Part shown: one piece after another, positions 1 through 64,000 of the stretch | Position numbering within the stretch: position 1 is the first letter of the stretch | Layout: each line of letters starts with the position of its first letter | NCBI GenBank assembly: GCA_004431415.1 | Contig: QPMI01000166.1 | Coordinates: 106,042 to 170,041, forward strand | Direction: 5' to 3' | Origin: Cyanophora paradoxa CCMP329 | Lineage: Eukaryota; Plantae; Glaucophyta | DNA: 64,000 bases | Made by a program: the position numbers and the translations under genes | Notes under the pieces: model-generated | The model's input: the letters and a program-made list of their open reading frames with translations, nothing else | Database searches by the model: none | Told to the model about the DNA's origin: nothing

Positions 1-1649
1 GTCGCCCGCGCGAACGGCGTGGCGACGTGCACGGCGCCCAAGGCCGACGCGGCCGGCCTCGTGCGCCTGGCGCTGGAGGGCAGCGCCGCCGGCTACCGGA
101 CGACCACCGCGGCGACCTTCCTCTACTACGCGGCGCCCGCCCTCGAGCGCGTCGTGCCGCGGCGCGTGCCCGTCAACGTGCGGCACCACCTCAGGGCGGT
201 GCCGGCCGCCGGCGGCAGCCTCCCCGTGACCGGCGACGTCGTCCGCGTGCGCGTCGACGGCGCCGACGTCGCCACCTCCGACGTCGCCGCGTCGGCCTCG
301 GCGGTCGAGCTGCTGAGCCCCGCCGCGAGCGCCGCCAAGGCCGCCGTGCCCGTCGCCGTCGCCTTCAACGGCCGCGAGTACGTCGTCGCCAAGGAGACCA
401 TCGACTACATCGCCGCCCGCAGCTCCGGTGCGCCCCCCCCGCCCGCGCCACCTCCCCCTCCTCCGCCCCGCCCCCGCCTGACGCGCCGCCGGCAGCGTCG
501 ATCACGGTGCGGCTGACGCTCGCGAACATGACGGAGAGCGAGGAGCGGACGCTGGTGGACAAGTGGGCGGGCGACGCGGCGACCAAGGAGCAGCTGGTGG
601 ACCTCGTCGTGGCGCTGCTCAGGGCGCAGGGCGTGAGCGTGCACCGCTCCCGCGTCCAGGTCACGCGGGTCGAGTACGGCTCGGTCAAGGTCACCTTCAC
701 GCTGCTCGACGGCGCGCCCGACGACCCGACGGGCCTCGGCGAGGCCGGCGCCCTCGCGGGGCGCGTGCAGGCCGCCTTGGCCGCCGCGCAGGCCGGCGCC
801 CTCGCCGTGCCCCTCCGCGTCGCCGGCCAGCGCCTCGCCTACGACTCCAGCGTCGTCGCCCGCAAGAAGAGTGCGCCCCCCGCCGATCCCCGCCCCCCGC
901 CCCCGCCCCCCTGCCCCCGCTGACCCGCCCCGCTCGCCGCAGCGGCCTTCAACATGTCGCTGACGCTGCCGGCGGAGGCGCTCAAGTCGCGAACCTACGC
1001 GGCGTGGGCGCAGGCGTGGACGTACGACGCCGGCGTGCACGTGCAGCTCGCGGCGTGGCTCGGCCAGGTCGCCGGCGTCGACGCCGCGCGCTTCGAGGTC
1101 CTCCGCGCCCTCGAGGGCTCCGTCCTCTTCCTCGTCAACGCCGTCGGCGCCGGCGCCGACGCCGAGGGCGCCGAGCTGCTCGCCAAGCTCGAGGCGGCGC
1201 TGCGCGACACGAGCAAGAAGCTGCCGGGCGGCGGCCTCACGCTCGGCTCCGTCAACGGCTTCCTCGACCTCGCCAAGTTCAACGGCCTCGCGCTCCCGGC
1301 GCGCACCTCGGGGCTGGTGGAGCCCGGCTCGGTCGTCTCTCCGCCGGCCGCCTCGTCGGGCTCCTCGGGCCTCTCGGGCGGACAGGTCGCCGGCATCGCC
1401 GTCGGCGTCGTCGTCGGCGTCGCCGCCGTCATCGCGATCGCCTTCCTCCTCGTCATCCGCAGGCGGCGCTCGAGCCACGCCGCCAACATCAGCGGCGGCA
1501 GCTACAGGGGCAGCGCCCGCTCGCCCGTCGCCACCATCACCATCGGCGGCCCCGGCCCCGCCGTGCCGACCGCGTACGCGGTGGACCCGGTCACCGCCCG
1601 CCGCCAGGCCGACAACAACGACACATTCACCCAGTTCATCCTCGTGTGA
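1..1649 (+). CDS. 3' part of a type I cell-surface protein: beta-rich/IPT-like region, two SEA-like modules, TM helix, short cytoplasmic tail (5' truncated; introns about 428-495 and 871-941)
   Basis: Spliced frame contains VAVAFNGREY, RVQVTRVEYGSVKVTFTL, RFEVLRALEGSVLFLV, then GLSGGQVAGIAVGVVVGVAAVIAIAFLLVIRRRR and TGA at 1647-1649. GTGCGC donors, CTGAC branch points, CAG acceptors. Confidence 0.75.
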
Positions 1650-2612
1650 GGGGCCACGCGCCCCCCGCGCGCAGCCCGCGGCGGGGGCGCCGCGGCCCTC
1701 TGGCCCGGCGCTCCTCTGCCGCGCGGCCTACCGATGCACCGGCTTCCCTTGTAGTTTCCCCCGATAGCTAAATTTTCCCAATGTCTCTCTTCTTCTTCCC
1801 CATTCCTTCATCCCCACCACGCATGCCACGCGCTTGTAACGAATTTAATATCGGAGCATGCAAAGACGTTGAAAGGGCCGGGGGGGGGGGGGGGGGGGGG
1901 GGAGGCTTCGGGGCTCCGGTCCGGTCACCGCGGCGCAGCTTCAGGGCCTGCACTGCGGCAGAGCGTGCACGTGGCTGCGCGCGGGGTCGAGAGGGCGGGA
2001 ATGTGGGAGTAGGTCTCGACGGGGGACTCGAGTCGGGATAATATTTACTCGTAGACGTGGCCACGATCAGTGTAGGCCTAGCCGGTAGGGCGGGTGCGGC
2101 TCCGTGATCGATATCTGCAGCTGCAGAATCGAACACTGCATCATGGCATCTTGATGACTTCTGAACCATGAATCTGTAGCCGCTGAGCCTCATACTATGA
2201 TGAACTTCGAATTGGAATCGCGCGCGATTCGATGATCCGATAACCGATGTCAATCGCGAGCCTCGGAGGCTGGCACTGGGTGATGAGCCTCGCCGAGTTG
2301 GGCGGGGGCCAGGGTCCCCCGCGGCCGCAGCCATGGACTCCGGGAGCCCATCCCAGGCTTCGCATGCATGCGCATGCGCACCATGCATTTGCCACGTTGC
2401 AGCCTCAGGGACTGCCAAGCTGCCCTTTTTCCGAAGTACGGAAGTTCCACGTGCCTCAGTGTACATGTACAGTTCCGACGGTTCCGGATCAGATCTGGGC
2501 CAACCCGTTGATCATGATCATTCATGTGAACTTCGAATTCGGAACGGGTCGATACAGTACATGGTTTCCAATATACAGTACATAGTTAGAGGGGGTATCG
2601 CGATCGGTGCAT

Positions 2613-5600
2613 TCAGCTGCGGGTGTGCTTGCCGCCGGCCGCGGCGAGGCGCTGGTGGCAGGCGGCGATGGCCTCGCCCAGGTCCGCGATGCGGCGCTGC
2701 CGGGGCGAGAAGTACGCCTGCCGCGACACTCATGATCAGTCGAGCCCTGGCCTCGGCCCTCGCGGGCGGGGGCGGGGGCGGCACCGGGAAGCGGTCGTAG
2801 AGGTCCTTCTTGGCGCGCTCGAGGCACGCGAGGGCCTTGGACCACGCCCCGGCCGTCATGTGCGCCATCGCCAGCTGCCCCCCGGGCCCCCTCAGCGCCC
2901 CTCCCCGGCCGGCGCCGGCGCGGCGCCGGCGCGCCCCCGGGCGGCACCTGGTAGGTCATGTGCCCCTCGATGAAGGGCGCGACGGACTTGGGCAGGAGGC
3001 GGAAGCGGCGGACAAGCGAGAGCGCCCACGCCGCCCCCTGCCGCCGCCCCGCCGGCCCCGCCGTCGGTACACGTGTTAGAAACGGCGAAGAGACTCGCGG
3101 CACCTGGGCGTAGTCCTCTGCGGTGAGGACCCTGGCGGCGCGCCCCGGGCGGACCTGGTGCTTGGAGAGGGAGATCTGCGCGGGGCGAGGCGTCGGGGGC
3201 TGCACCCGGCAGAGCCGGCGGGGCGGGGCGGGCGGACGCTGAAGGTGCGCCCGAACCAGAAGATGTCCATGTGCTGCCGCCCCGCCCCGCCCCGCGGCCA
3301 TCGTCAGCCGCGCCCCCGCCGGGAGCGGGGCGGGGCGCGGGGCGCGGGGGGGCCCTCGCTCGCCCCCTCGGAGTGCCGCCGGAGCCGCCGGATGGTCGCC
3401 ATCATCCGCCGCACGTGCTGCGCGCGCGCGCGCGGGGCGTCGGCGGGGCGGCAGGCGGCAGGCGAGGGCGGGGGCGGGGCGCGCGGGGCGGGCACCCTGA
3501 CGAGGCCGGCAAGGTCGGCGACGTGGAAGCTCGTCAGCGCCAGCGTGTGCTCCAGCCGGTCCCCCGCCGCCCTGCCCCGCCCCGCCCCCGCGTCAGCCCG
3601 CCCCGCCCGCCGCCCTGCTCCGCCCCCTTGGATCGCCGTCAGGAGGCGTGCACGTGTGCAGCGCCCCGTGAGGGGCCGGGGCGGGGCGGGGGCACCGGTA
3701 CTCGTCGGGGAGGGTCTCCAGGATGCCGACGGCGCGCTTGAGCATCCCCGCCGCCTTCTGCGCGCTGCCGCGGAAGAGGACGTTGTGCGCTGGAGAGCCC
3801 GTGAGGCCGGGGCGCGTGCCGCGCGCGGGGCGGGGGGCGGGGACCGAGGGCGCGGAGGACGAGGACCTCGTCGAAGCGGTCCGCGGGGTCCGCCTCCGTG
3901 AAGAAGTAGAGCTGCCCCGCCCCGCCCCGCCGCGCCCCGGCGTCGGCGGGGCCCTCCGCGCGGGGACCGTGGGGGGCGGGACCTTCTGGAGCAGGACCTC
4001 GGCCTCCTCGAAGCGCTGCGGGTCCCGCTCTGCGCCCCCGCCCCCGCCCCTGGCGTCGGGCGGGGGGCGAGGGCGGGCGGGCCGCGCGCGGGCACCGAGG
4101 GCCTCGTTGAGGCCGACGAGGACCTCCACCTCGAGCCGCGACGGCGTCGCCCCCGCCCGGATCACCTGCCCCCGCCCGGCGGCCCCGCCCCTCAGCCGCC
4201 CCGCCCGCCCCCACCAGCCCGCCCCTCGCGCGACGACCCCGCCGCGCACCTGGCTCCACGCCGTGAAGTCTGCCGACGCGCCGAACAAATGCGGGTCGGC
4301 GTCAGCTGCGGGATGCAGCCTCGTGAAAGGGGCGCGCACAGGATTCAAGGGCGGCGTCCCCTTCGCAGAACTGGCGGCAGCGGTGAGCTCAAGGCGGCAT
4401 CGGAGAGACAGTCGGCGGCAGGGGCGATGGGGGTTCTTTACAGCCAAGCTACGAGGGCGGGGCGGGGCGGGGCGGGCGCGCACGATGAGGTGCCCGAGAG
4501 CGCGGCGGGCGGTGGCGCGGGCGGCGAGCAGCGGGGCCGCCCCGCGTGCCGCCCGACGGCCTCCTCGGCCTGCGCCGGCCCGAGCCCGTGAGCGGCGCGG
4601 AGCTGCCGGGGGCGGGGCGGGCGGGCGGGCCTTCTCGACGAGGGCGAAGAAGATGGGGCGGCCGACGGGGAGCAGGTCGTGGGGGATGACGTGCCACTGC
4701 GCCCACCCCGCCCCGTCAGGGCGCCCCCGATGCGCCCCCGCGCCCCATCGCTGGGAGGGCGGGGAAGAGTGTGCCGCTGGCCGCGGGGGCTAGGAGGGCG
4801 CACCGGGCCGGTGGCGACGGCGATGCAGTTCCAGCAGTGCCCCGCCATCGCTTCCGCCTCCTCCCTGCGCCCCGCCCCGCCCGGGTTGCTACCGCAGCCG
4901 GCCCGGAGCCTGGCCGGAGGTGGGGCGCCGACGCGCGCGCGCACAGCTGCTGGTAGTAATCGGGGTGGACCGACGTGAGGGCGTCGTGCCAGGCGGCGTA
5001 CACGCCCTCCACCTGCCCCGGAGGCGAGGGCCGGCGTCGGCGGGGCCCAGCCAGGGCGCGGGAGGGGGTGCGGGCCGGGGTACGCACGAGGTCTGCGCTG
5101 CCAGAGAGCCGCAGATCTTCCAGGTACCCCCGGAGGCGCCCGCGGCCCTCCTCGTCGGCGAAGAGGGGGGTATCGAATATCTCGGGCAGGGAGAGGGCGG
5201 CGGCGAGGTCGGCGCAGGCGCGGAGGAGGCGCCGGGGGGCGGCCCAGGAGGCGTCCACGGGGTGCCGCGCCCCGACCTGCAGAGACTGAGGGAGGGGCGG
5301 GGGGGCAGCGGGAGGGCGCGAGGGGCGGACCTCGTGCGCCACTATCTGCAGCGCTGCGGCCGCCACGGCGACAAACCGGGCGGCCTCGTCGCGCGCAGCG
5401 TCGCCGCCGTGCAGGAAGGGCGGCGCCAGCCGCGCGGCCGGCGCCGGGACCCCCGCCGGCAGCGCGCCGGCAGAGGAGAGTCGCCGCCGCCGCGCCGAGG
5501 CGCCGGGCCCCTCGTCGGCGGCCCTGCGCGCCCGTCCGTGAGGCGGATGCGTCGCGGGGCGCCGGGGCGGGCTGGGAGCCGCCGGGCACCCCGAAGAGTG

Positions 5601-6745
5601 CACCGCCGAGGCCGCTTCGTCGAGGGAGTCGGCGGAGGGCGGCCTGCGCGACACCGGCCGCCCCGCGTGTGGGCCCCCGGCCGGTCCGGGCGCGAGGCGC
5701 GGGCGGGGGCAGCTGATCTGCGTGGGCTGGTCGGGGGCGGGGAGCGCGGGCTCGCACCTGCCGAGGCGCTGGAAGGCCGCCACCAGCGACCCCTCCTCCT
5801 CGCCGCCGTGCGCCGCCCCCGCCCCGCGCTCCTCCGCCTGCTGCCCTCCCTGCGCCCCGCCGCCCCCGGCCCCCGCCGGCCCCGTGAGCGCCCTCTCCTG
5901 CGGTCGCAGGCGGCCGCGGGGTGGGCCGGGGCGCACCCCCTCGAGGGCGCGCTTCGCGGCGGGGTTCGGGCGGCGGGGCGCGGCGCCACGCGCACGACGA
6001 GCACCCCGACTGGCCCCGCCGCCCCCTCCCAGTGCTCAGCACGCACGAGCAGCCTGGCGCCCCGTCGGCGTCACCGCGCGGGGCAGGGCGCGCTCGGGGC
6101 CGGCCGCGGCCGGGGCGCCGCACCGGAGCGTCTCGGGCTCCACCGGCGAGCTCGGGTCGAGGCCGGCGGGGACTGCGTGCACGGCGACGGGCCGATCAGG
6201 CGACGCGGGGCACGCACGTCCAGCGGGGCGCACCGATGCAGAAGCGCTCCACCGAGACGCCCCCGTCGCCCACGCTGAGGCTCAGCTCCGCCCGCGCCAC
6301 GCCGTACGGCTCGGCCCCGGCCGGCGTCGCGAGCGTGAGGGCCGTGCCGGGCCCTGCGCGGCTCGCATTGTTGGCTGCGGGCTGTAGACAGCCTCGCGCC
6401 GGAGGCGGCCGAAGCGGAGAGGGCGCGCACCGGCGGACTCGATGCGCAACTGCAGAGCGCCGGCGCGTCGGGCCGCGGGGTCGGGGGCGGAGCCAGGCGG
6501 TGGAGGGGCCCAAAGCGATCCCCCCAAGGCGATCTTGTATCGCCGCCCGACGAAGTTGTAGTCGGCGCCGCTGCCCGCCGGCGCGCGCTCGGCGGGGGGA
6601 GGTCGCGGCGGGGCTTGGTTCTGCCCGGCCCGCGACATGAGCACGTGCATAGGGTTACAACAGATCTTGAGACAAGGAGAGCGCGCACGCGGGACGTCCG
6701 AATAACGGGCCCCTGGTCCTGCAGGATCTCGAGCGCAAGGTCCAT
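2613..6745 (-). CDS. Large multi-exon protein of unknown function; helical/TPR-like C-terminal part
   Basis: Start MDLALEILQDQGPVIRTSR, many exons of ordinary protein composition (LPEIFDTPLFADEEGRGRLRGYLEDL, AWSKALACLERAKKDLYDRFP), last exon AYFSPRQRRIADLGEAIAACHQRLAAAGGKHTRS*. No family recognised; internal exon boundaries not all resolved. Confidence 0.65.
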
Positions 6746-7180
6746 GCCGTTATGAGTTGTCCGCTCTGTTTCCTTCAAGACTGAAGCCCAACCGCGCCTC
6801 CTTGATCCCTCAGAAGAGCATCAACGCCGTCGGACGTTAACTCCTACAGCCGGCAGCGGCCAATGTTAACCCTACCCTATCTCCCACTCGGTGGCGCGCT
6901 GGCAACTGCGTGCGCCATCACTCGACGGTGCACGCTGGCTGCGTTGTTTGATTAAAGCGAAATCGCAAGCTGCAGCCCGCGGCCCGGAGCGCCTGCGAGC
7001 CCAGGATGCGGCGATGCGCTGCTGCTGCGGTGTGCTAATCTGCTTTCTAGCTGACGCCTCGGCGGCGTGGCGCGGCCCGCGCGGGGCAGAAGAATTTGCA
7101 AGTTTTTTTGTTTTTTTGAGGGGGGCTGACGTGCAGCAGGGTACGACTAGTTTGCGACGAAGCCGGCCGAAGGTTCCAGC

Positions 7181-7489
7181 ATGGCGTCTCGCGCGTTCAA
7201 GCGACTCGTGCCCCTGCTCGACCGCGTCGTCGTCGAGAAGGTCACGCCGCCCACGTCCTCCATCGGCGGCGTCATCATTCCGGACAGCCTGAAGACCAAG
7301 CTGAACGAGGCGCGCGTCGTCGCCGTCGGCCCCGGCGCCATCGCCAAGGACGGCGCCCGCATCCCGATGGGCGTGAAGGAGGGCGACCACGTCCTGCTCC
7401 CGGAGTTCGGCGGCACCAAGGTGCAGTTCGAGCAGAAGGAGCTCTACATCTTCCGCGACGAGGACATTCTCGGTGTGCTCAAGGAGTAA
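7181..7489 (+). CDS. HSP10: Mitochondrial-type 10 kDa chaperonin (Cpn10/GroES family), uninterrupted CDS
   Basis: PLLDRVVVEK, GGVIIPDS, VVAVGPG, VKEGDHVLLPEFGGTKV, IFRDEDILGVL. Possible 5'UTR intron about 7030-7139 (GTGTGC...GCTGAC...CAG). Confidence 0.96.
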   Translation: MASRAFKRLVPLLDRVVVEKVTPPTSSIGGVIIPDSLKTKLNEARVVAVGPGAIAKDGARIPMGVKEGDHVLLPEFGGTKVQFEQKELYIFRDEDILGVLKE

Positions 7490-8143
7490 GCGGCGTGATC
7501 GTCGGAGGCGTGTCCGGCGAGCCGGTTCGCCGCCTGTGCACGGTCGGGCGGGGCGGCCCGGCGGCCCGCCTCGTTGGCCGCTCGTGGCGGCGCCGGATGC
7601 GCTCTCTCAGCCAGCTGCAGCGGCTACGCGCTCGCTCGAGGGTTCGCATGGCCGGCAGCGACCCGAGCCGCCGGGCAGGCGTAGGCAGGCAGACAGTTCT
7701 TTATCCATTAGTCTCGTAGATCTACTAATTTCAATACGTCCAGATCAGTGTGAGTGAATTTACGTGCAGTTCTATCGAGTGCCCGCATCATTGGCCCCGC
7801 GAGTGCCTCTAAGCCTGGCCTCCCAAGCTCCCTGCCCCGCCCGTTGACGAGCCGCTGAGCAGCTGGGCGCGCCTGGCGACGCCCTGGTTGGACGGCAAGG
7901 CCCATGCCCGAAGCTTCTAGACCTATAGAGGTCGCGCCGCGCAGAGACCCGAGCTAAGCCCTGTAAACGTCTACTGCAGCTCATGATCAGCCCCGTGAAT
8001 TCACGTGAACGAGCTCGTAGGCGATGCGCGGGCAAGCACAAGGGCGGGGGGGGGAGAGACCCTAGGAAATTCACGTGAACACCCTATTCGCATCGCATCG
8101 GAGATCGTGCAGGAGAAGTATCTAACAACTGGCGGGAGCCGCA

Positions 8144-10348
8144 TCAAATGAGGTCCTCCTCCTGCCGGGGCTGCTGGGGCGCCGCCGGCTGCGCGGAGGG
8201 TGCCGACGGCGGAGGCACGGGGTACCCCTGCGCGGGCCCCTGAGGGTACCCGGACGGCGGCATCGGCATCCCGATGGCAGATGGCGCGGGGTAGCTGGGC
8301 GCAGGCGGGTACTGCCCCGGGTGCGCCGGAGGGTACCCGCCGGGTGGAACAGGGTACCCGGGCGCCGGGGGGTACACGCCAGGGAACTGAAGGTGCCCTG
8401 GCGGCGCCCCCAAGGGAGCTCCGGGGGCGGGGGGATACCCCGGCATCGGTGGCGGAGGAGGGTACCCGGGAGCGGGAGGATAGCCCGGAGCGGGAGGGGG
8501 GTGGGCGCCATAGCTGTACGTGAAGGGGGGCGCGGCTGCGGGCACGGCCCCCGCGGCGGCGGCCCCCGTGTAGTAGACGGTGCCTGGAGAGCTGCGGCGC
8601 GGGGGTTCGTGAGACGGCGGCCCGGTGGGGGGTGCTGGTGCTGGAGGGGGCTGCGACGCACGCCATGCGGGTGGCGCGGCGGCGCTGTGCGGCGCGGCAG
8701 AGGAGCGCCATCGCCACGCAGGGGAGGGCCGTGAGAAGCGCCCCGAGAATGATGAGCGGCGTCCCGATCGCCCGTTTCGTTCCCTGCGGCGCGGCGGGTC
8801 GGGCGAGGCGGCGGGGGCGGCGGGGCGGTGGCGGGGCGCACAACAGTCATGCCGAAGTCGAAGGTGCCGCCAGTCAGCTGCGCCGCGACCACCAGCGGGT
8901 CGGCCGCCGAGCGCACCTCGACGCGCATCGCGTTGAGCTGCGCGGTCAGCGGCCCCGCCGCCGCCACCGCCCCGCCGCCGTACGTCTCGGGTCGGGCCCC
9001 CCCGTAGCAGCCGCCGCCGACCATGCCCCACTGCCCCGCCACGCCGGGCGCCGCGGGCCCCGCCACCTGCGCGCAGACCCCGTCCACCGTCTGCCGCGCC
9101 GCGCCCCCGCCCGTCAGGGTCGAAGCGCCCGGCCGGCAGGCGCCGCCGCACCCGCGCCGAGGAGGCGAAGCACGTCGAGGAGCCGTAGTCGTACACGCCG
9201 CCTGCGCCCGGCCGCCCGCCCGCCGCTCAGCCCCCCGGCGAACCAGGCCGCGGCAGGGCGGCGGGGCGGGCCTCTCTGATTGCAGATGTAGTCGCAGCAG
9301 GTGGAGGGGCCGCCGGAGCATGAGCCGGGGCCGCCGTAGGGGCGGCTGCAGCTCTGCGTGGTGCGGCTGCCGCTCCCGCCGCTGCCGCCCGTCTTCGTGT
9401 ACGTCAGGCTGCTCTCCGCGATCACGTCGAAGCTGCGGCCCCCGCCCTCTCGGCCGCCCCTCTCGGAGGCGGGGGCCGGGCGGGGCGGCGCGCACGCGAC
9501 GGGGCGGACGACGAGGGAGCCGGCGGGGCGGTTCGCGAAGGTGATGCTGGCCGTGCACTCCCCCGGGTTCGAGCACTGGCCCCGCAGCCTGCGCCCCCCC
9601 GGCCCCGCCCGCTCGGGCGGCGAGCGAGGGGGCGTGGAGCGGGCCGCACGCCGACGAGACGGGGTTCACTGCGACGGCGGGGCGCGCGTTCGGGCCGGAG
9701 GGGTCAGGGGCACACGGGGGCGGACCAGGGCGGGGCGCCGCACCCATGACCCCTGAGACCGGGAAGACGTTCGCGGGGCTGAGGAGTAGGCGGGCGGTGC
9801 GGTACCCCCTCAGGATCGCCGGGTCCCGGTCAGCGGACAGTCGCCTCGCATTCCAGTCCAGCTGTGGGTGCCGCGCTCGTGCTCGAGCAGGGGGAGGGGG
9901 GGCGGACGGGGGAACGACCGCACCGGCTCGTCCAGAGAGAAGCTGCGCTGGCCCGCGGGCCCCTGCAGGTAGTTCGCTCCCTGCGATGCCGCGGCCGCGA
10001 ACGCTTCGCGCCCGTACGACTCCCAGCTCTTGACCGCCTGGTTGTAGGTTTGGATGCGCTGCCCGCGGTCGTCGACCATCGAAGAGGCCCAAAACACTGC
10101 CCCTTCCCGTCATACCGACGCAGCACGCAATGCGGGCGGGACGCACCCAGGCCGATGATTAGGAGGACAGGGCCGGCGCAAAAGATGCAGCCTGCAGAGA
10201 CCGTGTCAGCTGCAGCCGCGAGTCCGACGCCGGACCGCGGTGGACCGCAGCGGCGGGCGGTCGAGATGTTTGCGGCAAGCGGATCTCTGTGGAGGGCGCG
10301 CTCGATCGCGTGCTAAATCCAAGGCGGGCGCCCGCCGTTTGGCCACAT
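8144..10348 (-). CDS. Membrane protein with N- and C-terminal TM helices, Cys-containing ectodomain and G/Y/P-rich cytoplasmic tail
   Basis: GCIFCAGPVLLIIGLVFWASS (TM1), IGTPLIILGALLTALPCVAMALLC (TM2), tail GYPPAPGYPPPPPMPGYPP...QEEDLI*. Start codon and first exon uncertain. Confidence 0.65.
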
Positions 10349-10671
10349 GCACTCGGAGCTTCCGGCAGCTAGAGCCTAGCTGAGCAGAGCAGAGCCGTGG
10401 TGTTCTGGCAGAGTTTACGTACATATACAGCCGAAGATCCTCCGCCCGACCTGCGCTTACATCTCAGTCGGGACCGGTTGAGGATTCGTGTGAGAAATCG
10501 AACACCTCTTCTACGAGATCAAAGGGTGACAGAAAGCCACCGCGCCCTGCACCTTTTCCAGCGCCTCTGCCGGCTCCCTTACCGGCGCCTTTGCCCATTG
10601 CTCCTGCACCAAGAGCCCGGCAGTTACCTATACCCCCAGCAACTCCTGCGTCACGCGCTCTTCCGGCAGCC

Positions 10672-13331
10672 ATGGCAGCCTTCGCTGTGCCGACCTGCGC
10701 AGTACAACAGCACAGGCCAATCTTTGACACCGGCGTGAGTTTGAAGGAGGCGGTCCGGACGATCAAGCGGACCGCTTTTCTGAACGGCCCGTCAGCCCGC
10801 CGCACGTTCTTCGGAGAGAAGTCGGTCACTCCGTCCAGCTCAAAGCAGGAATGGGGCGTCCGGAGACGCTTCCTCGTGGCCGCGGACGCCGACGCCCACC
10901 ACCGCTTCACCCAGTTGGACAACGCCGAGCCCGCGCCGATCCCCGGCGGAGCTGACTCTGAGATCGTCGTTACTGGGAGCGAGAGTGAGATCGCCGCGCA
11001 GCGCAGCAAATTCAATCTTGTGAGCCCCCCCGCTCCCGCCCTTTCTGGCGAACTCGCTCCGGCCACGCGGACGCGTCCTCGTCCCGTGATTGGTGTTTAG
11101 AATAGCACCTAACGCCGTGCCGTGTGCGGGCCGCCGCCAGGGGGCGCGTCCTGAGACAGCAAACTGACATAGGCCTCCCGCAGTGGCGGTACCGTGTCTT
11201 CGCTGGTCTTTGCCTCTCTTACATCGCCTCCTACCTTACCCGGTGAGTGCGGCAAGAGATGCGGCCCCGGCGGCGAGACCCTGCCGGATGCGCTCCCAGA
11301 TCGCCTCTCCGTCCTCTAACCGCAAGTGCCGTCCACAGCGGCTGCTTTACCTATGCCGCTCCTGTCCTTCGCTCGGAGGCCGGCGTCACGCTGGAGCAGA
11401 TCGGCGTCAGTGCGTCTAGATAACGCCGAAGCCTCTCGATCGCGGGATGCTCACCCGCTGCCCGCCCTTGCAGTTTCCAGTGTCTTCCCCGTTGCGCACG
11501 GCATCAGCAAGTTTGCCTCGGGCGTCATCGCCGACTCTCTGGATGCCCGCGTACGTTCCGTCCGGCTCTGCCTCGGACCTGGGAGCCGGCGTCCGCTTAT
11601 CCAGTGCGTCCTCAGTGGTTCCTTGCTGGCGTCATTGTCCTTTCTGGTCTCCTCAACGGTGAGCCGCCGTGGCACGTCCCACGTGCCGCCGCTGCTGACT
11701 GCCTGGCGCAGTCGCCTTCGCGATCCACCCGAGCGTCTCCTGGATGACGTGAGCCCGCGGCGTGTCTAAACGGGCTCGTTTTCTCTTCGCTGACGGCCGT
11801 TTCTTTCTTCTCCTTCTCTCCGATCAGTTTCGTCTGGGGTGAGCCTGCGGTTGAGCGCGCAGCGCCCGGCGCGCTTTGACGGGGCTCGCGTAGGCATCAC
11901 CGGCTGGATTAGCGCTGGATGCGTGCCCGCATCTGCTAAGATGATCACCGCGTGGGTGTGCCCCGGCGCCCTGGCGGCGCCGGCGACGCCGCGCGCTGAA
12001 AGCGCTGACGGCGCTGCAGTACACGAACAAGGAGCGTGGCACCTGGTGGGGCATCTGGAACTCGAACGCGTGCGCAGCGCGGGCCGCCCGCCCCCGCCCC
12101 CGCGCCGGGACCGGGGCCGACGCCGGGGGGCGGGGGCAGGAACATCGGCGGCTTCATCACGGCCCTCGTCGCCGGCACCGTCGCCGCCAAGTTCGGCTGG
12201 CGCATGGGCATGCAGATCCCTGGTGCGCCCGCGCCTCCCCGCAGCTCCGGCGGCCCCGCGCACGCTCTGACCGCCCCGCCAGGCATCATCGGCATCGTCA
12301 TGGGAGTCCTCTCCTGGATGCTCATCCGCTCGGATCCGGCGCAGGCCGGTGCGCGCCCCGTCCCCCGCCGCGCCCCCGCCCGAAGGCCCGTGCGGTGGCC
12401 GACGGGCGTGACCGGCAGGCCTGCCCTCGGCGGACGCGGTGCTGGGCGTGGCCCGCCCGGCGACCCCGAAGCCGGCGGCCAAGCAGCAGCCCGTGGCCGC
12501 CCCGGGCGCCGCCGCCGCCGCGAGCGCCGAGCCCGTGGAGTCGCAGCGGGACATCTTCGTGCGCGGGGCGGCCCTCTCTCGCACGCGCGGGGCGGGCGGC
12601 CTGACGCGGGGCGGCGGGCAGATCAAGTACGTGATCCTGAACCCGGCGGTGTGGATCCTGGCGGTGGAGTACCTGCTGCTCTACTTCGTCCGCCAGGGCC
12701 TCACCAACTGGTCCCACTTCTTCCTCATGGACACCAAGGGCCTCGACGCCGCCGAGGCCGCCGCCCGCGTCTCCAGGTCCCTCCCAGTCCCCCCTTCCCA
12801 TCCCCCTCCTTCCTTTTCCTGAGCGTGCGGGGCGGCGTGCAGCCGGGAGCTGGGCGGGCTCATCGGCAACCTGGCGTCGGGGGTGATCTCGGACAAGTTC
12901 TTCGGGGGCCGCCGCCCGCCCGTCATCGCGGCGTTCCTGGTGGGGATCCTGGGCTCGCTGGCGGCCTTCGTCAAGTTCTCGGGGATCTCGCGCGGGCTCG
13001 ACGTGGCGCTCGTGTTCCTGATGGGGATGATGCTGTACGGGCCGCACATGCTCATCGGCCTCTGCGGCGTCGAGATGGCCCACAAGAAGGCCGCCTCCTC
13101 CGCCATCGGCCTCCTCGGCCTCCTCTCCTACCTCGGCGCCGGCGTCGCGGGGGCGCCCCTCACCATGCTCGTCAAGCAGTACGGCTGGATCTCCTTCTTC
13201 CAGGTCCGCCCCTCTCCCCTTCCTTTCCTTCCTTTTGCTGCCACCCGACGCGGCCGGCGCAGGCGATGGCCGCCTCGTGCGTCGTCGCCCTCCTCGGCCT
13301 CATCCCCATCTGGAACCGCAAGGCCCAGTAG
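10672..13331 (+). CDS. uhpC: Plastid-targeted UhpC/GlpT-like organophosphate:Pi antiporter (MFS, OPA family)
   Basis: N-terminus MAAFAVP...RRTFFGEK (Phe-type transit peptide); SYIASYLTR, HGISKFASGVIAD, WYTNKERGTWWGIWN, YFVRQGLTNW, GVISDKFFGGRR, YGPHMLIGLCGVEMAHKKAASSAIGLLGLLSYLGA; stop TAG 13329-13331. Confidence 0.9.
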
Positions 13332-13740
13332 GCCGCCCGCGCCCCCCGGCGCCCGCCCGCCCCGCCCCAGCAAGCACCGTGCACCATTTCATCGCCCGGA
13401 CCGACCCATTTTCAAGCATTTCAGAGTTTCGTAGTCATCAGCGCAGATGGTCTTGTGGACGGGTAGCAGTCAGCCGCGCGGGATTCCCGCCCCTCCCGCG
13501 CACTTTCTCTCCATTTCACTCGAGACATTTACCGGGAGCTAGCGTCGTCGTCGCCGTTGTTCCTTTCACGCCCGTGCGCGCGCCACGCGCGCGCCGGCTC
13601 GCGCCCCGCGCAGCCGGCGCAGCGTCCGCGTGCGATGCCGCTATGTAGTCTAGCGTTAAAAGAGGCAGGTAGTAGTCCGCAGTGTCCGTATCCTATGCGA
13701 ATCCAAACAAGCTCTAGCTCTAGCCTAGTGAACGGTCGGC

Positions 13741-15586
13741 TCAGGCCTTGGGCGGGGGCGGCGGGGGCCGGAGCTTGAGGGGCCCGCCGGGCAGGGCGGG
13801 CCCGACCTCGAAGGAGATGAGGGCGCGGGAGGGGCTGTAGTCCGTCGCGTCCGGGCGGTAGCGCGTGTCCATGAAGAAGCTGATGTGCGAGGCCTGCCGC
13901 CGTCCCCGCACGCGTCACGGTCAACACTTGTGGCGGAGGCAGAGCTCCAGAGGGGCCGGGGCGCGGGGACCTGGAGGCCGAGCGCGGACTGCAGGTACGC
14001 CACGACCACCGACTCGAAGTAGTGCTGCCCGCGCCCCCGTCGATCAGCGAGGGGGCCGGGGAGGGGGCGCCCCGGCGCCAGTCACCTGCTCGAAGCCGAC
14101 CTCGGTGGCGGCGAGCCGCTCGGCCGAGCGGAGCGTGACGGGCTGCGCGCGCCCCCGGCCTCGGCCTCGGATCGGAGGGAAGCGCCCCCAGGGCCCCTCC
14201 CTCCCCTCCACGGACCCGGACGAGGGTAATCTCGAGGGCGGTGGAGGGCCCCTCCGCCGCCAGCGCCGCCTCGTCCACCCCCTCCGGCCTCCACCGCACC
14301 TGTCCCGGCCCGCTCGCCCCGCCCGAGGCTCCAGCACGCCCCGCCGCTCGCACCTCTGCGGCGCGCATGAAGCCGGCCCCCTGGAAGCGCTCCACGATCG
14401 CCGCGACGCCCCCCCGCGCGCTCGCTGCCGGCCCCGGCGGGGCGGCTCAGCCGGGCGGGGCGGCGGGGGAGCAGAGCTCTCGCGGGGGCGGGGCGCACGG
14501 GGGGAGGGGAGGGAGCCGGGGGGGAAGAGGCGCTGGAGGAGGATCTCGCCGACGCGCGCCGCGAACCGGTCCCGCGCGTCCGCGTCCTGAGCGCCGGGGT
14601 CGGGCCGCGCCCCCGCAGCCGCCGGGCCCCTGCCGGGGCGGGGGGGGCTCTGGGGCACCTGGAGGTAGCGGCAGGCGACCTTCCACTGGACGTAGGAGAG
14701 GAAGTCGAAGTAGGCGGGGTCGGCGAGGTCCACCCGCATCCCCGGCCGCTCCTCCGCGTACCGCTCGTACCGCGCCTGCGGCGGGCGCGACTCGGTCGGG
14801 GGCCTCGGCGGGCTCGGGCGGGGCCGGGGCGCACGGCGCGGGCGTTCCACGTCGCGGCCTGGAAGTCCTTCCGGGAGACGAGGCCCGTCTCCACCATCGC
14901 GTCGTACCCCCTGCGCGCCCGCGATCCGAGGCCCGAACGCAGCGACTCGCGAGAGTGAGAAGCTGCTCACGCGTTCATGAACGCCACCGCGAAGGGCAGG
15001 TCCAGCGGGCCCTCCGCCCCCGGGTCCGGCACCTCTGCGCGCGGCGTCACGAGGCTCGAAGCGCGCCGGCGCGTCGTAAGGCAGTTTAAAGGCGCGCTGG
15101 GAGGCCGCGGAGGCCCCGCGGCCGCATAGCGTCGCCGCGTGTCGCGGCGTGCGGGCGTACGTGCGTGTCACGGGGCCGACAGCACGAACCGGGCGGGGCT
15201 TCGGGGAGGCCGAAGTTGTCCAAAGCGGTGCCCATTCTCGAGTAGATCTGGCCAACGGCCTCCTCCGCCTCGCGGAACGAGACCAGCGCCAGGGGACAGA
15301 CGGACGCGAGGAACTGACGGCGCCCTCGCTCGGCTGAGGGGGCGCGTTGCGCGGACGGAGATTGCCTTGCGCGCGCATCCTCATCCTGCGGGCGCTGGCC
15401 GCCGCCGCCGACGGCCTGGACGAGCGTGAGCTCCCGCGGTGCACGTGCTCGGTGACGGCAGCCGGGACGTCGGCGGTCCATCGCGGCATTCTTCTCCACC
15501 GCCTCCCAGTCGCGTATTAGAGAGCTGCGCTCCAGACGCTGTGCCAAGAATCGGACCGCGCTGGCCGGGCATGCGACGAACTGCAT
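13741..15586 (-). CDS. Putative thylakoid protein with bipartite transit peptide plus twin-arginine signal; resembles an uncharacterised cyanobacterial/algal family
   Basis: MQFVACP... presequence, GRRQFLASVCPLALVSF motif, core LDLPFAVAFMNAGYDAM...DFQ...DLADPAYFDFLSYVQW, C-terminal FFMDTRYRPDATDYSPS...PPPPKA*. Family resemblance is from memory. Confidence 0.7.
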
Positions 15587-15708
15587 CTTCGCGTCCAAGT
15601 TATTTTCACTGGAATGCTCGAATCGCGTGCTACGCTATGCTCGACCGCGGGGCGGGGCGTGTACCCCTTTGCCGAGCGTATCGACTACCCCTGACGCGCC
15701 CCTTCGGA

Positions 15709-15802
15709 CCTGCAGTCACAATCCGCGAGAACTAGGGAGGCTGTTGGTCAGTTCAGGCCTGCAGTCACAATCCACGAGAACTAGGCAGGCTGTTGGTCAG
15801 TT
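15709..15802. repeat. Tandem direct duplication, 49-bp unit, about 2 copies, in a head-to-head intergenic gap
   Basis: CCTGCAGTCACAATCCGCGAGAACTAGGGAGGCTGTTGGTCAGTT (15709-) and CCTGCAGTCACAATCCACGAGAACTAGGCAGGCTGTTGGTCAGTT (15758-): 2 mismatches in 45 nt. Confidence 0.95.
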
Positions 15803-15816
15803 TAGCGCGGGCGAAT

Positions 15817-16048
15817 ATGGGCAATTGCTTCTCGGGAAAGGAGGAGGAGGAGCCAAAGCGGCCTGACCACAGCATACAGCCGGGGCGCGTCCTGCGTTCG
15901 TCCGCCTCGCCCCATCGCTCACCGCCCCACGCGCAGATCCCGCGAGCTCCTCCAGGCGCGCCTCGCTTTGGCGAAACAGCAGCAGCGAGAAGCCGCAGAA
16001 GCCGCCGCACAAAACGGCGGCAGCGCGGAGTCTAAACCCGCGCAATAG
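15817..16048 (+). CDS. 59-aa microprotein with N-terminal myristoylation/palmitoylation motif (SVIP-like layout); one GC-AG intron 15885-15936
   Basis: Spliced: MGNCFSGKEEEEPKRPDHSIQPGSRELLQARLALAKQQQREAAEAAAQNGGSAESKPAQ*. Intron GCGCGT...CTCAC...GCGCAG. Not present in this form in the ORF track. Confidence 0.7.
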
Positions 16049-16832
16049 GCGCATACGATATCGTGTCCTTGAGAGTAGTCAGGAATTGAGAGTTCAGCAT
16101 CAGATTCGTCCCGCCTCGCCGGGGGTCGCGCTATCTAAGCTTCAGGGGGCGTGGTTCCAGCAAGCTCCTGTCCGTTTCACGTTTCGAGGCGATGGTCCGA
16201 CCCTCTCACGCCTCTAGCTTAGCGCTAGCTTCGTCTTGGCCTGGTCGCTGGGCGGGAGCATGCGCACGAGCTTGCGGAGCTCACTGAGTCAAAGGGGAGA
16301 GAGCTAGAGTGGTCGTAGATGTGCCTGCTATGCAAAGCCCGCACGGACTATCTCGGAGGCAGCATGCATCAGCTGAAAATCGAAACCTTGTGATGCATCC
16401 GTGTCGATTCACGTGGCTAGCGGGCGCGGCACGGGCCTGTGCCGGGCCTGGCACTTCAAAGGCTTCTCAGGGCGCCAGCGCTAGCGTGCAAGAAGCTGGA
16501 TCTAGAGCCCGATCGCGAGCCACCAAACGCTTAACCACCGGGATTTATGGGCGGACTAACGCTTTACAGCTATGTATACAGCCTGGCAGGGGACCCACTG
16601 GGCCATGGAGTCATGCAGGCCTGCAGGCTGCAGCTGGCCCAAGCAAGGGAGGGAAATATGAAAAGCTCCGTGGTACACACTGGACGCCCAAATACAGATC
16701 CTGTCTCGTGCAGAGAGAGTAGAATGCTTAGTGATATGCGAGTACCGCTTAAGAGCCTCGGGAATGGGCAGTGGCCGCGAGAATAGGCTTTATAGCCGCG
16801 TGCAGGTCGAGGCCTCCGGGCCTGGGCCAGCG

Positions 16833-19800
16833 CTACTTCTTGCCGCCCTTGCCGCCGCCGCGGGAGGTGACGGGCGCGCCGGGCGACTGCGTGCCGGGCC
16901 CGCCGAGCTCGCTGGGCCGCCGCTTGCTGCCCGAGGCGTGGTCGGTGGGGGAGGGGAGCGGGTTCAGCGCCGCCTCCGCTGCGGCGAGCGCGGCGGCGGC
17001 CGCCTCCTCCTTGGCGCGCTGCAGCGCCTCCTCGCGCTGCCTCGCGATCGCCTCCCGCTGCTGCGCCCGGATCGCCTCCAGGCGCCTGCCCGGGCAGGCC
17101 GCCGTCAGGGAAGAGAGTGAGGGGGCGGGGCGGGACGGGGCTGGCGGACCGGGCGTGCTCCTCGCGGTCCTGCGCCTCCCGCTCGCGCTCCTCGACCTCG
17201 CTCGCCAGCCGCCCGCGCCGCCGCCCCGACGCCCGCGCCGCCAGCGCCGGCGACACCGCCAGGAACATCGGCGCCGCCCCGGCGCCGCCCCGCGGGGGCG
17301 AGCCCGGCGCGCCCCGTGCACGCTGTAGTAGGAGCCCGGGGCGGGGGTCTCGGGGGGAGGAAGCTCGAGTTGAACGAGGCGGGGCCCGGGGAGGGGAGCG
17401 CCCCGGCGCCGGGCCCCGCGCCAGCGCCGAGTAGGGCCGGCCCAGCGGCGAGGTCGCCCGCGGCGGAGGGGGTACGCCAGGTCCTCGGGAGGGCCCCGGG
17501 GCCGGCGCCGGCGCTCGAGCGCGCCGCCGCCGCGCGCGCCGCCTCCCCGCCCGCCAGTGCTCCTCCGCCGCCGCCGCCCGCTGCGCCGCGAGGAGAGGTG
17601 AGAAGGGGGGGGGGGGGGGGCAGAGGGGGGTACGGCGGGCCTTCTCCTCGAGCTGTTCGGCGACGCGGAGGGAGCGGAGGAGGCCGACGAGGCGGGTGGC
17701 CTTGGAGGCGAGGGGCGTCTCCCGCGCCTCCGAGAGCAGCGCCTGCGCGACGGGCAGCGCCGCGGGGGCCGTCGCCGGCCGCGCGCTCGCGTGCTGCGCC
17801 ATCGCCTGCAGGAAGGTCGCCGCGGGGCTCGCGGGGCGGGGCGGGCCCATCGCCGCCGCCGCCGCCCCGCCGGAGCCGGCGGCCCAGAGCGAGGCGGTGG
17901 AGGCCGCGTTGAGGTTCGTCGTGCTCGAGAGGCGCCGCACGCCGCCGCCCTCCTCGAGCTCCTCGTCCACCCCGGGGAGGGCGCGCGGGGCCCGCCGGCG
18001 CGGGGCCCGCCGGCGCGGGAGGCGGCGGCGGCGGCGGGGGCCTTGGCGAAGGCGTTGACGGCGGCGAGCTTGGTGAAGCTGTTCTGGCGGGAGCGGTTGG
18101 AGGAGGACTTGTCCGGCTGCAGGCCCCCGAGGCCCTTCTTCACCGAGCTCGCCGGCGAGGGCGACGCCGGCGCCAGCCGCTGCTGCGACCCCGAGCCTGC
18201 CCCGCCCTCAGCGCGGCCGGGCGGGCCGGGGCGGGGCGGGGCGGCGGAGCAGGGGGCGGACCCTTGAGGAGGGCTTCGGGCCCGGAGGGGACGGCGAGGA
18301 GGGCGCCGGGGCCCTCGGAGGGCACCACGGAGCTCCCCACGAAGCCGATCGCCCGCTTCTCCACCTGCCCCCCCGCCCGGCCGTCAGCGCGCCCTCCCGC
18401 ACAAGGCGACCGGCGCTCGGGCGCGCCTCGCGGACGGAGAGGGCGACGAGGTGCATCCACTCGTCCGCCCGCTTGGCTGCCCCGCCCCCGCCCGTGAGCC
18501 GGGGCGCCGAGCGAGGGCGGGCGGGCGGAGGAGGGCGGGGGCACCGAGGGTGAAGACGGAGGCCGGGGTCGTGGAGCGGCCGCTCGCGAGCGCCCGCGCC
18601 TCCTCGATCACCTGCGACATCGAGCTCTGCGGCGCCGCGTCACGGGCACGGCGGGGCGCGGGAGGGGGCGGGGCGGGGCGTGGCGCGCGTGGAGGTGGGC
18701 GGCGATGTCGCCGAGGCGGCCGAGGACGGCGTCCGACTGCGCCGCCGAGCGCCGCGCCGCCTCCGCCTCGGCGCGCGCCGCCTCGGCCGCCCTGCGCGCC
18801 TGCTCGGCCGCCTGGTGCGCCGCCTTGACCTCCCGCTCCGCCCGCGTCGCATCCTCCGCCGCCCGCTCCGCCTGCCGCTCCGCCGCTGCCCTCTGCCCCG
18901 CCGCCCCCGCAGGCCCTCGTCCCGCTGCGCGATCACCCCCTGCGCGCGCGCACGCCCGCCGCCCCGCGTCGCCTCGGCGCGGCTCGTGGCGTGGGGCCGG
19001 GGGGCGGGGCGGGGCACCTCGTAGTGGGCGGCGAGCTGGTCGCGCTGCCGCTTCTCGCCCTCGGCCTGCGCCCGCACCCGCGCCTCGAAGTCCGCCTGCA
19101 CGTCCTGCGCCCCCGCCTCGCCCCCGCGCCCCCGCCCCGCACGCGCCCCGGGCCGGCGGGGCGGACCTGGAGGCGGAGGCGGATGTCCGCCTCGAACTTG
19201 CGGCGCGCCTGCTCCGTCTTCGCGAGCTCCTCGGAGAGGGCCTTCTGGCGCCCCCGCCACACCCCGATCTTCTTGTCGAGCAGCAGCCGCGCCCGCTGCC
19301 GCTCCGCGTCGTTCGGCGCCATGTTGATGATCAGGTCCTCGGCCCACCCGACGATCTCCTCCATCTGGCGCCCCTGGCCCGCCACCGTCCCCTCCATCCC
19401 CGCGATCCGCGCGTTCGCCTCCGCCAGCGCCCTGCGCCCCGCCCGCGTGGGCCCTCCGCCGCCCGCTCGCCCCGGCTCGCCCGGCGGGGGCGGGCAGGGG
19501 GCGGACCAGGTGAGCTCGTCGCGCTTGCGCTCGGCGTCGCGGGCCTGCTGCTCGATGGCCTTGAGGGCCTCGACGTCGCCCTTGAGGCTCGCCGCCTCCC
19601 GCGCCGCCAGCGAGTGCGCCTCCCGCGTCCGCCGTGCGCCTCCTGCTCCGCCCGCAGCTGCCCCCGCGCCGCCGCCGCCTCGTCCTTCAGCCCCGCGATC
19701 CGCGCCTCCCGCTCCCCGCCCGCCGCGATGACCCGCTCGTGCGCCCGCTGCCGCATCTCGTCCACCGCCGCCGCCTTCGCCAGCGCCGCCACCGTGCGCT

Positions 19801-22640
19801 CCGCCAGTCCCGCATCGCCCCTTGAACTCGTCGTACCGCCGCCGCTCTGCCCCCGGCGGCTCGCGCGCGGGCGGGGAGCGGGGCGGGGGCGGGGCGGGGG
19901 CGGACCGGCGGCGGCGAGGGCGGCGCGCTCGCCGATGGTGTACTCGACGGCCTCGCAGAGGGCGGCGAGGTCCTCCTCGAGGGCCCGCACCGCCCCCGCC
20001 TTCTCCTCGCTCGCCTGCTTCGCCGCCGCCAGCGCCCCGCCTTCACGCTCAACGTCTTCTTCGAGCCCCCGTCCCCGGGGCCCGCCGCCGCGAGCGCCCC
20101 GGGGACCGGGCGGGGGCCTGCGGGGCGGAGGCGAGGACGGCGGCGGCGGCGGCCTCGGCGGCCTGCTCGCGGTAGTGGGCCAGGACCGCGCTGAAGGCCC
20201 GCACGAGCTCCCGCCGCGCCTCCTCGTTCTCCTGCGCCCGCCCCGCGGTCTGAGCCTCCCTCCCCCGCCGCGGGCGGGGGGGCGGGCGGACGGAGCGGGC
20301 GTCGAGGAAGGCGGCGAGCTCGTCCTCCAGCGCCGCCTCCTCCTGGAACACCGTCTGCCCCCGCGCCCCGCGTTCGGCGTTCGGCGTTCGTGTGATCGGG
20401 CGGGCGGGCGGGGCCGGGGGAGGTGCTGCGGGGGCACCTCGACGGCGCGGAGGCCGGCCTCGGCGGCGAGGCGGGCGCCGGCGAGGGCCCCGTACACCTC
20501 GTCCCCCGCCCGCAGCTCCCGCTCCGCCGCCTCCCGCCCCGCCTCCGCCCCCGCCGCCCCTCCGCCTCCGCCCGCGCCTGCGCCGCCGCCTCGTTCGCCG
20601 CCGCCTCCGCCCGCTGCCGCGCCGTCCGCTCCGCCTCCAGCTCGTACAGCGCCCGGTCCACCTGCCCCGCGCCCCCGCCCCTCAGCGGGGCCCCTCCTAG
20701 CGCGCCGGCGGGCGGGCGGGCGGGCGGGGCGGGCCTCCTTCTTGAGGCGGGCGATCTCGCCCTCGGTGTCGCCGCGGCCGGCGAGCTCGCGCTGGAGGTC
20801 CCCCTTGGCCTTCTCCGCGGCGGCGCGCGCCGCCTGCAGCTCCTGCGTGGCCCGCTCCAGCTCGGCGCGCCACGTCTCCCGCTCGGGCACCGGCTGCCGC
20901 GGGTCCCGCGCCCCGCGTCCATCATAGGCCCGCCCTGCGGCGCCGGGCCGGCGCGGGCCCAGGGGCGCGGGGGCCCGCCGCGGCGCAGGGCCTCGGGGTT
21001 GGTCGGGGGCGGCTCGTAGGGCCCGAGGCCGAGGTCTTTGAGGCGCGTCGGGTCGATCCCGTGCAGCTCCGCCTCCACCTGCCACACCCGCCCCGTCTCC
21101 AGCGCCCACAGCTCGCTCGTGCAGTACCCCGTCTGCCCCCGCCCCGCCCCGCGTCGGACCGCGCCCCGCCGCGCCGCGCCGCGCCCCTTCTGCAGGCACG
21201 CGCACGTCGTTGAGGCCGCCGAAGCAGTAGAGGGTCGCCCCGAGGGCCGCCAGCGAGTGGCCCGCCCGCCGGAAGGGGTACGTGTCCTCCCCGGGCAGCC
21301 GCGTCCACGTGTTCGTCACCGTGTTCAGCACGTACACGTCCTGGGCGAGCGGGGCGGGCCGCGTCGGCGGGTAGGCGGAGGCGGTGGAGGGTAGGGGGGT
21401 ACCGGGAGGATGTTGCGGAGGGCGTCGCGGCCGCCGACGACGTAGATGCGGGGCCCGATGGCGCAGACGGCGTGGTCCATGCGCGCCGCCGGCACGTCCG
21501 GGCCCGCCGGCGACAGCGACGTCCACTCCCACGCCTCTGCGCGGCACCCCGCTCCGCACGCGCCCCCCGCGCCCCCTGCCTCTTGCGGGGCGGGCGCACC
21601 GAGGTCGAGCACGTCGACGGTGAGCGTGTTGGGGCGCGAGCTCGGGCTCGAGCCGCCGAGGACGTACATCTGCCCCGGGCGGGCCGCTCAGCCCGCCGCG
21701 CGCCCCCTCCCCACCCCCGCCCCCCGCCCCCCGCACCTTGTTCCCCACGAGGGCCGAGGCGTGGCCGTGCGCGGCGGGGGGTACGGTGCCCTTCGTCGCC
21801 TGCTTGGTCCAGCGGAGCGTGGCGAGGTCGAGAACGAAGACGTCACGGCTGTACGTCACGGGGAGGCTCGCGCTGTGGCCCCCCCACGTCACCAGCTTTC
21901 CGTTCCACGCCACCCTGCGAGGGTATCGATTAAGCTTTGTGAGGCCCCCCGCCTGTTCGGGCTCGCACCCCGAGACGTGCAGCCGCGCGGGCGGGAAATC
22001 GCCGCTCATCTGCAGGGCGGGCCTTCAACAGCGCTGTACGGCGCCGCCGCAGGCGCGGGTGGGGCGGGCGCTCGCCTGGTGGTTCCTCCAGTCGGGGTGG
22101 TCCGTGTCCAGCCCGTGCAGCGCCCACAGGTCGACGTGGCACTCCCGGACCTCCTTGACGAAGTCGCCCTCCCCGCTGAACACGAACCTGCCGCCCGCGT
22201 CAGCGGCGCAGGCGCCGCGGCACGCGCCGGCGCTCGCATTTTGCCGCCATACACCCAGGACAAATGGTAGCAGCGACCCTGCGCGCGCCGCCAGCGAATC
22301 AGCCACGAGAGCAGCAACAGGCCGGGAGGGCCGATGGGGAGGCCCGGCAGCACCGGCGGGGGCAGATTGGTCTTCTTTAGCTGATTCCATTGCTTTGTCG
22401 TTGTGTCAAAGGCAGTCAGCACGTTCAGCCGGCCCTTGCTCGCGTTCAGGCCGCTGCGGGGCTGGGTTAGCTAGGCCAGTTTCGCGAGCTTGGGCAGCTG
22501 TCGGGTTGGGGGCCGAGTCACCCAAAGAGAAAGATGGCTTCATCGTATGCACAGAGCGATGTCCCCTCCGACCCAATGGGCTGATTCTTCGCGGACGCCT
22601 CCAGCTTCTGCCAGGCGGGGGCAGCCGCAGTTGATGCCAT
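16833..22640 (-). CDS. Kelch-repeat beta-propeller followed by long coiled coil and low-complexity tail
   Basis: PIGSEGTSLCAYDEAIFLFG, KLVTWGGHS...DVFVLDLATLRW, PPAAHGHASALVGNKMYVLGG, PAARMDHAVCAIGPRIYVVGG, RRAGHSLAALGATLYCFGG; then E/A/R/Q heptads; ends GGGKGGKK*. One gene assumed across the span. Confidence 0.8.
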
Positions 22641-22946
22641 GATTGCGGCCACTCCTGCTAGCTAAGCTGCCCCTGACAGGGCGGGCTCTGGACCGGCTGG
22701 TGCCCGGTCGGTGCTCGACGTTCCGACGGCAAGGGGGCTGGTCGAGGTGCGCTAGGCACGCGCTGTTAAGGTGCTGCTAGTTGTTGGGACGCTCAGCGGG
22801 TTGCCTGGCGCTCAGCCGGGAAACAAGCCGCCTCCCTTTCTGGGCTCTCAAGTTGTACCCCCACCTGAACCCATCTTCCTTGCAATTGCAACGCGCCGCT
22901 GCCGACTCAGTGTCGAGACCTACATACACTCAGAAAGCGGCTTCGA

Positions 22947-23790
22947 ATGGCGCAGCAGTTCAAGATGCCGCCCTGGCACGACTGGCCGCCGGCCTTTACG
23001 TATGCCGGCGGCGGCGCTGCTCGAGTTCTTAGCTATTCCGCTCTCTGATGGTTGTCCGCGCGCGCAGGGTGCAGCGCGCGGCGGCGACACAGCAAAAGCA
23101 GCTGCAGCTGTGGAGCCAGCTCGTGTGCGACTACTGCAGGGCGTACAACCTGCAGGCTCTCGAACTCAACGATCCGAACAGCCCGCTCTTTGCCAACAGC
23201 AGGATACAGCGTGCGAGCTGCCCTGCTGTCTCCGCGGCCCGGCCGACGCGCGCGTTCGCGCAGGGCGGCTGACGAAGGAGGGTTTAGACCTGCTGGCGAA
23301 CCACTTAATAGGGCAGGGTTCGTGCGCGTGCGCCGCTCGCGCCGCAGACCGCTGAGGGCGAGCAGGCATGGCGGCGTGGGCCCCCAACTCAAACGCGCGC
23401 TTGCTAATCTACTGGAGGCGGCCGGAGGAGTGGGCGTCCATGCTGCACCGCTGGGTGCGCCGCTCAGCCGTGCGGCGCCACCGCAGTGCGGCCCGGCCGA
23501 CGGTCCCCGCGCATGCGCAGGTGGTGGAGCAGGGGAGGGACGGGCAGGTCTTCACCCTCTTCGAGCTGCGGGAGGGCGAGTTCGGGGGGCGCGTCGGCGC
23601 CGAGTTCAGGAGCATAGACATGGACCTCCTCCTTCAGGTGCGGCGCAGTCGCGGGTTGCGGGCGCCGGCGCCGGCGCCCGCACGGCTCATCAGTTCCGCG
23701 CAGGCGCTGCGGCACCTTGAGTCGCAGGGGAAGGCGCGCGTCATGCGCAACGCGGCGGGCGCGGAGGAGGGCGTCAAGTTCGTGCGATGA
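22947..23790 (+). CDS. VPS25: ESCRT-II subunit VPS25 (6 exons)
   Basis: MAQQFKMPPWHDWPPAFTVQ...QKQLQLWSQLVCDYC...SPLFANSRIQRRL...LIYWRRPEEWA...VFTLFELREG...LLQALRHLESQGKA...GVKFVR*. Confidence 0.95.
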
Positions 23791-24193
23791 CGCCGGAGAG
23801 GACGTCGACGGCCCGAACGGGACCCGGGCCCTGCGACGGCCGGAGATTTAGGATTTCTGGCAGGGGTGGGCCACTGAGTCATCAATAGAGACATTTGCTT
23901 GAAACAAACTATACAACAGATGTCGCGGAAAGACCGCCCGGAGCACGACTAAAGCCTAGCCGGCTAGCTAGATCTGCCTACCATACACGGGCTGAGCGCT
24001 AGGATAGCTGCTGGAGAAGGGCCTGCATGTCCGGTCTCCCTCCCGAAAAACGGGCGACAAACTCGTCGCTGCTGAGTTGTGCAGCTAAAACGCCGCATGT
24101 CGCCGAGGAGGCCCTCGGGCGACACGGGAGAAAAGAAGGCAGGAGCCCGGCCGGGCTGCCTGCAGGTGCGCCGCAGGATGCCGCTGACTCCTC

Positions 24194-24778
24194 TTACGAA
24201 TCGCTGGAGGCCGCGGCCGCCGGGGCGGGCGCTGGCGCTGGTTTGCGACCGACGGGGGGCGGCGGCGCGTCGCCCCTCGCCCGCTTTTCAGGAATGATGT
24301 CTGCCGCGGCACTGGTAAGTGAAGCGAAGCGAGCGGTGCAAGCGCTACGAATAGGCACCGAAGAGAAATTCCATCTCGTCGGTCTGCTTCACGACTTGCG
24401 ATAGGTCCTTGTACGCGATAGTCTGCGGCGCAGCGGAAGTGGTCAGCCCGAGCGCCCGCGCAGCAGAAACATTGCGCTCGCCTTCCTCTTCTCCGACTGA
24501 GTGTTCTCAAAGGCCGCGCGGGCGAAGCGCTCGAGGAAGAGCTCCTGCGGCCGGGCGCGTTTGAAGCAGGCGCGGCGAGCTGGCGCCAGCGGTGCTCACC
24601 GTGGCCTTGCCGACCAGCGCGTAGGCTTCCTGCGACACCTGCTTCACGTCGCCGTCCATCTTCATGATCTGCGCTCGCCGCATCACATCGCAGCGCGAAT
24701 TCGCGCCGGCACGCCGTATAATCTCACCCTCTTGATCCTGGCGAGCGGCAGCGTCGCCTTCTTCTCGTCCTCCGCCAT
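24194..24778 (-). CDS. H2A-like histone-fold protein (NF-YC/DPB3/CHRAC15/POLE4 family), 5 exons
   Basis: LPLARIKRIMKMDGDVKQVSQEAYALVGKATELFLERFARAAFENTQSEKRKTIAYKDLSQVVKQTDEMEFLFDIIP. One GC-AG intron 24423-24481. Confidence 0.92.
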
Positions 24779-24811
24779 TTTGAGCGAGTTGTGTTGGCGC
24801 GGGAAAGCCGA

Positions 24812-25700
24812 CGCCTCGGGGAATCGACCCCGCGACACCCGCGAAACGAAGGGAACTCGAAACCGGACCAGCTTCGAGGCGGCCGTCCGCTTCCGCGGGT
24901 CGAGGAGAGCAGCACGATGCCGCCGCACTCGCGTTCCGCCCGCCGCACCTCGGAGGGCGCCCTCGGCAGGTTTCGCGGCTCCAGCATCGGCCCGCAACCC
25001 CAGCAACGAGAGAGGCAGCAGCGGCGCGCTAGATGCTCGCCCTCGGTCGCGAACTCGCCCGCACGGCGGCCGCAGCCGCCCCCGCGTCGCTCGCGGGCCT
25101 CGGCCCGGCAGCGATCGCACGGTCAGCGCCCATGGCCACCGCGGCTTCCCTGATCGCTTGCAAGGCGTTCGGCATGTTCAGACGCGCCGGTGGCCTTCCC
25201 GAAGTCCCGGAGGGGAGCGCGGGGCTGTCTCCCCAATTGCAGGCTAAAGGCCTAGACCTTTCTTCCGTCCGGCACCTCGCACTGCAAGGCCCGCGGCCGC
25301 CTGGCGTCTGGTCTTCGCCCGCCCTCTCTGCATGGCGCGGTCTGCATTCTGGCGCGGCTGCCCGCGCCGGGACAGGCCCCGGCTCCGGCTCCAGCTCGGA
25401 GGGCGGTTCTAGATCCGACAAGCATGCTGGCGGCCATGGCCAGGGCGCTTCCGCACGCGGTGTGCTCGCCAGCATTACTCTGCCTTAAGCTTCCCTCTTA
25501 ATTAGCTTCGGCGCCGGCGCCGCAGACGGCCGCGGCTTTGGCCTCCTGGACGCCCTCGGATCCGGAGTACTAGTCGCTGGTGCGGCCGGCCTCTACATCA
25601 AAGCACGCGACGCTTGCCATGCCGAAGCAACCGGCGGAGGGAGCGAAGAAAACAAGGAAGACGGCGAGGCTCCTGCCAGCTGCAGTTCGCCAGGTGTTGA
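24812..25700 (+). repeat. Copy A of an inverted segmental duplication (upstream region plus first two exons); partner about 32360-33290
   Basis: Long near-identical blocks such as GAACTCGAAACCGGACCAGCTTCG and CACCTCGGAGGGCGCCCTCGGCAGG occur reverse-complemented at 33055-33260. Confidence 0.93.
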
Positions 25701-25954
25701 GGACCCTCCGCACACGCTTGTTTCTCAAGACAGGCCTTGACTAACGTGATCTCAGCGGCTCCAGCTATCACACAATCTGACGAATCCGCTTGTACAGTGA
25801 CCCGGATCCGTGCGCGCGCCTTGCAATTGAGGTTTTGCTCTTGACGCGCCGTTACAGAGAACCTGCCCAAGGCTGCTAGGCTTCTTATGGTGCTATTGGA
25901 TGTGGTTTTTGATTACATATGCCTTAAGGTACCTGTTTTCACATGTTGCGAACA

Positions 25955-25985
<31 letters not shown>

Positions 25986-26249
25986 TGATCAGGATCATAA
26001 TCCACGGCGCACTAACCCAGGTGGCCAGAAAGGCTTGCGATCTTTTCTTCCCTCAGTGGGGTATCAACGACGAAGACCTTGAATTTATTATAGATATCTG
26101 CTCAAGCTTACCCTTCATTGTCTCCGGTTGTGACCCCCTCAACTGCATTGTGCTGCACGTTTGGGATTTCATGTCAAGTTTTTCAAGACGTACGATCAGA
26201 TCATGTCGTCAACCTTAGAGCTGACAGATCTATAGTAGATTTGGAGTGA
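25033..26249 (+). CDS. Orphan protein, paralogue A: mitochondrial-type presequence, TM segment, ACHAE motif, hydrophobic C-terminal region
   Basis: MLALGRELARTAAAA...WRGLHSGAAARA; GFGLLDALGSGVLVAGAAGLYIKARDACHAE; NLPKAARLLMVLLDVVFDY. Homologous to 31757-33054 with shared intron positions. 3' end uncertain (26218 or 26249). Confidence 0.65.
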
Positions 26250-26294
26250 TTTTCTTCTAGGAGTGATCATGATCTTTTTGGAAATTTGGATGAT

Positions 26295-26700
26295 CGACGT
26301 CGCGTCATGGCACGCTGTCCGGGGGATATCGATCGATATCCCGGGATCTTGCAATTAAATATTGGGCCCCGGGGGTGCGCATGCGCATGCGCATGCACGG
26401 GCGCGCGCCGCGCTCGTGGGCACGTACGCGTATACGTACGCGTACGCGTAGCTATAGCCTAGTAGCTGCGCATGCCGACGCACGTACGCGTACGCGTAGC
26501 TCCGCTGCCTGCTCATACCGACGTACGCGTGTAGCTGCCGCAGTGCCGCGCGCAGTACTAGCGCGAGCCTAGTAGTACTAGTGCGCATGTCCGTCCGACG
26601 GTCCGCGCATCAGTACGACAGCCTGATCATGAGCCCCCGCATGCGTACGTGTGCGTCTAGGTCTTCATGATCAAGGCTTAATATAAGCCGCTGAGCTTCG
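26295..26700. repeat. Palindrome-saturated tract of self-complementary hexamer microsatellites and alternating purine-pyrimidine runs
   Basis: 20-bp perfect palindrome GGGATATCGATCGATATCCC (26323-26342); (TGCGCA)3.5 at 26376-26396; CGTACGCGTATACGTACGCGTACGCGT at 26423-26449; AGTACTAGT; TGATCATGA; TCATGATCA. Confidence 0.92.
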
Positions 26701-26914
26701 AGTCCGAAATCTGCTCAATATCGATGTCTTACTTGCAATTTGATCCGGCTGCAGCTGCCAAGGCTGATCGGACCACGTGCACTGTACCCGCCGAGCAATC
26801 GGCCAAAAAAGTCGCTAGCGTCTGAAGCTCGAGCTGATCGAGCCGAAGCCTATGCACGCCGTGAGGTGATCGAGCCAACGCAGCCGGCACGCGCGCGGCC
26901 GCGGCACCGACGGC

Positions 26915-29900
26915 ATGACCTCAAACTCGCAGCCGCTCGCGGCCGCGGCGGTGAGGTTCGAGCGGCTGCCCGACCGCGGCAACAACAGCCCTCCCCAGCG
27001 CACAAGCACGGCGGCGGCGGCGTGCGTCGGCGCGATCCAAGGCGAGCAGCGGCCTTGCATAGTCATCTACGGCGGTTCCGCTCCTCTTCCGCTCGATGAC
27101 TTGTGGGCTTACGACGTCGGATCGACCTCGTGGATCAAGCTGAGCCCGCGCGGCCCGGCTCCGCCGCGGCTGGAGTTTCCCGTGTTCGTGCGCCATAGAC
27201 TTCCGAAACGAGCGCGTCTGTAGCTCGCGTCGCCCATGTACATTGCGACGCAGGTGTACGCAAGGGGCGCGCTCTGGTTGTGGGGCGGCTGCTCGGGCCC
27301 CATCCAGACGGGGCCCAACATACGACTCGTGCTCAACGACACGATGTGGAGGTGCGGGCCCCGGGCCGTGCGCCTCCCGAGCCGCGGCTCGCTCGGTCGC
27401 TGCGCCGCTGATCCGACCCGCGCCGAACCCAGGCTCAACCCGCAGACGTGGACGTGGGTCAGCGTGCGGGCGAAGGACGCAAAGAGCGCGCCGGCGGGAC
27501 GCTCGGGCGCCCTCGCGCTCGTCGACGAGGAGCGCGGGCGTCTCATCGTCTTCGGCGGCTGCGGGGACGAGATCGCCAACCCGGACACGCCTCAGATGGC
27601 CGACCTCTGGATCTTCTCCTTCGTCGATGCGTGCGCCGCTCGCCGCGCCCCCGCGCCCGCAGCCTCACCGCTCGAGCAGGTCCTGGGCCGAGATCAGGCG
27701 CGTGGGTTCGCAGCCGTGGCCCGAGCCGGTCGCCGGCGCCGCCGGCTGGTGCGCCCCCCCGCCCCGCCCCGGCTCCGCTGCGGCCCGTGGCCGATCGGCG
27801 CGGCGCAGGCTGAGCCCCGACGGGAGCTGCTTCGCCGTGTACGGGGGCAGGCGGAACCAGAACTGCGAACCCAGTCCGCCCCGCCGGCCCGGGCGCGCGC
27901 TCTACCGTGAGACCCGCGTCGCTGACGCGTCACCCGCAGCGCCGGTGGCGGACGGCTGGCTCTTCCACCTGGGCGAGGCCCGCTGGGAGAGGCTGCCGGC
28001 GCGGCCCGACGGCCCTGGCCCCCTCGAGGAGGCGGCCTGCGCGAGCTTCGGCGGGGCGCACCTGCTCTTCGGCGGCGCGGCGCCCGGCGAGCGCTTCTCC
28101 GCCGGCTGCTGGGCCTTCGACCTCGCCGCCGCCCGCGCCGCCGCCGACCCCTGGCGCCCCTCGCCGCCTCCGGGGCACCCGCCCCACGCCGCGCGCATGC
28201 TCGGCGCTGGTCGCCCTCTCGGGCCCCTCGGGCGGCGCGCAGCTGCTGGCGCTCGGGGGCCGCGCCATCGCCGGCTCGCGGGCTGTCTCCTACATCTCCG
28301 AGGTCTTCCGCCTCACCCTCGCGGGCCCCGCTCCGCCGGCCCCGGCACCCGCCCCGCCCCGCCCCCGCCCCCGCCCCGCCCCGCCCCTTCCCCGCCCCTA
28401 CTGCCCCGCCGCTAGCGATCGCCGCGGGTTCTGGTTCGGGCTCGGCCGCGGCAGAGGCGCCGCGGGGCGATGCGGCGCGGAGCCGGTCGCCGACGCCGCC
28501 GCGGAGCCCGTCGCCGGAGCCGCAAAACAGGAGGCCGACGGGTGAGGGCCAGCCGTCGGGAGCAGCAGGGCAGGGCGAGCCTTCGGCGGCGGCGAGCCGG
28601 CCGGCTCCGGCTCCGGAGGCGCCTCGAAGCGAGCCTGGGGCGCCGCCGGGCCAGCCGCCGCCGGCGGCGGCGGAGGAGGCGGGGCCGGGGCAGGTGGGAC
28701 AGTTGGCGGAGCAGCTGCAGAAGGAGCTAGCGCGGGCGCGGCGGGCGGAGGAGGGCGCCGAGAGAGCTCGCGATTTTGAAAGGTGCCGCCGCCGCGCCCG
28801 GCGCGCGGCTGGCCGGGCGGCGGCCGACCCCCGCGCAGGAAGGCGCACGAGGCGACGAGGAAGAAGCTGGCGGAGGCCGAGGCGGCGCGGCGGGCGGCGG
28901 AGGCGCAGCTGCGGGCGGCGGAGAAGGCGCGGCGGCAGGCGGAGGCGGAGCGGGACGGGCTGCGCTCCGCGAAGGAGGCCGCCGAGGCCGCCGCTGCCGA
29001 GGCGCGTAGCGAGGCGGAGGCGCGGGCGCGGGAGGAGGCGCAGCGCTCCTACGCCAGCGGCGTCGAGGCCGGCCGCAAGCTCGTGCGCCCAAGCATGCGC
29101 CCGGCCGCGCCGCACCGTTTCCTGATCGCGGCGCAGGGTGCTGAGCTGCACGAGCCGCTGCGGGCGCGGTTGAAAGCCGCGGAGGCCGACGCGAAAGAGG
29201 CCCGGAGCAAGGCGGAGGCGGCGCAGAAAGAAGCGGGGGCGGCGCAGAAAGAAGCCGAGGCGGCGCGCGCTGCGCTGGCGCGGGCACAGAAGGTGCGTCG
29301 GTCTCGGGACTGCCCGGCGCCGTCGTCCGACAGCGGCGCAGGGTCTGGAGCAGCAAGAGGCGCTGCGTGCGCGGGCGGATGCGGCTGAAGAAGGGGCGCG
29401 GAGGGAGGCGGAGGCGGCACGCGGGGCGCTGGCGCGGGCGGAGGAGGAGGCGCGGGCGCGGGAGATAGCGCACCGCTCGCAAGTGAGCAGCTTGGAGGCG
29501 GCTCTGGAGACGGTGGGCGTCGGCCAAAGCCGCTGGGCGCCGTTTCCTCACAGCGGCCCAGGGTGAGGAGCAGCAAGAGGCGCTGCGGGCGCGGGCGGCG
29601 GCGGCGGAGCTCGCTACGGCGGAGGCGCGGGGCGAGTTGGAGGCGACGCGCGGGGAGCTGGCGCGGGTGCAGGAGGCGCACCGCCTCCAAGTGAGCGTCC
29701 TGGAGTCCGTTCTGAAGAAGGTGCGCACCGGCGGAGTTGCACCCGGCGCCGCGTTCCGACGGCGGCGCAGAGGGCGGAGCTGCAGATGACGCTGCAGGTG
29801 CGGGCGGAGGCAGTGGAGGCAGACGCCAAGGAGGCGCGGAGCGAGGCGGAGGCGGCGCGCGCGGCGCTGGCGCGCGCGGAGGAGGAGCTGCGGCAGCTGC

Positions 29901-31202
29901 AGTCCCGCCCGAGCGCCTTCGACGCCCGTCTGAAGGCGGTGGGCCTGTGCTCCGGCCCGCACGTCGCTTGCGCTCTTGTTCGACCGCGGCGCAGAGCGAG
30001 GAGCAAGTGGAGGCGCTGCGGGTGCGGGCGGAGGCGGCGGAGGCGAGCGCGGCGGGGGCGTGGAGGGAGCTGGAGGCGGCGCGCGCGGCGCTGGCGCGCG
30101 CGCAGGAGGAGGCGCGGCGGAGCTACGCGAGCGCCTCCGAAGCCCGCCTGAGGGTGCCCACACACTCCCGCGCTGGGACCGGCCTAGCTCCCTCATTCCG
30201 TCGCCGGGGCGCAGAGCGAGGAGCAGTACGGGCTGCTCCTGACGCGGGCGACGGAGGCCGAGGAGCGCGCGGAGGCGGCGGAGGAGGCGCTCGAGAGGCT
30301 CGCGCTGCGGGCCGAGCTGGCGGGGGCGGCGGTGCAGGAGCTGGAGGGGCGGGCGGCGGGGCTGCAGCTCGGCCCCGCCCCGCCGGCCCCGGCGGCGGCG
30401 GCGGCGGTGCTCACGGTGGAGGCCCTCGCCGGCGTCCCCGCCGCGCGGCTGCAGCGGATGCAGCAGGAGCTCCTCGAGAGCGTCGCCGCCGTTGCCGCCG
30501 CCCTCCACGCCGCCCGCACCGCCCGCGCACCGGCCGAGGCCGAGGAGGAGGGGGCGGAGGAGGCGGTATGGGGGGCCGAGGCCGAGATGCAGTCCCGCGG
30601 GGGCCGCCGGGACCGAGGCCGGGGCCGGGGCGGGAGAGGGGGCGCCTCGAGCTCGCACCCGCGAGGCGCGGTGGCCGGCAGCGGTGCCGCTGCGCCCCCT
30701 CTGCCGCCTGGTCTGATGTCTCTGATCGCGCCGCGGCCGCGCGCGTGCAGGCGGCGACTTTGGCTACACGGAGCGGGTGTTCGGGGCCCCGCAGAGCCCG
30801 AGCGAGCAGCTGCAGCCGGCCGCAGACGTCGGCGTGCAGCCCGGGGTGGCGACGAGCGGCCAGCGCGGCGCGCGCCCTCGCGGAGGCGGCGCCCGCGGGC
30901 GAGGCGGCCGCGGAGCCCGTGCGTCGCCTGCTTTTCTTCCTTCGCAACCTGCTCCCTGTCCGTCGACCTTTGATCCAGGAGGCTATCCGGAGGAATGGCC
31001 CTCTGTGGATTTCGAAGCGACGCAGGAGCCTCGGCCATGGCCTCAGGCGGCCGGCCAGACCTCGGGCCAGCCCCGTGGGGCGCGCGGCCGGCCGCGGGGC
31101 CGGGGCGGAGGCGGGGGACCGGGCCCTGCACCGGCGCAGGAAGATGCTCCGGCGGTGCAGCTGCAGGGGGCGGGTGGCGTAGCGTGGCGGCCCAGGGCCT
31201 GA
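26915..31202 (+). CDS. Kelch-repeat protein with modular coiled coil and RGG-rich C-terminal tail
   Basis: IVIYGGSAPLPLDDLWAYDVGSTSWIKL, ALWLWGGC, RLIVFGGCG...ADLWIFSF, HLLFGG; repeated EEQQEALRARAEAAE-like exons; tail RGGRRDRGRGRGGRGG, RGGGARGRGGRG; TGA 31200-31202. Confidence 0.8.
29137..30290 (+). repeat. Tandem array of about 6 homologous exon+intron modules (phase 0-0)
   Basis: Exons 29137-29292, 29342-29512, 29562-29720, 29771-29938, 29995-30153 (156, 171, 159, 168, 159 nt) and start of a sixth at 30215. Introns of 49-61 nt share GGCGCCG..TCC..AC.GCGGCGCAG. Confidence 0.85.
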
Positions 31203-31238
31203 GGGCCGAAGGCGCCTAGTGCTGGCGTACGCCAAGAC

Positions 31239-31600
31239 ACCCCCCTCCCTCCCAAACCCCAACACCCCCTCCCTTCCAAACCCAAACCCCACCCCACGCC
31301 CCTCCCCCTCCCCCCCACCCCTTCTCCCCCCCTCCCACCCCACCCCCCAACCCAAACCTACCCTCCCCTTCCCGGTCCGTAATCCCGGGCCCTTCCCTCC
31401 CCTCCTATCGGCCCCCCCCCCCCCTTCCCCTCCCCCACAACCACCACGACCCGCTGCAGCTCACGGCGAGAACACCGCTCGGTTTTGCAGGCGGTTTGCG
31501 ACTTCAACTGCCCCCTCCCCCATCCTTCCCCCTCCCTCCTCCTCCCCTCCCCCTCCGCCCACCACCTTCCACATGCACCCTGCGGCGGCCTCCCCCGCTC
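31239..31600. repeat. Strongly C-skewed low-complexity tract (CCCAAA/CCCT runs; G-quadruplex potential on the minus strand)
   Basis: CCCCCTCCCTCCCAAACCCCAACACCCCCTCCCTTCCAAACCCAAACCCC...; almost no G over 31239-31370. Confidence 0.8.
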
Positions 31601-31756
31601 GACCCTGACGTCGACCTCGGGCAAATCAAAATTTAAAATCGCGCATGCGAGGCCAGCATTGATGCATGCCGCCAAAGCACGAGGCACCGGCCGGCGTCAA
31701 TTTTTCTAATTTGATGAAAAAAGCACTAGATATAACTTCTTAAACGATCTGTAGTT

Positions 31757-33054
31757 CTACTCTAGGCCTGTCACTTCTCATATACTGATGATACGAAATT
31801 GAAATCGAACGCGAAATCCTAGATATCAAATCCCGAACGCGCAGCACGACTTCGCTGAGGAGGTCAATATCGCACACGTAGAGCGCCAATGAGCCGGCAG
31901 CTATGGCGAGTTGAAGGACAGAGTCGATAGACATCCGCTGGCTCACGGTCATGACCATCATGACCATAGGCTCAAGAATTTGAATTCGAGGCGCCCACTG
32001 ACGAATTCTAGCCACCCACCGAGAAACTCGAGGGCGCTGTGAGCGAAGAAAACCGCCGACCATTTCTTTTACCTGTATTTGGTGTATATGCGCAGTAGAT
32101 CAGCATAGAAGAGAAGATCTAGATCAAGGAAGAACCTGAATCACCTTGGACACGATCTCGAAATATTCAAGCCCGAAATACATCAACTTTACAAGAGCTC
32201 TCAGAGACTTGGGGAGTTCCTCTTTTCGAAGCGGATTTGAAGCGGCGGCCTCCGGCCCTGAAGCATCGCCAAATTGCGCAACAACCGGCGCTGAGCATGA
32301 TCGCGTTAGCCTGTATCTCAGCGTGCGCGGAGGGCGGGAAGGACGTGCAGAGCATGCACCTGGCGAGCTGGTAGGAGCATCACCGTCTTCCTTGGTGTCG
32401 CCGCTCCCTCCGCCGGCTGCCTCGGCATGGCAAGCCTCGCGTGATTTCAGAACATACACGGCGGTGCCGGCGACTGCGAGGGCGGCGCCGGCGCCGGCCA
32501 GGAGACCGAAGCCGTCTGCGGGGTGAATCGATTAATCATGAGATGCAACAGGGGAAGGAGGCCGTCATGGGGAGCGCACCGCGTGCGCGAGCGCTTTGGC
32601 CGCCAGCACTCTTGTCAGATCTAGATCTAAAGCCGCCCTCCGAGCCGGAGCTGGATCCCGCGTCTGCCCCGGCGTGGGCGGCCGCGCTAGAATGCAGAAC
32701 GCGCCAAGCAGAGAGGGCTGGCGATGACCAGACGCCAGGCGGCCGCGGGCCCTGCAGCGCGAGGGGCCGGAAGGTTGACACGGGCGACAGCCTCGCGCTC
32801 CATACTGGGCCGGCGGGAAGGCCATGGCCACCGGCAATTGGGGGAGACAGCCTCGCGCTCCTCTCGAGGACGCCGGGAAGGCTACCGGCGCCGGCGCGTC
32901 TGAACGTGTCGAACGCCTTGGAAGCGATCAGGGATGCCGCGATGGGCGCCGACTGTGCGATCGCCGCCGGCCGCGGGCCGAGCTCGAGGCCCGCGAGCGA
33001 CGCCGGGGCGGCTGCGGCCGCCGTGCGAGCGAGTTCGCGACCGAAGGCGAGCAT
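31757..33054 (-). CDS. Orphan protein, paralogue B of 25033-26249
   Basis: MLAFGRELARTAAAA...WRVLHSSAAAHA; GFGLLAGAGAALAVAGTAVYVLKSREACHAE; ELPKSLRALVKLMYFGLEY; DLLSEVVLRVRDLISRISR. Exon 1 has an internal duplication of about 60 nt (32780-32890). 3' end uncertain (31740 or 31757). Confidence 0.65.
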
Positions 33055-33290
33055 CTAGCGCGCTGAAGCCGCCTCTCTCGTTGCTGGGGTTGCAGGCCGA
33101 TGCTGGAGCCGCGAAGCCTGCCGAGGGCGCCCTCCGAGGTGCGCCGGCCGCGGGCGGAAGGCGACTGCGACGGCATCGTGCTCTCCTCGGCCGAAAGAAG
33201 CGAATGGCCTCGAAGCGCTGCGAAGCTGGTCCGGTTTCGAGTTCACTGCGTTTCGCGGATGCCGCGCGGGGTCGACTCCCGGAATCGCCA
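32360..33290 (-). repeat. Copy B of the inverted segmental duplication
   Basis: Reverse complement aligns to 24812-25700 through the upstream region, exon 1 and exon 2. Confidence 0.93.
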
Positions 33291-33608
33291 CGGCATCGCC
33301 TTCACCGCTAGTCGTGCTACGGTACGCATCGCGGCAGACATCGATCGATATCAGTCCGTAGCTGCGCGTACGTGTGGCTTGAACACACGAAGGGGGGCTC
33401 ACACATCTTTCGATCCCATACCCCCATGACCACCGCCAACTCGGGCTCGGAGCTTGCATTCGCGGCGCCGACAGCGTTCGGGCGGGTTCGCGGCACCTCA
33501 GCGCACGCACGCGTGGCACAGTCGGTGCAGTGGTCATCCAGGGCCGGTCAACCATCTGGTCGCGCCCGGCTCGAGCGCACTGCAGCTGCGGATTGGTGGC
33601 GTGAAAGC

Positions 33609-36336
33609 ATGTTCATCCCCAAGGGCACACTCGGCGCGCACGTCCGCAAAGTGCCGCCGCCGCTGCGATATGCGCTGCATCGGACGTTTGCATCGACGTC
33701 AGACACCGCCGTCGTCGTCGGCACAGGTCAGGCGCTGCCGTACAGCCGCGGCGCTGTGCTCTGCATCGCATTCGCCCCCGTTCAACGGCGCCGCACTCGC
33801 GCAGGCATCGCGGGCCTGTCCGCGTGCCAGGTCCTCCGCAAGCACTTCAAGAACGTGCGGCCGCGTACGCGCACGCCGGCGCACGCGCCGCCAGCCGACC
33901 GGCGGCGACGCTCGCGCAGGTGGTGCTGGTGGAGCGGGACGCGGTGGACGACCCCGCGGTGGACGGGCGGCCGCGCAAGGGCGTCGCGCAGAGCCGCCAC
34001 ACACACTTTCTACTCTCCGGCGGCCGCGCCTTCCTCGAGGAGCTCTTCCCCGGCTTCACGGAGCGCGCCGTCGCCGCCGTCCGCCCCTCCTCCGCTACCC
34101 CACGCTGCCGCCTGCAATCCGAGTCCCGCGCCTGCGTCAGGGCGCGCTCGAGGTCGACGTATGCCGTGACATGATCCTCGTCCGCCCCCGCGCCCCGCGC
34201 GCCCCGTCGGGGCGGGCTCGCTCGGCGGCCTCCGACGGGCGGGCGCGCAGTGCATGAAGGGCCAGACCAAGCCCCGCTTCCCGGGGCCCCCCGACCTTCT
34301 CACCATGAGGCCCGCCGCCCCTCCCTGCGAGATTCCGCACCCGCTGAAGCCTCCGTAGCGCCTCGCGCCCACTGTACGAGTCGCTGCTCCGGCGCGAGGT
34401 CAAGAGCGCGACCCACGGGGGGTACGCTGGACCGTCTCCCTCGCCGACGCCGTACCGCCCTCCCCCTCCGAGCCGTACCCCGCAGGCGCCTCGAGACGCT
34501 CAGCCGCACCGTTGCCACGGGCCTCCTGCTCGACGACGGCCGGTGCGCCCTGTACCCCCCTTGTGCCTGCCCCCGTCGCCCTTCTCTGAGCTCGCGCTCC
34601 CGCGCAGCGTCCGCGGCGTGCGGGTCTCGCAGGAGGGGGGCGCCGAGACGCCCGTCGAAGCCGACCTCGTCGTCGACTGCTCGGGCCGCACATCAGAGGG
34701 CGCGCCCCGCCCTGTACCCTCCGCACGTCCCCCCACCGCCCGCGGCTGACCTGTGCCCACAGTGCCGAAGTGGCTGGAGGCCGCGGGGGTGCCCCGGCCC
34801 CCGGAGCTCGTGGTGAACAGCTTCCTGGGGTACACCTCCCAGGCGCGTTTTTCAGATCGCGCGCGCCTGTACCTCCTGACGACCAGCAGATGTTCGAGCC
34901 GCACAAGGACTGGAGCCCCGAGTGCGTCGGGGGCCGCTTGGGCCGCACACCCGCCTCTCCGCGCGCTCTGATGGTGCCGGGGACCCCCGCAGGCAGTGGA
35001 AGGGCCTCCTGGTGGGGGCCTCGCCGCCGGACAACCCGCGGGGCGGCGTCATCCTCGCCATCGAGGAGGGTGCCCCGCCCCCGCCCCCTCCCCCCGCCCC
35101 TCGTCGCCGAGCGGGGCGCAGGGAAGTGGATCCTCACGCTGGGCGGGGCTGCGCGGGACCACCCCCCCACGGACCGCGAGGGCATGCTCGCCTACATGCG
35201 CTCCCTCGCCCGCCCCGGTGCCCCCCGCCCGCTCCCTCGCCCTCCCGGCCCCGCTGCCCGGCCGATCGGCCCCCGCCGCCCCGCAGAGATCTACGAGCAC
35301 ATCTCGCGAGCCACGCCCCTCGGCGAGGTGCCCGCGGGCCGCCCCGTCCCCCGCCCCCCGCCGCCTCCGCCGACGGGCCCCCGCCGCAGGCGTACGCGTA
35401 CCGGCGGACGGCGAACCAGTGGCGGCAGTGGCACAAGGCGCGCCCCGACCCCCCGGGGGCGCTGAAGGCGGGAGCGAGCGGGGCGCGGGCAGGTGGCGGG
35501 GCTGCCGGCGGGGCTCGTGTTCCTCGGCGACTCGGCCTGCTCCTTCAACCCCATCTACGGCCAGGGCCCGTTCCCGCCTCCCGCCCCCGCCTAGGCCTCT
35601 GAGCTCGCGCTGAGAGCGGGGGCAGGGATGACCTCGGCGGCGCTCTCGGCCAAGTGCCTCGGCTCCGTCCTCGCCCGCGGCCTGGCGCGCCCGCCCCCCT
35701 CGCCCCGCCCCGCGTCCCGCAGCGGGGCCCCTCACGGGGGGGCCCGCAGCACCCCGCCTCCCCCGAGTTCCAGGGGGCGTTCCTGAAGGAGCAGGCCGCC
35801 CTCCTCAAGTCCTTCTGGCTCTTCGCCACCGGCACGCCCTCTTGCTTGCTCTCGCCCGCCCCCGCGCCGGCGCTGAGGGGGCGGGGGCAGGGGAGGACGC
35901 GAAGTACCCGACGACGGAGGGCCTGCAGCCGTCCCCCCTCGACCGCTTCATGCACAAGCGCGCCGCCCCGCCCCGCCCCCGCCCGGGCCTCCCCCGGAAG
36001 TGTGAGAAGGGGGCGGGGCCAGGTACGTGGACGGGCTGCTGCTGAGCCGGACGAGCACGCCGGAGAGCGTCGCCTCCTTCTACCAGGTCATGCACATGGC
36101 GCGCCCGCACCCCGCCCCCTCCCCGCCCCCCGCCCCGCCCCTCCTGAGGGCGGGGCCGGCAGGTGAAGCCGCCCCAGGAGCTCTTCAGGCCCCACATGGT
36201 CGCCAACGTCCTCAGGTCCCCGCCCCGCCCGCCCCGCCCCCCGCCCCGCGGCGCCCCCGCCCCCGCCCACCCCGGCGTGCGCAGATACTACTTGACGGAG
36301 GACCGCTCGGCCCCCGCCCCCGCCTCCTCCCCGTAG
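33609..36336 (+). CDS. Bacterial-type FAD-dependent oxidoreductase/monooxygenase (epoxidase/hydroxylase-like), multi-exon
   Basis: AVVVGTGIAGL (Rossmann), VVLVERD, RKGVAQSRHTHFLLSGG..LEELFPG, ADLVVDCSGRTS, VFLGDSACSFNPIYGQGMTSAAL; ends YYLTEDRSAPAPASSP*. Confidence 0.88.
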
Positions 36337-37187
36337 GCCCCGCCCCCGCCCCTCTCCTCACTTGTGGCCGCCCATCCCGCCGCCAACGTAGCAATTGCAA
36401 ATCGGACTCCTTTGTGAGAGCCGTGCCCAGATCTAGAGCTTTAGAGCCGGGGCCTCCAGTCAGGTTCGTTTGCGCGAGCCTGCCTCCCAAGAGTCTCTCT
36501 CGCCGCGGGGCCCCCGATTCCTGCTCTCCCCCTCTCTCTCCCGAACACAGTGGGTGCGAATTCAGTGATTCCCGGGTTCCGACGGTCCTCGAAGGGCGCG
36601 AGGTGGCCTACTAGGGCTAAAAGGGACGATCATCGGGTGACCTATAGCTAGGCAGGCCTAGAGTCCAACAGTACCGGTCAGGGCCCGCCTCTGCAAATTT
36701 TATTGGCGATTTTTGGAACCTGCACGGGCACAGAAATAAACCTGAAGCCTTGATCATGATCAAGACTGAACCATGGGAAAGCCCGCGGCTCGCCGAGTCG
36801 GCGGCCGTGATTCCTGAAGTGATCCAAATTCGAAGTTCAACCTTTGAATTCACCGCACGTGTCAACTTGCCAAACTCGACAATTGGCAAGGCCTCAATGT
36901 CTGACCGTCGGACAGCAGTGCAGATCTAGATCTAGAATAGCACTGCCGCAGTGCGGCACTAGAACTGCCGGCCCAGCCGCTTAGGTTACAGGTGACTCGA
37001 CAGTTGCCAGTTGGAGGCCCATGGAGTCTGGAGAGCACGAATGCAGATCTAGAGGTTCTCTGGTGAGGTGAAGCTTGAGCCTGGCAAGCCCACTGGGCCA
37101 CTCATGAAGTTGGCGAGTCACTTCAACTCGGCAAGTTCAATCATGCAGCTGTCAATCATGATCACACGTCCCTCGCCCGGACTACAG

Positions 37188-40100
37188 CTACGAGTGGAGG
37201 GTGTACCCGAGTTCCTCGCTCCAACTCTCGCACTCGGTGAGCAGGTGCACCTGCGCGGGGCGGGGCGGGGTGGGCGGGGCGGGGGCGCGGGGCGAGGGCG
37301 CGGGGGGCGGGGGGTACCTGAAGAGACTCGAAGTCGGGGCAGGCGGCCCCGCACAGGGCGCACTCCTCCCCCGCCCCCGCCCCCGCAGCCGCCCCCTCCC
37401 GCCCGGGCCCCGCCCCGCGCCCCGTGCCCCGCTTCCCGCGCCGCCTGCCCTCGCCCCGGGGCGCCGCCGCCTCCTCCTCCGCCCCCTCCTCCCCGCCTCC
37501 GAGTCCACGGGGCTCGCCCGCATGCGCTTCCCGCTCCGCGTCGTCGCCTCCTGCGGGGGCCGTGCGGGGTGAGCGCAGCGCGGGGGCCCGGAGGGGCCTC
37601 GGGCGGGGTCGGACCGGGGCCTCGTGGGCGGGGCGGCCTGGGCGAGGGCGTGGGGCGCGTTGGCGGCGAGCCAGGCGGCGCACTCCTCGGGCCCATCACT
37701 TCCGGGGCTGCGACCTCCCTGCACGCCCGCGGTGAGCTCGGGCGGGGCGGTGCGGGGCCGTGCGGGGGCGGGCCGGGGACCGGAGGGCGGCCTCCTCCTC
37801 CTCCGAGCGCGCCACGCCCGCCACCAAGTCCGCCCTCTCCCCCCGCCGCCCTCCCCTCCGGGCTCCCCCGCCCTCCCGCGAGGCGGCGGGGGCCGGCGGC
37901 GGGGCGCGCAGGAGCTCCTCGAGCTGCCGCCGCCGCTCCGCCGCGCTCGCCGCCGCGTGGTCGAAGCCGCCGGCCCGATGACCCGCCGCTGCCGCGCGGG
38001 CCGCCCCGTTGGCGGGGCCCGCGGCGCCGCGCCGGGGCGGGCGGGGGACCTCGGCGGCGAGCTTGCCCTCCGCCCGCTCCGCCATCGCCTCCTCCACCCT
38101 GCGCCGAGCGCTCGGCGCGGCGGGGCGGGCGGGGCGGGCGGGGCGGGCGGGGCGGACGTGGGCCCCGCCCTCGGGGTCGCAGGTGAGGAGGCGGATGACG
38201 AGGACGGGGCGGCTCTGCCCCAGCCGGTGCGCCCGCGCCTCTGCGCAGCAGCCTTCGCCGGGCCCCGCCGCCGCGCGCAGGAAGGCGGGGCGGGCGGACC
38301 GGCCTGGGCGTCCGAGTGGGGGTTCCAGTCGACATCGTAGAGCACGACCGTGTCCGCCGCCTGCCCCCCGCCCCCGCCCCGTCGGATCGGGCGGGACCGG
38401 AGGGGCGGGGCGGGGCGGGGCGGGGCCGGGCCTGGAGGTTGAGGCCGACGCCGCCGGCGCGCGTGGAGAGGAGGAAGACGAAGGCCTCCGAGTCCTGTAC
38501 CCCCGCCCCGCCCCCGCCCCGGCCTCGCTGGAGGCGGAGGAGGCGGGGGCGGGGGCGGCGGGCGGGGGCGCACGGGGCGGTTGAAGTCGGCGATGACGGC
38601 CCCGCGCTCCTCCGCCTGCCCCCGCACCGCCCTCGGCGGCCTCCCACGCGGCGGGGCGGGGCGGGGGGGACCTTGGTGCGGCCGTCGAGGCGGAGGACGG
38701 GGTAGCCGCGCATCCCGCACCACTCCTCCAGCACGTCCAGCACCTGCCCGCCCCGCGCGCCCCGCCTCAGCGGCCCCCGCCAGCGAAGCGAGGCGGGGCG
38801 TGTCGGGGCGGGCCGAGGTCATCTGAGAGAAGACGAGGAGGCGGTGCCCGAAGCGCCGCAGCTGCCCCCGCCCCGTCGGGTGCGCCGCGGCGGCGGGGAG
38901 GGGCGGCCGGGCGCGGACGACGGGGGCGAGGGCGTCGAGGACGGCGAGCTTGCCGGCCGCCCGCACCAGCCCCTCGTCCACCCCGTACTGCCCCCGCCCC
39001 CTCAGAGGGGTAGAGCAGAGGGGCCGGAGGCCGGGGCGCGCCTCGTCGAAGAGGAGGAAGGGGTGGTTGCAGATCTTGCGCATCTGGGCCGGCGCTCAGG
39101 GGCCGGGGCGGGGGGCCGCGGCGGGGGCGGGGGCGGGCCTGCATGAGGGCGTTGCTGAGGGAGGCGAGGGCGGCGCGCCCCGCCGAGGCCCTCCCGGCCG
39201 CCCCCTCCCGCACCTCCCCGTACAGCCGCCGCTGCAGAAGCCGGAGGCGGTGAGGGCCGCGAGAGGGAGAGGACGGGGGGGGGGGGCACCTGGAGGGCGC
39301 TCATGGGGCAGCGGATGGTGACCTGCGACTTCTCGGGGACCTGCGCCCCGGGGATCAGCGCGGCTGGGGGGGTGGATCCGAGGGGGGGTAGCGCGCGCCT
39401 GGAGCCCGGGGACGTCGGCGAGGCGCCGGCGGAGGAGGAAGGGCCGCAGCACCTGCGCGGCGGCCGCCTGAGCGGAGGGCTGGGGGGAGGGGGGGAGGGG
39501 GAAGCGGAGGGGTACGGCGTGGAGGCGCTCGGTGACGAGGAGGCGCTCCTCCGGGGAGAGGTCGCCGCCGGGCTCGAACGCCGCCTCGAACCTGCCGAGC
39601 GCAGGCGTGGGGGAGGGGTGCAGGGCAGGGGGCGGGGCGGGGGCACCACTCGTGGAAGGCCTCCTCGGGGCCGAAGAGGCCGGGCAGCGTGAAGTTCAGC
39701 AGCGCCCACAGCTCCCCCAGGTTGTTCTGCGCCCCAGGTCGCCCCGCCGCCTCGGGCCCTGCACCCCGCCGCCCGCGGCGGGCACCTGGAGGGGCGTGCC
39801 GGAGAGGAGGAGGCGGCGGGCGACGGGGACGGAGGAGAGGGCCGCGGCGAGGCGGCTCCGCGCGTTCTTGAGCCGCTGCGCCTCGTCCACGATCTGTGCG
39901 CGCGCGTCGACGGGCGGGGGCGGGGCGGGAGGGGGTGGAGGGCGGGCACGAGGTAGGACCAGCGGGCGCGGGCGAGGAGAGAGGCGTCCGCGATGGCGAT
40001 CTCGTACGTCGTCAGCACCACCCTGCCGCCCCGCCCCGCCTCAGGCCGGCACGGGCCCGGGGCGGGGGCGGGGCGGGCGGGGCGGGCGTGGCGTGGCCGC

Positions 40101-42065
40101 GGGCGGGCGGGGCGGGCGGCCTCGAGGAACTCGGCGAGCGCGGCGCGGCGCGCCTCCTTCTCCCCCGGTGCACCAGCACCTGCCGGCGTGCACGTCAGCC
40201 GGCGCCGGGGCGGGGTGGGCCCCGTCGGGGCGGGCCTGGAGGGCGGGGGCCCAGCGGGCGAGCTCGGAGCGCCAGGAGGGGAGGGTGGAGAGGGGCGCGA
40301 CGGCGAGGTGCGGGCCGGCGATGCCCTTGGCCTCGGCGAGGTGCACCAGCAGCGCGATCGCCTGGATCGTCTGCCGCCCCCGCGCCGCCTCGGGGTGCGG
40401 CGGGGCGGGCGGGGCGGGGCGGGCGGGCGGGGCGGGGCGGGACCTTGCCGAGGCCCATCTCGTCGGCGAGGATGCCGTCCAGCCCGTTCGCCTGCAGCGA
40501 CGCCTGCCCGCCCGCTCGCCCAGGCCACGCCGAGGCAGGGGAGGCGCGGGGCGGCGGCGCACGAGCCAGCGCAGGCCGAACATCTGGTGCTCCCGCAACT
40601 GCGCGCCGCACGCCGCTCAGAGTGGGGCCGGCGCGAGGGGGGGGCCGGCAGCGGACGGCGCGCCTGGAGCGGCGGGTCGGCGCCGCGCCCGAGGCCGGCC
40701 GGCTGCTGCGCGATGACCTCCTGCCCCGGGGCGTCAGGGGGTACCGCGTCGGCCCGAGGGGGGTACGGCGACGGACGTGGACGGAGTGGGCGGCGGCGTA
40801 GTAGGCGTCGGCCGCGGAGGCGGAGGCGGAGGCGGAGGCGGAGGCGGAGGAGGGGGAGGGGGCAGAAGAGGGGCCGGAGGGGCCGGGGGCGGGGCGGTGG
40901 GAGCCGAGGGTGGCGGAGAGGCCCCGGAGGTACTCGTCCGTCCGCCTCAGGAGCGCCTCCAGCCGCTGCCGCTTCACCGCCGCCGCGCTCGCCGCGAACG
41001 CCGGCCTGCCGGCCCCGTCGGCGGCGGGCGGGGGCGCGGTGGCTGAGAGGGGGCGGGGAGGGGGAGGGGGCGGGGGGGAGGGGATGGGGGGAGATTGCGA
41101 ACCTCGGCGCTCCGGCGGGACGGACGGAGGATGCGGGCGGGGCCGCTCGGGGAGGGCCGCGGGGCCACGGGCGTAAGTGTTTCCCCGCCGCGTCTGCGGG
41201 GTACGCTGAGCCGCCCCTCCAAGGGGGGGGGGGGGGGATGGGTAGAGGGTGGGGTGGGGGGAGGCGGGGTACGCGCCTGCACGACGTCCGACTGGGCGAC
41301 GACGCGGGCGAGCTCCTCGTCGTCGTCGTCGACCTGCGGCACGCCCCGGGCTCGAATCCGCGCGGGGCCCGTTCGAGGCGCGAGGGCGCACCAGGTCGAG
41401 GAGCTCTCGCTCGAGGTCGCGGCTCCGCTTGCTCGCGCCGGCCGAGGGGGCCCGCCCGGGGGGCGGCCGGCGGGCGGGCACTGCCGGCTCTGCGCGCCGC
41501 CGCGGGGGGCCTCGGGCGCCTGCGCGGGCCAGTCCTCCCACGCGCCCTCCTCGTCGCCGGCGCCGGCGGCGAGGCGGCGGGCGAGCTCCTCGTCGCGCTG
41601 GAGCTGCAGCCGCGCCGCCGCCTCCTCCTCCTCCTGCAGCCGCCGCGCCAGCGCCTCGTCGCTCTCCCCCTCGCCCTCCGCCCCCGGCGACGCGGCCCCC
41701 GCCGCGCCCCTCTCCCTCGTCAGCAGCAGCTCGGGGCTGTCGCCGGGTCCCGCGCCCTGCTGCTGCTTCGGCGTGGCGGCAGCCGCGGCGCACGCCGCGT
41801 ACGCCTCCTCATCGGACTCGTCCCCACCGGCGGCGCTCCCGCCGGCGTCGCTCCCCAGCTCGGCGTCCGAGCCCTGCGCCTGCTCGACCCAGGCGCAGAT
41901 CTCGTCCGAAAGCTCTCCCAGAGACGAGCGTGGGGCGGGATTCGCCGCGGCGATGCGCTCGATCAGCTTGTGTGCGGCCCGCAGGGCGCGCGCGTCCGCG
42001 TCTTGCAGCGCCTTCCTGTTCGCATCGAGCCAGCGCCGCGCCTCCGCCTCCACGGCCGCCGCCAT
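37188..42065 (-). CDS. SNF2-family (SWI2/BRM-like) chromatin-remodelling ATPase with MIU/UIM-like N-terminal motifs and C-terminal C2HC finger
   Basis: [135 protein letters not shown]. Confidence 0.92.
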
Positions 42066-42432
42066 CGCTCTGTCGAGCGCTCAGGCCGCTGAGCTCGTTC
42101 CCGCCGTTTTCTGCAGGAACGGGCTGGGCGCTTGCGGACGCTCCAGCCGCTAGGAAACGACCTCTTTGGGCGATCAGACGAGGCCTAAAGCGCTTGCGTG
42201 TTGGCCGAATCGAGAAGGGTACATGGTGGGCCAGGGGCTGGCCGCGCCGGCGCCTCGAGTTCGGGCGAGCTCAAGCTGGCGCTGTCAAGCGCATTTAAAC
42301 AGACAGTACGGTCCCATGCCATGCTGCAGTGCGCTCAGTCTTAGGCCAGGCCCGCCTCTCCCCGCGCACGGTCATGATCACGGCGCGGCCGCAAGTTCCT
42401 CTCATTCACAGGAAAGCGAGGCGGCTACCCGT

Positions 42433-43486
42433 TCACGGCTTTCCCTCGAGCGGAATCGACGTGATTTTAACCTGCACGCGGCGAGTACGGAAGTGTGGGT
42501 GCGCGGCGGGCCCCCAACGAACGGGGCCGCGCATGCGCACCCACTTGTCGCAGCCGTGGGACGTGTCCCACATTTCCGCGGTGGTCACTGTGAAAGAGAC
42601 GTCCACGACGCGTGCGTCCGACGCGTACCTTCTCAGCGTCAGGCGCGCGCGCGAGTCGACGTGAGCCCGTCCGGGCGAGCGGCGTCGGCGCGCACCGCTG
42701 CACGATGCCCTCCTTCTCCTCGTCGGAGAGCTCGCCGTAGAGCAGGCTGAGGTGCGGGTAGAACTCCGGCGCCGGCAGGCTCCCGTAGAAGGACTGCCGC
42801 GCACCGTAAGTCCGCGCCGGGCCGGTCCCAGCGTGCACAGATCAAATCCCCCGCGAACCTTCCAGATACCCTTGTACGCGTTGACGAGCGGCTCGGTGGG
42901 ATCGACTGCACGTGAAGGAGCCGTCAGACCCGGAAGGGATGCACAGCGCCGCCGCCGCGCGCACCTTCGGCGAGGACGCAGCGGAAGAACTCGCCTTGCC
43001 GCTTCACCGCGGTCAATTTGATCTCCTGCGGCGGGATGCGCTGGCAGATGGTCTTGAGCTTCTCTGCGGCGGGGTTCAGGTGCCGGAGCGAACGCAGTCG
43101 TCCAGGGCGCGCGAACCCGCGATGTCGTACTCGTTCATCTTCTGGCTCGTCTGTGGCAGGCTCAGGCTCAGCGCTCACGCAAGTGCGATGTGAATGAAAC
43201 CGCGCCAGCACTTCGGCACGCATTAGGCGGGGTTGGAGCGTTTATCCGGCCGGACGCAGTGCTCAGGTACCGGTGCCGGCGGCCGAAATGCGCGCGGGGT
43301 CCCGGCGCTAGGAAGAGCGGTGCGCAGAAGCACACGTGTACTTCAGCGCACCTCGATTGAGCCAAGCCACGTGATGTGCGGCGCGAACGTCGGCCCGCCG
43401 TGCGCGTCGCGCATTTCTCCCATCAGTTCCCGAAGCCGGTCCTGCACCTCGCCAGCTGGAGGCATGAACCAGACGGACACCTTCAT
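42433..43486 (-). CDS. 2H-phosphoesterase, cyclic nucleotide phosphodiesterase (CPDase-like)
   Basis: MKVSVWFMPP, two HxT/S motifs FAPHITWLG and FYPHLSLLYG, FFRCV, EMWDTS..W; ends IPLEGKP*. Confidence 0.88.
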
Positions 43487-43830
43487 TGCTACTCTAGAGC
43501 TTCACACTTGCGCTGCGCATGCACGGCGAGTCAGCCGCAAAGTGGCTGCTTCGGCGAACTTCGGAGCGCACCGAGCGGTAACTCTGCGTTGGTGAGCGTC
43601 GTTCGACGCCGGTGATTCGAAGCGTGCGCCTTCGCGTTCCCGGCCACGCCGTCTCTAGCTCCGCCCAGGCCGGCTTCTTCGGACTCTGGCGAACGGAAAG
43701 AGCCCGGCGAGCTGGTTCTTGGCGAGCTTGTTCTTGTTGGTGTGGCCGCGAGCCGGCGAGTCGGGCGTTCCTCTTGTCCGGGATCCGAGTCACGCGGGTT
43801 CGAATCCGGCAGAGTTCGGGAGACCCAGCG

Positions 43831-46800
43831 ATGCGGGAAACCCTAGCGCTCGAGTTCGGGCCCGGCGAGCGGCTGGTCGAGCTCGTCGGGCACGCGGGAG
43901 ATGATCCGAACGTCGGCGCTCACCCGCCCCCGTTCGCGGGATCCATTTCGTACCTCGTGCCCACTGGCGGCGCTCCGCAGCAGCGCCAGCTTATCTGGTG
44001 CGTGCTCTGTTGCGAAAGCAGCTCCCAGCGTCACCCAATCGCCCGCCAAACCCGCCTTTCGCACAGGCGAGTCGATGGGCCCTCGGTCGCTCTCCACGAG
44101 ACCGCGCTGCTCGCCGACCTGAGCGAGGCGGCGCTCACGATGACCCTGCCTCGTCTGGCCCGCGGCCACATCTGCTCCGTGGACGCCTACAAGACCGATC
44201 ACGCCGTGGTCCTCTGCATCCTCGCGCCAACCCGGAGTCTCTTCCGCGTGGAGCTGCCACTCCCGCGGGATCCCGCACATGTCCGCCGAGCTCGCCGCCC
44301 GCCCGCCTGCCGCCCAGTCTGACCGGCGCCGCGCCAGGCCGGTGCCTCGGTGCTCGCTGGCTCCGTGCGGGACCTGGCGGCGCGGGTGCAGCACCGCGCG
44401 CTGAACGTGCCCCGCGGAGCGCGCGCGACGTGCCTCTCCGCCACCGACTTCGGGGCCGTCGTCGGCCTCTCGACCGGCGCCGCCCTCTGCGTCGACGCCG
44501 CCGGTCACCCGCCCGCCGCGCCGCCCCCGCGCGCCGCCCACGCCCCGCGCCGCAGGAAGCACGCAGACGACGCTGTACGACAGCGGCGGCCAGCGGCTCT
44601 GGTCGGGCCTCCTCTCCTCGATCTCGCGGTGCGCCTCTGCGCCGCGCCGGCGGCGCGTGCTGCGGGGGCCGAGACCGAGGCCGAGCGGGCCGGGGGGCGG
44701 CAGGGCGCCGGCGTCGCCGGTGACGAGCGTGTCGGCGCTGGCGGGGGGCCGGATCGCGGCGGTGGTGCACGGGAACGGGCGCCTGCGCGTCTGGTCCCTC
44801 CTCTCCGCCGCCGTCCTCGCCTCCACCGACCTCGCCCCCGCCGGCCCCCACGCCTCCGGCCCGCCCCCGCCCCCCCCCCCCCCCCCCCCGCCTCTCACCC
44901 CCGCCCGCAGAGGGCCGCTACCGCGTCAAGCTGTACCCCCCGCTGGAGCGCGGCGGCAACTCGACCCTGCTCGTCTCCGTCCCGCACCCCATCCTCCCCG
45001 CCTCCTCCGTTCGCCCCCTCGAGCCCCGCCCCGCGCCGCCCAGCGCCGCCCCGCGGCGAGCCTCTGCGCAGGAGGCGGCGTCGTTCCGGGTGTACGCGGT
45101 GCCCCCCGAGGACGTGGAGGCCCACGACACGCCCATCGTCCTCACCCTCGTCGCCGCCGCCGAGCTCGAGGTCCCCCCGGTGCGCCGTACCCCTCGCCGC
45201 GCTGTCTCGCGCCCCCCCGCGACTCGCTCGCGCGGGCAGGCCTCGCTGGTGGACTTTGCGATCGCGGGGGAGCGCCTGTGGGCCCTCTGGAGCGCCGACC
45301 GCGAGGGCCAGCCCGCCGTCCAGCTCGCCTCCCTGCCCCTCCCCGGTCCGCCCCGCCGCCCCCCCGCCCCGCGCCCCCCCGGCGTCCGACCCCCGTGCCC
45401 CCCAGCGGAGAGCGAGTTCGAGGAGGAGGCCGCGCAAGACGCGCCGAACGCGGACGCGTCGGAGGAGGGGCCGGGGACGCCCGCCGTGGTGCTCAGCTGC
45501 TGGCTCGAGGCCCGCACCCTCGCCGACGACGAGGCGGAGGCCCGCGCCGCCGACCCCGCCCCGGACGCCCCGCCCGCCCGCTCCGCCGCCGAGGCCGAGG
45601 AGCGGTACGCCCCGCGCGCCTTCGCCCCCGGCCGCTTCCTCCTCGCCGCCCTGCGCGCCTCCCTCCCCCCCGCCGCCGCCCCCGCCGAGGGCCACACCCT
45701 CGGCGCCCTCCGCGAGGCCGCCGCCGCCGCCCTGCGCGCCGAGGCCGCCGCCGGCCACCCCGCGAGCGCCGAGGCGGCGGCGGCGGCCGTCGAGGCGCGC
45801 TGGCGCTCGGTGCTGGCGCGCTGCGCGGCGGCGCAGCGGGCGGCGCTCGTGCCGGCGGGCTCGCCGCCGGCCCCGCCTCGCCGGCCGTGCTCGCCGTGTA
45901 CCGCGGCTGCGCGGCGCTCGTGCGCGGCCTCACCCGCCCCGAGGCGCTCCTCCTCCCCGCCGCCCGCGCCGCCCTCGCCTGGCCGGCCGAGCACCGCGCG
46001 GCGGCGGGGACGCCGGGGCGGCCCCCCTGCACCCGCACAGCGACGAGGCGCGGCTGCTGCGGGCGGCGGACCTGCTGGCGGAGGCGGTGGGGGGGCGGCG
46101 CTGGACGACCTGGAGGCCTGCACGCCGCAGAGCGACCTCGAGATGGGGCCGCCGTGCGCGCCGCGCTGGACCCCGTCATGGGCTACGCCGCGCCCCGCCC
46201 GGGCTCCTCCAGCGACGGGCCGGCCCGCGCCCAGCTCGCCGCCGTGCGGCAGCCCGTCCCCGCCCTCCGCCGCCTCGCGGAGGCCCTCCCGCCCCCGGAC
46301 CTCAACGTGCCGTACCCGCCCAGCCCCGCCCCCGTCGGCGCCGCCGGGCACGCCCTCGTCGGCGCCGCCGCCGCCCAGAGCGTCGCCGCCGGCGCCCGCC
46401 TCGCCACGCGCCTCGCCCTCCTCGCCTCCTACGCCTTCCGCTCGCGGGCCGCGCCGCCGCCGCCGCCGCCGGGCGGGCGCCGGCGGTCTGGGGCGTGCCG
46501 CACGTGCAGCTCTCGGCCGACGAGCTCAAGGAGCTGGCGAGGCGTGCCTGCCGCGCATCCTCGCCCGCGCCCGCGCCTACCTCGCCCTCCTCGCCCTCGC
46601 CCGGACGCCCCTGCCGGCCCCCTCCGCCCGCGGCGCTGACGCCCTCTCCGGCCTCTCCCTCTCCGAGGGGGCCCCCGCCAGCGCCCTCGCCGCCTGCGTG
46701 CCGGCCGCCGCCGGGACGCCACGGGCCGCGTGGCGGCGGCGGGGCTCGAGGCGTGGCGCGTGCTGCCCCGGGCGGCGGCGGCCGTGCTGGAGCGCCTCTG

Positions 46801-49188
46801 GCCGGCCGCCGGGGACGCCGAGCGCGACGGCCTCGCCCTCCGCATCGTCGCCGAGCGCCTCCACGCCTGCGGCCTCCCGCCGCCGCCCTCGCCTGGCTGC
46901 GCGGCGCCGCCGGCCCCGCCGCCCTCACCACCCGCCTCGAGGCGCGCGCGCTGGCGGCGCTGGGGCGCGCCGAGGAGGCGTGCACGGCGTACCTCGCCGC
47001 CGCCTCCGCCGCGAAGCGCGCCGCCGCCGGCGGCGAGGCGATGGACATCGACGGCGCCTCCAGCCGCCGGGCCGTCGAGGCGCGCTGCAGCCGCCCCTGC
47101 GTCGTCCCCGCGCCCCCTGCTCGGGCTGAGGCGGGCGGGCGGGGGCAGGTGCTGGTGGAGTGCTCGCGGGCGATGGAGGAGGCGGGGCGGCCGGACCTCG
47201 TCGTCCGCGCCGCCTACGCCGCCCTGCCCCAGTCGGGCCCCGAGCTCGCCGCCCGCTGGTGGGTCCGCATCTTCAGGTTCAGCGTCGAGAACAAGCGCGC
47301 CGGCCCCTCGCCTCCCGCCCCGGCGCCGCGCGCCTGCTGAGGGGGCGGCAGGGCGTGGGACGAGGCGTACGCGGCGCTGCTGCCGCTGCCGGCGAGCGGC
47401 CTCGTCGAGGCCGCCGACGGCGAGCGCATCCAGTGCGCCCCGCCAGACGCCCCGCCCCGCCTCTCCGCCTCTCACCCGGCGGCGGCAGCCGGCGCGACTG
47501 CGTGCGGCTGCTCGTCGAGGGGGCCTGGCGGGCCCGCGAGGGGGCCCGCCTCTGCGCCCTGCCCCGCCTCGCGGCGCCGGGGACGAGCAGTCGATCTGGG
47601 AGGAGGTGGAGGCGGTGGTCGGGGAGAAGGCGCGCGCCATGGACGGGGCGGCGCTGCGGGAGCAGGCCCTCACCTACTACCACCTCGCCTTCTCCCTCGC
47701 CGTCACCTCCCGCGACTACCGCCGCGGCCCGCCCCGCCCCGCCCCGCCCGCGCCGCCGCCGCCGCCGCGCGCTGAGGCTGGCGCGCAGCGGCGGAGGCGA
47801 TGGCGGACTACGCGCACCGCATGGCCTCCGAGTCCCCCGCCGACTCCCTGCCCCTCCTCCAGCGCCAGGTCCCCCAGCCGCCCGCCCCCGCTCCTCCTCC
47901 CGCCTCACGCGCCCCAGGTCGAGGCGCTCGCGGCCGCCTGCCACGCCCTCGCCCTCGTCCAGGAGCCCTTCCAGTGGGTCTCCGCCCCCCGCGCCGCCCT
48001 CAAGGCCCGCCCCCCGCCCCCTTCCCGATTCCCCCGCCAGCCTCCGCCTCACGCCCGCCCAGAAGCAGCAGCAGCAGGCGGCGGCGGCGGCGGCGGCGGC
48101 GGGCGGCCCCTCGGGCGCGTACACGCCGCAGTCCCCCAAGCGCCGCTGGGACGGCTCCCGGGTGCGCCTCTGCCGCTCGCTTCTCCAGCGGCGAGGGGCG
48201 GCTGAGGCGCACCGGGGCCAGGCGGTGCCGGTGGGGGGCCCCGGGGCGGGGGAGGAGGCGCTGGAGCTCCCCCCAGTGCGGACGCTGGCGGACCTGCAGC
48301 GCGCCTACGCCGTGGCCGCCGCGCGCCTGGCGCTCGGCCGGCGCGACGCGGCGCTGCTGCCGCTGGCGGCGGGGATGGGCGGCGACGAGCTCGCGCGCCT
48401 CCTCGTGCGGGCCGGCGAGTGCAGCCACGCCCTCCGCCTCGCCGACGCGTGCGGCCTCAAGGCGCGCCCCCGGCCCCGCCCCCCTCGCCCCCGCGCGTCT
48501 GAGGGCGCGCAGGCGGAGCGGCTGGCGGTGGCGCTGGCGGACGCGGCGCTGGCGGCGCCGGCGCAGCCCGAGGCGGCCGTGCAGCCCGAGGAGGCCCTGC
48601 GCGCCCTCCTTGAGCGCCGCGACGGGCCGGCCGCCGGCTGGGCCGCCCACCTCGCCGCCGCCCAGCGCTTCCTGCAGGCCCCGCGGCCCCGGGGGCGGGC
48701 GCGGCAGCCGCCGCTCTGGCTCGCCCGCGCCCTCAAGGGCTCTTCCGGCGAGTTCGCGGGGCCCGCCGGCGACGCCGCCGGCCTGGTGCCCCCGGCCCCG
48801 CCCCGCCTCCCCCGCGCCCTCCCCGACCTCCCTCGCAGATCCGGGAGTACGTGAAGCGCGGCGCGCTGGAGGAGGCCGCGCTCGCCGCCATCGAGGTCCT
48901 CGAGGTCCGTACCCCCCGTGCCCCGGCGTGCCCCCTCCTCCCCTCACGCGCGCGCAGCGGCGGGAGATCGTGCGGGAGGAGGCGGGGTACCGGGACCGCG
49001 TGGCGAGCGCGTGGCTGCCGTACGCGGTGCTCGACCAGCTGCGCGAGCAGCTGCGGGCGGCCGCGGCGGGGCCGGGGCCGGCGGGGCGGCTCGGGGAGTG
49101 GCTGGAGCGGCTGGAGGCGCTGCTGCGGGCCCACGGCGAGCACGCCGCCCTCGTCTCCCGCGCCCTCGAGCGCTCCGCCGCCGCCTGA
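43831..49188 (+). CDS. NUP160: Nucleoporin Nup160 (beta-propeller plus helical solenoid), divergent
   Basis: GRLRVWSL, LVDFAIAGERLWALW, WVRIFRFSVE...WDEAYAALL, RDCVRLLV, YYHLAFSLAVTSRDYRRAAEAMADYAHRM, AACHALALVQEPFQW, TLADLQRAY, PLWL, WLPYAVLDQL. Confidence 0.82.
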
Positions 49189-49655
49189 GGCCCCGCCCCG
49201 CCCCCGCCCGCCTGCCCCTGGGCACTCGGCAGTCACGAGTGAAGTTGCAGTTCAAAATGAACTTGGCATGCGCATGCCAGCGCGGCCCGCGGCCGCGGTA
49301 AACGTATTCGTGGTTCACCGTTCATGCATTCAAGATTGCGCGCGTAAGCGCCGTACTGGTAACCGCGCGTTCAACAACGTGGAAATTGTGGAAATTGCAT
49401 GTGCATCGTCGGAAATTTCAAGGTTGGCGACTCGGCGACGGTTCGAGGAGCGCGCTCAGTGCTCGTAGAAACGAGCGCCCGCAAGCCCCGCATCGCCGCC
49501 AGGTGCCGGCGAGTCGGCAGCGACGCACAAACTTCGAATCGAACTTTATTGCGCACTTTGGGGGGTACGTCATCACCAGAGTTCGACGTCCAGACGTTTA
49601 CTGCGTGGGCCTTGCCCCGTCTTCCCCCGCGTCCCAGGTCAGTGATAAGTCGCGC

Positions 49656-52541
49656 ATGGGCGTATTCCTTTCTAAGTCTAAGAACCAACAACCACAGCAG
49701 CATCAGGCTCCCTCGCCAGTCTCGCAAACCTCACAGCCCGCAGCTGCCCAAATGACCCACCCCGCTGCAGTCCCGACCAGCCCGAAGAGCATGAAGCTCC
49801 TGATTATCGGTGCGCGCTGCTTTCGGACGCTCCGCGCGATGCTGTGTGTGACGTGGTTCTGCGTACAGGCGGCGTGGCCGGTGGCGCGACGGCATCTGCT
49901 CGTGCGAGGCGTGTTAATGAAGCCGCCGGTGCGTACCGATGCACTCGAAGCCCGCTGGCGCGCCCGAATGCCAAATACTTAAATGCCGACTCGCGGGGCC
50001 GGCCACCGCAGAAATCACTATTCTCGAGCGCGGCGGCTACGTTTCGTTCGCGAACTGCGGCCTGCCGTACTACATTTCCGGTGACATCAAGAGCCGCGAC
50101 AAGCTCCTGCTGCAGAACCCGCAGGTGAGCCCGGCCGCGGCGCAGATCGCTGCGCCGCGGTCGGGGCTGAGCGCGGAGGCGGCGCAGGGCTTCAAGGAGC
50201 GCTACAACGTGGACGTGAAGGTCCGCTCGGAGGCGGTGCAGATCGACCGCGAGAAGAAGGTGGTCGTCGTCAAGAACATGGACACGGGCGCCACGCACGA
50301 GGAGCGCTACGACAAGCTCATCCTCTCCCAGGGCGCCGTGCGCTCCCGGGCCGCGCCCCGTTCCTCCGCGGCAGCGGCGGCTGATGGCGCGGCAGGCGCC
50401 CATCGTGCCCGAGCTCCCGGGCTCCAAGTCCCCCCACTGCTTCACCATCCGCGACCTCGGTGCGCGCCCCGCGCCCCCGAGCGCCGCTTGCGCGCTCTGC
50501 CGCGCCGGCGTCCGCTGACCGCCCCCGACAGACGACACGGACCGCATCCAGGCGTTCCTGAACCAGAACACGGCCAAGACGGGCGTCATCGTCGGCGGCG
50601 GCTTCATCGGTGCGGCCTCGGTGCGAGGCGGAGCTCGGGGCCTCGGCTGAGGCTTTGTGGCAGGCGTGGAGATGGCGGAGGCGCTGGTGGCGCGGGGCGT
50701 GAAGACGACGCTGCTCGAGAAGGCGGCCGGCGTCCTCTCCGCCGTCCTCGACGAGGAGTACTCCGCCCTCTGCGGCCAGGCCCGCCCCCCTCGCCCCCGC
50801 CCCCGCCCCCGCTCACGCCGGCGCAGGTGATGCAGTCGCACGGGGTGACGCTGCTGACGGGCGCCTCGATCGCGTCGGTCGACGCGGCGGCGAAGACGGT
50901 CTCCCTCGAGGACGGGCGCACCATCCCCGCCGACATCGTCATCTTCTCGATCGGCATCCGGCCGGAGGTGCTGATGGCGAAGGCGGCGGGGCTGGAGATG
51001 GGCAAGTCGGGGGCCATCCTCGTCAACGACCTCCTCCAGACCTCCGACCCCGACATCTACGCCGTCGGCGACATGGCCCGCCCCCCCGCCCCGCCCCGCG
51101 GCCGCCCGCCCCGCCCCCGCGCTCCCCTCACCTTCGCCTGCTCGCGCGCGCAGGCGGAGATCACGCACCGCGTGACCGGCAAGAAGGTCCGCATCCCCCT
51201 CGGCGGCCCCGCCAACCGCCAGGTCCGCCCCGCCCCCGCCCGCCCCTCCGCGCGCCGCCGCCGGCTCGGTGCTGAAGGCGGCGGGCTCGCGCAGGGGCGC
51301 ATCGCCGGCAACAACGCGGCGGGCGGGCACATGGTCTACAAGGGCGCGCTCGGCTCGTGGGTCGTCAAGTGCTTCGACCACACGGCCGGCGCGACGGGCC
51401 TGACGGAGAACATGTGCAAGGCCAACCAGATCGACTACGGGAGCTCCACCGTGCACCTCAACCACCAGTGCGCCCGCCGGCCCCCGCCCCACGGCGCCGG
51501 CCGACGAGCGCCCCGTCGGGGCCGCGCAGCGCGGGGTACTACCCGGGGGCGGAGATGCTGCAGCTGAAGCTCATCTACCAGAGGAGCACGGGCCTCGTGC
51601 TGGGCTGCGAGGCCTTCGGCAAGGTGCGGGGAGGGCGCGTGGCGGCGCGCGGGGCGGCGGGCCGGGGCCGAGGCGGCGGGGCGCAGGAGGGGATCGACAA
51701 GCGGGTGGACGTGGTCGCGACGGCCATCGCCGGCAAGCTCACCCTCGAGGACCTCGAGGAGTGCGCCGTACCCCCGCCCCACCCCCGCCAGGAGCGCGCG
51801 GCTCTCAGCTCGAGCCTCACCCCGCCCCCCGCGCCGCCGCAGGCTGGACCTCTCGTACGCGCCGCCCTACAGCAGCGCCAACGACCCCGTCAACGTCGGT
51901 GCGCCCGCCTCCCGCGCCCCCGCCCCGCAGTCCCTCCCGCCCCGCCCGAGGCGGCCCCTGACGCCGCGCCGCAGCGTCGTTCGTGGCGAGCAACGCGCGG
52001 AGCGGGTACAGCCCCTCGATCAGCGTCGCCGAGCTCGTCACGATGCTCAACGACGACAAGGGTCCGCCCGCTGGGTTGCCGCCCCGCCCCGCCCCGCCCC
52101 GCGCCGACGCCGCGCGCAGTCCAGATCATCGACGTCCGCGGCCCCGGCGAGTGGGAGGGCGGCCACATCGACGTGCGCCCCCCCAAGCGCGCGTGCGACG
52201 ACAAGCCCGGGCCGGCGGCTGATGCGGGAGGGGGCGCGCGCAGGCGAAGAACGTGGCGCTGATCCCGCTGCCGAACCTGCGCGCCCGCCTCGCCGAGGTG
52301 CCCCGCGACAAGAAGATCGCCCTCCACTGCCGCACCGGTCCGCCCCGCTGCCGCCCAGCGCCCGTCTCCCCCCCGACCCCACCCAACGCCGACCCGACCC
52401 GGCGCCCCTGCCGCAGGCATGCGCTCGCACGTCGCGCTGCGCTGCCTCATGCAGAACGGCATCACCAATGTCGTCAACATCTCCGGCGGCTTCCTCTCCA
52501 TCTCGCAGAACCCTCGCGTGCCCGTCGCCAAGGGCAAGTAG
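49656..52541 (+). CDS. CoA-disulfide/persulfide reductase with C-terminal rhodanese domain (CoADR-RHD/Npsr type), 17 exons
   Basis: LIIGGVAGGATASARARR, VSFANCGLPYY (redox Cys), YDKLILSQGA, VIVGGGFIGVEMAE, TSDPDIYAVGD, LGGPANRQGRIAG, HAGYYPGA, LDLSYAPPYSSANDPVN, IIDVRGPGEWEGGHI, LHCRTGMRS. All 16 introns traced in frame. Confidence 0.95.
50780..50826 (+). other. Example GC-AG intron (47 nt) required to keep the CoADR frame
   Basis: CAG|GCCCGC...GCTCAC...GCGCAG|GTG. A second GC donor intron lies at 51076-51153. Confidence 0.85.
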
Positions 52542-52544
52542 GGA

Positions 52545-53580
52545 CGCGCCCGCCTCTAGCTGTAGCCAGCTATCGAGAGGCAAGTATCAGTACAGGTAGA
52601 TCTAGATGCAGGACTTTAGCAGGCCTGAAGGCCCAGCCTAGTAGGGCAGCCCCAGAGCTGCATATTATTTAATGTCTTAACAAATCTAAACAATTGCCAT
52701 ACAACAGCAGTAGTTTCATAACCGTTCAACACATCTACATGTACAGGGCTGCGCATGCGCAATCGTTCACGTTGCTTGGGGTGCATGTGATCGTGGCCGG
52801 GCGCCGGCGTGCACTTTCATGCGAATGAGAGGAATTGCGGGCGGGATTTGAAATCACCGTGGCACCTCGCGATCGTAAGCAAATCAAACCTAGACACTCT
52901 AGATTAGTTAAATCAACCCCCTGGCCAATTGCAATCAGGCCCGGACCCTCGAGCTCACAATCCGACCCTGTAGCCGTAGCTCAGAGGTTTGCTCGCCGAG
53001 TCGTGATCGACGTTTTTAATTTTATTCGGGGGATAAAGGAAGACAGCTTCAGAAGGGGGGCTACATTTGCAAATTAAAGATAAAGGGCGAGTTAGAGTCA
53101 ACGCTACGCGCGCAACTAGTACTTGGCAAGGCCTAAAGCTACTGGTACTCAAGAAGCCTTTGAAGCTTGCCAGGTCTAACTGAGTCATGATCACTGATAT
53201 CGATGGACATCCGGGATCCGGATCTGTACTACGGTAAACAAATTATGCAATTACAATCACTGCCAGGCTGCGTATATGAATCGATATCGATACGAATGGC
53301 TCCGGCCGCGGGACTCCGGAAACTCGAAAGTAGAAGTTCAACTAGTGTACACGCACGAAAACCTATACGGCGGCGATTCAGGCTCATGCAGCTGCAGCTG
53401 TGTGAAGATTAACTCGGGGCTAATGCATCTATCGCTAGATCTGCGAATTCGCGATCGAACCGTTGAACTGCGCTATCGATATCGCTGCAAGATCCAATGA
53501 TCGATCGCGAGTATGATCTGTAGGGCTGCAACTAGTGCTGTCACGTTGCATATCTAATCCTGCAGCAAAGATGCGATCTC
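52545..53580. other. Lower-GC convergent intergenic region rich in overlapping palindromes
   Basis: AGATCTAGA, ACATGTACA, TGCGCATGCGCA, CAATTGCAA, CTCGAGCTC, ACTAGTACT, TCATGATCA, GGATCCGGATC, ATCGATATCGAT, CAGCTGCAGCTG all within about 1 kb. Confidence 0.85.
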
Positions 53581-53581
53581 C

Positions 53582-56500
53582 TCAGACGTCGTACTGGGGC
53601 GCGACGCTGGCAGGTGCCGTGATGGCGCCGTGGCCAGAAGCACCCGGCTCGGACGTCGCGAAGAGGTCGGCTGTGGACCCGGGGCGCACGCTGACGGTGC
53701 GCGGGCCGTTGAGGGACCCCATCGACGGAGGCGGCATGACCGCGTACTGCGCGCGGGGGGCGACGTACGCGTCGACGTGGACGTCAGACTACCGCGGTGC
53801 CGAAGAAGAGCTTGACGTCGCGGATAGAGTTTTGTAAAAAGCGCACGCGGGCGGCCCGCTCCTGTCCGGCCATGACGGCGACGCGAACTTGCTTGCGAGT
53901 GACGATGAGGGCGGCGGCGACGGCGCCCAGCGCGATGCCAGCGACGCCGACGGGGACGGCTGCAACAGCGTTAATTTGTGGATTCGAATTCGAGAGTACA
54001 ATCATGAATTTTTGAGCAGATGGTCACCGATGGCGACGGCGAGGAGGGTGTTCGAGGTGCCGGCAGTGGCGGTGCTGCGTGCGGCCGAACCGGCGGCAGC
54101 GGACCCGGCGTCCGCGCCCATGGAGGTGCCGAAGTCAATGCCGGCGCCGATGGACTTGGTGGTGGTCGTGGAGGGGGCGTCCGTGGCGCCGATGGGCTTG
54201 ATCGAGACGCAGAAGGTGCGGTCGGTCGGCTCCGTCGACTTCTTGTTTGCGTAGTTTTGCGCTGCGAAAACGATGAGAAATCGAAGCACGGATATCATCG
54301 GAGGATTCACGAGCATCAGCTCACACGGCTGGTACCAGGTTGGCGTAATAGTATTCACAGAGGCAGCGGGCGGGTTCGTGCTCGGCACGCAGCAGCCCAC
54401 CGAGTTGCAGAGCTTGATGCTGTGGGCGTAGCAGTGCGAGGGCTGAATGTTGAACACGGGTGCGTAGTTGCGGGCGCCGATAATGTTTCCGGCGTGCTGC
54501 AAAATCGATATTTTGTCAAATGAATTATCGTCGAATTTTGTCAATAATTTATAACGCGTTCTCGTCGCACCCAGAAGTTCTGATACTTGTCAGGGGCGTA
54601 GCCGTTCGAGCCGCGAATGTAGCGGTAGAGGGTCAGGTTGAACTCTGCGAGAACGCTCACGATTAATATTTGCGAATTCGAATGCCGCAGAGTTCAAAAG
54701 ACGATCAAATCTAGAGCACGCACTGCTGACGTCGGCGCCGCCGGAGTACGTCATGGAGGGCCAGAAGATGAAGGCGTCCTTGAAGCCCATGAGGGAGATG
54801 GCGTAGTCGGTGAAGACCTCGTCCGTGTCGCTGATCAGAGCATCGAGGAACTGCACGTTCTTCACGCTCTGCCCGCCGTACGTCCCTGCGCTGTAGCCGG
54901 CGTAGCTGGCGGAGAGCGGCAGCTGGGCCGGCGGTGCGGGGATGCCGCAGATGGGAGCGACCGCTGTCCGCAGACGTCCGATTGCGAGTCAGCAGCGGAT
55001 CCTGATCAAAGATATCAATAGCGGTATGTCAGACCAGGGACGGTGACGGCGAAGGCATTGGACGCCGCGCCGATCATGCAGTCATCGGTCTCGCCCTTGG
55101 TGCAGGCCGAAATATTGAAGCTGTACGTGAAGCCTGTATATACATGTACCGCAAGATTAACATTAGCGGAGCGAATCAAAGATAAGACTTCGGGGCGCGC
55201 GGGGGACAAACCGGGACACAGGCTCCCAATGAGTGCGGGGTTGCTGGCGGCCGAGGCATCGAGCGCTGCAGGGAAGACGGGGGCTTCGTACAGCGGCGGG
55301 CAGGCGCCGGAGTTGCCCTCTATGGCCACACGGCTGATGTTGTTCACGATGTACTGCGCGGATTGCAATTGTCGGAAGCATTGCAATTAGAAACGCGCTG
55401 AAATTATGTGCACATTAACCAATCGAATTTCGCACCGTGGTCAGAGGGCGACCACCATCGTACGGCGTCGCAAAGGTGGAGAGCGTGGCAGGCGTGCCGA
55501 CGGGCAGCGCGGGGAAGGAGAACTCGCCGGCTGTGATTGACGGCGCCGGCTGGACCTGGAAGGGCGCCACCGCTGCAGATAGAACCATTCGAATTAAAAA
55601 CGCTTCGTTCGGTCATGATCATGATCAAAACGCACGCGCGACCGGTGTCTCGTCCGAGCCCGGCTCGCTGCAGCCGACCTCGTTGCAGGCCTTGACTTGC
55701 ACGGCGTACACGTATCCGGGGCAGAGGAAGCTGAGGGGCAGCGCGTAGTGCGTGGTGCCGGCGACGGCGTCGACGCGCACAGTCTGGTTGAGGAGGATGG
55801 TGCTGCTGCCGCTGGCGAAGGAGCGGACGCCGGCGGAATCGAAATCGCGGAAGGGGCAGTCCTGGATCTCGGCCCGCGGCTGGTTGTTGAACACGTACGT
55901 GAACTTGGCCTCCTTCGTGACGGTCATCTCGTACTGCGCACGTGCGCAATTTGTGTGATTGTGATTAATTGAACAGTGCACACTGACGCAGAGATAGACT
56001 GATGGAATTTTCGCACGTGTGTGACGGTCCCGGTGGTGGGCACGTCCCACTCGATCGTCGCGGGGTAGCCTTCGTCCTGCGACTTGGCGTCAGCACGGGA
56101 GCAGTTCAAGGCAGAGGCCTATAGCTAGCAGGCTGGCGGTGCGGAGCGCGGACCTTGATGAAGCTGCCGCCCGCCACAGCGATCTCCACGTGCTCGGGGA
56201 CGGACGGGATCCTCTGAACGTTGACGTCGACGGATCCGGAACCGGAGCAGGCCACGTCGGCGTCCATGTTCACGGGGTTCACTGCGCAAAACCGAGTTCG
56301 AATCGGCAGAATATATACGCGGCTCATGATCAGCATGTCTCGCACGGAAGCCCCCGCCGTTGGTGTCGGTCCAGCAGTTTTCAGTGGTAAGGGCCACGAC
56401 GTAGTTCTTCACTTGGCCGGAACAAGCAGCGGGGTTGTAGGCGATCGGAGGACCGATGTCACGGATTAGATCATACTTGAGCGTGTACTTGAGCTCATAA

Positions 56501-57457
56501 CGGACGTCGCCGCGGCGCGCTGCACGGAGGGCACGCGAACAAGCATTTTTCAGTTCCATCTATAGACAATGATAATGATCATGATATTATTGCGCACCTT
56601 CAGCCTCGGTCACGTTGCGTAGGGTCAGTTCCTGTACACGTCGGCCCCGGTTACGAATTTTCGAATTGCCGATGCAAATTATATCAAGTACGTGGTATTG
56701 CGCACATAATTCGACCCTTCGTAAGTGTTAGTCGTAATGAAAGGGGTGAGCGTTCCGAGGTTGATGTCGTCCCAAGAGAGAAGGTCAACTCTCGTCGTCT
56801 CAACCTGTAAGTCCACATGTTATGTCAACTTCGGATCGCTTGTGACCTTTCGGCCGCGGGTCTTCACTCACATAAACGGCCTCCGAAGAATCGCCGCTTG
56901 CCAGGGACGCAATCACCAGCTTCACGGCCAGAAGTGTGCTGCGAATAGAAATAACATCGTCGTAAATTACCTATCCAACTTTACGCTGATTGCACCTACG
57001 AACTCTTTGACGATGGCCTCGCATCTCATGTAGCAAGTCTTGGACAAGCCCTCGCCACTGCAGTTCAGGCGACGGCAAGTGTCTCCATTCAGCGCGTTAG
57101 GGAGCGGTGCCGGGTTCGTAATTTTGCCGACGCCTGCGCATTATAATCACGAGCATGAGCATTCATGTGCGTGCGTGTGAAACCATGCCGCGACGATGGC
57201 CACGCGTACGCACAGGGGCGGGAACTCTTAGAAGTGTCTGTCGAGGTGTCGGCTGTCGAGTCTCCGGTTGTGGTGCCGCCGTTGGAGCCAGAGTTGCCCC
57301 CGACATTGTCAGAGCCTCCTCCGTTTGAGCCGGAACCGCCGCCAACCGCTCCCGGGGGATTGCTCTTCTCGAGGGGCTTCTCAGCGAGCACCGCCGAGGC
57401 GAACAAGACGAGTGCGAAGAGGGCGGCGACCCCGCGCATGCGGATGGCAGTCGCCAT
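53582..57457 (-). CDS. Type I membrane protein: signal peptide, G/S/T linker, Cys-rich region, about 3 fibronectin type III-like domains, TM helix, short tail
   Basis: MATAIRMRGVAALFALVLFASAVLA; YDGGRPLTTY, PGYVYAVQVKACNEVGCSEP, FTYSFNISAC, CYAHSIKLCNSVGC; AVPVGVAGIALGAVAAALIVTRK; ends VAPQYDV*. Confidence 0.8.
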
Positions 57458-58676
57458 CGAACCTTCGAGAATTCGCGCGCTGCGCATGCGGTCAGCGCTG
57501 CTGCTGGACACGCGCGAAGGTGCCACGGTGCGGCGTACGTGTATATACGCGTTAATGCTTGCGAATATTGCGCCTCTGACGCCGCTGGCGGCCGACCACG
57601 ATGAGCCTTGAGATCTAGATCTAGATCGGAGGCGATGCCTGCTCTGCGCTCCGACTCTGCGAAATGGATGAGTCAATAATGAGCTCCGGATCCGTCGCGG
57701 AACTCGCGGCCCGGGCCGCCCGCGGCCGGCGGGCGGCGGCGGCGCCGGCGGCTCGGCGGCGGGCCTCCGATGATGCGCATGCGAACACCGTGAGCGGCGG
57801 TGAGCCTCGGAGGGCCGGTGAGGCTCGAGAGCTCGCGCGCTTCAACTTAGCCTTCAAGGAATCAATTGCAGGGCTTGAGGTTGCGCATGCGAGTACGTCT
57901 TGCGGCGACGTTTAGGACCTGGGAGGTACCGACAAAAAACCCCAAAACCCCGAACCGGTGCATGGCGCAGGCTCCTCGAAGCCCGCAACTTCGAATTCGG
58001 CAAAAAAAACCAATTCACACGTACCGCACGGTACCGGCCACGGTACGTACTAGCTACCGGGGGTATATGGCTCCTCGATGGCTCCTCGCAGCCCGCGCCG
58101 CGCCCCAAAGATGTTCTTCTGTCTTCGAAACGGAATCGTATTTGACTCGATTGAAAAACCGATTGATTGGGGCGCGAACCGGTCGATTATTGAACTTGTC
58201 AAGTTCGCAGGCGCTCTTTCTGGCAATAAAAAACCATTCAAGTTGATCAGGAATCAGGATTCGCGGGCGATTTCGAATGCGGCGATGGTGGATGGTGTAA
58301 ATTATAATTACGTACCCCTGTCTGCATATGCTCAATCTACCTGTACGTATACCCCCCAATATACCACGTGCACCTTGCCAGCTATCTCAAGCTTAATTAG
58401 CCTATCTAGCCTGGCAATATGAGCTACTAGTAGCTGTAGATAATGGTAGTTGATTAAGTTAGATCATTAGGCGTCGCTTTTGTTGCTAAACGATCTTCCT
58501 TACTAGCATGCATTCGTACAAATTTTAAATAAAACACAAGAAAGTTCTTCTGATACCGCGTATGCCGCGGAATGCGTGCTTCGAATTGGAACTCGAATTC
58601 AGAGCCTGGCTGCAGATGTAGACGGTTTTTTCATGCGCCCTGAAACGGCCCCCAACTGCAAGGAGCGGCGGGGCGC

Positions 58677-61600
58677 CTAGTCGAACTTGGAGTCGAGGTC
58701 CTCGGCGCCGTCCCAGGCGTCCGGGGGCGGGTGGGCGCTGTAGCGCAGCGCCTTCCCCTTGAGCACCCGCCACGAGACGTCCTCCGCCACCAGCGCCGGG
58801 AAGCCTGCCGCGCCCGCCCCGCCCCCGCCCTCGGCGGCGGCGGCGGGGGACCAGAGGCCGAGGGCGATGGCGCGGGCGCGGCGGGCGGCGCGGAGGCGCT
58901 CGAGGACGCGGGCCGGCAGGGCCTCCTCGCCGGCCTCGTGCAGCGACTGCAGCCGCGCGTACACGTCCAGCGACGCCCGCCGCGGCCCCCGCCCCGCCCC
59001 TTGTCCCGGCCCGTGCCCGTGCCCGTGGCTGTGGCCGGCGACGGTCGGCGGCGCGCGCTCGCTGGCGCCGTCGGCGCCCGAGGTGGCGGCGTCGGAGAGG
59101 CGCAGGGAGACGCTGCGGCTGTTGGGGTGCGCGTGGCCGTGGAGGGCGGCGAGGGGCAGGGGCAGCGGGATGGGCGGCAGCGTCCCCGCCGGGCCCTCCG
59201 GCGTCGGCTCCAGCAGCAGCGACGTCGCCGAGACGGGCGGAGAAAGGCTGCCGGCGCCGGCGCCCCCGGCCGGCGTCGTCGGGTGCACGGCCGCCGGCCG
59301 CCGCTGGCTCCCGGCCCGCGGGATGGCGAGCCCGGGGAAGGGGCAGCTGCGGAAGCTGCGCGAGTCGCGGCGCTCCCAGTGCTCGGCGCCGGGCTGCAGG
59401 GAATGCAGCGCCGTGCCTGCCCCCCGCACGCGTCGGAGACCGAGGGGGGGGGGGGGGGGGGGGGGGGGGGCGAGGCGGGGGGAAAGGGGCGGACCGCCGC
59501 GGGCGGAGCGGAGGCCGGAGCGGTAGGAGCGCGCCGTGCGGACCGTGTGCGAGGAGACGTTCCTGCGCGCCGCGGCGGCCGCGTTGGGCGGCCGCGTTGG
59601 GCGGGGCGGGGCGGGGGCGGACCCCTCGGCGGCGGCGTCCTCGAGCTCGAGCTCGAAGAGCTCCCGCTCCACCTGCACGGCCGCCGCCAGCCGCCCGCAC
59701 TCCTCCAACCGCCCCGCCGCCTCCTCGAACCTGCCGCCCGCCCCTCGCGCCCCGTCGCCGCCCCCCCCGGCGAGCGCGCCCCGCACCGGCGGGCGAGGAA
59801 GAGGGCGAAGGCGGCCTCGTAGCGCGCCGCGTACTGCCGCTCCGCCTCCGACTCGGTTCCCAGCCTGGCGCCCCGCGCGTGAGGCGCCCCGCCCCGGGCG
59901 AGGGCGCGGCCGGGGGCGAGGGGCGCGGCGCACCGGGCGACGAGCTCGTAGATGCGGCAGCCGGCGCGGCGGCCCTTGAGGACGACGGCGTCGACGATGC
60001 GGACGAAGAACTTGTCCCGCACCCGCTCCGCCACCGCCTCCGAGATCAGGATCGTCGTCCCGTACCGCTTGTTCAGCTGCGCCGGCCAGCGTCGGGCGGG
60101 AGCGCGCCGGCCCGGCGTGGCGCAGGGGCGCACCGGCTCGAGGCGCGCGGCAGCGTTCTGCGGGGGCGGGCGGGGCGCGATCGGGCGAAGGCGAGGCTCT
60201 GACGGGGGGCGGGGCGGGGCCGGGGCGGACCACGGCGTCACCGACGGCGGTGTAGGAGAAGCGGCTCTCGCACCCGAAGTTCCCGATCAGGCAGTCTCCC
60301 GTGTTGATCCCGATCCGGCACTCTGCCGCCCCCGCGCTCGCCCGGAGAGGAGGGGCAGGGGTCGGGGCTCGGGGGCGGGCGGACCGAGCGGGGGCAGGCC
60401 GCGGGCGACCCAGAGGGCCCGCATCGCCATGAGCGACTGCGGCGGCGGCGGCGTCAGCGCGCAGCGCCGACTCGCAGGTGCGCGCAGGCGCGCGGGGGCG
60501 GGGGCGGGCCTCCTGGCACTGGAGGGCGGCCTCGCAGGCGCGCTCCTCGTGGTCCTCGACGGCCGTCAGCGGGTGGTTGAAGAAGGCCATCTGCCCCCGC
60601 CCCGTCAGCCCCGGCCCCCGGCACGGCCGCCGCCGCCGCCGCCGCGCGCACGATGGCGTCCCCGATGAACTTGTCTGCGCCGCCTCGGCGAGTCAGCCGG
60701 GGCGGGGGCGGGGGCGGGGCGGGGGCGGGGGCGGGGGGCGCGCCGATGGTGCCCTTGTTGGACTCGATGGAGCTGGACATCATCGAGAGGGCGTCCCCCA
60801 TCACGTCCAGCAGCTGCCGCCCCGCGCCGCCGCGTCGGGCCGAGGAGCAGGCACGCCCCCGCGAGAGCCCCGCCCCCGCGCACCTTGTCCGGCGGCAGGG
60901 CGGCCGAGAGGGTCGTGAAGTTGCGGACTGCGCGGGGCCGCCCGGGGCGCCTCTCAGGAGGAGGGCGCGGGGGGCGGGGGCGCGCGGGCGGGGGCGGCGC
61001 GGACTGTCGACGAAGAAGAGGGTGGAGCGGATGGGGTCAGGCTCAGCTCCGTCGCGTGCTCCGCCGAGCGCGCCGCGATCGCCTGCGCGCCCCGCCTCGG
61101 GCCCCGCCGCGGGGGGCCCCGGCGGCGGCGCGCGGCGGCGGCGGACCTTGTGGACGACGGAGGGGGGGACGAACTTGGCGAAGACGCGGAGGCCCTGGAA
61201 CATGCGCGAGAAGGCCGAGGAGAGGCGCTGCACCTGCCGCCCCGCCCTCAGCCCCGCGCGCCCCGCCCCTCCGAGTTCGGGGCGCACCTCGGAGACGCGG
61301 GAGCCGAGGAACTGGCCCCGCCCGCCCCGGATGGACGAGCCGGCCGCCGCCGGGCCGTCGCTGAAGATCAGCGTCCGCACCTGCCGCCCCGGCCGGCGTC
61401 AGCCTGCATCGGCGTCGGCAGCAACAGGGAATCGCACGAGTTCCATCTCCGTGGCGAGGCGCTGCAGGGGGCGGCTGCTCGAAACGCGGGGGAAGAGGTG
61501 AGCGAAGGCGCGGGCGAAGTGTTGGAGGAGGCGGGGGCGGGCCTGATGGCGAGCGCAGAGAGGACGGAGACGGAGATGGCGACGACGAAGATGACGCCCG

Positions 61601-64000
61601 AGATGATCCCCGTCAGCACCGAGCTGCGCCCCGCCGCCCCGCCCCGTCACCAGCCGCACGAGCCGCGGCGGCGCCGGCGCGGCGGGCCGGCCTGCGGCGG
61701 GAGTTCTGTAGGTACTTGTCGGACGATACTGTCACCACGAGCAGCCAGTTCACGCCCCGATGCCGCATCCGCGTCCCCTGCGCCAGCAAGCAACGGCGGG
61801 GGCTCAGAGGGAGGGAGGGGGCGGGCGGGAAGGGGCGGGCGGGGCGGGCGCACGAGGATGACGGCGGAGCCGAGGCCGGCGACCTCGCAGGTCATCGAGA
61901 CCTGCTGCCCCTCCCCGGCCCCCGGCCCCGCCCCCGTCCCGTTCCCCGCCCCGATCGACGTCAGCGGCCTGCGAGTTCGTTCGGAGGGGAGGAAGGCCTC
62001 AGCGGCGCAGACGAGGGAGGCGGGGGCGGGGGCACCCGAATCGGTCTCGGAGGCAGCGGGCGATGGCGGGGAGGGGGCCCCGGGCCTCCCACACCGACAG
62101 CCGGATGCTGCGCGACGGGCGGCCCCCTCAGCCCCCGCCCGGCGCCCGGCGGGCTCGCGGCGGGCGGCCGGCGCGCACTCGGACATCTGGAGGACGCCGT
62201 TCTGGAGGGTGTTGCTGGTGCTCGTGAAGTTGGGGTTCGGCTGCACGACGGAGCCGACGGAGGAGGCGACCATGTAGTCGGGCGTGCCCCCCTCCACGAT
62301 GAACGCCACCGTGTTGCTCTCGTACGCCGCCACGATCCCCTGCAAAGCGCCCCGCGGGCGTCGGTCGGCGGTCGGGGATGCCCGCTCGGGCGTGCGGCAC
62401 GGGCTCTCTCCCGGAGGGCGGCGGGCGGGGCGGGGCGGCGGGGAGGACCTGGATGATGGGGGAGAGGCCGGCCTCGAGCTCGACGACGCAGTGCCCGACG
62501 CCGAGCAGCGCGCCGGCCTGCGAGAGCAGCGGGATCGCCACCGCCATCGAGAGCTGCAACCCGCGTCAGGCGCTCCCGCGGGGGCGGCCGCCGAGAGGAG
62601 GCGGCGCGCGCCTGGCCCTCCGTCTTGAAGTAGGAGGGCGACCACACGGCCGTCCTCCCGCCCACCGCCGCCGACGCGCGCGCCTGCGCCCCCGCTCGAT
62701 GGCCCGGCGGGCGCCGGCGGGGCGGCGGCGGCGGCACCTGCCGGTACCAGATGCGCTCGCGCGCGCGAAAGTTGAACGAGCGCCGCGCCACGCTCGGGTC
62801 CTGCGCGCGCGCGGCGCTCAGAGCGGGCGGGGGCCCGCGGCGGGGCGGCCGGCGCGCGTTGAGGTTGGACGTGTTGCCGATCGGAACGCCCGTGCGGTCC
62901 GTGGGGAAGGAGGTCAGCTGCGGCGCGGCGCGCGTCAGGGGAGGGCGGGGAAGGGGGCGGGGCGGGGCGGACGACGGGGAGGCCGGCGGCGTCGTAGAGG
63001 ACGCGGAGGTGGAGGATGCGCAGGTTCTTCGCGTCCGAGTTGTCTGCCCCGCCCCGCCCCCGCCCCCGGCCTCAGCCCGCCCCACCGCCCGCAAACGAGC
63101 CGGCGCACGCCCCGCCGCACCGAGGGTCATCGACCAGTACCAGTCGTCCTCGTAGCCGGCCCCGCACACCCTGCGCCGACGTTCGCGTCGGGCGGCGGCC
63201 GGCGCGGATCGAATTGGAGCGCACGCGAACTGGGGCCACGCCTCGAGCATGCGGAACGCCCACGGGTGCGTGTTCGGGTCGCTCCTCGACGCTGCGCGGG
63301 CGCGGCGAGCGGGCTCGGGCCCCCGGGGGGCTGCCCGCGGGGCGGGGCGGCCGGGCGCACTGGTGAGGAGGCCACTGCGGTACATCGCCTGCAGGTCCAC
63401 CAGGGCGGGGGTCACGACATCGAGGAAGGAACGGGCGCCGTCCGCCGTCTTCGAGAGGAGGTCCTTCTCCAAAATGCCGACTATCTCGGAGATCGAAGTC
63501 TGCACAGCCTGGTACCCTGCGCGGCGGCCTCGCCCCCCGCCGGCGCGCCCGGGCCCGGGGGCGCGCACCGAGGTACCACGTGATGAGGTTCGAGACGAGG
63601 AGGAGCACGGCGATCGGGACGATGATCATCTGCCCGCCCGCGCGTGAGGCGGCCGCTCGGGCGGCTCGCGCGCGCCGCGGCGCCCCTCGCACCGCCTTGA
63701 TGGAGCGGAAGGGCGAGGCGGCGCCGCCGCTGGCGCTCGACGAGTCGCTCGCCCGCCGCTGCCCGTTTGCCTCCGACGCCACGCTGCTCGCCCGCCAGCG
63801 CGCCGTCGCCGTCGGCCCCGTGAAGCCGGCCCGCTCCGCCTCCTTCTCGGCGGCGCCCGGCGGGTTCTCGGCGTCGCCGGCGCCGGCGGCGGAGCCGACG
63901 TACATCCGGGGCGCGTTGGAGGAGCGGTGGCGCTTGGCCGCCTCGAGCGCGTACTCCTTGCGCGCGGCGTTCTCCTTGCGGGACTTGCCGCTCACGTTGG
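58677..64000 (-). CDS. Receptor-type class III adenylate cyclase (TM, Cache-like sensor, TM, HAMP, cyclase, TPR-like tail); 5' truncated
   Basis: FRARERIWYRQ...VWSPSY (Cache-like), RPLQRLATEMELV...SRVSEVQRLSSAFSRM (HAMP), TLFFVDIRNFT, IDKFIGDAIMAFFN, RIGINTG...GNFG...YTAVGDAVNAAARLE, KGR, PPPDAWDG...SKFD*. Confidence 0.92.

Follow-up and report, generated by a model that had tools for sequence, protein, structure and literature searches.

Insertions of the form X-rc(X)-X in Cyanophora paradoxa DNA: possible excision scars of a transposon with a 3-bp target duplication

Palindromic footprints templated by flanking DNA are the accepted signature of hairpin-forming transposable elements such as Ac/Ds, and the loop-free complement of the flank seen in them is explained by opening of a covalent hairpin off its tip (PMC4561436; PMC5499845). 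The repair that follows excision of mPing, an element that duplicates 3 bp, is guided by the microhomology of its target duplication (PMC4561436). In rice, 86 of 94 excisions were accompanied by deletions or filler DNA (PMC4423477).

Here we describe one window of contig tig00000691 of Cyanophora paradoxa, i.e., the whole stretch of 64 kb that was analyzed and from which all counts given below were obtained. It contains more than 100 perfect units that follow a simple grammar: a triplet X is followed by its reverse complement and then by X again. The resulting 9-mer, X-rc(X)-X, is called XYX below and represents a gain of 6 nt over X; a companion, X-C-rc(X)-G-X, represents a gain of 8 nt and is called the 8-nt form. 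Two direct copies of X flank every unit, as a footprint of hairpin-type excision requires, and the bases between them are the reverse complement of X with no loop, as P nucleotides require. An earlier note on this DNA knew of no description of such a process, and our literature searches also found no published account.

Gains of six nucleotides between two paralogues

The units were compared in a pair of inverted paralogues, A and B.

24819..25695, forward strand: paralogue A, with an upstream region, an ORF, a short intron and a second exon-like block (self-BLAST, alignments, translation)
25033 (ATG) to about 25461, forward strand: ORF of A, 143 codons (translation)
32366..33280, reverse strand: paralogue B, inverted relative to A (self-BLAST, alignments)

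The two copies are 82.6-86.6% identical by self-BLAST. The ORF of B that starts from the ATG at 33054 corresponds to the first 74 amino acids of gene model tig00000691_g3186.t1 according to a protein search, and this gene identifier is listed in the supplement of PMC6704402. When the exon 1 ORF of A was used in a protein search for a third copy that could serve as an outgroup, only B's own gene model was returned. Coding constraint on the "exons" of A and B is weakly evidenced, since their mismatches are distributed as 14, 15 and 22 over the three codon positions of the alignment.

The following units were located in the two copies (coordinates are those of the window).

25130..25138, forward strand: CCA-TGG-CCA, in A only, one adjacent substitution required
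25291..25299, forward strand: CCG-CGG-CCG, the sole XYX common to A and B (32740-32748 in B)
25434..25442, forward strand: CCA-TGG-CCA, exact 6-nt gain in A
25484..25492, forward strand: CTT-AAG-CTT in the intron of A, where B has CTT only as we read the alignment
25527..25535, forward strand: CGG-CCG-CGG, exact 6-nt gain in A
25558..25574, forward strand: GGA-TCC-GGA and AGT-ACT-AGT with one base in common, both gained in A (collapse test)
25677..25685, forward strand: CAG-CTG-CAG, in A, one adjacent substitution required
32484..32498, reverse strand: double unit GGC-GCC-GGC-GCC-GGC, 12 nt gained in B (collapse test)
32617..32628, reverse strand: AGA-TCT-AGA-TCT, in B, alternatively a tandem TAGATC duplication
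32822..32830, reverse strand: CCA-TGG-CCA, in B, in a stretch that aligns poorly; its counterpart in A reads as a decayed AGG-CCT-AGa unit
32887..32895, reverse strand: GGC-GCC-GGC, in B, alternatively a tandem GCGCCG duplication
32968..32988, reverse strand: CGG-CCG-CGG (32968-32976) and GAG-CTC-GAG (32980-32988), in B, two exact units in a single 12-nt gap
33145..33153, reverse strand: CGG-CCG-CGG, in B, upstream of the ATG at 33054, one adjacent substitution required

Every 9-mer that the earlier note had listed is present where it was placed, and its count of eight triplet pairs agrees with ours. Together, A (25033-25695) and B (32366-33175) contain 21 XYX 9-mers, whereas Markov models fitted to the composition of the two copies predict 2.1-2.5 and never gave more than 10 in 500 simulations. 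The only site common to both copies (25291 in A, 32740 in B) is thus either older than the duplication or a chance match. About 14 XYX events separate the two copies, compared with about 105 substitutions.

The alignment gives exact X versus XYX differences of 6 nt at 25527 and 25434 in A, and for CTC-GAG-CTC together with CCG-CGG-CCG in the one 12-nt gap in B. In three events (25130, 33145, 25677) one extra substitution beside the unit is needed, compared with about four units with an adjacent substitution expected at 15% divergence. Two events (GCGCCG and TAGATC, both in B) fit a tandem duplication equally well. At least five gains, in contrast, arose with no tandem copy present beforehand (CTC to CTC-GAG-CTC; CCG to CCG-CGG-CCG in two cases; CGG to CGG-CCG-CGG; CCA to CCA-TGG-CCA). 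Exon 2 has a net gap of zero and yet contains six XYX units, four in A and two in B. Once these are deleted, it aligns as an ungapped block of about 87% identity and the alignment score rises from 118.5 to 146, a value reached in none of 2000 random deletions of an equal number of 6-mers.

The indels of other kinds between A and B are a 3-nt AGC repeat, a duplication of about 60 nt in B and, where the two copies align poorly, gaps of 1 nt and 4 nt. For this reason we write that most short indels are XYX gains, where the earlier note had "almost every" one.

Abundance, specificity and distribution in the window

The grammar, specificity, abundance and distribution of the units were observed directly. 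XYX insertions are an important constituent of non-coding DNA in the window: in its low-GC part the units are 10-20 times more frequent than expected, and the perfect ones occupy 5.5% of the sequence. Units with an AT-containing X were counted separately for the specificity tests (k = 2, 3 and 4, and spacer pairs). For k = 3, 115 such units were observed and 10.6 expected (10.9x), while the analogues with k = 2 (125 versus 111, 1.1x) and k = 4 (3 versus 0.6) and a partial inverted copy, in which one or two inverted bases stand between the two X (1.06-1.34x), show little or nothing comparable. In low-GC DNA, the complement-only control reaches 4.9x, which is attributed to array registers, and the reverse-only control 1.2x, compared with 15x for XYX; neither X-X-X nor X-reverse(X)-X shows any enrichment there. 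No separate excess of plain 6-nt palindromes is seen in the window.

The 8-nt form exceeds expectation 40-70 times in the window. With AT-containing X, 21 copies were observed and 0.5 expected (42x), and low-GC DNA contains 17 versus 0.2-0.4 expected. The remaining 15 spacer pairs, including the mirror form X-G-rc(X)-C-X, occur at the expected frequency. What looked like a 2-nt analogue of the 8-nt form proved to be a by-product of TGA/TCA units. X-CG-X (51 versus 53.6 expected) and X-C-X (155 versus 125) were also counted in the window.

Coding DNA behaves differently. In GC-rich coding DNA, XYX is at 1.6x versus 1.9x for other period-6 9-mers, and the excess was rejected there as non-specific; the earlier claim that such insertions dominate in the whole genome goes beyond what one window can show. 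The 8-nt form occurs in GC-rich DNA as often as expected (5 versus 4.8) and is absent from the roughly 14 A/B events. Given the 81:26 ratio of 6-nt to 8-nt units in non-coding DNA, the chance of finding none in A and B is about 0.02. The absence of the 8-nt form from A and B and its lack of excess in GC-rich DNA are a signature of selection.

The units use 24 of the 32 triplet classes. Events are nested and clustered into hot zones, of which one lies beside A.

26255..26700, no strand assigned: intergenic hot zone beside A, 35% of it in perfect units
26364, 26455, 26536, 26593 and 26686, no strand assigned: X-C-rc(X)-G-X sites of the hot zone (sequence)

Iterative deletion of 18 six-nt and 6 eight-nt units reduces this hot zone from 446 to 290 nt; its arrays are built of TGCGCA and CGTACG units. 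Forms with one mismatch, which we regard as decayed, number 454 in the window versus 247 expected. Once decayed copies are included, the share of such units in non-coding DNA is probably two to three times 5.5%.

The only Pfam matches in the window are a Kelch-repeat gene and a Pyr_redox_2 gene. Some of the XYX sites in these genes are GC-only and unsuited to polarizing; the remaining ones, e.g., L-Q-L at 51558, are presumably not insertions, judging by related enzymes. Internal repeats at 29.3-30.1 kb are of low complexity and uninformative.

Excision scars and alternative origins

The earlier note proposed a fold-back insertion process. The insertion of X-rc(X) beside X is real and constitutes the main class of short indels between A and B, but fold-back or snap-back synthesis is disfavored by three features: inverted copies are strictly confined to 3 nt, they abut X as a palindrome without a loop, and the C and G of the companion form are constant. 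The same features point to covalent hairpin ends beside a 3-bp target duplication, i.e., to transposon excision. Hairpin-opening transposon footprints, which the note had mentioned as one source of a normally minor class, are thereby kept as a possible source and moved to the foreground. We consider it probable, on balance, that the units are scars left by a cut-and-paste transposon that forms hairpins and makes a 3-bp target duplication.

According to this model, a cut-and-paste DNA transposon would insert and duplicate 3 bp of its target (X...X), and its excision would leave a covalently closed hairpin on either flank. When each hairpin is opened a few bases off its tip, P nucleotides, the reverse complement of the flank, would be added. 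Because both flanks end in the same triplet, the two single-stranded tails would be complementary to each other, and their annealing would produce exactly X-rc(X)-X with 6 nt gained; the scar would be uniform since identical flanking triplets guide the joining. If the element began with C and finished with G, and one of its terminal bases stayed on each hairpin tip, the product would be X-C-rc(X)-G-X, with 8 nt gained. Scars would accumulate where they are tolerated, i.e., in intergenic DNA and introns, while weakly constrained coding DNA such as A and B would tolerate only the 6-nt form.

Several observations fit this model. The length fixed at 3 nt suggests a stagger set by an enzyme, and the inverted copy that abuts X without a loop is what an opened covalent hairpin leaves, in contrast to snap-back priming. 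XYX needs two copies of X and one inverted copy; a target duplication supplies both copies of X, which favors insertion, while a simple nuclease cut alone would yield X-rc(X) only. The constant C...G fits retained element termini, although the two bases could instead be untemplated additions. The nested, clustered and decayed units are as expected from a long-running hopping process. On the other side, the simpler products that the model might also give (X-CG-X, X-C-X, partial copies) are barely or not enriched, which counts against it, and the uniformity of the units is unusual compared with the heterogeneous excision footprints known, so that this part of the model rests on the annealing argument. 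Searches of the 64 kb with exact and near inverted ends and a repeat search revealed no terminal inverted repeat element with a 3-bp duplication, no CACTG-, CACTA- or CACAG-ended element up to the full window length, no X-CAC...GTG-X element and no site still occupied by an element; transposon searches of the window matched only GC-rich low-complexity sequence. Since no such element lies in the window, we infer that an element was inserted and later excised, that hairpins were formed at the ends, and that the duplicated triplets guided their joining.

The best of the alternatives, unlikely in our view, is cellular break repair independent of any transposon, in which a nuclease, e.g., a domesticated transposase, staggers its cut by 3 nt. 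Fill-in followed by hairpin capping, or end-to-end template jumping of a repair polymerase, would then write X-rc(X)-X, and an activity that adds a single C to each 3' end would account for the C and G. This would account for more than 100 perfect units in 64 kb with no element, for products of a uniformity that known excision footprints lack, for the very high A/B rate (about 14 events versus about 105 substitutions), and for the symmetry of C...G, which looks as if the same base were added to both 3' ends. Against these points, the scheme calls for a nuclease not yet known and for either a novel capping step or two template switches that use no homology, and a cut without insertion offers no natural source of two direct copies of X; an element is the simpler explanation for the clustering into hot zones and for the constant C and G.

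In short-range template switching at replication, the polymerase would copy 3 nt from the opposite strand before returning. This origin would amount to a small-scale version of the four-point model or of inverted triplications, and its direct-inverted-direct topology is that of known template-switch products (PMC5453318, PMC7954356). We regard it as quite improbable: known events vary in length and use nearby sequence, whereas the copied length in the window is always 3 nt, without any 2- or 4-nt excess, the switch points have no microhomology, and the C and G that are constant in the 8-nt form are left unexplained. Slippage of palindromic 6-nt microsatellites, i.e., tandem duplication of an existing palindromic hexamer, is less probable still. 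Arrays of 2-3.5 units do exist (TGCGCA, CGTACG, AGATCT, TCATGA) and the two ambiguous A/B events can be read this way, but slippage cannot produce the 8-nt form, does not account for the five or more gains that had no pre-existing tandem copy, and is at odds with the lack of enrichment of the X-X-X and X-reverse(X)-X controls in low-GC DNA; it probably only extends arrays already seeded. Least credible of all is that the units are assembly, polishing or sequencing artefacts or selected palindromic binding sites: the assembly was built from PacBio RSII reads (PMC6704402) and several hexamers resemble known cis-elements, but long-read errors are not 6- or 8-nt inverted copies of a neighboring triplet, the units are lineage-specific indels in both A and B, concentrated in non-coding DNA and nested, with a large decayed class, and with 24 of 32 triplet classes in use no single site accounts for them.

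Significance and comparison with known systems

If the units are excision scars, a conservative cut-and-paste element that escapes standard repeat annotation can account for a measurable part of a genome and can be one of the main sources of in-frame insertions of two codons in genes that evolve fast. Being uniform, such scars are countable and datable, and they would constitute a rare direct record of past transposition, target choice and hairpin-end repair in a deep-branching alga. If no transposon is involved, the mutational mechanism is new; cellular break repair in particular would be the principal origin of short insertions in a eukaryotic genome and would regularly extend proteins by two codons. 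Whatever their origin, the units form dense palindromes in promoters (restriction sites, cruciform-prone DNA), inflate apparent substitution rates and mislead aligners, as illustrated by the ungapped alignment of exon 2 that conceals six events.

Large inverted triplications (DUP-TRP/INV-DUP) share the direct-inverted-direct order of copies. The same order as in XYX is produced by four-point template switching (PMC5453318, PMC7954356). Both template switches and inverted triplications are of variable length, depend on microhomology or inverted repeats close by and form a small class of mutations, whereas the Cyanophora units have a fixed 3 nt and a companion form with fixed C and G.

The footprints of Ac/Ds, Tam3, other hAT elements, Transib and MULEs and the P nucleotides of V(D)J joining resemble the units in that loop-free reverse-complement bases of the flank join a retained duplication. 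Hairpin-type elements, however, duplicate 5-9 bp, while the Cyanophora units imply 3 bp, and the footprints of these elements vary, are short and frequently come with deletions, while the Cyanophora product is nearly invariant, with the whole triplet inverted. A scar load comparable to this one (at least 5.5% of non-coding DNA) was not found reported for any genome.

The repair of mPing, a PIF/Harbinger element, resembles the joining proposed here in that the copies of a 3-bp duplication guide it and make its product uniform (PMC4561436). mPing differs in targeting TAA/TTA, in producing overhangs and not hairpins, and in scarless repair, while in Cyanophora the triplet is unrestricted and each event adds 6 or 8 nt. 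CACTA elements (En-Spm, CMC) make a 3-bp target duplication with little target preference, as would the element proposed for the Cyanophora units. We know of no biochemical demonstration of hairpin formation by CACTA-type elements. The footprints of the Tpn1 family of CACTA elements are 3-5 bp long and varied, while the Cyanophora gains are uniformly 6 or 8 nt. The ends of CACTA elements start with C and finish with G and so match, in a comparison limited to the first and last base, the spacers of X-C-rc(X)-G-X.

The paralogues and their indels

Two diverged gene copies, inverted relative to each other, lie in this DNA, whose G+C content over the whole 64 kb is 72%:

24819-25695, + strand: paralogue A
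33280-32366, - strand: paralogue B

The copies are 83-87% identical and form an inverted duplication in convergent orientation (24819-33280), separated by about 6.7 kb of DNA that is unrelated to them and mostly GC-rich; the similarity begins in the upstream region, continues through exon 1 and the intron, and goes no further than a second block. By protein match, the ORF of B corresponds to the first 74 residues of the EukProt model tig00000691_g3186.t1. The genome paper of Cyanophora paradoxa (PMC6704402) has this identifier in its supplement with no hit in the databases, which places the window on contig tig00000691 of that assembly and makes the gene an orphan. Translations of both copies show open reading frames, and the aligned mismatches fall 14/15/22 at codon positions 1/2/3, indicating that the coding constraint is weak despite the open frames. 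An unbroken run of about 23 C is present at 25957-25979, in a low-GC stretch downstream of A. Elsewhere, Pfam matches were obtained for two of the ten longest ORFs, 19331-22009 (- strand) and 49939-51567 (+ strand), a Kelch-repeat protein and a pyridine nucleotide-disulphide oxidoreductase (Pyr_redox_2), each apparently interrupted by introns.

The earlier note had listed 9-mers of the form X-rc(X)-X (XYX, where X is a triplet and rc(X) its reverse complement, a 6-nt gain) in A and B. All of them are present at the positions given, and the A/B alignments have gaps of 6 and 12 nt where the note had placed them. Its wider claim, that almost every short indel is of this type, holds only in part: XYX events are borne out by alignment and unit removal, but other indels also occur, namely a 3-nt AGC repeat, a duplication of about 60 nt in B and small gaps where the two copies align poorly. 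The approximately 60-nt insertion in B relative to A (32785-32861, - strand) is edged by a 16-17-nt direct repeat, GGAGCGCGAGGCTGTC, and reflects tandem duplication in B or, alternatively, loss of the segment from A by deletion.

When rc(X)-X was deleted greedily from XYX wherever this improved the A/B alignment, eight events were identified. Five close the gap exactly, and three leave one extra mismatch at the base adjoining the unit, which is no anomaly because about 4 of 14 events are expected to have a neighbouring mismatch at 15% divergence. In exon 2, A and B are equal in length and yet align poorly; with four A units and two B units removed, they align without gaps at about 87% identity and the score rises from 118.5 to 146, a value attained by none of 2000 random removals of an equal number of 6-mers. 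A and B together contain 21 XYX 9-mers against 2.1-2.5 expected, just one of them common to both; two of the A/B events are equally readable as tandem duplications.

Abundance and form of the units

In the whole window there are 268 XYX against 84-95 expected (Markov orders 1-5), and for asymmetric AT-containing triplets 115 against about 10.

Observed and expected counts, with separate nulls fitted to the low-GC (<66% G+C, 12.6 kb) and high-GC DNA of the window
Low-GC DNA, XYX: observed 79, expected 3.6-7.8
Low-GC DNA, X-C-rc(X)-G-X (8-nt form): observed 17, expected 0.2-0.4
Low-GC DNA, X-G-rc(X)-C-X (mirror): observed 1, expected 0.2-0.45
High-GC DNA, XYX: observed 80, expected 39-50

Since every period-6 9-mer is enriched about 1.9-fold in high-GC DNA, composition statistics carry no XYX-specific signal for coding DNA, where the evidence comes only from the A/B alignment. 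The XYX grammar is rigid. Across the window, 2-nt and 4-nt words show no excess of the inverted-copy pattern, partial inverted copies of one or two bases show no meaningful excess (1.06-1.34-fold), none of the 15 spacer pairs other than C/G is enriched, and X-CG-X and X-C-X occur at about expectation.

Iterative removal from low-GC DNA yielded 81 six-nt and 26 eight-nt perfect units, or 5.5% of bases, against 8.3 and 0.3 in simulations; the zone 26255-26700, adjoining A, shrank from 446 to 290 nt. Every round exposed further units, meaning that units are nested in older ones. One-mismatch forms number 454 against 247 expected, an excess implying that slightly decayed copies outnumber perfect ones about two to one and that the process has been running for a long time. 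Events concentrate in hot zones (2-3, 16-17, 25-27, 36-37, 52-54 and 56-58 kb), with few in other low-GC stretches. They use 24 of the 32 triplet classes, mildly favouring TCA/TGA, GCA/TGC and ATC/GAT, and no base preference was seen in their flanks in the window. In the segment 54000-56100, among the lowest in GC (0.59-0.60) and with some codon periodicity, XYX units are sparse relative to the adjoining stretches, 53-54 and 56-58 kb, and the segment may be coding or foreign.

Excision scars as a possible origin

The reading that we favour, with some confidence, is that the units are scars of a hairpin-forming cut-and-paste transposon with a 3-bp target duplication. Insertion with such a duplication supplies exactly two direct copies of X and a length fixed at 3 nt. 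A loop-free rc(X) next to X is what the opening of a covalent hairpin leaves behind (P nucleotides), unlike snap-back priming, which requires a loop. The invariant C that follows the first X and the invariant G that precedes the last are expected if the terminal bases of the element stay on the hairpin tips: the element would begin with C and end with G, each tip retaining one terminal base in the 8-nt form. This form shows no excess in GC-rich DNA and is absent among the A/B events (chance about 0.02), which fits selection on the reading frame.

Excision would leave a hairpin on each flank, and opening 2-3 nt beyond the tip would create 3' tails, the left being the reverse complement of the end of X and the right, on the other strand, the start of X. 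Both coming from one triplet, the tails could pair with each other, and gap filling would give X-rc(X)-X for any opening position, which would account for the uniformity of the scars. This route would work only for a target duplication no longer than the tails. By our own rough estimate, transposition at ordinary rates would be enough to produce the scar load, as scars would accumulate at constant copy number.

Several points weigh against the transposon. Neither a candidate element (searched for with inverted ends and a 3-bp duplication, including CACTG/CACTA/CACAG ends) nor a site still occupied by one was seen in the 64-kb window, where simpler scar products that the model might give are not enriched either. 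CACTA-type elements are not known to form such hairpins, and known excision footprints are far more varied than the uniform units here. Low-complexity tracts of the GGGGCGGGG / CCCCGCCCC type, very common on both strands at 36100-41100 and in many other places, overwhelm inverted-repeat searches.

A staggered-break pathway independent of transposons could instead have produced the units, and we regard it as improbable, though the likeliest of the alternatives. Replication template switching is considerably less probable, being contradicted by the fixed 3-nt length and the fixed C/G. Arrays of palindromic hexamers (TGCGCA, CGTACG, AGATCT, TCATGA) with 2.5-3.5 units occur at 26376-26396, 26435-26449, 26483-26497, 36922-36936, 55613-55627 and 57611-57625, and reflect either repeated hits on one triplet or slippage once seeded. 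Slippage of such hexamers probably extends existing arrays but is unable to seed units, making it very unlikely as the general source; an artefact or selected motifs can be given hardly any weight.

The genome paper reports 11.5% unknown repeats and does not mention palindromes (PMC6704402), and full-text literature searches gave no account of such scars, in agreement with the earlier note, whose author knew of no description. Separate components of the proposed mechanism do have published support: for hAT, Transib and MULE elements, flank hairpins and palindromic flank-derived footprints have been described (PMC4561436, PMC5499845), and in mPing the duplicated triplets guide repair (PMC4561436). 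On the favoured reading, the units found here would be of the same kind as hairpin-type excision footprints, but differ from those described in their uniformity, in the 3-bp duplication and in an abundance on a genome-shaping scale.
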